NCBI GenBank assembly: GCA_963796275.1
Contig: CAWCKY010000006.1
Span: forward strand, 192,001 to 256,000
Origin: an uncultured Acidobacteriota bacterium
GTDB lineage: Bacteria; Acidobacteriota; Blastocatellia; RBC074
Length of the DNA: 64,000 nucleotides
Direction of reading: 5' to 3'
In this document: positions 1 through 64,000 of the stretch, piece by piece
Position numbering within the stretch: position 1 is the stretch's first letter
Layout: each line of letters begins with the position of its first letter
Made by a program: the position numbers and the translations under genes
Notes under the pieces: model-generated
What the model was told of the DNA's origin: nothing
Databases searched by the model: none
Seen by the model: only the letters and a program-made list of their open reading frames with translations

Positions 1-1
1 A

Positions 2-1654
2 GGGGCCCACGACAGCTTCTTCGATCTGGGCGGACATTCGTTGCTGGCCACGCAGGCAATCTCACGCGTGCGCGAGGCGTTCGGGTTAGAACTGCCACTG
101 CGAAGCCTCTTTGAGGCGCCGACGGTCGCCGGGTTGGCGGAGAGCGTCGAGGCGGCGATGCGCGCCGCACAAGGGCTTCAAGCCCCTCCCATTGTGGCTG
201 TTTCGCGGGACGGGCGCCTGCCACTCTCTTTTGCACAACAACGGCTTTGGTTCATGGACCAGTTGGAACCGGGCAACCCCGCTTACAACATACCCAGCGC
301 CATTCGCCTGAGCGGGGAACTGGACATCACAGCGCTGGAGCAGAGCCTGAACGAAATCGTTCGCCGACACGAGAGCCTGCGGACGACTTTTGTAACGGCC
401 GACGGGCAACCGGCGCAGATCATCACCCAGTATTCGCCACGGACCTTGCCACTGCTCGATCTCAGTGAACTCTCCGAGACCGAGCGAGGAGCGCAGGTCG
501 GCAAGCTGGTCGCCGAAGAGGCTCTGCGACCGTTCGATCTGTCGCGCGGCTCATTGTTCCGCATCTACCTGCTCAAGTTGGATGAAACGGAGCACATCGC
601 GCTATTTTCAATGCATCACATCATCAGCGATGAATGGTCCCTGGGAGTACTGGCGCGTGAGTTGGCGGCGCTTTATGCGGCCTTTCGTCATGGCCAGCCC
701 TCGCCGCTCACGGAACCACCCATTCAGTATGCCGATTTCGCCCATTGGCAGCGAGAATGGCTTCAGGGGGAGGCGCTTGAAGCTCAGCTTGGATACTGGC
801 GGGAGCGGCTTGGCGGTAAGCTCCCGGTGCTTCAACTACCGTTCGATCATCTGCGTCCGGCGGCGCCGTCCTATCGCGGCGCCACCCGTTCATTCGCCCT
901 GTCTCCCGCAGTATCCGCCTCGCTCAAGGCCCTGAGCCGCGAGGAAGGCGCCACGCTGTTTATGACGCTGCTGGCGGCCTTGCAAACCATGTTGCATCGC
1001 ATTACCGGCCAGGATGACATCGTCGTGGGCACGGACGTGGCCAATCGCAACCGGCTGGAGACCGAGGGGCTGATCGGGTTCTTCGTCAATCATCTGGTCC
1101 TGCGGTCCGACCTGAGCGGCAATCCGGGGTTTCGCAGGCTGCTGAGGCAAGCCCGTGAAGTGACATTGGGAGCTTACGCTCATCAGGATTTGCCTTTCGA
1201 CAAGCTGGTGAGCGCTTTGCGCATGGAACGGAATCCTGGCCAGACGCCGTTATTCCAGGTCTTGTTCGTCTTCGGCAACCCGGCGCTGCCCACCTTGGAG
1301 CTCCCAGGGTTGACGTTGAGTCCCTTGCGATCCGATCTGATCTTATCGAAATACGATCTGACGCTGTTTATGAGCGATAAGGGACAGAGCATCGGTGGCC
1401 TCTGGCGATACAGCTCCGAGCTGTTCGAGGCCGCCGCCATTGCGCGAATAGGCCGTCACTTTGAGACTCTGTTGGGAAGTATCGCCGCCAATCCCGATGT
1501 CCGGCTTGATAGCCTGGAGATGCTCACCGAAGCGGAAAGGCAGCGACAGGATGGCGAGGAGAGGGAGCGGCGGGAGGATAGGGCCAGGAAGTTGAGAAGC
1601 GTCCGCCGGGAATCCGTTGATCTCGGGGACGCCGGTTCAGCGCCGAGCGCGTAA
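2..1654 (+). CDS. NRPS, 5'-truncated by window edge: PCP plus terminal condensation domain (LCL type)
   Basis: Frame open from base 2: [16 protein letters not shown] (PCP), [40 protein letters not shown]; ends in a charged tail with no A domain. Confidence 0.93.
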
Positions 1655-1700
1655 GCAAGCGGTGCTTGCGTGCTCAACTGCTCGCTGTCGCGCTCGGCGC
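1640..1700. repeat. REP-like hairpin overlapping the NRPS stop codon
   Basis: gcgccgagcgcg ... cgcgctcggcgc inverted arms; similar half-element agtgccgcgagcgtaagcaagcgg near 6851. Confidence 0.6.
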
Positions 1701-1802
1701 CGTCGGTGAACTATGAAATGAGAAAGGGAGAGCATTTTCCATTTATCATATGAGATTTGCTGGTTACATCGGATTTTGTGGGTGACTTGAAATATGAAGC
1801 CT

Positions 1803-1974
1803 AGCGCTGCAAAGGTAGCCAGATAAAAGCCAGGGGTGAAAACCCTGGGAAAATTTCGGTGTTCTTCGACCACTGTAAGGGCGAAAACGGGTTCTCCCGC
1901 CCTTACAGGCTCGCATCGATTATGACATGTTTCCAGGGGCACCCCTGGCTATTATCTGGCTCACCTTCAGCGCT
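1803..1974. repeat. REPIN-like composite inverted repeat
   Basis: agcgctgcaaaggtagccagataaaagccaggggtg pairs imperfectly with cacccctggctattatctggctcaccttcagcgct. Confidence 0.65.
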
Positions 1975-2216
1975 CCCAAATGAAACACCCACAAAATCCG
2001 CTGCGGCCAGGAGATTTGAGATTGCCCGCAGCCATCTCGGCCAATGCCCGATGAACATTGATCAACATCTCTCTTTTCAACACTAAAGGTCAAAGGCACA
2101 AAAGGTCAAAGAAAAATCGGGAAGGGAATGACTAACGACCTTTCTGAGACGTTGACCCTTTGAAACTTTGACCCCTTTGTATTTGAGCTCGATTTTTTCA
2201 TGCGCCAAAACGAAAT

Positions 2217-5200
2217 ATGAAAGGTTATCGAATTTCCTCGCAACAAAAACGCCTCTGGCTGCTGCCGCAAGGGAGCCCAGCTTATTGCGCTCAGTGCGCC
2301 ATTCTGATCGAAGGGGATCTGCATACCAGGAGTTTAAAGACGGCTCTGGAGAAAGTAATCGCTCGCCACGAGATTCTCCGGACATCTTTTTATCATCCGC
2401 ACGGAATGAAATTCCCGTTTCAGGTTATCGCAGACGAGGGAGCGCCATCGTGGCGGGAGCTTGATTTTAGATGGCTGGGCCCTGATCAACAGGAATCCCA
2501 GCTCGAAGCTCTATTACAGGAAGAATGGGACCGTCCTTTCGTTTTCGAGGATGGCCCACTTCTTCGCGTCTCGCTGCTCGCTCTGTCGGCGGACAGGCAT
2601 GCTCTGCTGATTACACTGCCCTCGCTATGCGCCGACGCAAGGACACTCGAGAACCTGACGCGGGAGATCGGCCATTTCTATGGCGCCTGTTTTCACGACC
2701 GACCGCCGCTCGCAGCGCCGTTGCAGTATGTTGATTACGCCGAATGGCAGCGCGAATTGTCTGAAACGGAAGACGTCGACGCCGCGAATGGCCGCGAATA
2801 TTGGAGCAGGCAGAATATATCTTCCCTGTCCGCGTTGAAGCTTCCTTTTGAGGTCGAGCCGGATAGCGCTGCGAGATTTGTGCCCGGCTCTTTCTCTCTG
2901 AAGATAGATGCAGATTTGGTTGCCGAGCTTGACGCGGCCGCGCTGAAGTGCGGGACCACGGCAGAGGTATTCCTGCTGGCCTGCTGGCAGACGCTGATCT
3001 GGCGGCTCACGGGCGAGCCGGACATTCTTACCAGCCACGTTCGCGACGGCCGAAGAGATAGCGGTCTGCAAGAAGCCTTCGGAGTTTTTGCCAGGAGCCT
3101 GCCGGTCAAATCTCATTTCGCGGAGGATACTTCGTTCAGCGAAATCCTGTCGCAAGTCAATGAGGCTTCGCTCAACAGTTACGAGTGGCAAGACTACCGC
3201 ACCTGGGAAGATCTGCCTGAAGACTCGACGGTCAGCCCAGACTCTCCGTTCGGCTTTGAATTTGTCGAATGGCCCGCGACCAATTCCGCGGTCGGCGTCT
3301 CATTCACGATCCATAAACTGCGCAGCGTCATTCAGCAATTTAAGCTGCGGTTGAGTTGCGCCCGCGCGGGCGTCTCTCTCACCGTCGTCGCGCATTACGA
3401 CCCTGCTCGCTACGAGCGCGAGGATGTCGAACGCCTCGTCCGACACTTCGCCATACTGGTCGGGAGCGCCGCCAGTGCCCCCGACACCCTGGCCACCGAG
3501 CTCGATCTGCTCGGCCCCGATGAGCGGCGACGACTGCTCCTTGAGTTCAATCAAACCGCCGCCGATTATCCCCGCGATCGGCTCATTCATCAGTTGTTCG
3601 AGCGGCAGGCGGCCTGGATTCCCAACCGGACGGCCGTGGTTTGCGCGGGACGGCGGTTGACCTATGCCGAGCTGAACGTGCAGGCCAATCGGCTTGCGCG
3701 CCATCTGCGCCGGCGCGGAGTGGGAGCGGGAGTCCGAGTCGGGCTGTGTGTGGATCGCTCCGTGGAGATGATCGTCGGCATCCTGGCGATCCTTAAAGCC
3801 GGCGGCGCTTACGTGCCGTTGGACGCCGAGCATCCACGATCGCGCCTGGCCGCGCAGTTGGAGGAGATCGCGGCGCCGGTCGTGCTGACGCAGGCGGCGC
3901 TGCTCGAAAAACTGCCTGAGTTCGCGGGCGAGGCGCTGTGTCTGGATCAGGATTGTGAGTTGTGGGCCGAGGAGGCAGAGACTGATCTGGAATGCGTGAC
4001 CGGGCCTGAAGACCCGGTCTATGTGATCTACACGTCTGGTTCGACCGGCGCGCCGAAGGGAGTGGTGGTCCGCCATCGCGGGTTGGTCAATTACACTCAA
4101 TACATCTGCGGGCGGTTAAAACTGGCTGACCCGAAGAACGCTGATGGATTGCGTTTCGCAACGGTCTCGACGATCACGGCGGATTTGGGCAACACATGTG
4201 TCTATCCGTCGCTGATCTCCGGCGGTTGTCTGCACGTGCTGACTATCGAGACGGCGACGGACGGGAGGTTGATGGCGAGCTATGTGGCTAAGTATCCGAT
4301 AGACGTATTGAAGATCGTGCCGTCGCACCTGAATGCGCTGCTGGCGTCGCAGCCCGCGGGGAAGAACATCCTGCCGAGGAAGTATCTGATATTGGGCGGA
4401 GAGGCGTTGTCGCGCGAGTTGGTGGAGCGGATAACCGCTCAGGCGGCCTGGTGCGAGGTGATCAATCACTACGGCCCGACGGAGACGACGGTCGGATCCT
4501 CTGACGGCGACTGTGAGCCAGAAAAAGGCTATGAGACGGGCGACGGCGACGATTCCGATTGGGCGTCCGATAGGGAACACCGAGGTATTCATATTGGACC
4601 GGCATCTGAAGCCAGTCCCGATCGGAGTGGCTGGAGAGTTGTACATCGGCGGTGCGGGCTTGGCGGAAGGATATCTGAATCAGCCTGATCGGACGGCGGA
4701 GCGGTTCGTGAGGAACCCATATTCAAACGATCCTGACGCGAGACTCTACAAGACGGGCGACCTGGTAAGGTATTTGCCGGATGGCCAGGTGGAGTTTCTG
4801 GGTCGGACGGACAATCAGGTGAAGATCCGAGGATACCGGGTGGAGCTGGAAGAGATCGAGGTGATCCTCGGACGACATCCATCTGTGCGGCAGGCGGTAG
4901 TTATAGCGCGGGATGAAGAAGCGGGACGCAAGCGGCTGGTGGGCTATGTGGTCAGGAAGAATGGAAATGTCCCGAGCGCGAGTGAGCTTCAGCGCTATGT
5001 CAGTGAGCGGCTGCCGGATTATATGGCGCCATCCACAATCGTGACCCTGGAATCGTTGCCATTGACGGCGAATGGAAAAGTGGATCGTAAGGCGCTTCCG
5101 GCGCCCGATCAAGCGAGGAGTGAGAGAGAGTACGTCGCGCCGCGCACTCCGACCGAAGAACTGTTGGCGAACATTTGGGCGCAAGTTCTCGGAGTCAACA

Positions 5201-6831
5201 AGGTGGGAATTCACGATAACTTCTTTTCGGCGCTGGGCGGAGATTCGATTCTCAGCATTCAAATCATCGCCAGAGCCAATCAGGCAGGTCTCAAGCTTAC
5301 CCCCAGGATTATTTTCGAGCGTCAGACGGTCGCCGGGTTGGCCGAGGTGGCCGGAGCCGGTGCGACCATTGAGTCGGAGCAAGGCCTGGTGACTGGCGAT
5401 GCTCCGCTCACTCCCATCCAACGCTGGTTCTTCGAGCGAAATTTTACCGACCGGCATCACTGGAATCAGGCTCTGCTGTTTGAAGCGCGACAGGCCATGG
5501 AACCTGCGCTGTTGGAGAAGGTGGTGCGGCGGCTACTTGCGCATCACGACGCGCTTCGATTGCGCTTCGTTAATGAAGACTTGGGATGGCGGCAGTTCAG
5601 CTCCGACCTGGAGGGACCGGCGCCCTTTGCGCATCTAGACCTGTCGTCGCTCTCCGAGTCGGAGCAAAAAACGGCGGTTGAGGTCGCCGCTGCTGCGCTG
5701 CAAGCCAGTATGAACCTGTCGGAAGGGCCGCTCCTGCGGGTCGCCTTCTTCGATCGTGGCAAGGAGAAACCGTGCCGTCTGCTGATAGCCATCCACCATC
5801 TGGCTGTTGACGGCGTGTCGTGGCGAATCCTGCTGGAAGATTTACATACGGGCTATCAGCAGTTGAGTAGCGGGGCGGAATTCAAGTTGCCGCCGAAGAC
5901 GACCTCGTTCAAGCGTTGGGCTGAAAGGTTGGAGGAATACGCGCAGTCGGAAGCTTTACGACAGGAGGCGGCTTACTGGCTGACGGAGTCTAGCAAACGA
6001 GTCCGCCGCCTGCCGGTGGATTTTCCTGGGGGCGCTAACACCGTGGATTCATCCGCTACAGTGACGGTTTCGCTCAGCCAGGAGGAGACGCGAGCGCTGT
6101 TGCATCAGGCGCCGGAAGCTTACCGCACTCAGATCAATGAGGTGCTGCTGGCCGCTCTGGCGCAAGGCTTCGCCCGGTGGACCGGAGCGCGCTCTCTGCT
6201 GATAGACCTGGAGGGACATGGGCGTGAAGAGATCATCGAGGATGTAGTCCTCTGGCGAACGGTTGGCTGGTTCACTACCCACTTTCCGGTATTACTCGAT
6301 CTTGGGATTAGCGCTGATCCGGGCGCTGCCTTGAAGATAATAAAAGAGCGACTACGGGCCGTTCCGAACCACGGGATTGGGTATGGTGTGTTGCGCTACC
6401 TTAGCAGGAAGGAGGAGATCGTTGAGCCGCTGCGAGCGGCGCCTCAACCCGAGGTGAGTTTCAATTACCTGGGTCAGTTCGATCAGGCTTTGCCCGACAC
6501 CTCTCCGTTCCGGCCGGCCGGTGAATCCATTGGCCCTCTCCAAAGCTCAGGGGGAGAACGCAGCCACCTGCTCTATTTCAGTGGAAACGTAGCAGGGGGG
6601 CAGATGCGCCTGACCTGCATCTACAGCCGCAACCTTTATCGCAGCGCCACGATTGAAGAGTTGACCGGGAACATCGTGGACGCGCTTCGATCGATCATCA
6701 CTCATTGCCAGTCGGCTGAAGCGGGCGGCTTTACGCCTTCCGACTTTACGCTGGCGAGACTGGATGAGCGGAAGCTGGATCGAATATCCAGCCTTCTTGA
6801 TGAAATTGATGACATGCAGGAAGCAGAGTGA
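2217..6831 (+). CDS. NRPS module: interface (I)-type C-like domain - A(Asp) - PCP - E; 1-nt frameshift near 4500
   Basis: GYRISSQQKRLW and LPSLCAD in place of HHxxxDG; YTSGSTGAPKG; pocket code DLTKIGHVGK (Asp type); PCP GGDSILSIQ; E motifs HHLAVDGVSW, EGHGRE, RTVGWFT, FNYLGQ; COM tail FTPSDF. ORFs 2217-4688 and 4513-6831 join if one T is removed at ggatcc(t)ctgacg. Confidence 0.9.
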
Positions 6832-6894
6832 GAATAAATAACGTTTGAACAGTGCCGCGAGCGTAAGCAAGCGGTCAAATATCAGGAGGAAGGA

Positions 6895-8406
6895 ATGGTT
6901 CGCTTGACAAAATTAAGTTTCGGATTGGTTATCGGTTTAGTCCTATCTTTCGCCGGCTCTCCGCCCATTACTTCATCGAGCGCTTCGCAGGGCAGCGGAG
7001 TGATAGTAGTGAGTCCATTGTCCCATGATTTCGGCAGTATAGTGGAGCAAGTCCAGGAAGTAACCGGCGTGATTGAGGTGCTAAACGATGGGCCTTCAAA
7101 CCTGGTGGTGAATGAGCTTAGGATGGTGGGGCAGAACCCGATGGAGTTTCATTTTCTCGCCCAATGGCCGTTCACCTTGGCCCCGGGAGACCGACGCCAA
7201 ATTATAGTCAGCTTCGCGCCGACTTCTACAGGTCAAAAGGGGGCGGTGTTGCAGATCAGGAGCAGCGCCACGAACCAGGCGCAGGTGGATGTGCAGTTGA
7301 GTGGCAACGGTCTCAGTCTGGAGGGTTTGGGGCGGATTACTGCGTCAGCAACTTCAAACGTATCTAATCCGACCCCGGGCTCCTCGATTACGGTTGATGT
7401 CCGTGTTGATATGCGTGAGGCTAACCCGCCTGCTGATCTACTTCAATCCTACCAGGCCAGCCTGTCTTGGGATCCTGCGGTGTTGGATTTTCACGGATTT
7501 TCTCAAGGGGAACAGCCCTGGAGCAGTCCCGTGTCGATCAGTCAGTCAAGCGGCAATGCAACATGGCATGACGTAGCAACCGCCGCGGTGGGTGGTACGT
7601 TTTTGATTCTTCAACTCAAGTTCAGCGTGATTGGAGGGGCAGGTTCCAGCACTAACCTGAACCTGGAATTTTCGAGAATGGAAGGTAAAGATGTCGAGAG
7701 GCTTCTCCCCCTCTTAACCACTTCGGGTAGCACGGTCACGATATCGGCTCAGGCCGGTCCCCCGGACATCGCGGTTACTCCCGCCTCTTTCACTTACGGC
7801 GTTGTGACTGTCGGAGCGAGCAGCTTCCAGACATTTGTGGTCAGGAACGACGGCGCGCAGAGCTTGACGGTCAGTTCAACGGCGCTGGGAGGGCTGCATG
7901 CGAACCAGTTTTCGATCGAAATCGGAGGCGGATCATTCGTCTTGGCTCCCGGCGGGAGTCGAGAGGTGGTGATCGGTTTTAAACCGACTCGGACTGGGGC
8001 GAAGATGGCATTTTTGAACATCAGCAGCAATGATCCGGATGAACACACGTTCACCGTGACGTTGAACGGTAACGTTTCCGCGCCCGACATAGAGGCCACA
8101 CCATCCTCTCTCGCCTTCGGTAACGTGGTGGCAGGTTTACTCGTGACTAGGACTTTTACGGTGCGTAATCGAGGTACGGGCCTTCTTATTCTATCTATGT
8201 TCCAATTGGATGGGCATCAGCTTCAGTTCTCCTTCAATACCGCTACGCCAGTTATCCTGGGGCCAGGGAGTAGCAGGAACATCGTGATCAATTTCCACCC
8301 GAGCACAGTAGGAGCGAAGACCGCCGTTTTTGTTATAAGCTCGAATGACCCAGATGAGGGCACAGTCGAAATCCCGCTGAGCGGTAATGGAGTGACTGGT
8401 CAGTAG
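6895..8406 (+). CDS. Secreted/surface protein with three choice-of-anchor-D (ASH/Ig-like) repeats and a cohesin-like domain
   Basis: N-terminal signal peptide; three repeats with FG..V...N.G...L....F.P...G.K.A.L.I.S(NDPDE)...L.GNG; central YQASLSWDPAVLDF cohesin-like segment. Confidence 0.75.
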   Translation: MVRLTKLSFGLVIGLVLSFAGSPPITSSSASQGSGVIVVSPLSHDFGSIVEQVQEVTGVIEVLNDGPSNLVVNELRMVGQNPMEFHFLAQWPFTLAPGDRRQIIVSFAPTSTGQKGAVLQIRSSATNQAQVDVQLSGNGLSLEGLGRITASATSNVSNPTPGSSITVDVRVDMREANPPADLLQSYQASLSWDPAVLDFHGFSQGEQPWSSPVSISQSSGNATWHDVATAAVGGTFLILQLKFSVIGGAGSSTNLNLEFSRMEGKDVERLLPLLTTSGSTVTISAQAGPPDIAVTPASFTYGVVTVGASSFQTFVVRNDGAQSLTVSSTALGGLHANQFSIEIGGGSFVLAPGGSREVVIGFKPTRTGAKMAFLNISSNDPDEHTFTVTLNGNVSAPDIEATPSSLAFGNVVAGLLVTRTFTVRNRGTGLLILSMFQLDGHQLQFSFNTATPVILGPGSSRNIVINFHPSTVGAKTAVFVISSNDPDEGTVEIPLSGNGVTGQ

Positions 8407-8800
8407 CTAGTACTGTGGAAACAAAGTTTTTGATGTTTAAATGACGCTTCAAGTTCGAAACAGTACCGCGAGCAGTAGCGATCATGTCTCAATCAACTGA
8501 AGCGTGTGCAAATTAAAATCCAACAGAATCAATAGTCTCGCATCTCAGCGCCGGAGGCGCGTAATGTCTATAGCTCACGATCCTAACCATAACCTGAGCT
8601 CCGGAGGAGCGATATATGAATGCCTACATGTCGCTCCTCCGGAGCTCGTGAAACTTTGGTGATCGAATACTATAAATATCCCGCGCCTCTGGCGCTTAGG
8701 TCCGAAAATACTGATTCAAATTATCTTTTATTTGCACAGTCTTCATTCAACTGGCTCGGGTACAACGCTCGCTACCGCTCGCGGTACCGATTCGAACTTG
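8407..8800. mobile_element. Nested palindromic element A, copy 1 (REP hairpin with a MITE-like insert at 8498-8745)
   Basis: Outer arms cagtaccgcgagc / gctcgcggtaccg; inner ends tgaagcgtgtgcaaat / atttgcacagtcttca; core gagctccggaggagcga / tcgctcctccggagctc; near-identical copy at 12111-12501. Confidence 0.8.
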
Positions 8801-8810
8801 ACTCCCCGTC

Positions 8811-9222
8811 TATTGATATTCAGTTTGGTCGTTTAACGCCCATGCCGAATTGCTGCGTAGCGGCAGGGATGAGTCTAATCGGGCGTTTCAACGCCGGCAC
8901 CGGCATTCTTCGCCGCGTTAGCGGCGATTGAGTGTAGCCGTGGGTTTCAACCCACGGTAGACACGTGAGATTGTCCCCGCGTCGCGTCAGCGACGCTTGA
9001 CTCAACCGTCGCTGACGCGACGGGGAGCGTTTTCCTGGATTTCCGTGCGTTAAAACGCACGGCTACATTCACGCCGTCGCTACGCGACGAAGAAGGTGAA
9101 TATTTCGTACGAAAGTTTGGGCAATGATAAGGCGTTGAAACGCCGGGCTATATCCATAGCATCGCGTCGCGGCGGAAGCGGAGCAGGCAATCTTTGTAAA
9201 ACCGATTGCCTGAAGCCCAATA
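8811..9222. mobile_element. Palindromic element B, copy 1 (with an extra internal REPIN-like segment)
   Basis: Ends tattgatattcag / ctgaagcccaata; internal ccgtgggtttcaacccacgg and cgtcgcgtcagcgacg / cgtcgctgacgcgacg; shorter copy at 11801-12046. Confidence 0.75.
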
Positions 9223-9400
9223 AAACATCAAATAACTTAATTTACAAGAGTTTCTAGTACTTGCAAGAGCAGGAAAGCAAAAGGGCAAAAAAGGGGAGAC
9301 CTTCTCCCTTTCTTGCCCTTTTTGCTTCTCACGCTTCGGTTGTTTCATCCCCTGATGAAAATGAGGGTGAGTTTGAAGTCTTTGCAGGAGAGGCATCGCA

Positions 9401-11806
9401 ATGAAGAACGTTGAAGATATCTACCCTCTGTCGCCCGTGCAACAAGGGATGCTCTTCCATGCCGTGTATGATCCGAAGGGAGGCATGTATCTGGAGCAAA
9501 AGACCTGTACTTTGCACGGCGACCTTGATGTTACGTCATTTGAACGCGCCTGGCAGCGCGTGGTAGAGCGGCATCCAGTTTTACGGACTGCCTTTGTATG
9601 GCGAGGATTGGATGAACCGATGCAGGTTGTCCGCCATAAGGTAAAACTGTCCTGGACGCGGGAAGATTGGCGCAGGCTTTCGCCGGAGGAGCAGCAGGCG
9701 CAGTCGTCGGCTTTCCTGCAAATGGATCGAACGCAGGGCCTGGAACTATCCAAGGCTCCGCTGATGCGTCTGGCATTATTCCGTTTGGCTGATGACGCTT
9801 ACCAATTTACCTGGACTCACCACCACATACTTCTGGATGGATGGTCCATGCCCACCCTCTTTAAGGAAGTCTTCGCTTTTTATGAAGCGTTCCGGCAGGG
9901 CGCCGACCTGCACATGGAAAAGAGCCGTCCCTACCGGGACTACATCGCCTGGTTGCAGCATCAGGACCTCTCGCAAGCCGAGGCTTTCTGGCGGAATGAG
10001 CTTAAAGGCTTCACCACCCCAACTCCCTTGTGGGTTAGCCGGGATGGGTCGTCTGGCGATGATGAGATCTACGGCGAGCAACACTTGACATTATCCGAGC
10101 AGGAGACATTCGCTCTGCAGTCTTTGACGCAGCGGCATCAACTCACCATGAACACTCTGGTTCAGGGAGCTTGGGGGCTGCTCCTAAGCTGTTATAGCCG
10201 GCAAAAAGACGTGGTCTTTGGCTCTACCGTATCCGGACGTCCGGCTGAACTAGCCGGGGTCGAAACGATATTCGGGATATTCATCAATACCCTTCCTGTG
10301 CGAGTGCGGATAACAGCTCAGGCTCCACTACTACCATGGCTCAAGGAACTCCAGGCCCGGCAGGTCGAGATGAGGCAGTACGAGTATAGCCCGCTGGCGC
10401 AGGTTCAGGGCTGGAGCGAGGCGCCAAGGGGGCGCCCACTGTTCGAGAGCATTCTGGTGTTTGAGAACTACCCTGTAAATGGAGCCTCGGATGGGCAGAG
10501 TCCAAGCCTCAAGATAAGGAATTTTCAGGATCTCGCGAAGTTGAATTACCCGCTTGTGGTCAAAGCGTGGCTGAGTGCAACGCTCTCGTTGGGAACATTG
10601 CACGATGGCTATCTCTTTGACGACGCAACCATCGCTCGACTGCTGCGATGTTTGAAAATGCTTCTCAACAGCATGGCTGCCCGGCCCGAAGCCCAGCTTG
10701 GCGAACTAGAAAAAATCGTTATGGAAACGGAAAGGGGAGAGCGAGTTATGGAACAGAGAAAACGCAAAGAGGCCAATCTGGCGAGTTTCAGGCAGGTCAC
10801 GCCCAGGGCTGTCGGCCTGTCACGAGAAGAGGTGGTCAAGACCGGTTATCTAAAAGCCGATCAAACCTTCCCGCTGGTAATACAACCCGCGCTGGAAGAT
10901 ATCGATCTGGCGGACTGGGCCAAAGGCAACCTGAAATTTATCGAAGCGGAATTGCTGAAGCATGGCAGCATTCTTTTTCGCGGATTCGGCGTGAACTCGA
11001 CATCCGAGTTCGAGAGATTCGCATCGGCGATTCGCCCGGATCTGTTCGGCGAATACGGAGACCTGCCTCGCGAGGGAGTCAGCGACAAAGTCTACAAATC
11101 AACCCCTTACCCCGAGAACAAGACGATTCTGTTTCATAACGAAGGCTCGCACACGGACCGCTGGCCGATGAAGCAATGGTTTTACTGTGTGAAACCGGCG
11201 CAGGTGGGAGGAGAAACGCCGATCGTTGATTGTCGAAAGGTTTACCAGCGCCTCGATCCGAGGATCGTGGAAAACTTTAGGCGAAGGAAGCTGAGGTACG
11301 TCCGAAATTTCCACGAAGGCCTGGATGTGAGTTGGCAGACCTTCTTTCGCACAACCGAGCGGGCAGTGGTCGAGCAGGGCCTCCTCGCTCATTCGACGGA
11401 GTTTGAATGGACCAGCGACGGTGGGCTGCGTACCTATCAGATCAGTCCGGGCGTAGCCAGACACCCTAAGACGGGTGAAATGTCCTTCTTCAATCAGGTC
11501 CAGTTGCACCACATGGCTTTCCTGGATCCCGCGCTTCGTCACTCCGTCGAGTCTCTATTCAAGCCTGAATGGTTTCCGCGCAATGTCTCTTACGGTGACG
11601 GCTCTCCGATTGAGGATTCAGTTATGGAAGAGATTCTATCTGTGTACTGGGATACGGCGGTAGCCTTCCCCTGGAGTAAGGGAGACGTGTTGATGAATGA
11701 CAACATGCTGGTCGCGCACGCGCGCAACCCGTTTCAGGGGGAGCGGAAGATCGTGGTGGCGATGGCGGAAATGATGACGATTGATGATCTCCGCGATTCC
11801 TATTGA
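9401..11806 (+). CDS. Stand-alone condensation domain (DCL type) fused to a C-terminal TauD/SyrP-like Fe(II)/2OG beta-hydroxylase
   Basis: EDIYPLSPVQQGMLFH, HHHILLDGWS, VFENYP (DCL hallmarks); HGSILFRGF, ILFHNEGSH, GGETPIVDCR, DNMLVAHARNPF (HxE...H triad). Confidence 0.92.
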   Translation: MKNVEDIYPLSPVQQGMLFHAVYDPKGGMYLEQKTCTLHGDLDVTSFERAWQRVVERHPVLRTAFVWRGLDEPMQVVRHKVKLSWTREDWRRLSPEEQQAQSSAFLQMDRTQGLELSKAPLMRLALFRLADDAYQFTWTHHHILLDGWSMPTLFKEVFAFYEAFRQGADLHMEKSRPYRDYIAWLQHQDLSQAEAFWRNELKGFTTPTPLWVSRDGSSGDDEIYGEQHLTLSEQETFALQSLTQRHQLTMNTLVQGAWGLLLSCYSRQKDVVFGSTVSGRPAELAGVETIFGIFINTLPVRVRITAQAPLLPWLKELQARQVEMRQYEYSPLAQVQGWSEAPRGRPLFESILVFENYPVNGASDGQSPSLKIRNFQDLAKLNYPLVVKAWLSATLSLGTLHDGYLFDDATIARLLRCLKMLLNSMAARPEAQLGELEKIVMETERGERVMEQRKRKEANLASFRQVTPRAVGLSREEVVKTGYLKADQTFPLVIQPALEDIDLADWAKGNLKFIEAELLKHGSILFRGFGVNSTSEFERFASAIRPDLFGEYGDLPREGVSDKVYKSTPYPENKTILFHNEGSHTDRWPMKQWFYCVKPAQVGGETPIVDCRKVYQRLDPRIVENFRRRKLRYVRNFHEGLDVSWQTFFRTTERAVVEQGLLAHSTEFEWTSDGGLRTYQISPGVARHPKTGEMSFFNQVQLHHMAFLDPALRHSVESLFKPEWFPRNVSYGDGSPIEDSVMEEILSVYWDTAVAFPWSKGDVLMNDNMLVAHARNPFQGERKIVVAMAEMMTIDDLRDSY

Positions 11807-12046
11807 CATTCAGTTCGGTCGTTTTAATGCCCATGCCGAATTGCCGCGTAGCGGCAGGGATGAGTCTTATCCGGCGTTCAACGCTGCACGGGCATCCATC
11901 GTCGCTACGCGACGAAGAAGGTGTACATTTCGTGCGAAAGTTTGGATATAAGAAGGCGTTGAAATGCTGGGTTACATCCATAGCATCGCGATGGGGCGGA
12001 ATCGAAGCAGACAATCTTTGATAATCCGATTGCCTGAAACTCAATA
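11801..12046. mobile_element. Palindromic element B, copy 2
   Basis: Direct-orientation homologue of 8811-9222 lacking the internal segment; contains the TGA stop of the upstream gene. Confidence 0.75.
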
Positions 12047-12110
12047 CATCGGAACAACCAAAAGAGGAAGAGCTGTTAGTCTGTTTTAAACCAAGCCAGA
12101 AACATAACAG

Positions 12111-12501
12111 CTTAGTACTCTGTAAACAAAGTTATTTGATGTTTCAATGCGCGCTTCAAGTTCGAAACAGTACCGCGAGCGGTAGCGAGCTTGTCTCAAT
12201 CAAACTGAAACGTGTGCAAATTAAAATCCAACAGAATCAATAGTCTCGCATCTCAGCGCCGGAGGCGCGTAATGTCTATAGCTCACGATCCTAACCATAC
12301 CTGAGCTCCGGAGGAGCGACATCTGATTGCCTACATGTCGCTCCTCCGGAGCTCGTGAGACTTTGGTGATCGAATACTATAAATATCCCGCGCCTCTGGC
12401 GCTCAGGACCGAAAATGCTGATTCCAATTATCTTTTATTTGCACAGTCTTCAATCAACTAGCTCGGGTACAACACTTGCTACCGTTCTCGGCACTGTTTC
12501 G
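12111..12501. mobile_element. Nested palindromic element A, copy 2
   Basis: Near-identical, same orientation as 8407-8800. Confidence 0.8.
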
Positions 12502-12693
12502 TCGATTATCGAGAAACTTAGTTAACAGGTTACTCAGCTTATAGCGATTTTCAGTTACGCGGAGAATTATGGGATGGCGGGGTCTTTAGCATCAGCCCAG
12601 TCTGCATGCGCGACGCCGTACTCTAAAGGCTCTGCCATGCTACGACATACTTATTCACCAGAAAACTGCAGTTAGGGTAAGGGTGAGAGTGTT

Positions 12694-13671
12694 ATGCAAG
12701 CTTTACAAGTAGTTGAATTGAAGTCTTTTTCGAAGTTGCAAGTAAGCAATGCTATCGAATCCGTCCAGAGATTTTTCACCAACCCAGTTCCGGCCAATTT
12801 GATGAAAGCGTTCCGGATTTTCTTCGCGTGTCATATCTTTTTACAAAGTTTAAAGCTCTCTTGGGTACCATTTGGTATTAGCAGCCGGATCGTATTATTC
12901 GTGCAATTGGCGGCGCTTGCCGCTGTCTTCGCAAATTTTCACAGACGACTCTACTATCCTGGCCTCCTTTTGTTGTTGTTGCTTAAGTTATATGGAGTTG
13001 CCTATAAATTTCCAATGACAGCGAACCATCATTTTCTGGAGTTGTACGTGCTCCTTTTTCTGCTGTTGTGGCCTGATCGATCGATTGGTCAAGGGACCGA
13101 CAAACAAGAGACGAAACAAGTGAGTAGCGAATCTTGTCATCTCGCTCGGTTACTCGTCCTATCCGTTTATTTCTTCGCCGGTATCCAAAAACTTATTCAT
13201 GGAATCTGGCTTAACGGAGAATACCTTGCCCATAGCCTTATTGAGGTAACCAACGGCACACTTCTTACCACGCAATATATGCTTAGATTTATCGCGAGTA
13301 TTTCGGGATCACCGCTTGTTGAAATACCGCTCAACCTATCTCTGGACGCGCATATGGTCATGATAACGATTCCGAGCTGGGTAGTTGTTTATTTTCTTGG
13401 CATGAGTTGGGTTACGATCGCAAGTGAGATTGCTATTCCGCTGCTTGTCGTGTTCCGCCGGACCCGGAAAATCGGCCTGCGCTTGATGCTCGTTCTGACA
13501 ATAATTATTGGCCTCCTCGCTTTCGAAACGGAATTTATGTTTGCATCGGTTGGTTGCGCCCTTCTATTTTTCCACGACAAGGGGATACGTAACTACAGCA
13601 TGTTACTGGCAGCCCATATAGTTTGGTCGCTGTCTCTTCTATTCGCGGGCGTTCGCGTTGGAACGTTATAG
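12694..13671 (+). CDS. HTTM-like polytopic membrane protein (vitamin K-dependent carboxylase/SdpB-related fold)
   Basis: Multiple TM segments; ANHHFL and SVYFFAGIQKLIHGIWLNGEYL resemble the HTTM signature; visibly AT-richer than NRPS genes. Confidence 0.6.
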   Translation: MQALQVVELKSFSKLQVSNAIESVQRFFTNPVPANLMKAFRIFFACHIFLQSLKLSWVPFGISSRIVLFVQLAALAAVFANFHRRLYYPGLLLLLLLKLYGVAYKFPMTANHHFLELYVLLFLLLWPDRSIGQGTDKQETKQVSSESCHLARLLVLSVYFFAGIQKLIHGIWLNGEYLAHSLIEVTNGTLLTTQYMLRFIASISGSPLVEIPLNLSLDAHMVMITIPSWVVVYFLGMSWVTIASEIAIPLLVVFRRTRKIGLRLMLVLTIIIGLLAFETEFMFASVGCALLFFHDKGIRNYSMLLAAHIVWSLSLLFAGVRVGTL

Positions 13672-13700
13672 TAACGAGCATTTAGCAAAGGCAGGTACTT

Positions 13701-14342
13701 ATGATAGATCGGTTGAGAGTCAAACTGGTCATAACACTAGCATGCGTTCTTCTTATCTGGCCAGTTGCGCATATAACGCTTTCGTTATTTGGGGGTCTTA
13801 ATTCCTGGAAGCTGGGAGGATGGGGGATGTATGCGAGCATACCTCCGGAAGATACATACATCAACGTGTTTCTGATCGGCGCGAATAGTGGACCTTTAAC
13901 GGAAATGAGGGTGAGCTCGCTTATTAAGCGAAATCGGCCGTCGCTATTTGTAAACGGTGAGACCATTGTCCTTGATGGACAGTCTTTTAATGGAGAAATA
14001 AAGTCCGTCGACTTCTCTTCATATACAAAGGATATAGTGGTGTTTCGCCGGGGAAGCGCTATCAAGGCCATGGTAGAGCAGATACAAAAGCACTTGCTTG
14101 ATCCGGTAGCGATAAGCCACACATTGGTTTTCATCTCGCAGCTACGGTTATCAATATCCAGCCGAATGGCTTATACCGAATCAGAGGTGTATTTGATAAG
14201 GAATGACTGTGTCGAGAAGCTCGGTGTTTATAGTAACGATAAGCATGAAATTAAGGAGATTCTCGACATGGTTGGAGCTCAAGTAGATCGAGAGTGTAGC
14301 AAAACCCCAAAGGGCAAGATTACGGTAGGAAGTTTGAGATGA
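13701..14342 (+). CDS. Hypothetical membrane-anchored protein, probable partner of the HTTM-like protein
   Basis: N-terminal TM followed by WKLGGWGMYA; 29 bp after the previous gene; AT-rich. Confidence 0.6.
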   Translation: MIDRLRVKLVITLACVLLIWPVAHITLSLFGGLNSWKLGGWGMYASIPPEDTYINVFLIGANSGPLTEMRVSSLIKRNRPSLFVNGETIVLDGQSFNGEIKSVDFSSYTKDIVVFRRGSAIKAMVEQIQKHLLDPVAISHTLVFISQLRLSISSRMAYTESEVYLIRNDCVEKLGVYSNDKHEIKEILDMVGAQVDRECSKTPKGKITVGSLR

Positions 14343-14424
14343 GTTTGCCAGGGAAGAAGTAAAAAAGGCTAAGCAGGGCAAAACAGGGCAAAAAACTTAT
14401 TTTATAAGTGGGCTCGGCACAACA

Positions 14425-17400
14425 ATGGAGAGACAGATGCAAACAAAAGCGGAAGGATTTCGGCTCTCGCCGCAACAGAAACTACTCTGGCAGTCACATT
14501 ACGATGGCCAGGCGTACTTTACCCAGGGTGCCTTACTTCTCGAGGGAGAGCTGAAAATCAAAGCTCTGAAAGGGGCTTTGCGAGAGGTCATCGCTCGGCA
14601 TGAGATTCTACGTACGACCTTTCACCGCTTACCTGGCATGAAGCTGCCAGTACAGGTCATCGGCGCCAAAAGCGCGATGGCTTGGCGGAGCAGAAAATTA
14701 GGCGAGCTGGATTCCAAGCGCCAGGCCGCCAGAATCGAAGAGCTTTTCCTGGCGGAGCGGCGCCATCCTCTCGACTTTGAACAAGGCCCTGTCTTACGTG
14801 CAACCCTGCTCATCCTGTCGGCGGGACGGCATATTTTGCTGATCACGCTGCCTTCGCTTTGCGCAGACAACCGGACGCTAAGGAACCTGGCGGACGAGAT
14901 CGGCCAGTTCTATGCCGCGTCTTTTGATGGCGGTTTGGCACCTGACAATTCGATACAGTATGTCCAATTCTCCGAATGGCGGAATTCAATGCTCGAAAGA
15001 GAGGATGCGGAAGAAGGGAAAGAATACTGGCGGCAACAAAATCTCTCCGCCCCGCATGCCTTGAAACTTCCGTATGAATGCGCATCTCCGGAAACATCAG
15101 GGTTTGAGCCGGAGTCGCTGGGTTTGATGATTGATGCTGAATCTGTATACAGGATAGAGGCGGCTGCCCAGAAATATGAGACTACGATGGAGACCTTCCT
15201 GCTAGCCTGCTGGCAGACGCTGCTCTGGCGGCTCACGGGCAAGCCGGATGTTCTCGTTGGCCACGTTCGTGACGGAAGGGAACATGAGATGCTGCAGGGC
15301 GCCATTGGGTTATTCGCCAAGTGGCTGCCGGTTAAATCTCGTTTCGAGAGCGACACTTCGTTCGTCGACATCCTGTCGCAATCCGGTGAGGCGGTCTGGG
15401 ATGGGTACGAATGGCAGGAATACTTCTCCTGGTCAGAAGAATTAGGGCTGGGATCCGAAAACTCGATTGCGCCGATCGGGTTCGAGTTCATGGAATTGGT
15501 CGAGCCACGCCGCGCGGCTAATCTCATAATCTCAATCTACAAGCAATCCAGCTTCACTCAGCGTTTCAAGCTACTGCTATCCTGCGATCGCGCAGGGGAC
15601 TGTCTGAACATCACACTTTACTACGACCCCGCCCGATACGAACGCGACGATGTCAAACGCATTGGGAGCCACTTCGCCGCGCTGACTGAGAGCGCTGCCA
15701 GCGATCCCGATGCTCTGGCCGGCGAGCTCGATCTGCTCAGCGCGGATGACCGAAGATTGCTGGTCGAGTTCAATCAAACCGCCGCCGTCGAGTGGAACGA
15801 TACCAAAGTTGAATATCCGGTGGAACACTCGTTGCCCGCCTTGTTCGAAGCGCAGGTTGAACGAACGCCTGAGGCTGTGGCGCTTGTTTATGAAGACACG
15901 CAAGTGACTTACCGGGAGTTGAATGATCGCGCCGATCGATTGGCTCATCATCTGCGGCGACTGGGCGTCGAGCCGGAGTTACTTGTGGGCGTTTGCATGG
16001 AGCGGTCGCTGGAGATGATGGTGGGGATTCTCGGAGTGTTGAAGGCTGGGGGCGCTTACGTTCCACTCGATCCGGCGTATCCGGCAGAGCGTCTGGCCTT
16101 CATGCTTGAAGATTCCCAAGCGCCAGTCTTGTTGACTCAGCAGCGGCTGCTCGAACTGTTGCCAGAGCATCATGCGAAAGTCGTGCTCCTTGACTCGCTA
16201 CCGTCCGAATCCGGCGCAAGCTCAGGTGACATTTTTACGAATGATGTCACAGATGCCAACCCGGCTTACGCCATTTATACCTCCGGCTCGACCGGCCGTC
16301 CGAAGGGCGTGATGATTTCTCATCGCGCGATCGTGAATCGGTTGTTGTGGGGACAATCGGCTTACTGTCTGACCGGAGATGACAAGGTATTACAAAGCGC
16401 CGCTCTCGGATTCGATTTCTCAGTTTGGGAGATATTCGGCGCGCTCATAGCGGGCGCTCAATTGGTCCTGCCGCAGCCGGAGGGACAAAGAGACAGTTTT
16501 TATCTCAGGAGACTAATTGCCGAGAGGGGGATCACAATCGCCCACTTCGCCCCCTCCATGCTCCGGCTTTTTCTGAATCAGCCGAGCGTCGAGACGTGTC
16601 ACTCTCTGAGATATGTTTTCTCGGGCGGCGAAGCTCTCTCCGTCGAGCTACAGGAATATTTTTTCGCCAAGCTGGAGGCGGAGCTATATAACCAATACGG
16701 CCCGACAGAGGCGTCTGTCGACGTCACGTTCTGGCGTTGCAAGAAGGAAGACGACAAGCAAACGGTGCCCATCGGCCGCCCGATCGCCAACACACAAATC
16801 TACCTGCTGAATTCTGAGATGCAGCCCGCGCCGGTGGGCGTTGCGGGCGAACTGCACATAGGCGGCGCCAATCTGGCTCGCGGGTATCTCAATCGGCCAG
16901 AGTTGACCGCCGAGCGGTTCGTTCCCAACGCCTTCAGTGAAGAGCCCGACGCACGGTTGTACCGGACGGGAGACCTGGCGCGATACCTGCCGGACGGGGC
17001 CATCGAATTTCTGGGACGGAGCGATCATCAGGTGAAGGTGCGCGGGGTGCGCATCGAACTGGGCGAGGTCGAGGCGGCGCTCAGCCAGCATCCCGCGGTG
17101 CGGGAAGCGGTGGTCGTGGCGCGGGACGAGGGTGAGGACGCGGCCGGAGACAAACGGTTGGTGGCTTATCTGGTCAGCGACCAGCAGCCGGCGCCGACAG
17201 CCGGCGCCTGGCGCGCCTTCCTGAAGGAGAGGGTGCCGGAGTACATGACGCCGTCGGCCTTCGTGACGCTCGACGCATTGCCGTTGACGCCGAACGGGAA
17301 GATCGATCGGCGCGCGCTTCCGGCTCCCGAAAAGGCGCGCCTCGACTTGGAGAGCGCCTTTGTCGCGCCGCGCAATCCGGTCGAGGAGTTGTTGGCGGAG

Positions 17401-20400
17401 ACCTGGGCCAGTGTCCTCGGGGTGGAGAGAGTGGGAATTCACGATAACTTCTTCTCGCTGGGCGGACACTCATTGCTGGCCATGAAACTGATCGCGCGGA
17501 AGCTGGAGGTCTTCCAGGTGGAACTGCCGCTGCGCCAACTTTTTGAAAAGCCGACGGTGGCGCAATTGGCGGCAGCGATCGTCGGGATGACGAAGCCCGG
17601 GCTGGATCTGCCGCCGATCACGCCGATCCCACGCGATCGGGAACTACCGCTCTCGTTTTCGCAGCAGCGGTTGTGGTTTCTCGATCAACTGGAGCCTGGC
17701 AACTCTTTCTACAACGTGCCCGCGCCGGTGCGCCTCACGGGCGAGCTCAATGTGGCGGCGCTCCGGCAAACCATTGGCGAAATCATCAGACGTCACGAAG
17801 TCTTGCGGACGGTCTATCAAACAGTCGAGGGGAGTCCGGTACAGGTGATCACAAACTCATACTCATTCACGCTGCCGGTGGTTGATTTGAGAGGGGTGGC
17901 GGAAGAGGAACGAGAGGCGACGGTCGCGCGTCTGGTCACGGAAGACTCCCTGCGGCCCTTCGATCTGGCCGAAGGCCCATTGTTCAGAGTCGCATTGCTG
18001 CAATTGGGGGCCGAGGATCATGTTTTGCTATTTACCACGCACCACATCATCTCCGACGTCTGGTCCAAGGGGGTGCTGACGCGAGAGGTTGCGGCGCTCT
18101 ATCAGGCATTCGCCGAAGGAAGACCGTCGCCGCTGCCGGAATTGGCGGTTCAGTATGCCGATTTCGCGCACTGGCAACGGGGATGGTTGCAGGGAGAGGT
18201 TCTCGATGAGCAGTTGTCATACTGGAAGCGGCAATTGGCGGGCAGCCCATCAGTTTTGCAATTGCCCACGGATCGTCCGCGGCCAGCCGTTCAATCATAT
18301 CGGGGGGCCGACCTGGCGATGGCGTTACCCGAAGGGCTGTCGCGGGCGGTGGTGGGATCTGAGCAGGCGCGAGGGCGTCACCCTCTTTATGACGCTGTTG
18401 GCGGCTTATCAAGCGATGCTGTTCCGCTACACAGGGGAGGAGAGCATCAATGTCGGCTCTCCCATCGCGGGCCGCACGCGCCCGGAGACGGAGGGGATGA
18501 TCGGGTTTTTCCTGAACACGCTGGTGTTCCGGACGGATTTTTCGGGCGACCCGAGCTTTCGCGAGTTGTTGCGGCAGGTGCGAGAGACATCGCTGGAAGC
18601 ATACGCCCATCAGGATTTGCCCTTCGAGCAATTGGTAGAGGCGTTGCAACCTGAACGGAAGATGAGCCACTCGCCGCTGTTTCAGGCGGCCTTCGTGATG
18701 CTCAATCTTGCAACGGAGGCGGTGGAGCTTCCGGGTCTGAAGATGCGGCCTGTGAGGGGGGAGGGAAATAGCGCGAAATACGATTTGACACTGTTCGTCA
18801 TCGAAGGCCGCGATGGACTGACGGCGAACGTGGAGTACAGCGCCGATCTGTTCGAGGCCTCTACCATGGCGAGGATGTTGGAGCATTTCTTCGTGTTGCT
18901 GGAAGGCTTGATCGCCAACCAGGATCAGCGTGTGTCATCCCTGCCGCTGATGACCGAGCGGGAGGAGGCGCAGGCGCTGGTCGAGTGGAACGATACCAAA
19001 GTTGAATATCCGGTGGAACACTCGTTGCCCGCCTTGTTCGAAGCGCAGGTTGAACGAACGCCCGAGGCTGTGGCGCTTGTTTATGAAGACACGCAAGTGA
19101 CTTATCGGGAGTTGAATGATCGCGCCAATCGTCTGGCCCATCATCTGCGGCGACTGGGCGTCGAGCCGGAGTTGCTGGTGGGCGTTTGCATGGAGCGGTC
19201 GCTTGAGATGATGGTGGGGATTCTCGGAGTGTTGAAGGCTGGGGGCGCTTACGTTCCACTCGATCCGGCGTATCCGGCGGAGCGTCTGGCCTTCATGCTT
19301 GAAGATTCCCAAGCGCCAGTCTTGTTGACTCAGCAGCGGCTGCTCGATTCGTTATCCGCAACGAGCAATTCGCAATGCCATGTGATTTGTGTGGATGCGA
19401 TAGAGGAGATGCTGGCAGAAGAGAGCGTAGAGAATCCGGCGAGTGGGCCGGACGCCGAGCATCCGGCTTACGTGATCTATACTTCAGGTTCAACGGGACA
19501 GCCCAAAGGCGTGCTCATCTCCCACGGCGCGATCTGCAATCATATGTTATGGCAGTTGAGCCATTTGTCCGTGACCGCGAACGATTGCGTTCTGCAAAAA
19601 ACGGCTTTCAGCTTCGACGCTTCGGGCACGGAGTTCTACCTGCCGCTGTTGGCCGGCGCGCGACTGGTTCTGGCCCAGCCGGGAGGGCATCAAGACGTCG
19701 CCTACCTGATCGATGCGATGATCGAGCGCCAGGTCACCATTCTTCAGTTGGTTCCATCATTGCTGCGAGCGTTGTCGGACGAGCCCAGGTTTGAGCGATG
19801 CGAGAGCCTGAGGCGCGTCATCTGCGCGGGCGAGCCTTTGCTACCCAAGTTACAGGCGCGGTTCAACGCCTGCCTCGGCGCGGAGTTGCACAATCTTTAC
19901 GGCCCGACGGAAGCGGCCATCGACGTGACTTGCTGGCCTCACCAGGATGCGCGGGGGGCGGCTATCGTTCCTATCGGCCGCCCGATCGCCAACACACAAA
20001 TCTACCTGCTGAACTCTGAGATGCAGCCCGCGCCGGTGGGCGTTGCGGGCGAACTGCACATAGGCGGCGCCAATCTGGCTCGCGGGTATCTCAATCGGCC
20101 AGAGTTGACCGCCGAGCGGTTCGTTCCCAACGCCTTCAGTGAAGAGCCCGACGCACGGTTGTACCGGACGGGAGACCTGGCGCGATACCTGCCGGACGGG
20201 GCCATCGAATTTCTGGGACGGAGCGATCATCAGGTGAAGGTGCGCGGGGTGCGCATCGAACTGGGCGAGGTCGAGGCGGCGCTCAGCCAGCATCCCGCGG
20301 TGCGGGAAGCGGTGGTCGTGGCGCGGGACGAGGGTGAGGACGCGGCCGGAGACAAACGGTTGGTGGCTTATCTGGTCAGCGACCAGCAGCCGGCGCCGAC

Positions 20401-23400
20401 AGCCGGCGCCTGGCGCGCCTTCCTGAAGGAGAGGGTGCCGGAGTACATGACGCCGTCGGCCTTCGTGACGCTCGACGCATTGCCGTTGACGCCGAACGGG
20501 AAGATCGATCGGCGCGCGCTTCCGGCTCCCGAAAAGGCGCGCCTCGACTTGGAGAGCGCCTTTGTCGCGCCGCGCAATCCGGTCGAGGAGTTGTTGGCGG
20601 AGACCTGGGCCAGTGTCCTCGGGGTGGAGAGAGTGGGAATTCACGATAACTTCTTCTCGCTGGGCGGACACTCATTGCTGGCCATGAAACTGATCACGCG
20701 AATGCGTGGGATCTTCCAGGTGGAACTGTCGCTGCGCCAACTTTTTGAAAAGCCGACGGTGGCGCAATTGGCGGCAGCGATCGTCGGGATGACGAAGCCC
20801 GGGCTGGATCTGCCGCCGATCACGCCGATCCCACGCGATCGGGAACTACCGCTCTCGTTTTCGCAGCAGCGGTTGTGGTTTCTCGATCAACTGGAGCCTG
20901 GCAACTCTTTCTACAACGTGCCCGCGCCGGTGCGCCTCACGGGCGAGCTCAATGTGGCGGCGCTCCGGCAAACCATTGGCGAAATCATCAGACGTCACGA
21001 AGTCTTGCGGACGGTCTATCAAACAGTCGAGGGGAGTCCGGTACAGGTGATCACAAACTCATACTCATTCACGCTGCCGGTGGTTGATTTGAGAGGGGTG
21101 GCGGAAGAGGAACGAGAGGCGACGGTCGCGCGTCTGGTCACGGAAGACTCCCTGCGGCCCTTCGATCTGGCCGAAGGCCCATTGTTCAGAGTCGCATTGC
21201 TGCAATTGGGGGCCGAGGATCATGTTTTGCTATTTACCACGCACCACATCATCTCCGACGTCTGGTCCAAGGGGGTGCTGACGCGAGAGGTTGCGGCGCT
21301 CTATCAGGCATTCGCCGAAGGAAGACCGTCGCCGCTGCCGGAATTGGCGGTTCAGTATGCCGATTTCGCGCACTGGCAACGGGGATGGTTGCAGGGAGAG
21401 GTTCTCGATGAGCAGTTGTCATACTGGAAGCGGCAATTGGCGGGCAGCCCATCAGTTTTGCAATTGCCCACGGATCGTCCGCGGCCAGCCGTTCAATCAT
21501 ATCGGGGGGCCGACCTGGCGATGGCGTTACCCGAAGGGCTGTCGCGGGCGGTGGTGGGATCTGAGCAGGCGCGAGGGCGTCACCCTCTTTATGACGCTGT
21601 TGGCGGCTTATCAAGCGATGCTGTTCCGCTACACAGGGGAGGAGAGCATCAATGTCGGCTCTCCCATCGCGGGCCGCACGCGCCCGGAGACGGAGGGGAT
21701 GATCGGGTTTTTCCTGAACACGCTGGTGTTCCGGACGGATTTTTCGGGCGACCCGAGCTTTCGCGAGTTGTTGCGGCAGGTGCGAGAGACATCGCTGGAA
21801 GCATACGCCCATCAGGATTTGCCCTTCGAGCAATTGGTAGAGGCGTTGCAACCTGAACGGAAGATGAGCCACTCGCCGCTGTTTCAGGCGGCCTTCGTGA
21901 TGCTCAATCTTGCAACGGAGGCGGTGGAGCTTCCGGGTCTGAAGATGCGGCCTGTGAGGGGGGAGGGAAATAGCGCGAAATACGATTTGACACTGTTCGT
22001 CATCGAAGGCCGCGATGGACTGACGGCGAACGTGGAGTACAGCGCCGATCTGTTCGAGGCCTCTACCATGGCGAGGATGTTGGAGCATTTCTTCGTGTTG
22101 CTGGAAGGCTTGATCGCCAACCAGGATCAGCGTGTGTCATCTCTGCCGCTGATGACCAGTGCGGAACGTAACCGCCTATTGTCAGAGTGGAATGGCACTG
22201 TGTCTGAGTATCCACGCCATGAATGCGTTCATGAGTTATTCGAGACGCAGGTTGAGCGTAGACCTGAAGCGATTGCGATAGTGGGCGAGGAAAATCACCT
22301 GACCTATGGAGAACTCAACCGACGCGCAAATCAACTGGCGCATTACCTGCTTAAGCATGGCGCCGGGCCGGAGACGCCGGTGGCTATCTGCGTTGAGCGT
22401 TCTTCGAAGATAGTTTTGGGATTCTTGGGCATACTTAAGGCGGGCGCCGCCTTTGCACCACTGGATCCAGCCTATCCTGAAGACCGCCTGGCCTTCATAC
22501 TCAATGATGTCCGGGCGCCGCTGCTCTTGACCCAGGAGCGGCTGGTCGAAGAATTACGAAACACCGGAAACGGAACGCACAATACGGAGAGTTATGCTCA
22601 AAACTCCATATTCAAACCTCAATACTCAATCTCCGATCTGCGCGCTGGAGACGGAAGGCGGAATGCGAGTAGTATCGCTCAAGACTCAATCTTCAATCCT
22701 CAAGACTCAATCTCCGATCTGCACGCTGGAGATGGAAGGCGGAATGCGAGTAGTATCGCTCAAGACTCAATCTTAATACCCCACCACCCAACCTCCGAAC
22801 CGCATTCCGCATTCCGCGTTCCCGAAGCGGTCTGTCTGGACTCAGACTGGGAGTTCATCGCCCTGGAAAGCCAGCAGAATCCAACCTGCATAGCTGCGCC
22901 TGAAAACCTGGCTTATGTCATCTATACCTCGGGTTCAACTGGCGCTCCTAAAGGTACGCCGATAACACACAGGAATCTCAGCCCACTAATGCACTGGAGC
23001 AAGGAATATTTCAACCTCGGCGAGTGCACGAAGGTACTGCAAAATCTCAACTGCTGTTTTGATTTTGGCGTTTTCGAGCTATTAACCACAGTCCTATTTG
23101 GCGGGACATTACATTTTGTGGATGGAGATGGGCTGAGTGATTTTTCAGAGTATGCCAGCTATATCAATAGACATCGAATTAATACCATTCATTCTACTCC
23201 GTCATTCGTTAGGAATCTTCTCCCTTTTAGTGATGAACTGGAGAATCTGGAAACGATTCACCTCGGCGGCGAGCCGTTAACGGGGGATTTGGTTGATAAG
23301 GTATTCAATAAAGTCGGAGGCGATTGCGTACTCTACAACGGCTACGGCCCTACTGAAGCCACCGTCAATTGTTCCATCTTTAGAATCGGTAATTGGTCAA

Positions 23401-24341
23401 CCTGGATTGATAGAGCTTTGACGAATATTCCGATTGGGAAAGCGTCAGCCAATAATCTTCTCTATATCCTCGATAAGAATTGCGAACCTGCGCCTATAGG
23501 TATCCCTGGAGAACTATATGTTGGCGGCGGAGGGTTGACTCGCGGCTACCTCGATCGAGCCGCGTTGACCGCCGAAGCATTCGTCCCCAACCCCTTCAGT
23601 CATGAACCAGGTGCGCGGCTATACAAGACTGGCGACCTGGCTCGATACCTGTCCGACGGGAACATAGAGTTCCTGGGCCGCAGCGACCATCAAGTCAAAG
23701 TCCGCGGCTTTCGTATCGAATTGGCGGAGATCGAAGCGGTATTGGCTCAACACCCGGCCGTCCGGGAAGCCGTCGTGTTGGCCCGCGAGGAGGTGGCCGG
23801 CGAGAAACGACTGGTGGCGTACGTCGCGCTCGATCCTATCGAGGGGGGCGCCGCGCCAAACGGCGTAAAACTGAGAAGCTACTTGCGGCAAAGGCTGCCT
23901 GAGTACATGACGCCGTCCGTCTTCGTCGAATTGGGCGCCCTGCCGCTGACGCCGAACGGGAAGGTGGATCGCCGTGCGCTTCCGGCTCCCGAGAAGACGC
24001 GCCCGGATTTGGAGAGCGCATTCGCCGCGCCTCGCAATCCAATAGAAGAAAAGCTGGCCGAAATCACCGCGCAGATTCTCCGGATCGAAAAGCCAGGGAT
24101 TCACGACAATTTCTTTGAATTGGGCGGGCATTCGTTATTGGCGACTCAGTTCATATCCCGCGTGCGCAACGCTTTCCAGGTGGAGTTGACTCTGCGGAGC
24201 GTTTTTACCGGACCCACGATCGCCGAACTTGCCGAAGCGATTGAGAAGGCCAGGGATGGCGGACTTGAGCCGGCCGCGCCCGCGATGAAAGCAATTCCCA
24301 GAGAGACAAGACGGGTCAAAACCACAACATTATCCAAATGA
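14425..24341 (+). CDS. Trimodular NRPS I-A-T-C-A-T-C-A-T, interrupted by two equivalent 1-nt frameshifts (~18355, ~21557)
   Basis: GFRLSPQQ / LPSLCAD I domain; three A domains (codes DFWHFGQVDK, DATQIALIDK, DFFHHGGVNK); three GGHSLL PCPs; two HHIISDVWS C domains. ORFs 14425-18654, 18089-21856 and 21291-24341 fuse if one G is removed from gtggtg(g)gatctg in each copy. Confidence 0.88.
15787..19347 (+). repeat. ~370-bp near-identical direct repeat (15787-16154 vs 18980-19347), A-domain N-terminus
   Basis: Both begin gtcgagtggaacgataccaaagttgaatatccg and run to cagcagcggctgctcga. Confidence 0.9.
16771..22157 (+). repeat. ~2.19-kb near-identical direct repeat (16771-18955 vs 19973-22157): A C-terminus, PCP and C
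   Basis: Constant 3202-bp offset; identical shadow ORFs in the ORF track; few differences, mostly in the PCP (IARKLEVF vs ITRMRGIF). Confidence 0.95.
22596..22774 (+). repeat. In-frame 81-bp tandem repeat (2 full copies plus partial) inside an A domain
   Basis: Units start at 22596, 22677, 22758; encode AQ[N/D]SIF.PQ.SISDL.AGDGRRNASSI. Confidence 0.9.
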
Positions 24342-25621
24342 ATAGAGGGCACAGGATGAGCGCCGCACAAGAAAACCGCCAAAGCTCCGTTTCGTTTTAT
24401 CTGGACGCAGTGGGGATGGCTTTGCAGGAGATATTGGCCCATAAACTGCGCGCCTTTTTGACTTTGATCGGGATCATCATCGGGGTGTCCTCAGTAGTGC
24501 TGGTGGGCGCCGCCATCAGCGGGCTGAACGCTTATATCTCGAAGCGGATTTCGGAACTGTTCGGGCCCAACCACTTCATGATTGCCCGGATCGCTTACGC
24601 GGGAAAGATAAGCCAGGAACGGTTGGAAGAGATGTCCCGTCGGAACAAGCAGATCGAGTGGGATGATTACGAGTGGCTGAAACGTCATTGCGCGTCGTGC
24701 GCCGAGGTTGGGGCGGCGGCCCGGCTTCGGGTTGATCTAGATCACGAGGGGCGGGAACTGACCGGCGCGTGGATCGTCGGCGTGACCGACAATATGAAGG
24801 ATATCGAGAACAAGACGATCGTTGACGGGCGTTTCATCGTCCCTCACGAAGTCGAACACGCCTCTCTCGTGTGTGTCATCGGAATGGACTTGCGTGAGAA
24901 GTTCTTCCCCGACCGCGATCCTCTCGGCCATACGATCAAGGTCAGCGGCTTGCCGCTGCGGATCGTGGGCGTGGAGAAGAGACGCGGGGCGTTTCTGGGC
25001 GATTCGATGGATAACCAGGCCTACATCCCGCTGACGACTTTCGGACGCTTGTTCGGCCGGCGGCTGAATTTGGAGCTGCATGGTCGCGCTGCGAATCGCG
25101 AAGAGCTCGACACGACGATAGAAGAGGCGCGTATGAGTATGCGTAACCGGCGCCAACTGGCGCCCGGTGAGGAGGACAATTTCGCCATTGCCAACGTGGA
25201 AGAACTCAGCACTCAAGTTGATCAGTTCACCAGAATCATCACCCTGGTGGTGACGCCTCTCACGCTCATCTCGCTCCTCGTGGGCGGGATCGTAATTATG
25301 AACATCATGCTGGTCAGCGTCACCGAGAGAACTTTCGAGATCGGACTGCGCAAGTCCATGGGCGCGCGGCGCAAACATATCCTGCTGCAATTTTTGATCG
25401 AATCGGCGCTGCTGGCTTTCTTGGGCGGAGTGTTGGGGTTGTCCCTCGCGGCCGCCGTCGCATGGATGATGAACGTGGCGACCACCGTGCCGATGAAGAT
25501 CACGCCTTTTTACATTATTCTGTCGCTTTTGGTTTCGGGAGGCATTGGATTGATCTTCGGCGTCTACCCCGCCTACAAGGCGGCGCGGCTTGATCCGATA
25601 GTGGCGTTGAACAAGGAATAA
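24338..25621 (+). CDS. ABC transporter permease, MacB/FtsX family
   Basis: LRAFLTLIGIIIGV; GGIVIMNIMLVSVTERTFEIGLRKSMGA; PAYKAARLDPI. Confidence 0.93.
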   Translation: MNRGHRMSAAQENRQSSVSFYLDAVGMALQEILAHKLRAFLTLIGIIIGVSSVVLVGAAISGLNAYISKRISELFGPNHFMIARIAYAGKISQERLEEMSRRNKQIEWDDYEWLKRHCASCAEVGAAARLRVDLDHEGRELTGAWIVGVTDNMKDIENKTIVDGRFIVPHEVEHASLVCVIGMDLREKFFPDRDPLGHTIKVSGLPLRIVGVEKRRGAFLGDSMDNQAYIPLTTFGRLFGRRLNLELHGRAANREELDTTIEEARMSMRNRRQLAPGEEDNFAIANVEELSTQVDQFTRIITLVVTPLTLISLLVGGIVIMNIMLVSVTERTFEIGLRKSMGARRKHILLQFLIESALLAFLGGVLGLSLAAAVAWMMNVATTVPMKITPFYIILSLLVSGGIGLIFGVYPAYKAARLDPIVALNKE

Positions 25622-25707
25622 AGTTGTTTAAGCAGTGAGGCGAAAGCTGCGCGGTAAAACCGTTACACCTTTGAAAATTTTGCCTGCGCACTTAAGAGGG
25701 GAAGAGC

Positions 25708-26961
25708 ATGAAGTCCTATAAATTTAGGTTAGGCGAAGCGGTCGTGATCGCGCTGGGCAGCGTGCGGGTGCACAAGTTCCGCAGCTTTCTGACCATTCTC
25801 GGGATCGTTATCGGAGTGATGACCGTGATCGTAGTCGCCTCGCTGCTCACCGGCATGCGCAAAAGCTTGGTGGGCCTGATAGAACAGTATGGCGCCAGCA
25901 ACATCTACGCATTCCACTATTCGACTGGGCCCAGTATCAGATCAAGGGATCGCAGCGAGATCAGACGAAAACCGCTGCGGCCGGAAGATGGCGAGGCGAT
26001 CCTCGCGCGGGCGGACGCGGTCGAGGATGTCGCTAACATCGGTTACGTCTCGCGAATAGATCGCACCCTAGGTTATCAGGGAGCGACTTACAAACGGGCG
26101 TACCTGCAGGGCGTCACGCCCAGTTATGCGCGAGTTGCCGGTCTGAATTTGCGGGAGGGGCGCTTCATAAATGAGCTTGATGACGTACACAGGCGCGACG
26201 TCATTGTCGTCGGCGTCAACGTGGTCGAAGCCCTCTTCCCGCATCTGAGCCGGATCGTCGGGCAGCGGATAGTTTTGAGCGGCAAGATATTTGAAGTTAT
26301 CGGCGTGCTGGAGCAGAGAAAGAGCGGCTTCTTCATCGAGAACGAGGAGGACAACGTCGCGTTCATCCCTTATCAGACAGCGCGTAAGTTGTCGCCTGAA
26401 GACGAGTCGTTGATGCTGATGATCCGCGCCAGGGCTGGAGAACTGAGGCAGGCGTTGAATCAGACCGAAGAGATTCTGCGCCGCCAGCGGGGAATCGGAT
26501 TCGACGAGCCGAACAATTTCGATCTGAAAACGGCGGACAGGTTCGCGGAGCAGTTCGACAACATCACGGGAACCGTGGGTCTGGTGGCTATCGCGATCTC
26601 CGGCATCTCGCTGCTGGTCGGCGGGATCGGGGTTATGAACATTATGCTAGTAACCGTGACGGAGCGCACGCGAGAGATCGGCATCCGCAAGGCTGTCGGA
26701 GCGCGCCGTCGTGACATCGCGGGGCAATTTCTGTTCGAAGCCATGACGTTGACTTCTCTGGGCGGAATACTGGGAGTCGCGCTCGCCTTGGCGATCAGCT
26801 CCGCCGCCAGACTTTTCCTCCCTGAGCTTCCGGCCTCGATACCTCTGTGGGCGGTCGGCGCCGGAGTAGCGGTCGCGACCGTTACGGGCCTCGTCTTCGG
26901 CGTCTGGCCGGCGAGGAAGGCTGCCCGTCTGGAACCGACTGAATGCCTGAGTTACGAATAA
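25708..26961 (+). CDS. ABC transporter permease, MacB/FtsX family
   Basis: [13 protein letters not shown]; [28 protein letters not shown]. Confidence 0.93.
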
Positions 26962-27011
26962 GTACCACATCAAGTAAGACTAAGTTATTCGATGTTTAGA
27001 TGGCGATTCGA

Positions 27012-27079
27012 TCAGTACCGCGAGCGGTAGCGAGCGGGTTGATTGCGAAAGATCCGCTCGCTACCGCTCGCGGTACTGA
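27012..27079. repeat. REP-like perfect hairpin
   Basis: tcagtaccgcgagcggtagcgagcgg ... ccgctcgctaccgctcgcggtactga. Confidence 0.85.
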
Positions 27080-27136
27080 TTCGCCGTTCATCAACTAAGC
27101 GTGTAGGCAAAAATTCTGAGGTGTGATCAAAATCAT

Positions 27137-30100
27137 ATGGATATTTCGGATCAGATTTCGGATCAGGATGTTTATGTCTTCCCAGCCTCTTTCGCACAGC
27201 GAAGGATGTGGTTCCTGGATCAATTCCAGCCCGGAAGCCCTTTCTACAATGTTCCAATGGCGGTTCGCATTAAAGGCGCGTTGCGCGTAGCTGCGCTGGA
27301 ACAGGTGATTAAGGAGATCGTCCGGCGGCACGAGTCCTTGCGCACCACTTTCGCCGTCATGGACGGCGAGCCGGTTCAGGTGATCCATAAAGACGGGCCG
27401 GCGATGGACATCGTCCTGGACCGAGTGGATATTCATCGTTTGCCGGCACCTGAGCGAGAGGCTGAAATCCATCGCCGGGTAATGGCGGAAGCTCAACTGC
27501 CTTTTAACCTCTCTGAAGGGCCTTTGTTGCGGGCGACGTTACTGAAACTGGGAGAGCGAGACCACGCGTTCCTGCTGACAATGCACCACATCGTCTCTGA
27601 CGCCTGGTCGCAGGGAGTCTTTATCCGGGAGATGGCGATTCTCTACGACGTGTTCTCCAAAGAGAAGCCATTGCCACTTCCCGATCTGCCTCTTCAATAC
27701 GCCGACTTCACGGAATGGCAGCGGGATTGGTTGCGGGGCGAGGTGATGGAGGCGCAGCTCAATTACTGGCGCGGGCGGTTGGGCGACAATCCTCCGCCGC
27801 TGATGCTTCCCACCGATTATCCTAGGCCGTCGGTGAATACCGCGCGCGGCGCCAAACTATCCCGCTCACTCTCGAAACCTCTGGCGAATACGCTGCAAAA
27901 GCTAAGCCGGCGCGAGGGCGCCACCCTGTTTATGACCTTGCTGGCTGCCTTCCAGGTTCTGCTGCATCGCTACACGGGCCAGGACGACATCAGCATAGGG
28001 ACGCCGGTCGCCAACCGCAACCGGGCCGAGATCGAAGGCCTGATCGGCTGTTTCATCAACACATTGGTTATGCGAACCAATCTCTCGGGCGATCCGAGCT
28101 TCCGCGAACTGTTGTGGCGCGCGCGTGAAGTGGCTCTAGGCGCTTACGCCCATCAGGACCTGCCTTTTGAAAAACTGGTTGAAGATCTCAAGCCCGAGCG
28201 GAATATGAGCCGCCAATCGTTCTTCCAAGTCATGCTAATTCTGCAGAACGTGCCCAGAAAGGTTGAAATCGGCGAGCATGGGCTGACGCTGAGCGTCTTG
28301 AAGATAGATAAGGGAACCTCGAACTTCGATCTGACCTTGACAATGGTGGAAGACTTCAAGGGGTTGATCGCGACGGCGGAATACAACACCGATCTTTTCG
28401 AAGCCGCGACCATCGAACGCCTGCTCCGACATTTTCAGACTTTGCTGGAAGGCGTTGTCGCCGACCCGGACCGGCGTATTTCAGATTTGCCCCTCCTGAA
28501 TGAGTCGGAGCAACGCCTGCTCTTGACCGCGTGGAATGATACAAGGGCGGCGTATCCGCGCAACAAATGCGTGCATGAGTTGTTCGAGGCGCAGGTGGAG
28601 CGAAGCTCCGACGCGATTGCGCTGGTGGTCGAGGAGGAGCAGCTTACCTACCGGGAGTTGAACCGCCGGGCCAATCAACTCGCCGCCTACCTCGGAAAGC
28701 TCGGGGTCGGGCCGGAAACGCCGGTGGGCTTTTGCCTGGAGCGTTCCCCGGAGATGGTCGTCGGTATCCTCGGCATCTTGAAGGCCGGTGGAACCTACGT
28801 GCCGTTAGACCCGGCGTATCCCAAAGAGCGCCTGGCCTTCATGCTGGAAGATACTCGGACGCCAGTGATCCTGACTCAGCAAAGGTTGATCGAGCACCTG
28901 CCGGAGCATCAGGCCAGTGTCGTTCGAATAGACGCAGACTGGGAATTGATGACAGAGGAGAGCGAGGCGAATCGGGCGAGCGGGGCGACAGCCGGTCATC
29001 TGGCCTACATCATGTACACTTCAGGCTCGACCGGCAGGCCGAAAGGGATCGCCATCCAGCACCGGGCCATCAACCGGCTGGTCTTCAATACCAACTACAT
29101 CGAGATAACGCCCGAGGACCGGATGCTGCTGGCGTCGAACTCGGCCTTCGACGCGGCGACCTTCGAGTTGTGGGGCGCGCTGCTGCACGGAGCGCGGCTA
29201 GTGGGGGTCAGCAGAGAGGCGGTCATATCGCCTCGGGAGCTCGCCGCCTCCATCCGGGATCACGGAATAAGCGCGATGTGGCTGACGGCGGCCCTCTTCA
29301 ATCAAATGACGCGCGAAGTCCCCAAGGCTTTCGGCGCCGTGAAACACCTGCTCATTGGGGGCGAGGCGCTTGATCCCCACCGGGTGCGAGAGGCGCTCAA
29401 GAATGACCCGCCCGCTCGGTTGGTGAACGGGTATGGGCCGACGGAGGGCACGACCTTCACTACCTGGTACCTGGCGCAAGAGGCGGCGGAAGGAGCGAGC
29501 TCCATTCCCATAGGTCGACCTATCTCTAACACGCAAACATATTTGTTGGATCGTAACCAACAGCCCACGCCCATAGGGATTGCGGGCGAGTTATACATCG
29601 GTGGGGATGGACTGGCGCGCGGTTATTTCAATAGGCCGGAGCTGACGGCGGAGAAGTTCGTCCCGAATCCATATAGCGAGCGGCCGGGCGCGCGGCTCTA
29701 CCGGACGGGAGACCTGGTCCGTTACCTGCCGGATGGCGCGATTGAGTTCCTGGGGCGGCTCGATCATCAGGTGAAGCTCCGCGGTTTCCGCATAGAGTTG
29801 GGCGAGATCGAGACCACGCTACAACAGCATCCGGCGATTCAGGAAGCAGTAATTCTGGCCAGGGAGGATGAGCCTGGTAATAAGCGCTTAGTAGCTTATC
29901 TAGTAAGCGTAGGGGATGCGGCGCCCACCATTGAGGAGTTGCACAGTTTTCTGCGGCAGAAACTGCCCTGGTATATGGCGCCGAGTGCTTATGTCTGGCT
30001 GGAGTCCCTGCCGGTGACTCCGAATGGGAAGATTGACCGGCGCGCCCTGCCCGCACCGGATAAGACGCGGCCGCAGTTGGAAGCAGCCTTCGTCGCGCCT

Positions 30101-30391
30101 CGCACCCCAACGGAAGAACAGTTGGCCGCAATCTACGCAGAGGTTCTGGGTCTTGAGCGAGTGGGCATCAGCGACCATTTCTTCGATCTTGGCGGTCACT
30201 CGCTGCTTGCCACGCAGGTGATTTCCCGCGTTCGTCAGTCTTTCGAGATAGAACTCCCTTTGCGCTCCCTCTTTGAAACTCCCACGGTAGCCGGACTTGC
30301 CGAAAACATTGAATCAATCCTGTGGGCGGCGCATCGCTCACAGTCCACCCTCGACTCCGCGGCAGATGACCGGGAAGAGGGAGAAATCTAA
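27137..30391 (+). CDS. NRPS module C(LCL)-A(Val)-PCP
   Basis: HHIVSDAWS; code DAFWLGGTFK (Val type); GGHSLLATQ; acidic docking tail DREEGEI. Confidence 0.93.
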   Translation: MDISDQISDQDVYVFPASFAQRRMWFLDQFQPGSPFYNVPMAVRIKGALRVAALEQVIKEIVRRHESLRTTFAVMDGEPVQVIHKDGPAMDIVLDRVDIHRLPAPEREAEIHRRVMAEAQLPFNLSEGPLLRATLLKLGERDHAFLLTMHHIVSDAWSQGVFIREMAILYDVFSKEKPLPLPDLPLQYADFTEWQRDWLRGEVMEAQLNYWRGRLGDNPPPLMLPTDYPRPSVNTARGAKLSRSLSKPLANTLQKLSRREGATLFMTLLAAFQVLLHRYTGQDDISIGTPVANRNRAEIEGLIGCFINTLVMRTNLSGDPSFRELLWRAREVALGAYAHQDLPFEKLVEDLKPERNMSRQSFFQVMLILQNVPRKVEIGEHGLTLSVLKIDKGTSNFDLTLTMVEDFKGLIATAEYNTDLFEAATIERLLRHFQTLLEGVVADPDRRISDLPLLNESEQRLLLTAWNDTRAAYPRNKCVHELFEAQVERSSDAIALVVEEEQLTYRELNRRANQLAAYLGKLGVGPETPVGFCLERSPEMVVGILGILKAGGTYVPLDPAYPKERLAFMLEDTRTPVILTQQRLIEHLPEHQASVVRIDADWELMTEESEANRASGATAGHLAYIMYTSGSTGRPKGIAIQHRAINRLVFNTNYIEITPEDRMLLASNSAFDAATFELWGALLHGARLVGVSREAVISPRELAASIRDHGISAMWLTAALFNQMTREVPKAFGAVKHLLIGGEALDPHRVREALKNDPPARLVNGYGPTEGTTFTTWYLAQEAAEGASSIPIGRPISNTQTYLLDRNQQPTPIGIAGELYIGGDGLARGYFNRPELTAEKFVPNPYSERPGARLYRTGDLVRYLPDGAIEFLGRLDHQVKLRGFRIELGEIETTLQQHPAIQEAVILAREDEPGNKRLVAYLVSVGDAAPTIEELHSFLRQKLPWYMAPSAYVWLESLPVTPNGKIDRRALPAPDKTRPQLEAAFVAPRTPTEEQLAAIYAEVLGLERVGISDHFFDLGGHSLLATQVISRVRQSFEIELPLRSLFETPTVAGLAENIESILWAAHRSQSTLDSAADDREEGEI

Positions 30392-30407
30392 TAAGTTCAG
30401 AGTAGAT

Positions 30408-33400
30408 ATGAAAACCATTGAGCTTCTGTCCCGCCTTCGCGGTCTCGACGTTAAACTTTGGACCGAGGCTGAACGACTGCGCTATAGCGCGCCTGACGGC
30501 GTGATAACACCGGCCCTGCGCGCGGAGATGGCTGAACGCAAGACGGATATTCTTGCATTTCTGCGCCGGGCGGAAGCGGCAGTGAAGCCCGCCGCTCCCG
30601 CCATCCTGCCGGTCTCACGCAATGGCGAGGCGCCGTTATCTTTCGCTCAGCAGCGGTTGTGGGTTCAAGAACAACTGTCACCAGGCAGCGCTCTCTACAA
30701 CATCTCCCAGGCAATTCAAGTGAATGGTGGGCTCAATGTAACCGCGCTCGAGCTAACTTTGAACGAGATCGTGCGGCGACACGAAATTTTGCGCACGACT
30801 TTCGCGGCGCCCGATTTCCAGGTGAGCGGAAATCCCGTTCAAGTTATCGTTCCAACGCTTCGTCTGGCGCTGCCGATAGTAGACCTCCAGGAATTCCGGG
30901 AGACGGAACGAGAGGCGGAAACCTGGCGTCTGGCCGCGAGTGAGGCCGGTCGGCCTTTCGATCTTTCCCGAGGGCCGCTCCTGCGCGCCGTCTTGTTGCG
31001 GCTGGGTCGGAAGCGCCACGTGGTTCTCTTCACCCTGCACCACATCATCAGCGACGGCTGGTCAATGGGCGTGCTGGCGCGAGAAATGGGAACGCTTTAC
31101 GAATCCTTCGCCGACGGCCGCCCTTCGCCATTGCCGGAGTTGCCTATCCAGTATGCGGACTTTGCGTACTGGCAGAGGCAATGGCTACAGGGAGAGACGC
31201 TCGCGGCTCAGCTCTCTTACTGGAGGCGGCATCTGGGGGGCGCCCCTGCCTCCCTGGAATTGCCTACGGATCGTCCGCGACCGGCGGTTCAAACCTTTCG
31301 GGGGGCGCATCAACCACTGGCGCTGTCCGCTACTTTATCCGGCTCGCTCAAGGAGCTAAGTCGCCGGGAAGGCGTGACGTTATTCATGACATTATTGGCA
31401 GCGTTCAATACGCTGCTCTATCGTTGCACGGGCCAGGAGGACATCGTTGTCAGCACGCCCACTGCAGGTCGCGCCAATGTCGAACTCGAAGGGTTGATTG
31501 GTTTCTTTATCAACAAGCTGATGCTGCGCGCCGATCTTTCGGGCGATCCGAGTTTCAGTGAATTGCTGGGTCGGGTGCGCGAGATGGTCTTGGGAGCATT
31601 CGCCAACCAGGACGTCCCATTCGAAAAACTGGTGGACGAACTACAGCCGGAGCGGGACCAAAGCCGCACGCCCTGGACTCAGACGGCATTCGTTTTACAG
31701 AGCGCCTCGACCGCATCGCTTGCGGCTCCGGGCCTGATCTTCAGCCCGCTAAAAATCGAAAGCGCGACGGCCAAGACGGATTTGATCCTATCTCTGTCGG
31801 AGCGCCCAGCCGGACTCCAAGGCTCGTTCGAGTTCAACACGGATATTTTCGAGGCTTCGACCATCGCTCGGATGGCCGGCCATTTCCAAACAATGTTGGA
31901 GAGCATCGTCGCTGACCCGGAGCAACGCATCTCGATGCTCGCTCCCTCGCCTGGGATGCTGTTATCTTCGGTCAAACCGTCCCGCATGGATGAACTCGAT
32001 CAACTCTACGCAGGCTCGAACCTGACAAAAAATCAGCTCCTGATCTGGACCGGGCAGAAATTAAGGCCGGATGCGCCAATCTACAACGCGGCGTTGTCCT
32101 TCGTTATCCAGGGTAAGATTTCGCTCGAGAACTTCCAGCGAGCGTTTCAGACGCTGGTCAATTCCAGCGACGCTTTGCGCACAGTGATCGAGGAGAGAGA
32201 CGGCGTCCCGCGGCAACGAGTCATCCCTGATCTACCCTACGCCGTCGAATACCTCGACTTTTCACAGAAAGTTGATCCTGAAGCGGAGTTTGATTCCTGG
32301 ATGTATCAACGACGTATTGCGCCGTTCGACTTCGCGAAACGCTTATTCGATACAGCCCTGATAAAGCTATCGGACGGGAAATTCGCCTGGTATCTAAATC
32401 AGCACCACATTATCTGTGACCATCAGTCGATCTGGTTGATCTTTCAACGGATGTCTGAATTCTACGGGCGCGCTCTGGAGGGGCGGTTGGAAGAGAAGGT
32501 GAAACTGCCCGTCTTTCAAGATTACCTGGATTACGAACGAGAGTATCGGAGCTCATTGCAGTATCTGAAATCAAGGGCCTATTGGGAGAGGAAACTAACC
32601 GACGAGCCTGAGCCGATTGCGTTCTATGGCAAAGTTCCTCATAAGCCGACGACGCGCATCCGACATGTGACTTATAAGCTGGATTCAGAACGAACACGAA
32701 AGCTTAAGGTCCTTGCGCTTTCCGCGGACGTCTTCGTGAAGACGGAGAAAGCATCGCTGTTTAATGTATTGGCCGTGGTTCTTGGGGTCCATCTCTATCA
32801 CATCAGTGGAAGCCGGCGCTTTTCGCTCGGAGTCGCGTCTCACAATCGTCGTTCGGAGGCATTCACAGAGACGATCGGCGTTCTCATGGAGGTTCATCCG
32901 CTGTACCTGGCGATTGAGGGCGACGATACGTTCCTTTCGTTGGTTAAAAAAGTGGCGGCCGAAGCACGAGAAACCCTAAAGCATAGCGAATTCATTATCA
33001 GTAAGAAGGCTTATGACGTATTTCTCAACTACCGTACAGCGAAATTTTCCGAGTTCGATGGCGCGCCGGCGCATCTGAAGAGGATTCACTCCGGACACGA
33101 AACTGACAGCTTAACCCTCAATTTGCACGAGGACGCTTCAACTGGAAACTTCGTTCTGGGTTTCGATTTTCATTGCGATGTTTTCAACGAGGAGCAGCGG
33201 AGCCATACGATTCAATGCTTTCTCAAAATTTTGGATTCTTTTTTGGAGGATCGTACGCAATCAATAGATCGTGTTGATCTTCTCTCGGCTGAGGAGAGAC
33301 AACGCATCCTGGTCGGGTTCAATCATAAAGAAGTGATATTTCCCGAAGACCAGACCATCACACGACTCTTTGAAAAGCAGGTCGAAGAAACGCCGGCGAA

Positions 33401-33497
33401 AATCGCCGCAGTTTACCAGGACGTTTCTCTGACTTTTCAGGAGTTAAACGAACAGGCGGATAAGTTAGCTAATTTGATCAGGAGGTTAAATAAATGA
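30408..33497 (+). CDS. NRPS: TubC-type N-terminal docking domain - C(LCL) - atypical second C domain - N-terminal stub of an A domain
   Basis: MKTIELLSRLRGLDVKLW...LRYSAP; HHIISDGWS; WYLNQHHIICDHQS; ends after the A1 motif LTFQELNEQADKLA. ATG 30408 preferred over TTG 30297. Confidence 0.88.
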   Translation: MKTIELLSRLRGLDVKLWTEAERLRYSAPDGVITPALRAEMAERKTDILAFLRRAEAAVKPAAPAILPVSRNGEAPLSFAQQRLWVQEQLSPGSALYNISQAIQVNGGLNVTALELTLNEIVRRHEILRTTFAAPDFQVSGNPVQVIVPTLRLALPIVDLQEFRETEREAETWRLAASEAGRPFDLSRGPLLRAVLLRLGRKRHVVLFTLHHIISDGWSMGVLAREMGTLYESFADGRPSPLPELPIQYADFAYWQRQWLQGETLAAQLSYWRRHLGGAPASLELPTDRPRPAVQTFRGAHQPLALSATLSGSLKELSRREGVTLFMTLLAAFNTLLYRCTGQEDIVVSTPTAGRANVELEGLIGFFINKLMLRADLSGDPSFSELLGRVREMVLGAFANQDVPFEKLVDELQPERDQSRTPWTQTAFVLQSASTASLAAPGLIFSPLKIESATAKTDLILSLSERPAGLQGSFEFNTDIFEASTIARMAGHFQTMLESIVADPEQRISMLAPSPGMLLSSVKPSRMDELDQLYAGSNLTKNQLLIWTGQKLRPDAPIYNAALSFVIQGKISLENFQRAFQTLVNSSDALRTVIEERDGVPRQRVIPDLPYAVEYLDFSQKVDPEAEFDSWMYQRRIAPFDFAKRLFDTALIKLSDGKFAWYLNQHHIICDHQSIWLIFQRMSEFYGRALEGRLEEKVKLPVFQDYLDYEREYRSSLQYLKSRAYWERKLTDEPEPIAFYGKVPHKPTTRIRHVTYKLDSERTRKLKVLALSADVFVKTEKASLFNVLAVVLGVHLYHISGSRRFSLGVASHNRRSEAFTETIGVLMEVHPLYLAIEGDDTFLSLVKKVAAEARETLKHSEFIISKKAYDVFLNYRTAKFSEFDGAPAHLKRIHSGHETDSLTLNLHEDASTGNFVLGFDFHCDVFNEEQRSHTIQCFLKILDSFLEDRTQSIDRVDLLSAEERQRILVGFNHKEVIFPEDQTITRLFEKQVEETPAKIAAVYQDVSLTFQELNEQADKLANLIRRLNK

Positions 33498-34816
33498 TTC
33501 GAAACAGGCAATATGTAATCAAAAGATCAGAGCTCCAGTCCATTGAGGCTTTGCCCGAGGTGATTGGAAAAATGTTAGGCGACAAGGCTCTCCGCTGGTA
33601 CATCGGCCAAGTTACCGATGACGAAATCGTCGTTGAAGCGACGATTTGCGATGAACGGATCGGCCATTTCAGCGAATCGGTGGTCGCTCACCATTATCCG
33701 GGTAAAAGCGTCGTTCTAAGCATTATCCCGACCGGCGTCGGTTGTAATCTCGGCGGCTACGCCGGCGATGCCGCGCCAGCCACCAGCTTGCTGGCCTCGA
33801 CCGCGGACTATTTGATCACGAATCCCAACGCAGTCAATGCTTCGGACTTTATCAAGATGGATGACAATGTCGTCTACACCGAAGGCTTCTCAATCGACCT
33901 ATTTTGTCAGGGGCTCGTTAATCTGTACCGGCCATACTCAAACAGAGTCGGTCTGATCATTGAAAAAACGGTTGCCAGCGGGCTGGACGTCGTTTTCAAC
34001 ATTCTCAACGCGGTGAGAGCGACGCACGGAGTCGATATCCAGGATTACGTGATCACGGACCAGCCAATTGGCGGACGCTGCGTCGAGAACAATGTCGGAG
34101 CGTTTGTCGGAACGATTGATAACCCCGGCGTATTGTTTGAAGCTTGCGAAAAACTGATAGCAAAAGGCGTTGACGCTATTGCTGTCACGAGCAATATTCA
34201 AGACTTGCCCGCGGAAAACTATGCGAAGCATTTCGCCGGCGAGTATCCAAACCCCGTCGGCGGCGTTGAAGCGGTCATCTCACACTTGATTACCAAGCGA
34301 TTTCAGGTACCTGCGGCTCACGGGCCACTGCTGAATATAAAGCAGCTGGACCTGGCGCGTAACATAGTTGACGCCAGGGGAGCCGGCGAGATGGCGTCTC
34401 TAAGCGGCCTGGCTTGCGTGTTGATCGGCCTGAAAAGAGCGCCGCAGATCACGCCTCGGCCGGATAGCCGTGTCGCGGACATAATCAATATCAATAACCT
34501 CCTGGCGATAGTGACACCGGCGGGTTGTCTGGGAAGCATTCCCGTGCTCTCCACGAGGAAATACAAGATACCCGTAATTGCCGTCCGGGAGAATGAAACG
34601 ATCTTGAATATTACTCAGTCAATGGTTCGGTTGAATAACGTTGTCGAGGTAAGCAACTACGCCGAAGCCGCCGGCATCATCCTGGCTTTGAAGAAGGGGA
34701 TAAGTCTCGAAGGCATATCAAGACCTTTACGAACATTGAGACATTCGGTTGGAGCGGAGAGTCAGGATCAGCTGAGCGGGAGGGGGGATGCTTATGAGGA
34801 ACAACTCGTCGCATAG
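33494..34816 (+). CDS. DUF3326-family protein of unknown function
   Basis: IPTGVGCNLGGYAGDA, NPNAVN, GGVEAVISH, CVLIGLKRAP, VIAVREN, NYAEAAG match the family pattern as I recall it; overlaps both neighbours. Confidence 0.8.
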   Translation: MIRNRQYVIKRSELQSIEALPEVIGKMLGDKALRWYIGQVTDDEIVVEATICDERIGHFSESVVAHHYPGKSVVLSIIPTGVGCNLGGYAGDAAPATSLLASTADYLITNPNAVNASDFIKMDDNVVYTEGFSIDLFCQGLVNLYRPYSNRVGLIIEKTVASGLDVVFNILNAVRATHGVDIQDYVITDQPIGGRCVENNVGAFVGTIDNPGVLFEACEKLIAKGVDAIAVTSNIQDLPAENYAKHFAGEYPNPVGGVEAVISHLITKRFQVPAAHGPLLNIKQLDLARNIVDARGAGEMASLSGLACVLIGLKRAPQITPRPDSRVADIININNLLAIVTPAGCLGSIPVLSTRKYKIPVIAVRENETILNITQSMVRLNNVVEVSNYAEAAGIILALKKGISLEGISRPLRTLRHSVGAESQDQLSGRGDAYEEQLVA

Positions 34817-37800
34817 TTTGATCGGACTGATGGCCGACCGGCGTCCCGATCTGTTAATAGGGATGCTTGGAATATTGAAGTCCGGAAGCGGTTTTGCGCC
34901 GATAGATCCGGATTATCCGGACGAACGGATCAATTACATCATTGACGACTGCCGGATCGAGATTCTGGTCACAGAAGAAAAACGCCTGGCCAGGGCGATT
35001 GAAATCTCCAGGAAAAGCCCTACGCTGAAGAATATTATCTGCCTGGATAAGGTGAGGAGGAAGGAGGCTGCCCATCGCGATGAGGTTCAGATTTACGATT
35101 GTAACGATTATGCCGCCAAAGAACGGGCGCCGGAAAAGTGCGACGTAGAGCCTGATCAGTTGGCCTATGTGATCTATACCTCAGGGTCGACCGGCGTTCC
35201 CAAAGGCGTTCCGATCACACATAGAAATCTCAGCCCGTTGTTATGCTGGAGCAAGGAATATTTCAACCTCGGCGAATGCACGAAGGTACTGCAAAATCTC
35301 AACTACTGCTTTGATTTCGGAGTCTTCGAGTTACTAACTACTGTCCTTTTCGGTGGAACATTACATTTCGTGGACAGAGATGAGTTGAGCGATTTTGCGG
35401 AGTATGCCGGCTATATCGATAAACACAGAATCAATACCATCCACTCCACTCCGTCATTTTTTAGAAATCTTCTTACCTTTAGTGACAAGCTGGAGAGTCT
35501 GGAAACGCTCCACCTGGGTGGTGAGCCATTAACCGGGAACATGGTTGATGAGGTATTTAACAAAGTCGGAAGCGGCTGTGTTCTATACAACGGCTATGGT
35601 CCTACTGAAACAACCATCAATTGTTCCATCTTTGAGGTCGGCAATAGGTCAGCCTGGAAGGATAAGGCTTTCGCGAATATCCCGATCGGGAAGCCGTCGG
35701 CCAATAATTTGATCTATATCTTAAACAAGGGATGCGAACCTGCGTTGCCCGGCGCGCCGGCAGAACTTTATGTTGGCGGCGCCGGATTGGCTTACGGTTA
35801 TCTCAATCGAGCTGATCTCACTGCCGAACGCTTCGTCCCCAACCCCTTTAGCAAAGAACCGGGCGCTCACATGTACCGAACCGGGGACCTGGCTCGCTAT
35901 ATGCCCAACGGCGCCATCGAGTTTTTAGGTCGCATCGACGACCAGGTGAAGGTGCGCGGCTTCCGCATTGAACTGGGAGAGATTGAATCGGCGTTGAGTG
36001 GGCATCCCGCCGTTCAAGAAACGGTGGTTATGGCCCTAGGGGGCGTGGACGGCAATAAGCGCCTGGTGGCTTACCTCGTTCCTAAATCGGAGGTTGTGCC
36101 GGCCATCAGCGAGCTGCGTAGTTTTCTACAAGAGAAGCTGCCCGAGTATATGATGCCCTCAGCTTATGTTTTTCTCGGCGCCTTGCCGCTGACGCCCAAC
36201 GGCAAGGTGGATAGGCGAGCTTTGCCGGAACCCGATCAGACTCGACCGGAGTTGGCTAATCACTTGGTCGCCCCACGCGACCGGAAAGAGGAAATCCTGG
36301 CTGAGATTTGGGCAGAGGTCATCGGCGTCGAGCGAGTGGGCGTCTACGATAACTTCTTCGAGTTGGGCGGAGATTCCATGAAAAGCATTCAGGTGGTGGC
36401 CCGCGCCAACCGGGTGGGACTCCACTTCACACCCGCCCAGTTGTTCCAGCATCCCACGATTGCAAAGTTGGTTCAGTCAGCTGGCGCTTCTGAACCAACA
36501 CGGGCGGAACAGGGCATCGTCACGGGGCCGGTTCCGCTGACGCCGATTCAGCGCTCCTTCTTTGAACGGCAATTGGTGGATCCGCATCACTGGAATTGGT
36601 CCTTCCTGCGCGAAACGCCGCAACCTTTGAATCCCGCGCTGCTGGAACAGGCCATCAAGCATTTGCTCGGCCATCATGACGCATTGCGCTTGCGGTTCTA
36701 TCACTCAGAGTCAGGCTGGCGGCAATTCAACCACGGTTTAGATGAAAGCGCGCCTTTAACATTCATTGATCTGTCGCAGTTTGGACGTGAAGAACAGGTC
36801 GCGGCCCTGGAATCCACTGCCGCCGCGCTGCAGGGCAGTTTGAACCTTTCGGAAGGGCCATTGATGCGTGTGGCCTACTTCATGATGGGCGGAAAGCAGA
36901 CTGATCGCGCGTTGCTGATCTTCCACCATCTGGCGGTTGATGTGGTTTCAGCCCACATCCTGATGGAAGACTTCCAGACGATCTATCGGCAACTCAGTCT
37001 CGGTGAAGCGGTCGAACTCCCGCCCAAGACGACCTCTTTCCGCCAATGGTCGTTGCGGTTGGCCGAGCATGCGCAATCGAGTGAGTTGAAACAGGAGTTG
37101 AGTTACTGGATGGAAAGTTTGAGCGGCGAAAGACCGTCTTTACCACTCGATTACCCGACGGGCGTTAACAGCGAGGCTTCGTCCGCAGCGGTTTTGACCG
37201 CGTTCAGCGTGGATGAGACGCGGACGCTGTTGCAGGAGCTGCCGGCGGCTACCGGCGCACGGATGCAGGATTTCTTGCTGACGGCGCTCACCCGGTCGTG
37301 GGCGCGGTGGACGGGGCAGCAGCGGCTGCTCGTTGATGTAGACGGGCACGGGCGCGAATACATACTGGATGACGTGGACCTCTCGCGGACAGTGGGCTGG
37401 TTTACGAGCGTCTATCCAATGTTGTTGGACATTGGTGACGCGGCTGAGCCGGGCGAGGCGCTGCGTATTATTCAAGCGCAAATGCGGCGCGTTGCGAATC
37501 GGGGAATCGGCTTTGGTCTGTTGCGCTATCTCTGCGATGACGAGGAAGTGAGAAGGCGAATGAGCGCGGCGCCGCGAGCCGAAGTGAATTTCAATTTTCA
37601 GGGACAGCTTGATCAGCTTGATCAGCAGGGGGCCAATCGCAATGGTATGTCATTCCGGCAGGCGCGGGAAAACAAGGGACCGGAGCGGAGCTTGAGAGGG
37701 CAGAGGAGTTATCGGCTCTATGCAGTGGGGAATGTGCGTGGCGGGGTGTTGAGTATGCGCTGGAGCTACAGCGCGAACCTGCACAAGCGGAGCACGATCG

Positions 37801-37859
37801 AACGCCTGGCCGCGAGTTTCGCTAAGGAATTGCGGCGTCTGATCGCACACTGTCTCTAG
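34788..37859 (+). CDS. NRPS: remainder of split A domain - PCP - terminal (degenerate) E domain
   Basis: Starts just before A2 (GILKSGSGFAPIDPDYP); code DFFHHGGINK; GGDSMKSIQ; HHLAVDVVS, DGHGRE, RTVGWFT, FNFQGQ; SD gggaggggg before ATG. Confidence 0.9.
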   Translation: MLMRNNSSHSLIGLMADRRPDLLIGMLGILKSGSGFAPIDPDYPDERINYIIDDCRIEILVTEEKRLARAIEISRKSPTLKNIICLDKVRRKEAAHRDEVQIYDCNDYAAKERAPEKCDVEPDQLAYVIYTSGSTGVPKGVPITHRNLSPLLCWSKEYFNLGECTKVLQNLNYCFDFGVFELLTTVLFGGTLHFVDRDELSDFAEYAGYIDKHRINTIHSTPSFFRNLLTFSDKLESLETLHLGGEPLTGNMVDEVFNKVGSGCVLYNGYGPTETTINCSIFEVGNRSAWKDKAFANIPIGKPSANNLIYILNKGCEPALPGAPAELYVGGAGLAYGYLNRADLTAERFVPNPFSKEPGAHMYRTGDLARYMPNGAIEFLGRIDDQVKVRGFRIELGEIESALSGHPAVQETVVMALGGVDGNKRLVAYLVPKSEVVPAISELRSFLQEKLPEYMMPSAYVFLGALPLTPNGKVDRRALPEPDQTRPELANHLVAPRDRKEEILAEIWAEVIGVERVGVYDNFFELGGDSMKSIQVVARANRVGLHFTPAQLFQHPTIAKLVQSAGASEPTRAEQGIVTGPVPLTPIQRSFFERQLVDPHHWNWSFLRETPQPLNPALLEQAIKHLLGHHDALRLRFYHSESGWRQFNHGLDESAPLTFIDLSQFGREEQVAALESTAAALQGSLNLSEGPLMRVAYFMMGGKQTDRALLIFHHLAVDVVSAHILMEDFQTIYRQLSLGEAVELPPKTTSFRQWSLRLAEHAQSSELKQELSYWMESLSGERPSLPLDYPTGVNSEASSAAVLTAFSVDETRTLLQELPAATGARMQDFLLTALTRSWARWTGQQRLLVDVDGHGREYILDDVDLSRTVGWFTSVYPMLLDIGDAAEPGEALRIIQAQMRRVANRGIGFGLLRYLCDDEEVRRRMSAAPRAEVNFNFQGQLDQLDQQGANRNGMSFRQARENKGPERSLRGQRSYRLYAVGNVRGGVLSMRWSYSANLHKRSTIERLAASFAKELRRLIAHCL

Positions 37860-37940
37860 CCAGCAGCTAAATCAAATCTCGTATGCTCCGATTTAGCATA
37901 CGCAAGACGGCCGATCACGGTGGAAGGGTAGTCTGAGGAT

Positions 37941-39293
37941 ATGGAGCAAATTAAACAGAAGACTGTAATAGTAAATTTGATCGCAAGTATGACCGCCTTT
38001 GAACCGGTTGCAGCGCCGGCGAGAGAGAAGACCGCGCCGGCGCGTCCTGACAAGCTGCTGAATCGAAATTTCGTTTTACTCTGGATGGGGCAGGCCGTCA
38101 GTCAATTGGGCTCGCAGGTCTATGTGATAGCGATGATGTTCTGGATCAAACACGCCACCGACTCCGCCAGTTTGATCGGGTCAATGATGATGCTCTCCAG
38201 CATTCCGAATGTGATTCTCAGCGGGATCGGCGGCGCATTCGCCGACCGCCATTCTCGCCGCAAAATCATCGTTTGCAGCGATCTGTTGAGAAGCGGTCTC
38301 GTTCTCTCAATGGCGGGACTGCTCTATCTGGCGCCTAACGCCACGGATACCATCATTGTCTGGTTCATGGGAGTGACGTTTTGCATGTCCGCCACGGCGG
38401 CGTTTTTTACTCCGGCGATGTCGGCCGCGATTCCCGACCTGACGCCGCAGAGCGCAATTGGAAAGGCGAACTCATTACGCCAAACCACCGCGCAGTTGGC
38501 CATATTTATCGGGCAAGGGTTGGGCGGGATGCTTTTTCGCCTTTTGGGGGCGCCGTTGCTCGTTTTGGTCAACGGCTTGAGCTTTCTGTTTGCCGCCGTC
38601 AGCGAATCCTTCATCAGAATTCCCCAGAAGATCCCGGAAAGGAGCGGCGGGCGAAAAGAGCGATTCGCCGCCTTCAAGAAGGAGATTGCGGAAGGATTGC
38701 GTTACGTATGGAAAGGGCCGGGGCTGAGACGGCTCTTTTTCTTTTCGGCTATCTTCAACTTTTTCACCATGCCGGTCGTCGTGCTTCTACCTTTTTACGT
38801 GGAGGATTTTCTAAAGCTACGAGTTGATTGGTATGGCTATTTGATCGCGACCTTCGGAGTTGGCGTACTGACGGGGGCATTATCCACCGGCTTCGTCAAG
38901 CTGAGGGGGAAAGTTCGCGGGAGATTGATGATCTGGTTTGCGATCTTCAACTCTCTGATCGTCGGGGCACTCGGTTTTGTTCCCGACGTGAAGGTCGCGC
39001 TTATTCTCGCGTTTCTGATGGGTGCGCTCGGTTCGTTCAACGGGATCAACATTGCGACGATCCTGCAATTGAGTACGCCGAGCGAGATTCGCGGGCGCGC
39101 ATTCGGATTGCTGCACACACTTTCGGGCAGTCTCGCACCGATCGGCATGGGGCTGGGTGGCTTCATGTACGACCTGGTAAATCAAGATATCACGCTCATC
39201 TATGCGGGATGCGGCGTGGTCATGGTTTTGTTATCACTCTTGGTCTCAATGAGCCGCGAATTCCGGGAATTTCTGGCTTACGAGCCGCAATAG
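37941..39293 (+). CDS. MFS efflux transporter (DHA3/EntS-like)
   Basis: [40 protein letters not shown]; about 12 TM segments; true start may be slightly downstream. Confidence 0.88.
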
Positions 39294-39304
39294 AAGGAGG
39301 AAAA

Positions 39305-39892
39305 ATGAATAGAGAAGAGAAAGAAGATACGACAGTCTACAAGGTGGTTTTGAACCACGAGGAGCAGTATTCGATCTGGCCTGAATACAAGGAGAACCCG
39401 CTGGGTTGGAAGGATATCGGGAAGGCAGGACCGAAAGCCGAATGTCTGGCCTACATCAAGGAGGTATGGACGGATATGAGACCGCTCAGTCTCAGGCGAA
39501 AGATGGAAGAGTTGGCTAGAAATCCTCTTCCTCCGCTTCCGCCACCAGATCCTGACAGGCCGCGCGAGAAGAGCCTCGTGCAGAGGCTCAGCGAGGGCGA
39601 TCATCCCGTCGAAGTCAGCCTACGCCCTGAAAAGACGGCAAAGCTCTTCAAAGAGGCAGTCGACCGCGGCTACGTGCATATAAAGTTTACTGACACCCGG
39701 GGAGGCACGGAATTGGGCGTCAGACTCGATCGGGAGGCGACTGATCTGGGCAACGCTGACTTCGAGGGACAGACTGGCAGGGTTCGCCTGGCTGGAGGTT
39801 TGACGCTCGACTACGTAAAGGTTCGCCTCATCGCTGAAATAGACCTGAATACGCTGACAGGCAAAGGTCATCTCGATCCTGTAGTAGCCTAA
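39305..39892 (+). CDS. MbtH-like protein with a C-terminal extra domain
   Basis: [35 protein letters not shown]; SD aaggagg before ATG 39305; proline linker then ~110-aa extension. Confidence 0.92.
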
Positions 39893-39994
39893 GCTAAGAG
39901 CAGGTTTAAAAGTTCCTTGAAGCCCTGAAAGGGCAGTATGTAATGCCCAGAGGTAGAGCGACAGGTGAGCCCTGGTAACTGGTAAGTGAATCGA

Positions 39995-40076
39995 TCAGTA
40001 CCGCGAGCGGTAGCGAGCGTCGTACCCGAACCAGTTGATTGATTGAGACTCGCTCGCTACCGCTCGCGGTACTGAT
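39995..40076. repeat. REP-like hairpin, empty form of element A (opposite orientation)
   Basis: tcagtaccgcgagcggtagcgagcg ... cgctcgctaccgctcgcggtactga; loop reverse-complements to the sequences flanking the insert in element A. Confidence 0.85.
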
Positions 40077-40233
40077 TCGTCGATAATCAAAATAACTTGG
40101 ACTTAGTACATCGCGTACGAAATTCATCTAAATATTTTTTGCTCCAGCATTTTCCTGTTAAAGAGCAGGCCAATAGGAAGATGCCGGAGTATTTGTTGAC
40201 GGACTATCAATGATTTTTTGGGAGGAATAAACC

Positions 40234-40548
40234 ATGAGCAAAATGGGAAGGTACTGCAAAGCTTATCCGATCAATCGTTTTCGTGAATACCAGAGATGGG
40301 CTGAAAAGACTGAAAATTTCCGGATAGAGATAGAGGCGCCGGGCGACAGTCGGGAACCTGAGAAAAGTCATTTATATCTTCAGGAGAACTACTTTGTAAC
40401 GGACGGAATCTTCATTGATGAGAACGTCATCTTTGACGATGTTACTCCTGGGTGGATGGATTTTTGCAAAAACACTCTGCAATTCGATGTTCCTGTCTAT
40501 GAGCCCGTTACGATGAAGCAGGAAGAAGCTGAGCAGTCGGCTTCCTGA
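40234..40548 (+). CDS. Small hypothetical protein within the NRPS cluster
   Basis: Strong SD ggagg; protein-like sequence GRYCKAY...YLQENYFVTDGIFIDENVIFD. Confidence 0.75.
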   Translation: MSKMGRYCKAYPINRFREYQRWAEKTENFRIEIEAPGDSREPEKSHLYLQENYFVTDGIFIDENVIFDDVTPGWMDFCKNTLQFDVPVYEPVTMKQEEAEQSAS

Positions 40549-40762
40549 TAGGGCGGGTGATGAATAACGGGGTTATGAAGTCCCGGCCGACTCCCGGGCG
40601 TCAGGATGAGGGAACCGCTCTCCAAGTGGATTCCACCGCTCGTCGAAAGCCGTACCGCAAAACCTGGAGAGCATCGTTAGACGAAGTTGCGTGTTCATGG
40701 TCCTCAAGGCACGTTTCTGTACGCCTCATTCCATCAATTATTTTTAGGAGGAAAATACACTT

Positions 40763-42238
40763 ATGGTCATGTCTAGGAAAAAAAAGATCATTGCTTCGAT
40801 CGTCATAGCGGTGCCCCTCTTGCTGACTGGGGTAATTGTCGCCGGGGTCTTCTCGAGCCGTAATAATCAGGTCGAGGTTCAGACCGCCAAAATCGAACGG
40901 CGCGCCGTTCTCGAATCGAAGGTGACGGCGAATGGCGAGGTTCGACCGATTCGATACTTTGAACTCACAGCCGAAGTGCCCGGCCGCGTCACCGAGGTCT
41001 TCGTCAGAGAAGGGGAGAAGGTGAAGAAGGGTTCCCCGCTCCTTCGCGTTGACCCGACGCAGCTGGCAACATCGACATCATTTCAGGAAGCCGCGCTGCG
41101 CGCATCACAGGCTGAAAGCCAGACTCAGACGGCAGCTCTTGACGCGTCTGAGAATGCGGTCAATACCGCGCGCGCGCAACTCAACACATCGAAGGCGGAT
41201 TTCGATAAGTCGGCTGTCGAAAAAAACAATGCGGAGATCGAGCTCAAACGCGCCGCTGAACTGCTCGAAGGCGGAATCCAGTCGCGGTCGTTTTATGATA
41301 CCGCCAAAATGAGATTTGATGCGGCTTGCGCCTCAGTCGATGCGGCGAAAGCCCGGGTAAAGCAGTCGGAGGTCCAGGTGCGAGATGCGGAGATTCGCAT
41401 CAAACAGGCAAGCGCCACACTCAATTCGTCGAAGGCACGCGTCGCGCAGCAGCAGGCAAGCCTCGACCAGGCGGCCGACCAGCTCAGAAGGACAACGCAG
41501 TATGCCCCGATCGACGGGATCGTGGCCGGCCCCATCGTCAAGGAAGGCACATTCGCCCTCGCAAACTTTATGTCAACGCCTTTACTGCTAATCGCCGATA
41601 TGTCTGTCATCAACATCGAGGTCCGCGTCGATGAGACCGACATCGCGAACGTCGCGCTCGGCCAGAAGGCCAAGGTTAAAGTCGATGCCCTGGGAGACAG
41701 AGAGATCGAAGGCGAGATAGTTGAGCGGGCTGCCTGGGCACAGAATCGTTCGGGACAGACGACGGCTCTGACTGCCGCCGCAGCGAATCAGGAGGCGAAG
41801 GACTTTAAAGTCGTTATTCGGCTCACTAATTTGACCACCGATGAAGTACGTAGTCGCCTGAAACCGGGTATGTCAGCCACCGCAGTGATTACGACCGACC
41901 GGCGCGAGAATGCCATCGCCGTTCCGCTTCAGGCGCTGGTAGAACGCGACTCGCAACAGGTCGGACAGGGCGGGGGAAAACCCACCGGTCAAACCCAAAA
42001 TCCGAAGGACAAGAAGCCGGTCAAGGGCATCTTCACCATCCAAAATGACAAGTCGGTATTTGTCCCGGTCGAGACGGGGATCACCGGGGAGAACGACATA
42101 GAGATCAAGAGCGGACTGAAAGAAGGACAGGAGATCGTCACCGGCCCCTATCGCCAGCTACGCACACTGAAGAACGATCAGCAGATCAAGCGGGAAGATA
42201 AGAGCAAAAAACCAGCCGGCGAAGAAAGTAAAGCATAA
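40763..42238 (+). CDS. Periplasmic adaptor / membrane fusion protein (MacA/HlyD-like)
   Basis: N-terminal [22 protein letters not shown] lipoyl half, long coiled coil, [19 protein letters not shown]. Confidence 0.92.
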
Positions 42239-42291
42239 TTCAGTAATCTCAGAGCTGCACACTATCAGCTATAAACCAGAGGTCCCTTCAA

Positions 42292-43080
42292 ATGTTGGTA
42301 GGCACAATACAAGAGCAGTCTAGAATTTCCGTGGTGCGAAGCAGGATGCAGGATGCGATGATTCGCGCACAAGATTTATGGAAGACGTATGTCATGGGAG
42401 GAGAGGAGATTCACGCGCTGCGCGGAGTCACATTTGAGATTAAGCGCAACGAATATGTCGCCATCATCGGCCCATCGGGCTCGGGCAAATCGACGCTGAT
42501 GAACTTGATCGGTTGTCTCGATACGCCGAGCAAAGGAGAATATTGGCTCAACGGCAAACTGGTCTCGCAGATGGATGACGACGAACTGGCGCACATCCGC
42601 AACAAGGAGATCGGGTTCGTCTTCCAGACATTCAATCTGCTGCCGCGCGCGACCGCATTGCACAACGTCGAATTACCGATGATTTACAATGGCACGCCGG
42701 CGGCCAAAAGAATAGAGATGGCTAAGAGGGCGCTCGAATCGGTCGACCTCGGCCAGCGCATGAACCACAAACCGAACGAACTCTCCGGAGGTCAACGCCA
42801 ACGCGTAGCCATCGCGCGGGCGCTCGTCAATAACCCGTCGATCATCCTGGCCGATGAACCAACGGGAAACCTCGATTCGAAGACATCGGAAGAGATCATG
42901 CAGCTCCTCGATGTGCTCCATAAACGCGGAAACACGATCATCCTCGTCACACACGAGCACGATATCGCCGCTCATGCTCATCGTGTCATTTCGATCCTCG
43001 ACGGGCGGATATCAAAAGATGAGCAAATCGGATGCCTGAGTTCACCTCGCTTATCGGAGTCTATTGAACGAAGAATGTGA
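42292..43080 (+). CDS. ABC transporter ATP-binding protein (MacB/LolD type)
   Basis: [38 protein letters not shown]; true start may be 42346 or 42358. Confidence 0.95.
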
Positions 43081-43131
43081 CATGGCTCCGGCGGGCGGCG
43101 TTTCCATCAATGTTAGTCAGAGGAAAGAGAT

Positions 43132-43914
43132 ATGAGCGACAAGTCGTCAAACAAATGGGTTCTTTTCCCGAGGCCGAATCCGGCTGCTACGCTTCGTTTG
43201 TTCTGTTTTCACTATGCTGGCGGGAGTGCGCAGGCCTTTCATGATTGGCCCGGGCGTCTACCGCCGAGCGTGGAGGTGGGAGCGATTCAACTGCCGGGAC
43301 GCGGCAACAGACTCAGCGAACCTCATATCAGACGGCTGGCGCCGCTCAGCCGCATTGTTGCGCAAGAGCTACTGCCGTACCTGGACAAGCCCTTTGTTTT
43401 TTTCGGGCACAGCCTGGGAGCGTTGTTGTGTTTTGAAACGGCGCGCACCCTGCGACGCGAGAATCAGCATCAACCGGCCCATCTGTTCGTCTCGGCTACT
43501 GGGGCGCCTCATCGCCGAGGTCCGGACGAATGGATTTCCGGCTTGCCGAAGAGCTCGTTGGTCAGAAAACTTCGTGAGTTCAACGGTGCCCCTGTGGAAG
43601 CGCTGCAAAACGACGAACTGATGGATTTAATGTTGCCGACGATACGCGCGGATTTCGAACTTTGCGAGACCTATGAGTATCATCCGGAATTCCCGCTGGA
43701 ATGCCCGATGACAATCTATGGCGGGCTGGATGATCACGAAGTCGAAGCGGAGCGGTTGGTGGCCTGGAGCGATATGACCGTGGGACCTTGTGAGGTCCGA
43801 ATGTTTCCCGGCAGTCATTTTTACCTCAACAGTTCGCGGGCGAACTTTTTGCAAACCTTCGCGAGCGATTTGCTGCGATTGCGCCTGCAAATTGACCCGA
43901 GAGCACTTCGATGA
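43132..43914 (+). CDS. Type II thioesterase (GrsT/RifR-like)
   Basis: LFCFHYAGGSA, QLPGRG, GHSLG, LPTIRADF, FPGSHFYL. Confidence 0.93.
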   Translation: MSDKSSNKWVLFPRPNPAATLRLFCFHYAGGSAQAFHDWPGRLPPSVEVGAIQLPGRGNRLSEPHIRRLAPLSRIVAQELLPYLDKPFVFFGHSLGALLCFETARTLRRENQHQPAHLFVSATGAPHRRGPDEWISGLPKSSLVRKLREFNGAPVEALQNDELMDLMLPTIRADFELCETYEYHPEFPLECPMTIYGGLDDHEVEAERLVAWSDMTVGPCEVRMFPGSHFYLNSSRANFLQTFASDLLRLRLQIDPRALR

Positions 43915-44129
43915 GGAATGTTCGATGTCTTGAAGAATTTCACATCTACGATCGACGTTAGCACCAATGTTGCCAGGCCGATGATCGCCAGCGACTATAT
44001 TCGTTTTTAGCCGACTGGCGCTTCATCCGCCCGCGGTCATTAACAATGGCTGGTATCTCCGCATTGTTTCTCCCGCTCCCGCGGCACCGTTGTCCCTTCC
44101 GTAACGGCTGCATTATTCGCCGTTTCCTC

Positions 44130-44270
44130 GACCTTCCGTTGCAGCTGCAACTTCGCGCGTAACTCGGCTGCGCTTTGACAGCGCACCTCGCAATCCATCT
44201 CGATCATTCGGTTGATCAGCCATTCTAATTCCGGTGGTAAGCCTGGACAGGATCGGCCAGTCACGGCGGC
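44130..44270 (-). pseudogene. Fragment resembling a Ser/Thr protein kinase C-lobe end
   Basis: PGLPPELEWLINRMIEMDCEVRCQSAAELRAKL resembles P..P.EL..II.R.LE.D...RYQSA.EL. Confidence 0.45.
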
Positions 44271-44642
44271 ATTCGCGCAGTGCTTCGAGCGCCACATCCG
44301 GGCCGACATTGTCGCGGAATTTGGAGCAGTCCGCGACTGTCTTGGCGATTTGGTAGACGCGCACCGTGATGCCTTCTATCCGATGTTCTTCGATGCCCTC
44401 GGTCAGCGCAGATCTAGAGAAATAATGAATCCGCAGCCGCGGTGATTCTACGCGTGGACGATGAGCGCCGCGCCCGATCTCCACCCATACTTCGAAAGGG
44501 GCCTGCGTCGTCAGGTTAGATGAGCGCGGAGAGCAGGCCGAGCGCGCCTTCCGGAACGAGCTTTGCCGCTTCGATGAAGCTTTTATGTTCGCTTAGTTCG
44601 GCGCCCAGCCGGTCGATATAGTCCGCGCCCGGCTCGTTCGAA
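44270..44642 (-). pseudogene. Degraded type IV toxin-antitoxin antitoxin (AbiEi-like)
   Basis: Across frames: RAGRGLYR / ELSEHKSFIEAAKLVPEGALGLLSAL* / LTTQAPFEVW...VRVYQIAKTVADCSKFRDNVGPDVALEALRE; frameshifts and a stop. Confidence 0.7.
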
Positions 44643-44906
44643 TGCTGCGCGTCGATAATTGGTCACGGCGGTAGGTTTCGTCAGCCTGGAAGAGTTGCGG
44701 GAATCCACCTGTGGCGCAGTCCGAGGCTCGCCTGAAAACATTCCGCGCAGCAAAGTGTATGAAAGTAAAAAAAGTAATATCTATGAATGTAATGGAAGTA
44801 TTGGTTGTCCGGAGACCGTTCCGAAGCCGATCAAAGATGTATGACTTATAGTCATGAATAAATAATTTGCCAGGCAATTGTTTCACCAGTGCTGCGTCAA
44901 CCTCAC

Positions 44907-44922
44907 AGGCATACCCATTGCA
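44907..44922 (+). promoter_or_regulatory. Putative sigma54 (-24/-12) promoter
   Basis: aGGCATacccaTTGCA, GG-N10-GC spacing, upstream of the 44961 gene run. Confidence 0.4.
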
Positions 44923-44960
44923 ACGGATGGTGCAGGATTTCAAGCGGAAAGGTTGAAAGG

Positions 44961-45620
44961 GTGAGCAATTTGTCATACAGCGTTGTTCAGATCGCTACGC
45001 GCCGTGATTATGTGGTCGTATTGCTGGGATTGTATGTTGTGTTCGGGGGCGCGATGGCTATCTCGCCGTTGGATCGTTCCGACTGGTTGCTGGAGAATCT
45101 GCTGGTCTTTGTCGCGGTTGGGTTGCTGGCAGCCACTTATCGCAGCTTTCCGCTCTCCAACCTTTCATATTTGCTGATCACGATCTTTATGACGCTGCAT
45201 GCGATTGGGGCTCATTATACTTACGAACATGTCCCGCTCGGCTATTGGATAAAAGATATCTTCGAGCTGCAGCGTAATCACTTTGATCGTATTGTGCATT
45301 TCGCTTTTGGCGTGTTGCTCGTGTATCCGGTACGCGAGGTTCTGCTGGGCCTGATGAAGGCACCAAGCTTCTGGACATACTTTCTTCCGTTCACCATTGT
45401 GCTGGCTGCGAGCGGCTTCTATGAGGTGCTCGAATCCTGGGTGGCGCAGATTGTTAGCTCCGAACTAGGCGCGGCTTACCTGGGAACTCAAGGAGATGTG
45501 TGGGATGCACAGAAGGATATGACCGCAGCGATGATTGGCGCATTGCTCTCCATGGCATTCATCGCCCATCGCCGTATTGCGGCTGTCAGAGCGCGTGTGA
45601 AACCTGAGGCATCGATGTGA
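44961..45620 (+). CDS. DUF2238/YjdF-family inner membrane protein
   Basis: WLLEN, HAIGAHYTY, RNHFDRIVHF, YLGTQGDVWDAQKDM. Confidence 0.88.
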   Translation: MSNLSYSVVQIATRRDYVVVLLGLYVVFGGAMAISPLDRSDWLLENLLVFVAVGLLAATYRSFPLSNLSYLLITIFMTLHAIGAHYTYEHVPLGYWIKDIFELQRNHFDRIVHFAFGVLLVYPVREVLLGLMKAPSFWTYFLPFTIVLAASGFYEVLESWVAQIVSSELGAAYLGTQGDVWDAQKDMTAAMIGALLSMAFIAHRRIAAVRARVKPEASM

Positions 45621-45673
45621 TTGTTTACTGCTAAGAAGGAGGCCTCCCTGGCAGCACAGAAAGGAGATATGAG

Positions 45674-47071
45674 ATGGCTATCGGTACTGTCAATCCCGCA
45701 ACCGGAGAGACGCTTCGCTCATTTGAGGCGCTCTCGATGGCTCAGATCGATGCGAAACTCAAACTTGCGGCTAATACCTTTAGCAGCTACCGGCACACGC
45801 CGTTTGAAGAACGCGTTCGGATGATGGTACGAGCAGCAGAGATACTCGAAACGGAGAAGGAAAGTTTCGGCCGATTAATGACGATTGAAATGGGCAAACC
45901 CTTGCGGGCCGCGATTGAGGAAGCCGTCAAATGCGCGTGGGGGTGCCGCTTCTATGCGGAGAACGCAGCTGCTTTTCTGGCCGATGAAGTTATCTCTACC
46001 AATGCGACGCTCAGCTTTATTCGCTACCAACCGCTCGGACCGGTACTCGCCATTATGCCCTGGAACTTCCCATTCTGGCAGGTCTTCCGTTTCGCCGCGC
46101 CTGCATTGATGGCCGGCAATGTCGTTTTGCTCAAGCACGCGTCGAATGTGCCGCAATGTGCCCTGGCCATCGAGGAATTATTCCAGCGCGCTAGTTTTCC
46201 GAAAGGCGTATTTCAAACCCTGCTCATCGGTTCCGATCAAGTCCAGGGCCTCCTCGCTGATCCGCGCGTCATGGCGGCCACTCTGACAGGCAGCGAGCCG
46301 GCGGGAAGCAAAGTGGCGAGCGCCGCAGGCAAGCTGATCAAGAAGACTGTGCTTGAGCTGGGAGGCAGTGATCCATTCATCGTCATGCCGAGCGCTGATC
46401 TCAATGAAGCAGTGGCGACGGCAGTCAAAGCGCGCACCATCAATAATGGTCAGTCGTGCATCGCTGCCAAACGATTCATCATCGCCACGGAAATTGCGGA
46501 TGAGTTCGAGCGCCGCTTCGTGCAGGGTATGGAATCGCTCAATTTAGGCGATCCGATGGACGAGACGACCGACATCGGTCCGCTCGCCACCAGAGATATC
46601 CTGGCCACACTCGATGATCAGGTGAATCAAACGGTGGCCAATGGCGCACGCCTTCTCACCGGCGGCAAGCGATTGGAACGCCCAGGCTATTTCTACGCTC
46701 CGACAGTGCTTGCCGATATTCCCGAAGATTCGCCCGCCTATCGCGAGGAGTTATTCGGGCCGGTAGCATCGCTTTTTCGCGTGCGAGATCTGGATGATGC
46801 GATTCGGCTCGCCAATGACACGACATTCGGCTTGGCGGCCAGCGCGTGGACCAAAGATGAAGAGGAGCAAAGCCGATTGATTGAGGAGATCGATGTGGGC
46901 CTGGTCTTCATAAACGGTATGGTCGCCTCCGACCCGCGCCTGCCCTTTGGTGGAATGAAGCATTCAGGATATGGACGCGAACTCGGCGGTTACGGCATTC
47001 GTGAGTTCGTCAACATCAAAACGGTATGGATTAAAGCGGGAGCGGAGGCGAGTAACACGAGGACAGAATGA
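45674..47071 (+). CDS. gabD: NAD(P)-dependent succinate-semialdehyde dehydrogenase (Sad/GabD1-like aldehyde dehydrogenase)
   Basis: IMPWNFP, LKHA, LTGS, LELGGSDP, GQSCIAAKR, EELFGP, PFGGMKHSGYGRE. Confidence 0.88.
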   Translation: MAIGTVNPATGETLRSFEALSMAQIDAKLKLAANTFSSYRHTPFEERVRMMVRAAEILETEKESFGRLMTIEMGKPLRAAIEEAVKCAWGCRFYAENAAAFLADEVISTNATLSFIRYQPLGPVLAIMPWNFPFWQVFRFAAPALMAGNVVLLKHASNVPQCALAIEELFQRASFPKGVFQTLLIGSDQVQGLLADPRVMAATLTGSEPAGSKVASAAGKLIKKTVLELGGSDPFIVMPSADLNEAVATAVKARTINNGQSCIAAKRFIIATEIADEFERRFVQGMESLNLGDPMDETTDIGPLATRDILATLDDQVNQTVANGARLLTGGKRLERPGYFYAPTVLADIPEDSPAYREELFGPVASLFRVRDLDDAIRLANDTTFGLAASAWTKDEEEQSRLIEEIDVGLVFINGMVASDPRLPFGGMKHSGYGRELGGYGIREFVNIKTVWIKAGAEASNTRTE

Positions 47072-47111
47072 GGTGCATTTTGTATTTATGCCGGTAAGTT
47101 CGGAGGGTTAT

Positions 47112-48293
47112 ATGAACAGCGGAGTTCACGTCGGGCGAATTTTTGGCATCAACATTCAGATAGATTGGAGCTGGGTCTTCATCTTTCTGCTTGTGACCTG
47201 GAGTTTAGCGGTAGGCCTATTTCCGAGTTGGCATCCCGATTGGAGCCCTGCGCTGAGTTGGGCGGTGGCCCTGTCTGCATCGATTTTGTTCTTTGCCTCG
47301 GTCCTTATGCACGAACTGGCGCATTCTCTGGTCGCCAAAGCGAAAGGATTGCCAGTGCGGCGCATCACTCTGTTCCTATTCGGCGGGGTTTCGAACATCG
47401 ACCGAGAACCACCTTCTCCGAAGGCCGAGTTCCTTATCACTATAGTCGGGCCAATTACCAGCATTCTGCTCGGAGCGGTTTTTCTGATGTTGAGTAGAAT
47501 CAGTTTCGGGTTGGAATCGACAGTCCCGACTGAACCATCCGAGATCTTTGCGCGGCTCAACCCGTTCTCCACGCTGCTGCTCTGGTTGGGATCGATCAAC
47601 ATTCTAGTGGGTATCTTTAATATGATACCTGGATTCCCCCTGGATGGCGGTCGTGTGCTGCGTTCGTTGTTGTGGATGGCGACAGGCAGCTTACGCAAAG
47701 CGACTCGCTGGGCGTCAGCTACCGGACAGGCGATCGCCTGGATCTTTATCGTCTCGGGCATCGTGGTCGTCTTCGGCGCACAGCTTCCGATTTTCGGGAA
47801 GGGATTGATCAACGGCCTCTGGTTGATCTTAATCGGCTGGTTCCTCAACGGAGCAGCAATTGCCGGTTATCGGCAAGTCGTGATACGTGACTTGCTTGAA
47901 GATGTTCCGGTCGGGCGTTTGATGCGGAGGGATATGCCGGTGGTGCCTCCCGATCTTTCAGTCAGCGCTCTCGTTTATCAATGGATTATGGGGACAGATG
48001 AACGCGCATTCCCGGTGGTTATCGGAGGAAGGATGGTTGGCCTGGTCTGTCTGGAGGATGCGCGCAAACTCCCGCGCGAGGCCTGGGATTCCACACCGGT
48101 CGAACAGATTATGACCAAAGCCGAGCAACTCGATGTGGTATCTCCGCGAGAGGACGCCAATGAGGCGTTTGAAAAGCTGACGCGGCGCGATGTGCGCCAG
48201 GTGCCTGTTATGGAGGATGGCCAGCTGGTCGGATTGCTGCGCCGCCGCGATATCGTCAAATGGCTTCAGATGCATTCGGAGCTAGCAGCTTGA
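47112..48293 (+). CDS. Site-2 protease (M50) with tandem CBS domains
   Basis: HELAH, FNMIPGFPLDGGR, C-terminal CBS pair; SD ggagg before ATG 47112. Confidence 0.92.
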   Translation: MNSGVHVGRIFGINIQIDWSWVFIFLLVTWSLAVGLFPSWHPDWSPALSWAVALSASILFFASVLMHELAHSLVAKAKGLPVRRITLFLFGGVSNIDREPPSPKAEFLITIVGPITSILLGAVFLMLSRISFGLESTVPTEPSEIFARLNPFSTLLLWLGSINILVGIFNMIPGFPLDGGRVLRSLLWMATGSLRKATRWASATGQAIAWIFIVSGIVVVFGAQLPIFGKGLINGLWLILIGWFLNGAAIAGYRQVVIRDLLEDVPVGRLMRRDMPVVPPDLSVSALVYQWIMGTDERAFPVVIGGRMVGLVCLEDARKLPREAWDSTPVEQIMTKAEQLDVVSPREDANEAFEKLTRRDVRQVPVMEDGQLVGLLRRRDIVKWLQMHSELAA

Positions 48294-48382
48294 TTGCCGA
48301 TTCGGATGCGGATTTGGAACCGCACGGAACCTTATATAGACGCAAATACGCAAACATATGAACCAGGCTGAATTGTAACTAT

Positions 48383-48428
48383 CAGTATCCAGTATCCAGT
48401 ATCCAGTATCCAGTATCCAGTATCCAGT
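48383..48428. repeat. Heptamer tandem repeat (CAGTATC)x6 plus partial
   Basis: Directly visible between convergent genes. Confidence 0.95.
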
Positions 48429-48450
48429 TGAGGGCGCGACCGCGTCAAAT

Positions 48451-50064
48451 CTACCCTTTCTCTCCCTTACCCAGACTTTTCATCGCTTCCGCCAAACTCT
48501 GCCGATCGCCCAGCACCGATGCGAAGAGGTCGCCTTTGCGCTCAATTCGCTTTCCTATGTTTTCAATGGTGAAATCCTGCGGAGTTACCTTCATCCGTTT
48601 GATTTCGCTCCAATCCAGTGGCGTCGAGACCGTCGCGCCTTCCCGCGCGCGAACCGAATAGGGAGAGGCGATCGACTTGCCTCGATTGTTTTGCATGTAA
48701 TCAACATAGACTTGGTCACTTCTCCTCTTCTTCAACGAGCGCTCGATGGTAGAGATCTCGGGCAGCTTGCCGGCGACCATCCCCGCCACCTGCTTGGCAA
48801 TCCGCGCCACCTTTTCGTAGTCGTATTCAGCTTCGATTGGAACATAGATGTGCATGCCTCGTGATCCTGATGTCTTCGCATAGCATGCGAGGCTCAATCG
48901 CTCCAGCGCCTCTTTCACTCCCAGCGCCACTTCGCAGATCGTACGATAGCGCACGCTTTCTCCCGGATCGAGATCGAAGACTATCCAGTCGGGATGGTCC
49001 AGGCTGTGAATGCGGGAGTGCCATGGATGTTGCTCGATCGCTCCGAGATTGGCAGTGTAGAGTAGAGTCGCAACTGTGCCTCCGATGCTGTAATCGACCT
49101 GATGGCCGTCTGCGACTTTGATCCTCGAGGTGCGAATGTATTCAGGGGCTTTGTCTACGTCGTGCTGATAGAAAAAACCTTTGGTGATGCCATTGGGGAA
49201 GCGTTTAAGTATCAGCGGGCGATCTAGTAAATGAGGCAGCAGGTGAGGAGAGATTTCATAGTAGTATTTGATCAAGTCGCCTTTAGTATAACCGTTCTCC
49301 GGCCAGTAAAATTTGTCCAGGTTTGTCAATGCGAGAATGTCGTTCTTGACTTTAACATTTGCGTTACCGCTCAACCTCCCGGCCCTGAAGAACTGTGCTG
49401 CTGAAATCGGCCTTTCGCCTATTGCTGCTTCACTCGAAGCAGATTTTCTCTTCCTCCGAATGCCGGGCTTCTTGCCTTCGCTCTTATCTGATCGCACTTC
49501 ACGCTTTTGCGACGCCGGCGTAAAATCCTTAACCTCGGATTGCAAGATAGTCTCAAGCTCCCATCCTGGCTCCGAAAACCCATCTTTTCCCTTGATGAGC
49601 AGCCATTGTCTCTCTCGGTTCTTCATCCGTATGAGATTAAATTCGCCCTGCAACTTATCGCCCCGCAATATGAAGCTTAATTTGCCCTTTCTGAAAGCCG
49701 CGCCCGGACCACCTTTTTTACTATCTTTATCATCCGGAACTATCTCATAAGTCCCGGCGTCCCAAATTCGCACCTCACCCGCGCCATAATTTCCCTCTTC
49801 GATGTGTCCTTCAAATTTCAGATAGTCAACAGGATGATCTTCAGTCGCAACCGCCAGCCGTTTTTCCTTCGGATCTAGGGTTGGGCCTTTCGGTACCGAC
49901 CAGGATTTGAGCACACCTTCAATCTCGAGTCTGAAATCGAAGTGCAACCGTGAGGCATGATGCTCCTGGACGACGAAGCGACGACGCCCGGGTTTAACCG
50001 TTTTCCCCTGAGGTTCAGGCGTACGCTTGAAATCCCTCTTCTTGCGGTAAGTTACCAGTCCCAT
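48451..50064 (-). CDS. ligD: LigD-like NHEJ protein: 3'-phosphoesterase plus primase/polymerase domains, no ligase domain
   Basis: YRKKRDFKRTPEP, FVVQEHHASRLHFDFRLE, WSVPKGP; LTNLDK, RFPNG, FDLDP, KTSGSRGMHI, PYSVRA. Confidence 0.88.
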   Translation of the reverse strand: MGLVTYRKKRDFKRTPEPQGKTVKPGRRRFVVQEHHASRLHFDFRLEIEGVLKSWSVPKGPTLDPKEKRLAVATEDHPVDYLKFEGHIEEGNYGAGEVRIWDAGTYEIVPDDKDSKKGGPGAAFRKGKLSFILRGDKLQGEFNLIRMKNRERQWLLIKGKDGFSEPGWELETILQSEVKDFTPASQKREVRSDKSEGKKPGIRRKRKSASSEAAIGERPISAAQFFRAGRLSGNANVKVKNDILALTNLDKFYWPENGYTKGDLIKYYYEISPHLLPHLLDRPLILKRFPNGITKGFFYQHDVDKAPEYIRTSRIKVADGHQVDYSIGGTVATLLYTANLGAIEQHPWHSRIHSLDHPDWIVFDLDPGESVRYRTICEVALGVKEALERLSLACYAKTSGSRGMHIYVPIEAEYDYEKVARIAKQVAGMVAGKLPEISTIERSLKKRRSDQVYVDYMQNNRGKSIASPYSVRAREGATVSTPLDWSEIKRMKVTPQDFTIENIGKRIERKGDLFASVLGDRQSLAEAMKSLGKGEKG

Positions 50065-50454
50065 ATCTCCTCCTTCTATCCTCCATCTTGACGAAGATGT
50101 CTCACCATCATCGGATACGGCTACTCCTCAACTCGTGCAGCGGGTACTTTTGTGCAGACCTGATGTGCGCCGTATACCTCCAAATTATCTCATCTCAGGC
50201 AGTCGCTTAAACTCATCCAGTAAGCCTGCACAACCACTGATTGAGGATTGATCAGTTGTCCAGGAGACAGCCAATAAAGCAATGGATTACCAAAGCGGTA
50301 CCAAGCTTACCGCACTCCAAAAAGACTCCGCCACCTCTGAATATCAGTTGAATTTGTCTCGATTTCCTAAGAAATCGAGGAGTTTGTGACACAAGTATCA
50401 CTAGGTTAGACAACTGAAAACTCATCGTTTCCGGATCATTCGTTAACAACGATA

Positions 50455-50470
50455 TGGCATGCAATTTGCG
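50455..50470 (+). promoter_or_regulatory. Putative sigma54 promoter
   Basis: TGGCATgcaatTTGCg just upstream of ligase ATG 50485. Confidence 0.45.
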
Positions 50471-50484
50471 TACTACCACTGCGA

Positions 50485-52116
50485 ATGAAGTTCTCTAAAT
50501 TGGCTGCAATCTACGATCGTATTCTGCACACAGGCAGTGAGGCGAAGAGGATAAGCATTCTCGCTGACCTATTCAGAAGGTTGGATCAAAAGACATTAAG
50601 AGCGTCCGTGCATATAACGGCGGGCGAAGTGATCGATCCGCAGCTATCGGATCGACTTGGCATCGGGCCGGGAACGATTCGGACAGCCCTTACTGCAGCT
50701 TCAGGCAAAAAAGCTAGTGAGATCGAGAAAAGAATAAAAGAGACGGGCGATCTGAGCGATGTTGTGGCAGAGCTGACGGACGGCGCCGATCATCTCGCGG
50801 TGGATGAGTTATGGCAACTGACCAATCGCACAGTCGAAAAGGATAATGACAGGCTGAAGTTGCTCGAGTATATCTTCACTCACACTTCGTCACAGGGCGC
50901 GCAATACTTTACTCGCGCAGTGCTCAACCAGATGCGCATCGGCGTTGGCCGCGGAACTCTGATCAAAGGGATCGCCAGAGCATTCGATGTCGAGGCCGAT
51001 CAGGTAGAGCGTCTCTACGTCATGACAAACGATATCGGTCTTACTGCATCCCGCGCCAAACAAGGCACCAGGGGTCTTAAAAATTCGAGCCTCTCCCTCT
51101 TTCACCCTTATCAGTTTATGAGCGCGCATAAGGTGGACGATCCACAGCAGATATTCAGGCGCCTGGGCAAGAAGCCGATTCTTTTTGAAGTGAAATACGA
51201 CGGCGTGCGATTGCAGATCCACATAAAAGATGACCGACGTTCAGAGATCAAATTCTATTCCCGCCGGCTCAATGACAGTACAGAGGCTCTACCCGACGTA
51301 GCGCAAGCCTTGAAAAAAGCCTGGAAGGGACGCGATGCGATCATCGAAGGGGAAGCAGTGGCTTTCGATCCGGCATTGAAGAAGAAACAGCCGTTTCAGG
51401 CAGTGCTCATGCGGTTGGGGCGCAAGCACGGTGTCGCGGAGAAAGCGCGGCAGGTGCCGCTCATTCTCTATCTCTTCGACCTGCTCTATTATGATGGGCA
51501 GGATCTGATGGAGGTGGAACAGAGTGAGCGCCGCCGAAGGCTCAAAACACTCTTCAACGCAACTGAACGCGTGAAGCTAACCGAAGGGATAGTCTCCGAC
51601 AGGATCGAAGAGGAAGAGCGGTTTTTCAAACAGGCGATCAAGGCCGGACACGAAGGATTGATCGCCAAAGACCCGGAAGCGCCTTATCTGCCGGGGAAGC
51701 GATCCGATTACTGGATGAAACTAAAGCCTGAGTTCGAGACACTCGATGTAGTGGTTGTCGGCGGTATCTGGGGCTCAGGGCGGCGTCGCGGCTCGCTCTC
51801 CAGCCTCATCCTCGCAGTTCGCGATAAGGATGAGTATAGAACAGTAGGGAAAGTCGGGACTGGTTTCTCGGAAGAGGTTTTACAGAGTCTGACCGCCAGG
51901 CTTGAACCGCTGATCATAACCGCGCACGGGCGTCACGTTGAGATCGAACCGAACGTGGTTATCGAGGTTGACTTTCAAGGGATACAGAAGACGACAGCTT
52001 ATACCTCGGGTTATGCATTGCGCATCCCTCGTTTCCGGCGCGAACGCACCGATAAAAGCACGCGCGAAGCCGATACGCTCGCGCGTTTGAAGAAGCTCCA
52101 ACGGCAGTCGCATTAA
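50485..52116 (+). CDS. ATP-dependent DNA ligase (LigB/archaeal-like, with N-terminal DNA-binding domain)
   Basis: EVKYDGVR, IIEGE, LFDLLY, EGLIAK, WMKLK, GKVGTG, LRIPRF. Confidence 0.93.
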   Translation: MKFSKLAAIYDRILHTGSEAKRISILADLFRRLDQKTLRASVHITAGEVIDPQLSDRLGIGPGTIRTALTAASGKKASEIEKRIKETGDLSDVVAELTDGADHLAVDELWQLTNRTVEKDNDRLKLLEYIFTHTSSQGAQYFTRAVLNQMRIGVGRGTLIKGIARAFDVEADQVERLYVMTNDIGLTASRAKQGTRGLKNSSLSLFHPYQFMSAHKVDDPQQIFRRLGKKPILFEVKYDGVRLQIHIKDDRRSEIKFYSRRLNDSTEALPDVAQALKKAWKGRDAIIEGEAVAFDPALKKKQPFQAVLMRLGRKHGVAEKARQVPLILYLFDLLYYDGQDLMEVEQSERRRRLKTLFNATERVKLTEGIVSDRIEEEERFFKQAIKAGHEGLIAKDPEAPYLPGKRSDYWMKLKPEFETLDVVVVGGIWGSGRRRGSLSSLILAVRDKDEYRTVGKVGTGFSEEVLQSLTARLEPLIITAHGRHVEIEPNVVIEVDFQGIQKTTAYTSGYALRIPRFRRERTDKSTREADTLARLKKLQRQSH

Positions 52117-52171
52117 ATAGCCTCCGTCCCATCCCCATCATATTACCTTGCTCGGAAGTTGCTGCGAACGG

Positions 52172-52585
52172 TCACGGCGCTCTGACGCGCCGGATATAGA
52201 ACCGGAGCGCGCCGGTGGCGACAACAAGAGAAGCCGCCAGTCCCAGCCAGAACCACACTGTCCAGAAAGTGGGGATTAGATCCGATGAAGACCCGGCGCT
52301 TGCGCGCGCGCGATAGATCAGCCAGGCGCTGATGAGCCCGCTCGACATCCCAATCAACGAAAAAAGCCAAGGCGCTCTATCCAATACGATGCGCCTCAAG
52401 TAAAGCAACAGGACCGCAATCATCAGGATCGGCACCAGCCAGAGCGCGCGGTCGCCGCTCCGCGCCAGATCAAAGCCACTCTCCGAATCCTTCACACCAA
52501 GGCAACTCATCTGTACCCATGGTAGAAAGAAGCAGATCAGCACGAATAAAGCAGCGCCCAGTGTTGTTCGCTTCGCATTATCCAT
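52172..52585 (-). CDS. Hypothetical 4-TM membrane protein
   Basis: CFFLPWV motif and hydrophobic segments; in operon-like run. Confidence 0.7.
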   Translation of the reverse strand: MDNAKRTTLGAALFVLICFFLPWVQMSCLGVKDSESGFDLARSGDRALWLVPILMIAVLLLYLRRIVLDRAPWLFSLIGMSSGLISAWLIYRARASAGSSSDLIPTFWTVWFWLGLAASLVVATGALRFYIRRVRAP

Positions 52586-52597
52586 TCGGCCAGAGTA

Positions 52598-53035
52598 TCA
52601 GCGGGAAGATTGGCGCGACGCGTGGCTTTTGAACAATTCCATGATGAGTGTATGGCCGTGCTCTTCTGCCAACGTCAGGGCCGTTTTGCCGCTCGTAACG
52701 AGTTTTGCATTCAAGTCTGCGCCTTTATCAAGCAAAGTTTGGACGATATCTGCGCTACCGCTTGAAGCAGCCAGCATCAACGCCGTCATTCCATCGTTAT
52801 CGCTTACGTTCACCTCTGCCCCGTGCTCCAACAACTCTTTCACGGTCTCTGAATGCAGATTTATCGTGGCAAACATCAGAGCTGTCCGTCCAGCATCGTC
52901 CTTCGCATTCACATCGGCGCCCTGGCTCAGCAATGTTTTTACAGTCTCGGTTTTGCCTTCGAGCGCCGCGAACATCAAATCCGTACGGTGCTCCTTATAT
53001 CTTTCAGCGGTGCTCATGTTTGCGCGTGTCGGCAT
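52598..53035 (-). CDS. Ankyrin repeat protein
   Basis: Repeats GRTALMFA / GMTALMLA / GKTALTLA with LL..GADVNA. Confidence 0.92.
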   Translation of the reverse strand: MPTRANMSTAERYKEHRTDLMFAALEGKTETVKTLLSQGADVNAKDDAGRTALMFATINLHSETVKELLEHGAEVNVSDNDGMTALMLAASSGSADIVQTLLDKGADLNAKLVTSGKTALTLAEEHGHTLIMELFKSHASRQSSR

Positions 53036-53057
53036 ATCCTTTTCCTATTCGCAAATC

Positions 53058-53408
53058 CTATTCACAAAAATTATAGATCGATTGATCCCCCTGCTTTCGA
53101 CAGGCGATGATCACGGACTCGAACGTGCGCCGGTACTCCTGTGGCTCCGCGAGAATAATCGCGCTCTCACTCTCAATGAGCTTGATCGCAGTGAAAGTTG
53201 AGAGTTCGATCACGGTCGTGTAGTAACGATCTCGGTCCTCGACATGGGCTACGACCACTCGCCCATCCGGCTCGACCCTCACATAGCCGGTATGGGTTTG
53301 CGTGATCCCCTGGCTGAAGCGCAGCCGCAACTCTACGTCGCGGCCTTCGTCCTGCCAGAGCTTGATCGTCTGCACCGCCTCGTTTTGACTGATGATCTTC
53401 TCTTGCAT
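53058..53408 (-). CDS. Hypothetical protein
   Basis: 116-aa ORF in the co-oriented run, protein-like composition. Confidence 0.6.
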   Translation of the reverse strand: MQEKIISQNEAVQTIKLWQDEGRDVELRLRFSQGITQTHTGYVRVEPDGRVVVAHVEDRDRYYTTVIELSTFTAIKLIESESAIILAEPQEYRRTFESVIIACRKQGDQSIYNFCE

Positions 53409-53473
53409 CGCTGACCAGCACTCTCTCTGCCATTTAGAGCTTTAGTTGATCCTCGGCGCTGGGGGGCACTGTA

Positions 53474-53960
53474 TTACCCGGCAGCCTGGCTCACCCTGCG
53501 TTTGTAGGTTCCCATCAACTGACCTGTTGCGAGGATGTGTCCCTCCATCGCGCGCGCCAATTCATGTTTTGTCGCCCCCTCTTGCAACGGGAGCTCGATG
53601 TCGAGCGCATAGAGGCGAAAGACGTAACGATGGAAATTGCCAGGAGGAGGGCATGGCCCGTCGTAGCCGATATTTTTGAAATCATTCTGGCCCTGGCTGG
53701 CACCGCTCACCTCAAGAGGCCCAGTAGTCGGCAACGCCTCAGGCAGATCCGAAACTATCGGCGGCAGGTTGAAAATAAGCCAATGAACGAAGACTCCCGA
53801 AGGCGCATCCGGTATCTTCACAGATGAGTGCGAGGCTTTGTGCGTCCTTCGGAATGTTTCCCCACCGCAGCGAAGGGGAAACATTGTTGCCATCGCAGGT
53901 GTATTGAACCGGTATGGTTTCACCATGGTGAAAGGCGGTGCTTAAAACTTGAATATCCAT
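53474..53960 (-). CDS. YbhB/YbcL (PEBP/Raf kinase inhibitor-like) protein with a 1-nt frameshift at ~53813
   Basis: MDIQVLSTAF...YTCDGNNVSPSLRW...LICED / PDAPSGVFVHW...GYDGPCPPPG..HRYVFRLYALD; removing one base restores EDPDAP. Confidence 0.88.
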
Positions 53961-54120
53961 GTCAATCTTCTCCCTCGGGGAAAATTGCTCCTTGCTGGAA
54001 GTAGCGGCTTGTACCCATCTCATACGATTACCTGATACAAGCTGGAACCATATTGATTGAGTTGTGCGAACTATGATCTCGACGAAACGAAATTCTCCAA
54101 GCCGTAAATCAGAAATAAGT

Positions 54121-54136
54121 TGCAAGGGGAATGCCA
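54121..54136 (-). promoter_or_regulatory. Putative sigma54 promoter for the PEBP-ankyrin run
   Basis: Minus strand reads TGGCATtccccTTGCA. Confidence 0.55.
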
Positions 54137-54260
54137 TAATGGAGACATAGCGCGAAATCTGAGATGAGCAATACAGGCGGTATCTAAGCCATACACTATA
54201 TCTAATGTTTCCATACATCCGGCCTGGTTCAAGATGCATAGTTGAGTAATTGGACCACCA

Positions 54261-54276
54261 TGGCTCGCTGCTTGCT
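54261..54276 (+). promoter_or_regulatory. Putative sigma54 promoter for the epimerase-VKOR-SPW run
   Basis: TGGCTCgctgcTTGCT. Confidence 0.45.
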
Positions 54277-54407
54277 GTATTACCTATTTGAGCTCGAGTT
54301 TAACAACTTTCAGTCTTTAGGAGATTTCATTGTATTTAGCAAAATCAGCCTATTTTGCTGTTTCCACTGAGATCGACGAAAGAAAGAACTGAAGAGGAGC
54401 AGGTAAT

Positions 54408-55568
54408 ATGGAGACAGAAGCTGAAATCAAATCAAAGTCGCAAGATTTCCCGGTGGGGGGTGAAATAGAGTTCGCGGAAGCGGAGAAGCCGATCGTGCTG
54501 GTGATAGGCAGTGCGGGGCTGATCGGGGCGAAAATAGTTGCATCTTTCGCGCCATACTACCGGGTCATAGGTTTAGACGTGAAGCGTCCGAAGCAGGAAG
54601 TAACCGGCGCCGAGTGGATAGAGTGCGATGTGACCAAAGACCGCAGCGTTAAACAGGCGCTCGGCAAAGTACGAGACAAATACGGCGAGCGAATAGCGAG
54701 CGTAATCCACCTGGCCGCCTATTATGATTTCTTGGGAGCCCCCAGCCCGCTCTATCGCACGCTCACAGTCGAAGGCGCGCGGCGAGTGCTCAAGGGGCTG
54801 CAGATGTTTCAAGTCGAGCAGTTCATCTTTTCGAGCACGCTTTTGGTGATGAAGCCCGTCGAGGAAGAAGACGAAATCATCACCGAGCGATCTCCGGTCG
54901 AATCGGAGGAAGAGGCGTGGGACTACCCGCGTTCGAAGCTCGAAGCCGAGCGCGTCATCCGGGATGAGCGCGGCTCGATTCCGGCAGTGATCCTTCGCAT
55001 CGCGGGCGTCTATGACGAAGAATGTCATTCGATCCCGCTCGCACAACAGATCGGCCGTATCTACGAGAAGAGACTGGAAAGCTACTTCTTCCCGGGCGAC
55101 GCCGATCACGGCCAGGCGTTTGTGCATCTAGATGATCTGGTGAACCTATTTCAGCTGACCGTTGAGATGCGCTACGAGCTTGGTTCGCACGAGATCTTCT
55201 TGATCGCTGAACCGGAAGTGATGAGCTATGACGAACTGCAGGAGCAGATCGGCGAGTTGATTCACGGTGAGGAGTGGCCGGCGATCCGCATTCCTAAGGT
55301 CGTCGCCAAGGCTGGCGCGTGGGCGCAGGAGAATATCCTGGGTCAAGAGACGTTCATCAAACCGTGGATGGTGGATATGGCCGACACTCATTACCCGGTC
55401 GAAATCGAGCGGGCGCGGATCCGGCTCGGGTGGGAGCCGCAACACAAATTGCGCGACACGCTCAATAAGATGATAGGCAGTCTGAAGCGAGATCCCGAGC
55501 GATGGTATGAGATCAATGGATTGGCCAAGGGGAAAGGCAAGAAGAGAAAGAGCGCGAAGACGAGGTAG
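54408..55568 (+). CDS. NAD-dependent epimerase/dehydratase (extended SDR)
   Basis: GSAGLIG, IHLAAYY, FSST, YPRSK. Confidence 0.88.
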   Translation: METEAEIKSKSQDFPVGGEIEFAEAEKPIVLVIGSAGLIGAKIVASFAPYYRVIGLDVKRPKQEVTGAEWIECDVTKDRSVKQALGKVRDKYGERIASVIHLAAYYDFLGAPSPLYRTLTVEGARRVLKGLQMFQVEQFIFSSTLLVMKPVEEEDEIITERSPVESEEEAWDYPRSKLEAERVIRDERGSIPAVILRIAGVYDEECHSIPLAQQIGRIYEKRLESYFFPGDADHGQAFVHLDDLVNLFQLTVEMRYELGSHEIFLIAEPEVMSYDELQEQIGELIHGEEWPAIRIPKVVAKAGAWAQENILGQETFIKPWMVDMADTHYPVEIERARIRLGWEPQHKLRDTLNKMIGSLKRDPERWYEINGLAKGKGKKRKSAKTR

Positions 55569-55571
55569 AAG

Positions 55572-56237
55572 ATGAATCATTATGCAGGCATTTGGCCAGA
55601 TCTCGACGTCGCGGCTCCACCGTGGAGGCACAACCCGTCGTCATGGAGAGATCGTGTGCCGATCGCAATTCTCGCAGGCGTGGCTTTTCTCATTGCGACC
55701 TATATGGCGCTCTATCAGTGGCGGCTGATAGCCGACGTCTGGGATCCGATCTTCGGCGAGCAGACGAAGCGTGTGCTCGATTCCGATGTCTCGGAACGGA
55801 TGCGCCGCTGGATCGGTTTACCTGATGCGGCGCTGGGAGCGATCGCATATCTGGGCGATTTGATCTTCGGGCTGGCCGGGTCGACGCGTCGCTGGCAGTA
55901 CCGCCCGTGGATGGTCTTGCTCTTCGGGCTGGACGTGATTCCGCTCGGCCTAGTCAGCGTGGTGCTGGTCGTGCTGCAGGGCACAGCAGTAGGGGCATGG
56001 TGTTTTTTGTGTCTGGTGACGGCAGTGATTTCGATCGCTCTTATCGTGCTCTCGTATGATGAGGTCTGGTCGAGCATCTTGTATCTGCGTCGCGTATGGC
56101 AGCGAACGCGCAAGTTAAGCGTCGTGTGGAATACATTCTGGGGCAGGCCATCCCGTGCGGCTGAGGACGCGGCGCTCGCCTCGGTTACTCCCGCTGTGAT
56201 CTCCTCCATGCATAGAGGAATTGAGGGGAAAGCGTAA
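55572..56237 (+). CDS. Vitamin K epoxide reductase (VKOR)-family membrane protein
   Basis: VLDSDVS...[13 protein letters not shown] (CxxC) in a TM segment. Confidence 0.82.
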
Positions 56238-56656
56238 TGTGGGCCCGAGTCATTGAAGTGATGCTCGGGTTCTGGCTTTCCGTCAGCCCGTTCATCTTCC
56301 GCCATCCGGCGGATGAGCGGGCTCTATGGGTTAACGACTTGTTTTGCGCCATCGCCATCGTCACGCTCGCATTGCTGTCATATTGGCAGCGAATGCGCCA
56401 CGCACATTTGGCGATCGCGGCGGTTGCCATATGGCTTATGGGGTTCGGCTATTTCGGATCACCGCACCCGCTGCCGCCCGCGCTGCAAAACGATCTGCTG
56501 ATAGGCATGCTGCTCTTGATGTTCGCCATCATCCCGAATAGAGCAAGCCTGCCGCCGAAGTCATGGCTGGATCGTATGCAGGAGATCGACGTGGGTACGC
56601 GCCGGGGTGGTGGGCTAACGAAGCACAAGAAAAGAGAAGGAGTTGATACTGAATGA
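56237..56656 (+). CDS. SPW-repeat membrane protein
   Basis: LGFWLSVSPFIF...ND pattern, four TM segments; start overlaps VKOR stop. Confidence 0.7.
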   Translation: MWARVIEVMLGFWLSVSPFIFRHPADERALWVNDLFCAIAIVTLALLSYWQRMRHAHLAIAAVAIWLMGFGYFGSPHPLPPALQNDLLIGMLLLMFAIIPNRASLPPKSWLDRMQEIDVGTRRGGGLTKHKKREGVDTE

Positions 56657-56908
56657 TTAGCTTATTGCGCTGCATATCATTCTTGGTCCTCATGGTCACA
56701 GCTCAACTAGGTGTGCGATGCGATCGGCGGCAACCGATCCCGAAAGGAGAGCACGCTCCGCTTGCGGCTCAAGGCTTTCGCGTCACGATCTATGCCGACG
56801 TTGCCGATGATGCCGGAAACACTATCTGACGCGTGGAAGAAAGTAGCGCTGCAAAAGCGCAGGGGCGATGAAAGTCGATACTGAGAGCACGGAAAAGGGT
56901 GGCCGCTC

Positions 56909-58282
56909 ATGTCAGAAAAGACAGCGGATGTGCTTGTGGTTGGTGCCGGTGCGGCGGGACTTGCTGCCGGGCGCGACCTCGGGGCCGCGGGACTGAAAGT
57001 CTGTGTGATTGAGGCGCGTGATCGCATCGGCGGGCGAATCCACACACTGCATGACAGCTCAGTTGAAATACCCATCGAGTTGGGAGCCGAGTTCATTCAT
57101 GGCCGGCCGAACGAAATTTGGGAGATAGTTCACAAGGCAGAGTTGAGAACCAGCCAAGTGGCGGGTGAGAACTGGTTTGCAGAAGGCGGACGTCTCACGC
57201 CGTGCGTCGATCCAGGGATGAAGGATATCCAAGGGAAGGGAATCATCCGGCAGATTGATCGCTCCGCTTCTCCTGATCTCTCGTTTCGTGAGTTCATCGA
57301 AACGCATTTCCAGAGCGCAGCTTTCGAACGGGAGCGCGCAGCGGCCACGCGGTACGTCGAAGGCTTTCACGCCGCACGCACGGAGCTTATCAGCGCGCGG
57401 GCGCTCGCCAGGAGTGAAGACGCCGCTCGGAAAATCTCAGGTGATGTAGCCTCCCGTCTGCGCGATGGCTACGATAGCATCATCGAACGATTGCGGTTTG
57501 AGATGGGAGTGAACGGGGTGACGCTCCGGTTGGGCGCCGCCGCTGAGACCATCGAATGGGGCGCGGGTCATGTCGAGGTCAGAGCTTTCAGGCGAGTAGA
57601 TTCATCAGAGGAAATTTTCAGCGCGCGGCGTGCCGTCATCACGCTGCCGTTGGGAGTGCTGCAAGCGCCGCCTCACGCCGAGGGCAGCATCAGATTCCGC
57701 CCCGCGCTCGCGAGTAAGAAGGAAGCGATGTGCCATCTTGTGATGGGAGCGGCGGTGAGAGTGATACTGAGATTTCGTGAGCGATGGTGGGAAGATGGCC
57801 GACAGGTTATAGCTCTCAAGCCGACCGACGCAGATCTTGCGAAAATGAGCTTCCTTTTTTCCGCTGACGAGTGGATGCCCGTGTGGTGGACTCAGCTTCC
57901 GGTTCGTGCGCCGATCCTGGTCGGTTGGGTGGGAGGACCCGTGGCGGAGCAATTCACACTACAACCTGAGAGCTTCGTTTTGAATCATGCGTTGGACGCG
58001 CTCGCACAATTGTTTGGAATTGAGCGAAAGAGCATCGAGCGATTACTTGAAGCTCAGTACGTGCACGACTGGCAGTCCGATCCTTATGCGCGCGGCAGCT
58101 ATTCTTACGTCACAGTGGATGGGCTCAGTGCGCAGAAAGAACTGGCACGTCCCGTTGAAGGTACGTTGTTTTTCGCTGGCGAAGCGACTAACAGTGACGG
58201 GCATAACGGCACTGTCCATGGGGCCATTGCCACTGGCAGGCGTGCGGCCTTAGAAGTGCTTGAAAGTTTACGGCGGGGGTGA
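56909..58282 (+). CDS. Flavin monoamine oxidase-family FAD oxidoreductase
   Basis: GAGAAG, EARDRIGGR, ELGAEFIHG, WQSDPYARGSYS, FAGEAT, GTVHGA. Confidence 0.9.
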   Translation: MSEKTADVLVVGAGAAGLAAGRDLGAAGLKVCVIEARDRIGGRIHTLHDSSVEIPIELGAEFIHGRPNEIWEIVHKAELRTSQVAGENWFAEGGRLTPCVDPGMKDIQGKGIIRQIDRSASPDLSFREFIETHFQSAAFERERAAATRYVEGFHAARTELISARALARSEDAARKISGDVASRLRDGYDSIIERLRFEMGVNGVTLRLGAAAETIEWGAGHVEVRAFRRVDSSEEIFSARRAVITLPLGVLQAPPHAEGSIRFRPALASKKEAMCHLVMGAAVRVILRFRERWWEDGRQVIALKPTDADLAKMSFLFSADEWMPVWWTQLPVRAPILVGWVGGPVAEQFTLQPESFVLNHALDALAQLFGIERKSIERLLEAQYVHDWQSDPYARGSYSYVTVDGLSAQKELARPVEGTLFFAGEATNSDGHNGTVHGAIATGRRAALEVLESLRRG

Positions 58283-58342
58283 GTCTTGTCCTGAGATTCG
58301 CGATCCCGCGACCTCGACGACTAGTTCAGATCCCGGGAAATC

Positions 58343-60745
58343 TCATTCGTGTCGCAGTGCCGTGATCGGATCTACCTTCATCGCGCGCCGGGCAGGCAGA
58401 TAGCTCGCCGTCAGCGCCACGCCCGCAAAAAACAGCGCGATCAATACGAAAATGAGAGGGTCGGCGGCGCTCACGCCGTAAAGCAGGCTTGAAAGAAAAC
58501 GTGTCAGTGCGAGCGCGAGCGTCAGGCCTGCTGCGACGCCGATCATTGTCAGCCTCAGCCCTTGTCCCAGGACGAGTTTGAGCAGATCGCGTCTCTGCGC
58601 GCCGAGCGCCAGGCGTATGCCCATCTCGCGCGTGCGCTGCGCGACCAGATAAGAGATCACGCCGTAAATTCCCATCGCCGCCAGGAGCAGCGCGACTGCT
58701 CCCAACACTCCCATCAGCAACGCAAGGACGCGCCGTGATATGGCTGTACGATTGACCATCTCTTCCAGCGTCCTTAAGTTTATCGCCGCCCGGTTGTCCA
58801 ATCTTTGGATGGTTTCGCGCACAGCGGCGGCCCATTGAGCCGGATTTCCGCTGGTACGAACGATCAGTGTCATCGAGCCGCGGCGCATCGGCAGATAGAT
58901 TTCAGGGCGCGGTTCGGTGGCCAGTCCGAACTGCTTCACGTCACCGGCGAGGCCGACCACGACCAGAGGTCCGCGCGGCAGATTGTCGTCCTGCAATAGA
59001 ATCTGTTTGCCCATCGGATCTTCATTGGGCCAGAACTTTTTCGCGAACGCGTTATTGATGATCGCCACTTCTGGTTGCGGCTTCATTTCGGCCTCGGTGA
59101 ATGGTCGCCCGTGCAGGAGCGGAATGCCGATGACTTGCAAGTAATCGGGCGTAATGGGCTGGATGTCTGCTCTGTACGATGCTGACGAGCGCCCGACGAT
59201 CGTAAAATCCACGCCGGGGTTATAGCCGACCATCGGCGGATAGGCCACGCCCCCCACCGATTCGACTCCGGGCAAAGCGCGAATCCGCCTGATGGCTTCG
59301 TCGAAATATGAGGCACGAGTTTGGTATTCGGGGCGCCCATCATTGTTGGATGGCGGAAACGAGATCGTGACCGCGCCCGCGTGTTTGGGATCGAAGCCAG
59401 GTGACTCATTCGCCAGATTGAGAACAGTGCGAATCATCAATCCGGAGCCGGTGAGCAGCGCCACCGCCAGCGCGACCTCAGCCGCAACCAGGATTCCGCT
59501 CAACCGCCTGGGGCGCGGATCGGCGCCGGCGCCGCGTGTTTTGAGACATTCGTTCAAATCCTGCCGCGCCGCCATGAGCGCCGGGCCGAGTCCGAATGCG
59601 AGACTCATCAACAACGATACGAACAGAGTAATCAGCAGCACAGGCGCGTTGATTTCGATTTCTCCCGCGCCGGGCAGCCTAATATCCCGCTCGAGGCGCA
59701 GCGCGCTCATTCCCCATGACGCGAGCAATATTCCGAACAGACTGCCGAGCATGCCGAGCGTCAGGCTTTCCACCAGCAGTTGTCGCGCGAGCCGGCCCCG
59801 GCCCGCGCCGAGCGCCATACGGATGGTGTATTCCTGGCGCCGCGTCGCATTGCGCGCCAGCAGGAGGTTGGCCAGATTCACGCTCGCTATCAGCAGCACG
59901 AATAGAACGGCGAATTGCAGCGCGAGTATCGGCGTTCGATATTTGGTAAGACTGCGGACCGTATCGCGCAGACGCGCCACCTTTACGGTCAATTCGGGCT
60001 GTCCCGCGGGCTTCTCGCGCCATGCGGCCCGCGCGAGCGCGGCCATCTCCTTCGTCGCCGCTTCCGGGCTCACACCCGGCTTGAGCGTGCCGATGATCTG
60101 GTAATGATTCGCCGTCGCATCCTGAAGCACTCCGGGTTCCTCCTCGGATTCGAGCGGCGTCCAGAAGACGGAACGGAAGGGATAGAGGAAAGACGGCGGC
60201 ATTACGCCAACGACTGTGTAGCTTCGATTGTCGAGTTTAATTGTTCGACCGATCACGCCCGCATCCGCGCCGAAGCGTTCCTGCCATAGTTTGTCGCTGA
60301 GAAGGACGACTTTGCCGGCGCCGGGGCGAAACTCTTCCGCGAGAAAGACGCGGCCCAGTTGCGCGCTTCCGCCGAGCAGCGGAAAGAACTCCGTGGAGAC
60401 GCGGCTGCCGACCACGCGCTCGACATTATCGCCGGCGGTCAGATGGACGTATATCCCACTCGAGGCGGCCATCCGCTCGAACGCGGCGTTCTGTTCTTTC
60501 CAGGCTGTGAAGTCGGGATACGAAATTCCGAACTCTGACTCCTCCCGGTTCACTTGCGATACCACCGCCATTCTTTCCGCATTCGGATATGGCAACGGCT
60601 GAAACAGCATCCAGTAAACGCCGCTGAAGATCACGGTGTTCCCTCCTATGCTGAGCGCCAGCGTAATGACGGCGATCAATGTGAAACCGGGCCTCTTCAG
60701 TAATATCCTTGCGCCGAAGCGCAGGTCTTGCCAGAGTATTTGCAT
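58343..60745 (-). CDS. ADOP-type duplicated ABC permease
   Basis: WQDLRFGAR, LLIASVNLANLLLAR, QRTREMGIRLALGA, PARRAMKVDP..ALRHE. Confidence 0.92.
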   Translation of the reverse strand: MQILWQDLRFGARILLKRPGFTLIAVITLALSIGGNTVIFSGVYWMLFQPLPYPNAERMAVVSQVNREESEFGISYPDFTAWKEQNAAFERMAASSGIYVHLTAGDNVERVVGSRVSTEFFPLLGGSAQLGRVFLAEEFRPGAGKVVLLSDKLWQERFGADAGVIGRTIKLDNRSYTVVGVMPPSFLYPFRSVFWTPLESEEEPGVLQDATANHYQIIGTLKPGVSPEAATKEMAALARAAWREKPAGQPELTVKVARLRDTVRSLTKYRTPILALQFAVLFVLLIASVNLANLLLARNATRRQEYTIRMALGAGRGRLARQLLVESLTLGMLGSLFGILLASWGMSALRLERDIRLPGAGEIEINAPVLLITLFVSLLMSLAFGLGPALMAARQDLNECLKTRGAGADPRPRRLSGILVAAEVALAVALLTGSGLMIRTVLNLANESPGFDPKHAGAVTISFPPSNNDGRPEYQTRASYFDEAIRRIRALPGVESVGGVAYPPMVGYNPGVDFTIVGRSSASYRADIQPITPDYLQVIGIPLLHGRPFTEAEMKPQPEVAIINNAFAKKFWPNEDPMGKQILLQDDNLPRGPLVVVGLAGDVKQFGLATEPRPEIYLPMRRGSMTLIVRTSGNPAQWAAAVRETIQRLDNRAAINLRTLEEMVNRTAISRRVLALLMGVLGAVALLLAAMGIYGVISYLVAQRTREMGIRLALGAQRRDLLKLVLGQGLRLTMIGVAAGLTLALALTRFLSSLLYGVSAADPLIFVLIALFFAGVALTASYLPARRAMKVDPITALRHE

Positions 60746-60903
60746 AAATTCTCCCTCAATTATCAAATACGTGTGGTGGGAATTTTTTGTTGAAGACTCT
60801 CAGCCACTATCCCGTTAAAGACATCGTTCCCATTACCTGCGGATTCGAGAGAGCGCAAACCATCCCGATCCACAATATATTGTGTTGCCGTGTTGAGTCG
60901 GAC

Positions 60904-63585
60904 TCATTCGCATTTCAGCGCGATCATCGGATCTATCTTCGTCGCCCGCCGAGCAGGCAGAAAACTCGCCAGCAGCGCGACCAGCAACAGGAGCACCGGC
61001 ATTCCGACGAACGTCATCGGATCAACGGCGCTCACGCCGTAAAGCAGATTCGTGACCATCCGCGTCATAATCAACCCGCCTGTGATGCCGATCGTCGTGC
61101 CAGCGGCGACCAGCGTCAGTGTCTGGCTGAGCACCAGCCGAAGCACATCCGACGGGCGGGCGCCGAGCGCCAGGCGGATGCCGAATTCGGATGTGCGCTG
61201 GCTGACCGAGAACGCGAGCACGCCGTAAATACCGACCGACGCCAGGACCAATGCCAGGACGCCAAAAACGGACAACAGCGCAGCGCCCATTTGCGCGCTC
61301 CACAATTCTTCTCCAATCAATTGAGAAATCGTCGCCGACCTCATCAATGGCATCGTGCGATCCAGCGACTGGACTTCGCGCCGCACAGTGGCGAGCAATT
61401 CGCTCGGATCACCCGCCGTGCGCACGTGCAGCGTAACCCAAGATGGAAATTCCTGCAGCAGCGACAGGTACACCACCGGAGGCGGAACTTCGCCGATGTG
61501 TAGCGCCGTGCTGTCTTTGACCACGCCGATGACCTCCTGCGAAACGTCGTTCCCGAAGAACCGGAACCGCTTCCCGAGGGCGTCTTGATTCGGCCAGAAG
61601 CGGTTCGCCATCGCCTCGTTGATGACGACGACCGGCGGTGCTTTCTCGCGATCGGCTGTCGTAAAATTGCGGCCGCGCACTAGGGGAATACCCATCGTCT
61701 CGAAATACTTCGGGTCGACTATGCCATGGATCGTCAGAATGCCACGCCCGCCGCCCGACGGCTCCTGCCCCTCGACGAACACGGTGCGCACAAATCCCAA
61801 GGCAAAAGGGCGGGCCGAAGCAATCGCCGCCGAAATCACGCCCGGAATCTCCTCGACCTTCTCGACCACGCCGCGGTAATGCTCCATCCCACGTGCCTTG
61901 TCGTATCCCTGCACGCCCACGTCAAACGAAAGCACCAACAGCTTTTCAGTTTCAATGCCAGGATTAATCCGCCGCGCATTGCTGAGGCTGTGCAGAAACA
62001 ACCCCGCGCAGATCAGCGCGACGAGCGAGAGCGCCACCTGCCCGACGACAAGCAGATTACGCAGACTAAACCAGCGTTGACCACCTACCGCCTGGCCGCC
62101 CTTTTCCTTCAATTCAGTGATGAGTTCGACGCGTGACCCCTGAAGCGCGGGCGCAAGACCGAAGATGACCCCCGTCAGCAGCGAGAGGAGCAGCGTGTAG
62201 CCGAGCACGCGCGGATCAATGCTCAGATTGAGATCGCCGGCACCGATCCAAGGCGGCCTGAACGCCCACAACAGATCGCGGCCGGCAACCGCCAGCAACA
62301 ACCCGACGCCGCTGCCGGCCAGCGCCAACATCAAACTCTCCGTCAGCAGTTGCCGGATCAGCCTCGCGCGACTTGCGCCGATCGCGATTCGCAGGGATAT
62401 CTCTTTTCTTCGCGCCGCCGCCCGGGCGAGCAGCAGGTTCGCAACATTGGCGCAAGCAATCAACAGCACCAGACCGACAACTGCAAACAAGAACCCGCTC
62501 ACTCTCAGGTATACTGATCGCTGCTGCGGCGGAGACTGATTCAAGGGGATCAGCGTGACGTTGCGCTTATCATTGTCCTTCGGATAGTCCTGTTCGAGCC
62601 GGCGGCCAATGGCCCGCATAGCGGTTTCGGCTTGTTGCTCTGTGACGCCGGATTTGAGACGGCCAATTACGGCGAGAGTCAGTGCTCGCCGGCTGTTGAA
62701 CCCCTCCCGGTAAACTCCGTCGAGAACTTGATCGTGCATCATCATGGGCACCCAGTAATCCACTCCGCCGATCACATCCGTTCCTTTGAATCCATCCGCC
62801 GCGACGCCCACTACGGTGTATTCAAGCCCATTGAGTTTGATCGCCCGACCGACAATCGCCGGATCGCCGCCAAAGCGGCGCTGCCACGCGCCGTAACTGA
62901 GCACGATGACCGGATGCGTCCCCGGCGTACGGTCTTCTTCCGGCAGAAACGTGCGCCCGATCGCGGCCTTGACGCCGAGCAGATCGAAATAGTTTCCCGT
63001 GACGATCATCCCGTAGATCCACTGTGGTTCGCCACCGCCCGAGAAATTCAAGCTTGCGTACTGAAAGGCGATCATTCCCGTAAAGACATCGTTCTGATCA
63101 CGGTAGTCTTTGAAGTTCGGCCATGAGATCGTACTGAAGTCGATCTGGGAGTTCTTTTCATCCATGCCGAAGACCGACATCAGCCGCGCCGGGTCCGCCA
63201 CCGGAAGCGGCTGCAAAAAAAGCGCATTGAAGAGCGTGAAAATCGCCGTATTCGCGCCGATACCCAACGCCAGCGTCAGGACGACAATCAAGGTGAAGTC
63301 TGGTTTCTTCCATAACATTCGGAGGCCAAACCTCACATCCTGAATAAGAGTCTCGATGAATCTTATTCCACGCATCTCGCGATGCGCCTCCTTGAGCAGT
63401 GTAGCATTGCCAAACTGGCGCCGGGCGGCTGAAGCCGCCTCATCTTGCGTCATACCCTGTCTTACATATTGCTCGATTAGTAATTCGAGGTGAGACTGTA
63501 TCTCATCATCGAACTCCCGATCGATTTTTCGATCTCCGAATAATCCCTGAAGTCTCGCCCAGAGGGCGCGCAAATGATGGATCAT
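60904..63585 (-). CDS. ADOP-type duplicated ABC permease with N-terminal prefix domain
   Basis: EFDDEIQSHLE...AARRQFGN prefix; LLIACANVANLLLAR; PARRATKIDP. Confidence 0.93.
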   Translation of the reverse strand: MIHHLRALWARLQGLFGDRKIDREFDDEIQSHLELLIEQYVRQGMTQDEAASAARRQFGNATLLKEAHREMRGIRFIETLIQDVRFGLRMLWKKPDFTLIVVLTLALGIGANTAIFTLFNALFLQPLPVADPARLMSVFGMDEKNSQIDFSTISWPNFKDYRDQNDVFTGMIAFQYASLNFSGGGEPQWIYGMIVTGNYFDLLGVKAAIGRTFLPEEDRTPGTHPVIVLSYGAWQRRFGGDPAIVGRAIKLNGLEYTVVGVAADGFKGTDVIGGVDYWVPMMMHDQVLDGVYREGFNSRRALTLAVIGRLKSGVTEQQAETAMRAIGRRLEQDYPKDNDKRNVTLIPLNQSPPQQRSVYLRVSGFLFAVVGLVLLIACANVANLLLARAAARRKEISLRIAIGASRARLIRQLLTESLMLALAGSGVGLLLAVAGRDLLWAFRPPWIGAGDLNLSIDPRVLGYTLLLSLLTGVIFGLAPALQGSRVELITELKEKGGQAVGGQRWFSLRNLLVVGQVALSLVALICAGLFLHSLSNARRINPGIETEKLLVLSFDVGVQGYDKARGMEHYRGVVEKVEEIPGVISAAIASARPFALGFVRTVFVEGQEPSGGGRGILTIHGIVDPKYFETMGIPLVRGRNFTTADREKAPPVVVINEAMANRFWPNQDALGKRFRFFGNDVSQEVIGVVKDSTALHIGEVPPPVVYLSLLQEFPSWVTLHVRTAGDPSELLATVRREVQSLDRTMPLMRSATISQLIGEELWSAQMGAALLSVFGVLALVLASVGIYGVLAFSVSQRTSEFGIRLALGARPSDVLRLVLSQTLTLVAAGTTIGITGGLIMTRMVTNLLYGVSAVDPMTFVGMPVLLLLVALLASFLPARRATKIDPMIALKCE

Positions 63586-63937
63586 CTATACTCCTCGCCT
63601 TCCAGCCTCAACAGGCGCAATGATCACTTCGGCGATCCGCTCCCGATTCTCCGTCTCTATCGCGAGATGTTTTCGGCCGCTCTCTATGGTGATCGAATAG
63701 AATTTCGCCTTGCGATTGTTTACGACGTCCACCGGTCTGAAGCGATCAATCCCCGAGCCGCAAGAGCGAAATGCAAACCGTTCCTTCATTCAATTGCATT
63801 CAATTGCACAACCTGCTCGCTCCACTGTCCGATCCGACGGCCGTACTGCGCCCCTAGCGCATCGAGGACTTTCAGCACCATCAGGTCGAGCGTACATTGG
63901 AGGACTTCCGATTTCTCGGTATTTTCCCTTTGGACAT
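63586..63937 (-). pseudogene. Degraded PadR-family regulator (acidobacterial type)
   Basis: EVLQCTLDLMVLKVL...RRIGQWSEQVVQLN* and NNRKAKFYSIT..GRKHL in different frames, directly upstream of an ADOP gene. Confidence 0.8.
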
Positions 63938-64000
63938 GCAAGGGAAGATACCCTTCCCTCATTGGAATGTCCATAGGTGGATGGCGGAAGGCTGTCACTC

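Follow-up and report, generated by a model that had tools for sequence, protein, structure and literature searches.

Two A domains with one pocket code

The window, a 64,000-nucleotide stretch of DNA from an uncultured Acidobacteriota bacterium, carries part of a nonribosomal peptide synthetase (NRPS) region in which two adenylation (A) domains share one substrate pocket (Table 1). Copy 1 lies unsplit in module 3, and copy 2, in the last module, is divided between two proteins, with a DUF3326 gene in the division.

Table 1. Features of the locus, in window positions except for the SbnA/SbnB pair.
Feature	Position	Strand	Evidence
Module-3 ORF: C-terminal half of C domain (after frameshift), unsplit A domain (copy 1), T domain	21291..24341	+	Pfam Condensation, AMP-binding, AMP-binding_C, PP-binding
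Tandem repeat in A2-A3 loop of copy 1, unit 81 nt, 2.2-2.5 copies	22596..22798	+	Tandem Repeats Finder
Pocket block of copy 1, A3 to about A6; GC-poor, with high identity	22896..23480	+	Codon-aligned sliding window, composition
Copy 1, A3-A10 segment of DFxHHGG clade, code DFFHHGGVNK	22898..24012	+	74% nt identity to 35150-36255
ORF: TubC-type docking domain, C domain, second C domain (C', MxcG/EntF-like), first piece of split A	30297..33497	+	Pfam TubC_N, Condensation x2, AMP-binding 1-41; NCBIfam
A_N: A1-motif strand and helix of split A, ending ...LANLIRRLNK, then stop	33369..33494	+	Residues 1025-1064 = AMP-binding HMM positions 1-41
DUF3326 gene, 440 aa	33494..34816	+	PF11805, 301.2 bits (cut-off 25)
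ORF: A2-A10 of split A (copy 2, DFFHHGGINK), T, E-like C-terminal condensation-family domain	34788..37859	+	AMP-binding HMM 47-384, AMP-binding_C, PP-binding, Condensation
Copy 2 pocket block	35148..35732	+	Codon-aligned sliding window, composition
MFS exporter gene, MFS/EntS-like	37941-39293		NCBIfam
MbtH-like protein gene, downstream of MFS exporter gene	39209..39892	+	PF03621, 73.7 bits
SbnA/SbnB L-Dap synthase pair, outside window	G000:C6:167859-169945		Adjacent, ORFs overlap; both over cut-off

Both copies are NRPS adenylation domains of the ANL superfamily, with PF00501 and PF13193 in each, motifs A3 (TSGSTGxPKG) and A5 (NxYGPTE) present and the A10 lysine at the tenth code position; GrsA (1amu) matches at E 8.5e-62. 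Mapped through the A4, A5 and A10 anchors onto what we take to be GrsA numbering, the pocket reads DFFHHGGVNK in copy 1 and DFFHHGGINK in copy 2, the shared His-His code of the original prediction. The paralogous cores lie where it had placed them (~22900-23470 and ~35160-35730), contain every motif string that it quoted and are 79% identical in protein over 213 aa. Of 81 A-domain matches across the 9.46-Mb genome, these two alone have the code, so its sharing is not due to chance. In the searchable literature outside supplementary tables, no paper contains the code as a 10-mer, 8-mer or 7-mer, and no characterised specificity with it was found.

By BLASTP, the module-3 ORF and the ORF with the larger piece of copy 2 are 68% identical over 451 aa, from A3 into the T domain, and just 41% identical over 54 aa of the A2 region. 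Codon-aligned sliding windows gave identities of 0.67-0.97 (amino acid), 0.74-0.87 (nucleotide) and 0.50-0.77 (third position) within the pocket blocks, against about 0.7 (amino acid) and 0.43-0.53 (third position) outside them. The AT-richness noticed in the cores is genuine and falls partly at synonymous sites, since the blocks of copies 1 and 2 have GC of 0.45 and 0.46 and GC3 of 0.48 and 0.56, compared with about 0.6 and 0.7 in adjoining NRPS sequence and a genome GC of 0.543.

Module 3 is, on its sequence, a chimera and the recipient of clade sequence. Up to 22549 it is 90.6% nucleotide-identical to module 2 and from 22898 it consists of clade sequence (blastn breakpoints), with the 81-nt repeat at the junction; modules 1 and 2 are 96-97% nucleotide-identical apart from a roughly 530-nt pocket block. 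We propose that A3-A10 of a duplicated module was swapped for clade sequence, by which module 3 would have gained its specificity. The earlier idea of a subdomain imported and then copied holds in outline, as module 3 switches to clade sequence after 22549, but not in extent: the replaced segment runs from A3 to A10 and is not the pocket alone. The copy is old: copy 1 (79% aa) is about as distant from copy 2 as is the orthologue in locus L055 (81% aa).

An A-domain clade tied to DUF3326 and a conserved break

In a tree of 147 A domains from the loci, the window and the genome, 30 form an exclusive clade (support 0.988, stem branch 0.31) with the code DF[F/W/M/Y][H/N]HGG[V/I]NK; the next-out clades are Leu- and Glu-like. 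The first code position, Asp235, is D in all 30 members. This residue binds the alpha-amino group and marks an alpha-amino acid substrate. An A domain lies in the flanks of 40 of the 80 DUF3326 loci taken from genome contigs, and 30 of those 40 carry the code. DUF3326 occurs without the clade in the other 50, so the dependence runs one way.

The converse was examined in 401 genomes of one family. Clade matches above 300 bits occur only in G401, G591 and G741, exactly the three with DUF3326 over its cut-off, and in each the two genes adjoin on the same contig; this direction has only two genomes besides the sample's centre genome. A borderline match in G602 (192 bits), which lacks DUF3326, has a different code, DAWDFGVVDK. 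The co-occurrence by which the original prediction was to be judged thus appears both ways (30 of 80 loci; the same three of 401 genomes), and no genome with the clade and without DUF3326 was found. The clade had no match in 400 other genomes of the window's phylum or in 180 other genomes of the class of G403; it is rare there, and these samples are no test of its occurrence without DUF3326. All these searches, that of the 401 genomes included, scored 7 to 16 first-look candidates per genome, a depth at which copies in NRPS-rich genomes may be missed. Among the matches listed in a metagenome scan with the clade core and generic A-domain motif patterns there is no clade member, the best being 38% identical, and the scan is uninformative on the clade. 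The same goes for the top 150 entries when 1.84 billion representatives were searched by profile, because giant synthetases are ranked there by the sum over all their A domains. The DUF3326-linked clade is real, widespread and undescribed, and constitutes a variant of NRPS logic.

In the window, the cut in copy 2 falls between AMP-binding HMM positions 41 and 47 of 384. The upstream piece stops at 33495-33497, and the DUF3326 gene, in another frame, begins with an ATG that overlaps this TGA (ATGA), has AGGAGG 8 nt upstream and ends at its own stop (34814-34816), overlapped by 29 nt by the start of the next ORF. All three ORFs are open. Residues 75-406 of the protein match PF11805 profile positions 3-334 of 337, a full-length match, and the gene is single-copy in the genome. 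DUF3326 had been described as embedded in one copy, and it does lie inside copy 2 (PF11805, 301 bits); the description is incomplete, however, as the gene occupies a conserved gap at which the A domain is parted into two proteins.

The same anatomy, a split right after the A1 helix with DUF3326 in the break, is found in 20 of the 30 code-bearing loci (17 by an ORF-plus-motif rule; L012, L025 and L027 by an adjacent tblastn match). Upstream ORFs stop at the same point past the helix in 17 aligned loci, and the split point recurs with intact flanking ORFs in Acidobacteriota, Thiomargarita, Cytophagia, Parvularcula, Aminicenantes and others. The break holds one or two free-standing genes; in Herpetosiphon, DUF3326 adjoins an unsplit clade A domain. 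Assembly frameshifts elsewhere in the NRPS (near 18347, 21549 and 4513-4688) could suggest that the split arose in assembly or marks a pseudogene in decay, with the shared code as a relic, a reading that is contradicted by the cross-phylum conservation of the split point with intact flanks, and by the three open ORFs of the window, and that we consider extremely improbable.

In this layout, the commonest one, the A domain is made as two polypeptides, with the first about 45 residues as the tail of the upstream C-domain protein and A2-A10 opening the next, and with DUF3326 translationally coupled within the break. We infer that the two pieces come together again without a covalent bond, which would also dock the two synthetase proteins. 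The exact placement of DUF3326 in the break and its coupling on both sides might also suit a protein that clamps the two pieces together or activates the split domain as an MbtH-like helper does, in place of an enzyme of monomer synthesis. This is very improbable: the protein keeps 60-65% identity between phyla and has numerous invariant polar residues, occurs in cyanobacteria without NRPS and beside the unsplit domain of Herpetosiphon, sometimes shares the break with other genes, and has an MbtH-like gene already nearby. A complex prediction of A_N and A_dN with DUF3326 as partner scored 0.00 against a mark of 0.32 and is neutral on binding.

DUF3326 and the proposed monomer

The AF2 model of DUF3326 (pLDDT 80.5) had no Foldseek match in the PDB at E <= 0.001, and its best partial matches are generic flavodoxin/Rossmann-like folds; the profile gave one chance match among PDB sequences (E 0.19), NCBIfam no family and the ESM Atlas no usable match. 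Residues Cys84, His246, His276, Asp293, Arg295 and Glu299 are invariant. A PLP enzyme was considered and rejected, as there is no invariant Lys. The DUF3326 tree interleaves copies of three settings, NRPS loci, sbnAB operons and cyanobacterial loci without any NRPS, which argues for a free small-molecule substrate; the gene beside the unsplit clade A domain of Herpetosiphon also speaks for a free-metabolite role. We propose that DUF3326 makes, as a free metabolite, a non-proteinogenic amino acid that the clade A domains load and that both module 3 and the last module would build into the peptide.

Alternatively, the A domains could load an ordinary amino acid such as Glu, Gln, Thr, Ser or His, with DUF3326 tailoring the carrier-bound residue or the finished peptide. 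The Thr code is DFWNIGMVHK and the Glu code DAWHFGGVDK, and the clade code agrees with them at 6 of 10 positions; the Leu- and Glu-like neighbours in the A-domain tree point the same way. Some loci also have trans-acting tailoring genes beside DUF3326, a LanB_N-like gene in L027 and L044 and CmlA-like beta-hydroxylases in L027, L044, L069 and L075. The pocket, however, has an exclusive clade of its own with a long stem and is not nested within a known specificity, and tailoring after loading fits poorly with the interleaving of NRPS-free cyanobacterial and sbnAB-operon copies among NRPS-linked ones. We regard this alternative as unlikely.

For the proposed monomer, gene neighbourhoods suggest L-2,3-diaminopropionate (L-Dap) as a source. 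The stretch immediately upstream of DUF3326 holds both sbnA and sbnB in 7 of the 80 loci, and an sbnA fragment in an eighth; the order is sbnA-sbnB-serA-DUF3326 in L028, L030 and L037, whereas in L038 and L045 one more gene separates serA from DUF3326. By the NCBIfam equivalog-type cut-offs TIGR03945 and TIGR03944, the window's genome encodes SbnA, at 442.8 bits (cut-off 349.95), and SbnB, at 409.8 bits (cut-off 326.9); the pair belongs to the NRPS region of DUF3326 and lies 57 kb upstream of that gene, and in Herpetosiphon aurantiacus it is about 50 kb upstream. SbnA scores above threshold in 15 of the 24 further cassette genomes, compared with 56 of 398 other genomes of one family, a background rate from that family in which related genomes are not independent. 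It was not found in 9 of the 24, mostly incomplete MAGs or drafts; a Dap origin is therefore not universal or not proven.

DUF3326 could instead supply a precursor, for example O-phospho-L-serine for SbnA, with the clade A domain loading O-phosphoserine or L-Dap. Staphyloferrin clusters have their own serine kinase, SbnI. The operon order with serA favours such a role, and a phosphate could fit into a pocket of His, His and Asn with two Gly. We consider it quite improbable, given the 9 cassette genomes with no detectable SbnA and, against a PLP aminotransferase, the missing invariant Lys. Moreover, the diamino-acid pockets described in the available text of PMC12042044 all use acidic residues, as in SulM A3 of sulfazecin (DVWEMNADD), where two Asp residues grip the side-chain amine. 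Clade code positions 4, 8 and 9 are H, V/I and N, and lack the acidic residue by which that text would place a pocket among those for Dap, Dab, Orn or Lys; on the same comparison, free L-Dap was judged unlikely as the substrate. The one family member with experimental data, PavB of the pavettamine operon, is jointly required with PavA for a secondary-amine polyamine intermediate, according to the accessible part of the report, which ties DUF3326 to secondary-amine formation and not to phosphorylation (bioRxiv 10.64898/2026.06.12.731819).

Our leading guess, though on its own less likely than not, is that the residue made by DUF3326 derives from the L-Dap of the cluster's own SbnA/SbnB. As the pocket offers His, His and Asn and no acidic residue, the side-chain amine of that residue would carry a mask that leaves it neutral or anionic. 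A carbamoyltransferase route was rejected as a general explanation: two such genes beside sbnAB here are without counterparts near the cassette elsewhere, save for a 33%-identical match in L066, so beta-ureidoalanine is a local candidate only. Taken as a whole, the account of a clade A domain, monomer supply by DUF3326, a reassembling split and a Dap-derived residue seems to us reasonably probable. A more far-reaching version, in which DUF3326 is a new amino-acid-forming enzyme family whose product (possibly an N-beta-substituted L-Dap), a peptide building block without earlier description, is read by a dedicated clade, the A1/A2 break is a functional gene slot for the monomer-making gene and sometimes a second tailoring gene, the halves reassemble to dock the synthetases and cyanobacteria without NRPS make the same metabolite, is possible but rather doubtful.

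A fixed code without an assigned substrate that recurs from Acidobacteriota to Chloroflexota, Pseudomonadota and Actinomycetota marks a gap in NRPS substrate prediction: the products of such clusters are currently mispredicted at the clade position. Its strict genetic coupling gives a first testable functional handle on DUF3326, a family also present in cyanobacteria, and the cultured Herpetosiphon aurantiacus DSM 785 provides an entry point.

Relation to known systems

Exchange of A-domain subdomains is reportedly a natural route to new specificity (work attributed to Cruesemann 2013, Kries 2015 and Baunach 2021). The window resembles such cases in that modules 1 and 2 differ at a pocket block and module 3 switches between 22549 and 22898; it departs from them in that the foreign tract of module 3 reaches A10 and its junction is marked by the tandem repeat. 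In interrupted A domains, M, KR or oxidase domains are inserted in frame between a2-a3 or a8-a9. Here, too, an auxiliary enzyme is coded inside an A-domain coding region, but DUF3326 is read separately in a different frame, between a start and a stop of its own, and it sits at a different site (A1/A2), which places it outside that in-frame class.

The supply of L-Dap recalls staphyloferrin B, as the cluster encodes bona fide SbnA and SbnB and several DUF3326 genes sit in sbnAB operons. Unlike SulM A3, as far as its available description goes, the clade pocket contains Asp235 as its sole acidic residue and so is no known Dap-type pocket. PavB belongs to the same Pfam family as the window protein, a family that handles amino compounds in specialised metabolism; the accessible report has it working with a Rieske-decarboxylase fusion and no NRPS, and the likeness is one of family membership.

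The closest precedent for the split is the corallorazine NRPS, in which Crz1 and Crz2 carry one A domain on two genes and are active only together (Dreckmann et al. 2024, PMC11342130). The window A domain is likewise encoded on two genes, with its reassembly proposed from the genes, and the conservation of both pieces across phyla lends sequence-level support to a functional split. The available text puts the Crz cut at the A8-A9 (Acore/Asub) hinge, adjoining an N-methyltransferase domain, whereas the window's cut comes after the A1 helix, about 45 residues in, and so is not of the Crz type; its break is filled by free-standing genes and is tied to one pocket code. Division at A1/A2, with genes lodged in the gap, adds a second natural mode of cutting an A domain to this one published case, from which it differs, and so points to a new candidate position at which synthetases might be split or docked by engineering.

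Two A domains with one pocket code

The window (G000:C6:192001-256000) is part of a still larger, very extensive NRPS region encoded on the + strand, and five complete A domains lie between 14.4 and 37.9 kb. The third and fifth of these, termed copy 1 and copy 2, share the code DFFHHGG[V/I]NK and belong to module 3 and the last module, respectively. Pocket positions were placed via the conserved A4, A5 and A10 anchors, and we take them to follow GrsA numbering; GrsA (1amu) is present among the PDB matches. Only these two copies bear the code among 81 A-domain matches of the 9.46-Mb genome. Between the two, identity is 68% across the 451 aa that run from A3 into the T domain, 79% across a 213-aa core and only 41% in the A2 region. 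By a codon-aligned scan, the high-identity block (22896-23480 / 35148-35732) reaches identities of 0.67-0.97 at the amino-acid level, 0.74-0.87 at the nucleotide level and 0.50-0.77 at third positions. The pocket blocks have a GC content of 0.45-0.46 (GC3 0.48/0.56), compared with ~0.6 (GC3 ~0.7) for the NRPS sequence nearby and 0.543 genome-wide. The coordinates, motifs, shared code and AT-richness of the original prediction were all borne out by BLAST identity, the codon scan, GC/GC3 and anchor mapping.

Features of the NRPS region (window coordinates unless marked)
Feature	Position	Details
C-TauD fusion	9401-11806	condensation-like domain and TauD dioxygenase in one ORF
First A domain		DFWHFGQVDK
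Second A domain		DATQIALIDK
Third A domain (copy 1)	ORF 21291-24341	DFFHHGGVNK
81-nt tandem repeat	22596-22798	2.2-2.5 copies, 88-92% matches
Two MacB/FtsX-type permease genes	24338-26961	flanked by NRPS genes of the same strand
Fourth A domain		DAFWLGGTFK
Upstream part of copy 2	ORF 30297-33497	docking domain, C, second C; C-terminal residues match AMP-binding HMM positions 1-41
DUF3326 gene	33494-34816	between both A-domain pieces, different frame
Fifth A domain (copy 2)	ORF 34788-37859	DFFHHGGINK; begins at AMP-binding HMM position 47
Other NRPS-region genes		MFS exporter; MbtH-like gene; HlyD/ABC pair; type II thioesterase
Sub-cluster outside the window, upstream	G000:C6:164943-171086	NodU/CmcH-type carbamoyltransferase, OTC/ATC-type carbamoyltransferase, SbnA, SbnB, TauD

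Modules 1 and 2 (15787-18000 vs 18980-21202) are 96-97% identical in nucleotide sequence outside a divergent pocket block of ~530 nt (16155-16677 vs 19348-19879), which gives rise to their differing codes, DFWHFGQVDK and DATQIALIDK; the pair is an in-situ case of subdomain exchange. Module 3 is module-2-like up to 22549 (90.6% identity from 21000) and copy-2-like from 22898 (74% match to 24012), and so it is a chimera, a duplicated module in which A3-A10 was swapped for sequence of the clade described below. The 81-nt repeat, which is translated, occupies the A2-A3 loop of copy 1, right at the recombination junction. Within the segment shared by copies 1 and 2, the pocket block is more similar than the rest (~80-87% nucleotide identity), suggesting either homogenisation afterwards or another exchange. 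The copying of the clade segment into module 3 is not recent, since copy 2 shares 81% identity with the orthologue at the DUF3326 locus L055, about as much as with copy 1 (79%).

Apparent +1 frameshifts occur near 18347 and 21549, within C domains and in the same GGTGGTGGGATC context of two repeat copies, and a third lies at 4513-4688 within an Asp-type A domain; these are either homopolymer assembly errors or genuine lesions duplicated along with the repeat. Asp-type A domains (DLTK[IV]GHVG) are also found near the C-TauD ORF, a combination that points to beta-hydroxy-Asp and a siderophore-like product. Further MacB-type genes reside at 58343-63585.

A split A domain with the DUF3326 gene in its break

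Copy 2 comprises two polypeptides rather than one, with the DUF3326 gene in the break. The DUF3326 ATG, preceded by AGGAGG, overlaps the TGA of the upstream ORF (ATGA), and the 3' end of the gene shares 29 nt with the downstream ORF. Homologues of DUF3326 keep 60-65% identity between very distant bacteria. A DUF3326 scan with one genome per species gave 245 relatives, and the best 80 loci were used (handles beginning with L). An A domain occurs in the flanks of 40 of these 80, and in 30 of those its code is DF[FWMY][HN]HGG[VI]NK. A tree built from 147 A domains places the 30 with the code in a clade that contains no other domain (support 0.988, stem 0.31), with one odd domain as sister and Leu- and Glu-like domains next out.

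By an ORF-plus-motif rule, 17 of the 30 code-bearing loci are split, the upstream ORF stopping just past the A1 helix and being followed by DUF3326 and then by an ORF that starts with the A2 region. The end point of the A1-motif piece (A_N) is identical in 17 aligned loci. An adjoining A_N piece was seen by tblastn in three more (L012, L025, L027), contig ends cut another three, the clade A domain is placed elsewhere in six, and no A_N was found in L069. Among the six with the clade A domain elsewhere, the order is permuted in L003 and L005, where the remainder of the A domain (A_dN, A2-A10) comes first (A_dN-T, C-A_N, DUF3326), and in Herpetosiphon (L013, L015) and L042 an unsplit A domain lies upstream of DUF3326. 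A second gene can occupy the break, either LanB_N-like (PF04738; L027, 11286-13859, and L044) or a penicillin amidase (L049, 11299-13713, and L052). At L024 and L029, and at L049, which meets a contig end, a C-A_N gene and DUF3326 are present with no A_dN gene after them; the remaining part may be encoded elsewhere in the genome.

Since 50 of the best 80 DUF3326 loci have no clade member in their flanks, the coupling of clade to DUF3326 has no converse. Searching with a clade-core profile, independently of DUF3326, across 401 genomes of one family (centre G401), we found matches above 300 bits in G401, G591 and G741, and exactly these three also have DUF3326 above cut-off, adjoining the clade A domain. 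The one borderline match, in G602, has the code DAWDFGVVDK and no DUF3326. Neither 400 further genomes from the phylum of the window nor 180 from another class yielded a clade member. Within the limits of these searches, in which 7 to 16 first-look candidates were scored per genome and related genomes are non-independent, the clade did not prove common without DUF3326, in keeping with the original prediction's association of the two: in the family search, both occur in the same 3 of 401 genomes.

A DPRH[LQ]VLRAK-like code recurs 3' of the cassette (clade A domain plus DUF3326) at L005:13211, L062:14796, L064:14560 and L074:14501, in three of the four in the module immediately after the clade module. 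One MAG holds three DUF3326 copies (L026, L036, L064), with two split cassettes and one locus without NRPS; the L026 and L036 proteins are near-identical in the tree.

DUF3326 function and a possible monomer

The AF2 model of DUF3326 resembled no solved structure, NCBIfam and Atlas gave no match, and neither PF11805 nor a DUF3326-NRPS link was found in the searchable literature, where three papers mention DUF3326 by name. Within that literature, the only experiments on a DUF3326 protein are those of a 2026 preprint on PavB, which reports that PavB and a Rieske-decarboxylase fusion are needed for a secondary-amine polyamine intermediate (bioRxiv 10.64898/2026.06.12.731819). Because DUF3326 copies from NRPS loci, sbnAB operons and NRPS-free cyanobacterial loci interleave in the tree, we read the family as probably catalysing a single conserved reaction whose substrate is a free metabolite. 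Synechococcus elongatus is among the cultured carriers of a DUF3326 orthologue.

Genes for SbnA (whose product is ACEGA) and SbnB, the synthase pair for L-2,3-diaminopropionate (Dap), lie immediately 5' of DUF3326 in 7 of the best 80 loci, with serA next in five of the seven; one further locus carries a fragment of sbnA upstream. The window's genome encodes SbnA and SbnB above NCBIfam cut-offs. Their genes belong to the window's own NRPS region and precede DUF3326 by 57 kb, in a sub-cluster with two carbamoyltransferase genes and a TauD gene; this composition points to beta-ureidoalanine, or a different carbamoylated Dap, as a possible product of the pathway. In Herpetosiphon aurantiacus DSM 785, a cultured carrier with its DUF3326 gene at CP000875 2,246,7xx-2,248,0xx, the pair is found ~50 kb upstream of the cassette, and the cluster shares Asp-type modules and a TauD homologue with that of the window. 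Of 24 other cassette genomes (the genomes of five loci being left out), 15 have SbnA above its cut-off, against a background in one family of 59/401, which includes G762 and G686 (flagged unpublished), or 56/398 minus the three cassette genomes. The nine cassette genomes with no detectable SbnA count against a universal Dap origin. The clade pocket lacks the acidic residues reported for all described diamino-acid pockets (PMC12042044), and for this reason our favoured monomer is a derivative of Dap whose amine is masked, a tentative choice that we consider possible rather than probable.

Comparison with known A domains

The clade pocket code is absent from the searchable literature, a search that stops short of the supplementary tables where codes could be listed. 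Interrupted A domains carry their inserts in frame. The published split A domain of Crz1/Crz2 is reported to be cut at A8-A9 (PMC11342130). Neither corresponds to the split clade A domains, whose cut falls between A1 and A2 and whose break houses free-standing genes.

Follow-up and report, generated by a model that had tools for sequence, protein, structure and literature searches.

Among the NRPS genes in the 64,000-nucleotide stretch of DNA analysed here (the window), one module raises two questions: what a second condensation (C) domain, here called C*, does directly behind an ordinary one, C1, and whether it is connected with the DUF3326 gene that interrupts the A domain following it. The preliminary description of this locus had treated the two peculiarities as one, suggesting that C*, in which a histidine replaces the motif glycine, acylates or branches the chain, dehydrates a residue or recruits the DUF3326 enzyme.

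Layout of the interrupted module

C1 and C* belong to a single protein encoded by the open reading frame at 30408-33497 of the plus strand (1029 aa counted from the chosen ATG), which comprises, in this order, a TubC-type docking domain, an LCL domain, a linker of 24 residues, the second C domain and the start of an A domain. Pfam profiles match TubC_N (PF18563, 2.6e-18) at aa 5-53, Condensation (PF00668, 1.1e-164) in two stretches, and AMP-binding with profile positions 1-41 only, at aa 988-1027; the protein stops after about 50 A-domain residues. By domain mapping C1 occupies aa 69-512 and C* aa 536-975, and the 24-residue linker between them is too short to hold an A or T domain. The motif HHIISDGWS of C1 lies at aa 211-219 (nucleotides 31038-31064), while the C* motifs LTKNQLLIW, PIYN and WYLNQ-HHIICDHQS lie at nucleotides 32022-32048, 32076-32087 and 32388-32429, respectively. 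Reading frames, Pfam matches and motif coordinates thus confirm the direct succession of an LCL and a second C-family domain that had been noticed earlier. The position of C* immediately before the split A domain is equally clear: the A-domain stub is followed by the DUF3326 gene, which begins at 33494 in another frame and overlaps the stop codon of the C1-C* protein (33495-33497) in an ATGA. DUF3326 and the remaining parts of the module (A-T-E) are encoded separately from C1-C*. The A domain resumes, with Pfam positions 47-384, in the frame 34788-37859, which is in phase with 30408-33497 and also encodes the T domain and a terminal C-family domain. The features are as follows.

27137..30391, plus strand: upstream subunit, C-A-T, ending in a short tail (Pfam Condensation, AMP-binding and PP-binding; tail from the translation)
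30408..30587, plus strand: N-terminal docking domain of the TubC_N type (PF18563, 2.6e-18)
30612..31943, plus strand: C1, an ordinary LCL domain, with HHIISDGWS at 31038-31064 (PDB matches, tree)
31944..32012, plus strand: C1-C* linker, 24 residues, without A or T (domain map)
32013..33332, plus strand: C*, very probably an embedded starter-type C domain, with HHIICDHQS at 32403-32429 (PDB, NCBIfam, tree, dN/dS)
33342..33494, plus strand: A-domain stub, A1 region only, stop at 33495-33497 (AMP-binding positions 1-41)
33494..34816, plus strand: DUF3326 gene inside the A domain, in another frame (PF11805, 1.1e-89)
34788..36227, plus strand: remainder of the A domain, pocket DFFHHGGIN (Pfam positions 47-384; pocket residues)
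36273..36497, plus strand: T (carrier) domain (PP-binding, 8.9e-14)
36522..37856, plus strand: epimerization domain, HHLAVDVVS, and end of the subunit (TycA-E 5e-77, GrsA-E 1.5e-75)

The order of docking domain, C, C* and stub recurs in the proteins P0002-P0010 (1024-1041 aa) from independent metagenomes, and an identical gene order is found on two metagenome contigs, L006 and L007, the stub being kept in all of them. This recurrence rules out an artefact of assembly. Both C domains stand ahead of one A-T pair, and the T domain at 36273..36497 is the sole carrier open to both of them in cis.

Domain type of C*

The two C domains are of different kinds. C1 finds its best PDB matches in Txo1/Txo2 (6e-110) and, in a FastTree tree of 147 rows, joins the genome's own LCL domains with 99% support. 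Among the PDB matches of C*, the first five places are taken by RzmA-Cs (7c1h/k/p, 7e-29 to 2e-27; 7C1H is identified as RzmA-Cs in PMC7804268) and CDA-C1 (8e-25, 1.5e-24), and after these two solved starter C domains the next match drops to 3e-17. Its best NCBIfam matches are the N-termini of MxcG and EntF. In the same tree the C* family forms a single clade (99%), sister with 100% support to the starter-like C domains that stand at N-termini in this genome and apart from LCL, DCL and E domains, in agreement with the starter-like character previously ascribed to C*. We thus consider C* to be very probably a starter-type (Cs/C_I) domain embedded in an LCL-Cs tandem, where an LCL domain is followed by a starter-clade C domain without an intervening A or T. 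Its position is not that of a starter, as it begins at aa 536, behind a docking and an LCL domain; the closest solved structures, RzmA-Cs and CDA-C1, are N-terminal (Cs-A-T-TE layouts), whereas C* is internal, behind another C domain, and has histidine in place of the motif glycine.

Other classes fit less well. That C* might be a modifying C domain acting on the T-bound residue, whether dehydrating (C_modAA) or similar, was suggested by its place before an unusual A domain and by the non-canonical residue after HHxxxD, yet the C_modAA domain of AmbE (7r9x) is matched at no better than 4e-7, while the starter domains reach 7e-29, and those family members whose A domains are of an ordinary Asn, Gly or Asp type are N-terminal starters. 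We regard this role, and with it the dehydration proposed before, as hardly credible. Assignment to the X domains, which recruit P450 enzymes in glycopeptide NRPSs, was rejected as well (4tx2, 5e-4, against 7e-29). Like X and interface (I) domains, C* is a C-family domain between a catalytic C and an A domain, and domains lacking the HH occur in the same cluster; unlike them, C* keeps HHxxxD, and the tree puts it in another clade than the N-terminal C-like domains without HH from this cluster, which provide an indirect comparison with I domains. The I class, whose members lack the catalytic His and pair with a trans beta-hydroxylase, was rejected because HH and D are kept.

The histidine (HHIICDHQS) that stands at the position of Gly in HHxxxDG, although noticed earlier, does not define C*. 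The HH and D are retained in all 11 rows of the clade to which C* belongs, whereas the glycine site is occupied by H, Y, N, A or R there and by G, A or other residues across the whole family. On this alignment the histidine is an unconserved, lineage-specific substitution and, since the residue is not conserved, its reading as an extra catalytic residue was ruled out. The authors of the RzmA study inferred that the glycine makes room for the donor (PMC7804268). Bulky residues at this site are commonest in proteins in which C1-C* is separate from A-T.

The tandem is far from unique. In a word-index-free search of 1.84 billion representatives, the best 150 matches contained 132 C*-family domains (at least 250 bits) in 131 proteins. 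Among these, 79 of 132 (60%) stand directly behind another C domain, namely a strong LCL-like C (66), a weaker C (12) or another C* (1); the other 53 are N-terminal and followed by A-T (45), or lie after an ANL domain (3), after a T domain (1) or in an unclear position (4). The embedded members come mostly from uncultured bacteria, with Acidobacteria, Chloroflexi, Ktedonobacteraceae and Binatia among the source names; in our phylum sample the family is present in 3 of 401 genomes, the source genome included, which is too few for a statement on its distribution. In its own lineage C* is under purifying selection, with dN/dS values of 0.20 and 0.22 against L006 and L007, similar to those of C1 (0.23, 0.18), DUF3326 (0.19, 0.19) and the A-domain remainder (0.18, 0.16). 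As the tandem is the majority state of the subfamily and is selectively maintained here, it is not a recent fusion. The preliminary description had named as fatal to its reading a C* that groups with ordinary starter domains, has no link to DUF3326 elsewhere and stems from a recent fusion; the grouping and the lack of an exclusive link are what we observe, but the recent fusion is not. The LCL-Cs layout itself is known, though rare; new here is a subfamily that is mostly embedded behind another C domain, with a trend towards pockets for residues with two nucleophiles.

Possible roles: a second acyl transfer or a structural part

What C* might do is best approached through the few described tandems. 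In module 3 of IcoA (icosalide, Burkholderia gladioli), LCL-C-A(Ser)-PCP, a chain-initiating C domain comes straight after an LCL domain (reviewed in PMC10510592), and intact-protein MS showed the N-acylation of Ser-S-PCP by this embedded domain with a 3-hydroxyacyl thioester (PMC6553374). The likeness to the present module is one of layout, two C domains serving one carrier. IcoA loads serine with an intact A domain, while the A domain studied here has the pocket DFFHHGGIN and is interrupted by the DUF3326 gene; moreover, in our module the motif glycine is replaced by histidine, a docking and an E domain are present, and a 3-hydroxyacyl donor cannot be inferred. A similar layout is found in MgpC of the megapolipeptin PKS-NRPS (Burkholderiales; C-C-A-T-C-A-T-KS-KR-DH), whose second C domain reads HHxxxDR and is assigned a capping acylation as a proposal of its authors (PMC11411415). 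MgpC differs in its Thr-type A domain, which is proposed to work iteratively, and in having neither a split A domain nor DUF3326.

With C* embedded behind the LCL domain, the module is very probably an LCL-Cs-A-T double-condensation module of the IcoA module 3 or MgpC kind. That it makes a product branched at one residue is a proposal to which we give an even chance; that C* is an active second acyl-transferase at the present locus we hold to be slightly less probable than that. The upstream C-A-T subunit (27137..30391), the presumed peptidyl donor to C1, would dock onto the TubC-type domain and hand over its chain there. The split A domain, stub and remainder together, would load a residue X, for which the pocket is DFFHHGGIN, onto T, and C1, with its intact LCL character, would couple the upstream peptide to X. 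C* would then transfer another acyl unit to T-bound X, taking it in trans from a thioester with CoA or a carrier protein; neither a dedicated acyl-CoA ligase nor a free carrier protein was detected adjoining the module. That no more than 1 of the 132 family domains directly follows a T domain is indirect support for such a donor rather than an in-line upstream PCP. The second acyl group might go to another nucleophile of X, or else C* might acylate the α-amine first, in the manner of IcoA, with C1 then attacking a nucleophile within that newly attached group; branching at X would result in either event. Finally, the E domain would epimerise the residue, and the chain would leave to the subunit that starts with a DCL domain.

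The pockets of the A domains behind C* speak to this proposal. Among tandem modules, 25 of 30 have a net pocket charge of -2 or lower, compared with 4 of 47 among the N-terminal ones; in the representative set the counts are 43 of 62 and 10 of 37, respectively (Fisher 6e-5, with related sequences sharing labels). Independent contrasts of tandem state against acidic pocket offer 4 supported pairs only and are not significant (sign test, median p 0.625). The tandem pockets fall into DIWE.TADD-like (about 20), DVGE.GS.D (12), D[AT]ED.G.. (about 11) and DVWH.SL.D (6) classes, some of them labelled here as Dab-like and Lys-like. In the literature searched, the Dab- and Lys-like strings found no match, and only DVGEIGSIDK, given as an ornithine code (PMC3992020), and DVWHISLVDK, serine by antiSMASH prediction (PMC12964202), were found. 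Asn-, Gly- and Asp-type A domains in the family accompany N-terminal starter members. Altogether, tandem modules mostly have an acidic (Orn-, Dab- or Lys-like) pocket or a Ser code, which suggests that they are branch-point modules. The earlier idea that C* acylates or branches the chain is the one that has precedents, and it agrees with the two-nucleophile enrichment. The pocket of the present module has no acidic residue, so the two-nucleophile argument is transferred to it from its relatives.

More tentatively, and with some doubt, LCL-Cs tandems could represent a general, so far unrecognised branch-point module that places two acyl groups on one carrier-bound residue. The starter subfamily would then operate mainly inside assembly lines, immediately after the elongating C domain and with a preference for Dab-, Orn-, Lys-like and Ser modules; residue X of the DUF3326-split A domain would also bear a second nucleophile, and the products would be branched or two-tailed. 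The HQ and other non-Gly variants would be derived forms, with altered donor handling or a role in chaperoning self-cyclising diamino-acyl thioesters.

The serious rival is a non-catalytic role, as the HHxxxD motif is lost in about 30% of embedded copies: a recount of alignment rows finds it degenerate in 18 of the 51 tandem copies and in 2 of the 61 N-terminal ones, and in the representative set it is so in 23 of 79 against 5 of 45 (Fisher 0.025), so that many embedded copies may not condense. The motif of the upstream C domain is kept in 48 of the 51 tandem proteins. C* could accordingly be a structural or adaptor domain, providing a C:A interface that joins the C1-C* protein to the A-T-E protein; in variants of this explanation its task may be to protect or orient the residue on T, or to offer a platform to a trans enzyme in the way that HH-less C-like domains would elsewhere in the cluster. 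The variable, mostly bulky residues in place of the motif glycine in its clade agree with such a role, purifying selection is equally expected of a structural domain, and 12 of the 79 tandem representatives end right after C* or the stub, which places C* at a subunit junction. The same cluster also contains two TauD genes and five N-terminal HH-less C-like domains ('PSLCAD' in ORF 14425), each of which precedes an Asp-/Glu-type A domain and follows a subunit ending in C. In the PKS-NRPS PfaA, A-T is likewise preceded by a pair of C domains, and making the single amide bond takes both of them (PMC11731387), but this enzyme is fungal, the pair follows a PKS, and its authors see no relationship between these C types and the starter clade. 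Against a structural role stand the HH and D kept throughout the clade of C* and the motif intact in 56 of 79 embedded representatives, together with the activity of the IcoA domain, the one embedded starter C with an assay behind it (PMC6553374), and the acylation assigned to the HHxxxDR domain of MgpC; a purely structural part would, besides, leave the preference of tandem modules for two-nucleophile residues unexplained. On balance we consider the non-catalytic role unlikely, although to be taken seriously.

Two condensation domains could also belong to a split module, in which a trans-loaded A-T or T protein serves as acceptor for C1 and donor for C*, adding an extra residue before X. This would give C1 a normal α-amine acceptor. 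The C domains of MxcG and EntF, the best NCBIfam matches of C*, use free aryl carrier proteins, and starter-type C domains generally draw their donors from separate proteins. However, the cluster of about 110 kb, searched with one T query and with Pfam in selected ORFs, yielded no T or A-T gene standing on its own, and every T match there follows an A domain or a PKS module; nor was such a gene found within 20 kb around the tandem of another genome, G291, whose smaller, related cluster has the layout HR-PKS, C-C*-A-T-C-A-T-R. A split module is therefore improbable.

Should C* indeed add a second acyl group, branched products would be encoded that current tools draw as linear, since the prediction of NRPS structures reckons with a single condensation in each module and expects starter C domains nowhere but at the beginning of a pathway, where they were exclusively found in large-scale data (PMC10212144). 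The association of the tandem with Orn-, Dab-, Lys-like and Ser modules is a testable rule.

DUF3326 and the split A domain

The contexts of DUF3326, taken from 80 metagenome loci, separate it from C*. Although the preliminary description linked the two and asked whether C* always precedes DUF3326-split modules, 18 of the 20 split modules with a visible upstream domain have a single C of another type (tree types: 10 LCL-like, 1 DCL-like and 2 other starter-like), and in most C-C* modules the A domain is unbroken. At nine further loci DUF3326 is free-standing beside NRPS genes, and close homologues (61-66% identity) stand alone in cyanobacteria. What DUF3326 accompanies is a pocket, DF[FM][HN]HGG[IV]N, common to 15 of 15 adjoining A domains examined and present also in an unsplit A domain of the window behind a single C. 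DUF3326 therefore tracks the A domain and its substrate; from these sequence contexts, it belongs with them and not with C*. It is consequently very improbable that C* serves to recruit DUF3326 in the manner of X or interface domains, despite the adjacency and translational coupling of the two genes (the ATGA overlap) and an order kept in L006 and L007, as the supposed partner does not co-vary with C*. A complex prediction for C* (aa 530-978, 37-row alignment) and DUF3326 (65 rows) gave a score of 0.00 and a mark of 0.32, which speaks neither way.

The AF2 model of DUF3326 (pLDDT 85) reached TM values of at most 0.3 against the PDB in Foldseek, with no function readable, and a wide VIA-align search of the same model returned only generic Rossmann-like or GT-B halves (Z at most 9.2). 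The neighbours of the stand-alone cyanobacterial genes, a P-type ATPase, a sulfotransferase and a 280-aa unknown protein, give no clue to residue X. With the tandem, of a known kind, now separated from the DUF3326-split A domain, the latter, which has its own conserved pocket, is the stranger of the two features. Within the flanks covered, SbnA/SbnB-like and OTCase-like genes, considered as Dap supply genes that might point to X, lie near DUF3326 at one other locus only (L023).

The split module and the type of its second condensation domain

The window (G000:C6:192001-256000 on the source contig) belongs to a hybrid PKS-NRPS cluster about 110 kb long and lies at its downstream end. The domain map and motif coordinates confirm that an LCL-type condensation domain (C1) is followed here by a second one (C*) with neither an A nor a T domain between them, as the preliminary description had noted, with both motifs at the places it gave.

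Features of the split module
30408-33497 (1029 aa; stop at 33495-33497): TubC_N docking domain, C1, linker, C* and AMP-binding match, in this order
C1: aa 69-512 of this ORF (domain map); HHIISDGWS at nt 31038-31064
Linker from C1 to C*: 24 residues
C*: aa 536-975 of this ORF (domain map); WYLNQ-HHIICDHQS at nt 32388-32429
DUF3326 gene: start at 33494, different frame; PF11805, 1e-89
34788-37859, in the frame of ORF 30408-33497: A remainder, T domain, final C-family domain

The Pfam AMP-binding profile is matched only at its first 41 positions at the end of ORF 30408-33497, and the final C-family domain of ORF 34788-37859 is an epimerization domain (best solved relatives TycA-E and GrsA-E); on these assignments the module is dock-C1-C*-A(split)-T-E. 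The same dock-C-C*-stub layout and length recur in metagenomic proteins (P0002-P0010) from several independent metagenomes, and the whole gene order is repeated on metagenome contigs L006 and L007, so that the split of the A domain is real, despite frameshifts elsewhere in the assembly. The break in the A domain (window 33342-36227) falls after the A1 region, and the stub of about 50 residues may be a docking piece between subunits. At three other DUF3326 loci (L017, L039 and L041) the A remainder follows the stub and DUF3326 only after 2.5-5 kb, a stretch that holds penicillin-amidase (PvdQ-like) genes and, in L017, also a lantibiotic-dehydratase-like gene.

Frame changes within several NRPS domains (source contig G000:C6:174485-177420, 195738-197100 and 209626-214145) accompany an assembly that probably carries indel errors, and ORF boundaries in the cluster are therefore not to be trusted without a second source. 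ORFs 14425-18654, 18089-21856 and 21291-24341 (window 14425-24341) overlap with identical ends and starts; they form a direct repeat of about 3.2 kb, each copy a C-A-T module whose C domain is interrupted by the same frame break. An assembly or indel error could explain this, as could a genuine frameshift present in both.

C1 is an ordinary elongation domain, with the teixobactin C domains as best PDB matches (1e-110), and it groups in the tree with LCL domains of the same genome. The earlier impression that C* is starter-like is borne out: its top five PDB matches are to the only two starter C domains with solved structures, RzmA-Cs (7C1H; PMC7804268) and CDA-C1, at 7e-29 to 1.5e-24, followed by the next at 3e-17 and an X domain at 5e-4, and in NCBIfam the C*-stub region is best matched, over full length, by the N-terminal parts of MxcG and EntF. 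A FastTree tree was built from 147 rows: 117 domains of the family, the window's C*, 14 C or E domains encoded in the same genome, and 15 C domains taken from DUF3326 loci; three hits whose C* was partial were left out. It unites the C* family in one clade (99%), whose sister (100%) is a group of three starter-like C domains at N-termini in the same genome; LCL, DCL-like and E domains fall elsewhere, as do the HH-less C-like domains of the cluster. C*, the single copy of its kind in its genome, is thus very probably, by its sequence relationships, an embedded starter-type C within an LCL-Cs tandem. Dehydration of a residue, which had also been proposed, is unlikely: the dehydrating AmbE C_modAA is matched at 4e-7 only, versus 7e-29 for starter domains.

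Tandem position and the residues activated behind C*

The LCL-Cs tandem described here is a further case of a layout already known but rare. According to PMC6553374 and PMC10510592, IcoA module 3 likewise has an LCL directly before a chain-initiating C. This C was shown by intact-protein MS to N-acylate Ser on the loaded carrier, using a 3-hydroxyacyl thioester, and the LCL is thought to esterify the new hydroxyl afterwards. Two C domains in a row are also present in MgpC (C-C-A-T-...), and the fungal PfaA has tandem C domains, both needed (PMC11731387).

A first family search, restricted to proteins of 565-1801 aa and to 120 listed matches, gave 117 hits; with the window, and among the matches listed, C* lies directly behind another C in 51/118 proteins, at the N-terminus in 61/118 and elsewhere in 6/118. 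A second search, over 1.84 billion representatives and with no length window, returned 59,383 hits with an E-value no higher than 1e-3, the best 150 of which contain 132 family domains scoring 250 bits or more, spread over 131 proteins.

What precedes C* (132 domains; best 150 of 59,383 hits)
Strong LCL-like C: 66
Weaker C: 12
Another C*: 1
None (N-terminal): 45
ANL domain: 3
T domain: 1
Unclear: 4

From these positions, members of the subfamily either open a protein or follow the first C of a C-C pair; the usual place, behind a T domain, is hardly ever taken. Tandem and N-terminal forms are interleaved in the tree, with at least six supported changes. In another genome, G291, the full context is an HR-PKS ending in ACP, followed by C1-C*-A-T-C-A-T-R with both motifs canonical. 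In one protein (P0123, 2243 aa) a weak C is directly followed by two consecutive C* domains, the first with HHxxxDA and the next with HQxxxDC.

Nine pocket positions, placed by GrsA numbering relative to the A4/A5 motifs, were read per A domain behind C*; the recovery of well-known codes, among them DILQLGLIW, DLFNNALTY and DVGEIGSID, is taken as a check. Pocket net charge is -2 or lower in 25/30 tandem versus 4/47 N-terminal members of the first set, and in 43/62 versus 10/37 representatives (Fisher 6e-5, related sequences sharing labels). Tandem pockets comprise DIWE.TADD-like ones (about 20), presumably for Dab, D[AT]ED.G.. (about 11), which we assume to be Lys- or Orn-like, and DLKN.GTD. 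(3). Further tandem classes are DVGE.GS.D (12), DVGEIGSIDK being an ornithine code (PMC3992020), and DVWH.SL.D (6), DVWHISLVDK being predicted by antiSMASH for serine (PMC12964202). N-terminal members have mostly Asn-, Asp-, Gly- or aromatic-type pockets. The acidic and Ser-type classes thus suggest that tandem modules prefer residues with a second nucleophile, which would fit two condensations on one carrier-bound residue. An independent-pairs test of tandem state versus acidic pocket was not significant, with only four supported pairs. This link to two-nucleophile residues, together with the embedded position as the majority state, is the family-wide pattern most worth following (best 150 of 59,383 hits).

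Motif changes and the possible role of C*

The His in place of the motif Gly, singled out in the preliminary description, is not a conserved signature: the residue after HHxxxD is H, Y, N, A or R in the window's own 11-row clade and G, A or others across the family, and bulky residues are commonest where C1-C* and A-T are in separate proteins. By inference of the RzmA-Cs authors, this Gly leaves space for the donor (PMC7804268), so that the substitution would argue for an altered or unused donor channel rather than an extra catalytic residue. C* is under purifying selection (dN/dS 0.20 and 0.22 against L006 and L007), as strong as that on C1, DUF3326 and the A remainder (0.16-0.23).

The HHxxxD motif itself is degenerate (HQ, HN, NH or D lost) in 18/51 tandem versus 2/61 N-terminal members of the first set (recount), and in 23/79 versus 5/45 representatives (Fisher 0.025). 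All five degenerate N-terminal representatives have acidic pockets, and may therefore be tandems split between genes. Since the upstream C retains HHxxxD in 48/51 tandem proteins, C1 looks like the obligatory catalyst, and the canonical His looks dispensable for C* in about a third of lineages; where it is lost, either Gln still positions the amine or the embedded domain is often non-catalytic. This degeneracy favours the main rival reading, in which C* is a non-catalytic adaptor or junction domain, a role we consider rather doubtful. The most likely mechanism at the locus, tentatively put forward, is that C* acylates the T-bound residue a second time, which would give a branch in the product. 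The acylation or branching idea of the preliminary description stands to this extent, drawing on the pocket preference and on IcoA; against it are the frequent motif loss and the window's own pocket, DFFHHGGIN, which is not of the acidic type. Addition of a trans-loaded extra residue through the C-C* pair is unlikely.

DUF3326 and other features of the cluster

A DUF3326 alignment scanned over metagenome contigs found 181 relatives, the best 80 of which were domain-mapped.

Context of DUF3326 (loci of the best 80 of 181 relatives)
C1-C*-stub ahead (L006, L007): 2
Stub behind a single C, abutting DUF3326: 18
Contig ends on the upstream side: 2
Free-standing, with NRPS genes nearby: 9
Close homologue at a locus lacking NRPS domains: 18
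Distant homologue (about 35% identity), also lacking them: 31

C* therefore does not always precede DUF3326-split modules, which in this set mostly have a single C, and its suggested recruitment of DUF3326 is unlikely. Thirteen single-C domains in the tree fall in the LCL-like clade (10), with the DCL-like domains (1) or in another starter-like group (2); a distant ANL domain lies ahead of many of those abutting DUF3326. What tracks DUF3326 instead is the pocket DF[FM][HN]HGG[IV]N, common to 15/15 A domains examined beside it, so that DUF3326 accompanies this A domain and presumably also its substrate. The same pocket occurs in an unsplit A domain of the window behind a single C, the third A of ORF 21291-24341 (window 22380-24000), which is interrupted between A2 and A3 by an inserted low-complexity repeat.

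In the species-genome collection, the split form is found in one Acidobacteria MAG, and stand-alone DUF3326 in three cyanobacteria (61-66% identity; no NRPS domain within 10 kb), within a conserved set of P-type ATPase, sulfotransferase, DUF3326 and an uncharacterised 280-aa protein. The window's DUF3326 (33494-34816), recorded together with loci L003-L005, L011 and L021, has a confident AF2 model (pLDDT 85) and no clear solved relative. Upstream of the window, G000:C6:164943-171089 is a tailoring block with a carbamoyltransferase, an OTCase-like gene, a PALP enzyme, an ornithine-cyclodeaminase-like gene and TauD; the PALP and cyclodeaminase-like pair is SbnA/SbnB-like, for diaminopropionate supply, and an OTC-SbnA-SbnB trio also precedes the DUF3326 module in L023.

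Extra C-like domains of another kind also occur in the cluster: five HH-less ones at subunit N-termini, forming their own clade (window 2217-4688 and 14425-15750; G000:C6 142997, 160128 and 171161), with PSLCAD for HHxxxD at 14425. Each follows a subunit ending in C and is itself followed by an A domain of Asp or Glu type, in three cases with the code DLTKVGHVG. Together with the cluster's two TauD genes, these five resemble interface domains that serve beta-hydroxylation, an arrangement reportedly described by Reitz et al. 2019. Window 9401-11806 is a single 801-aa ORF fusing a condensation domain (DCL-like in the tree) to a TauD dioxygenase, and 39290-39892 encodes an MbtH-like domain with a fused C-terminal extension of about 140 aa that weakly matches CBF_beta.
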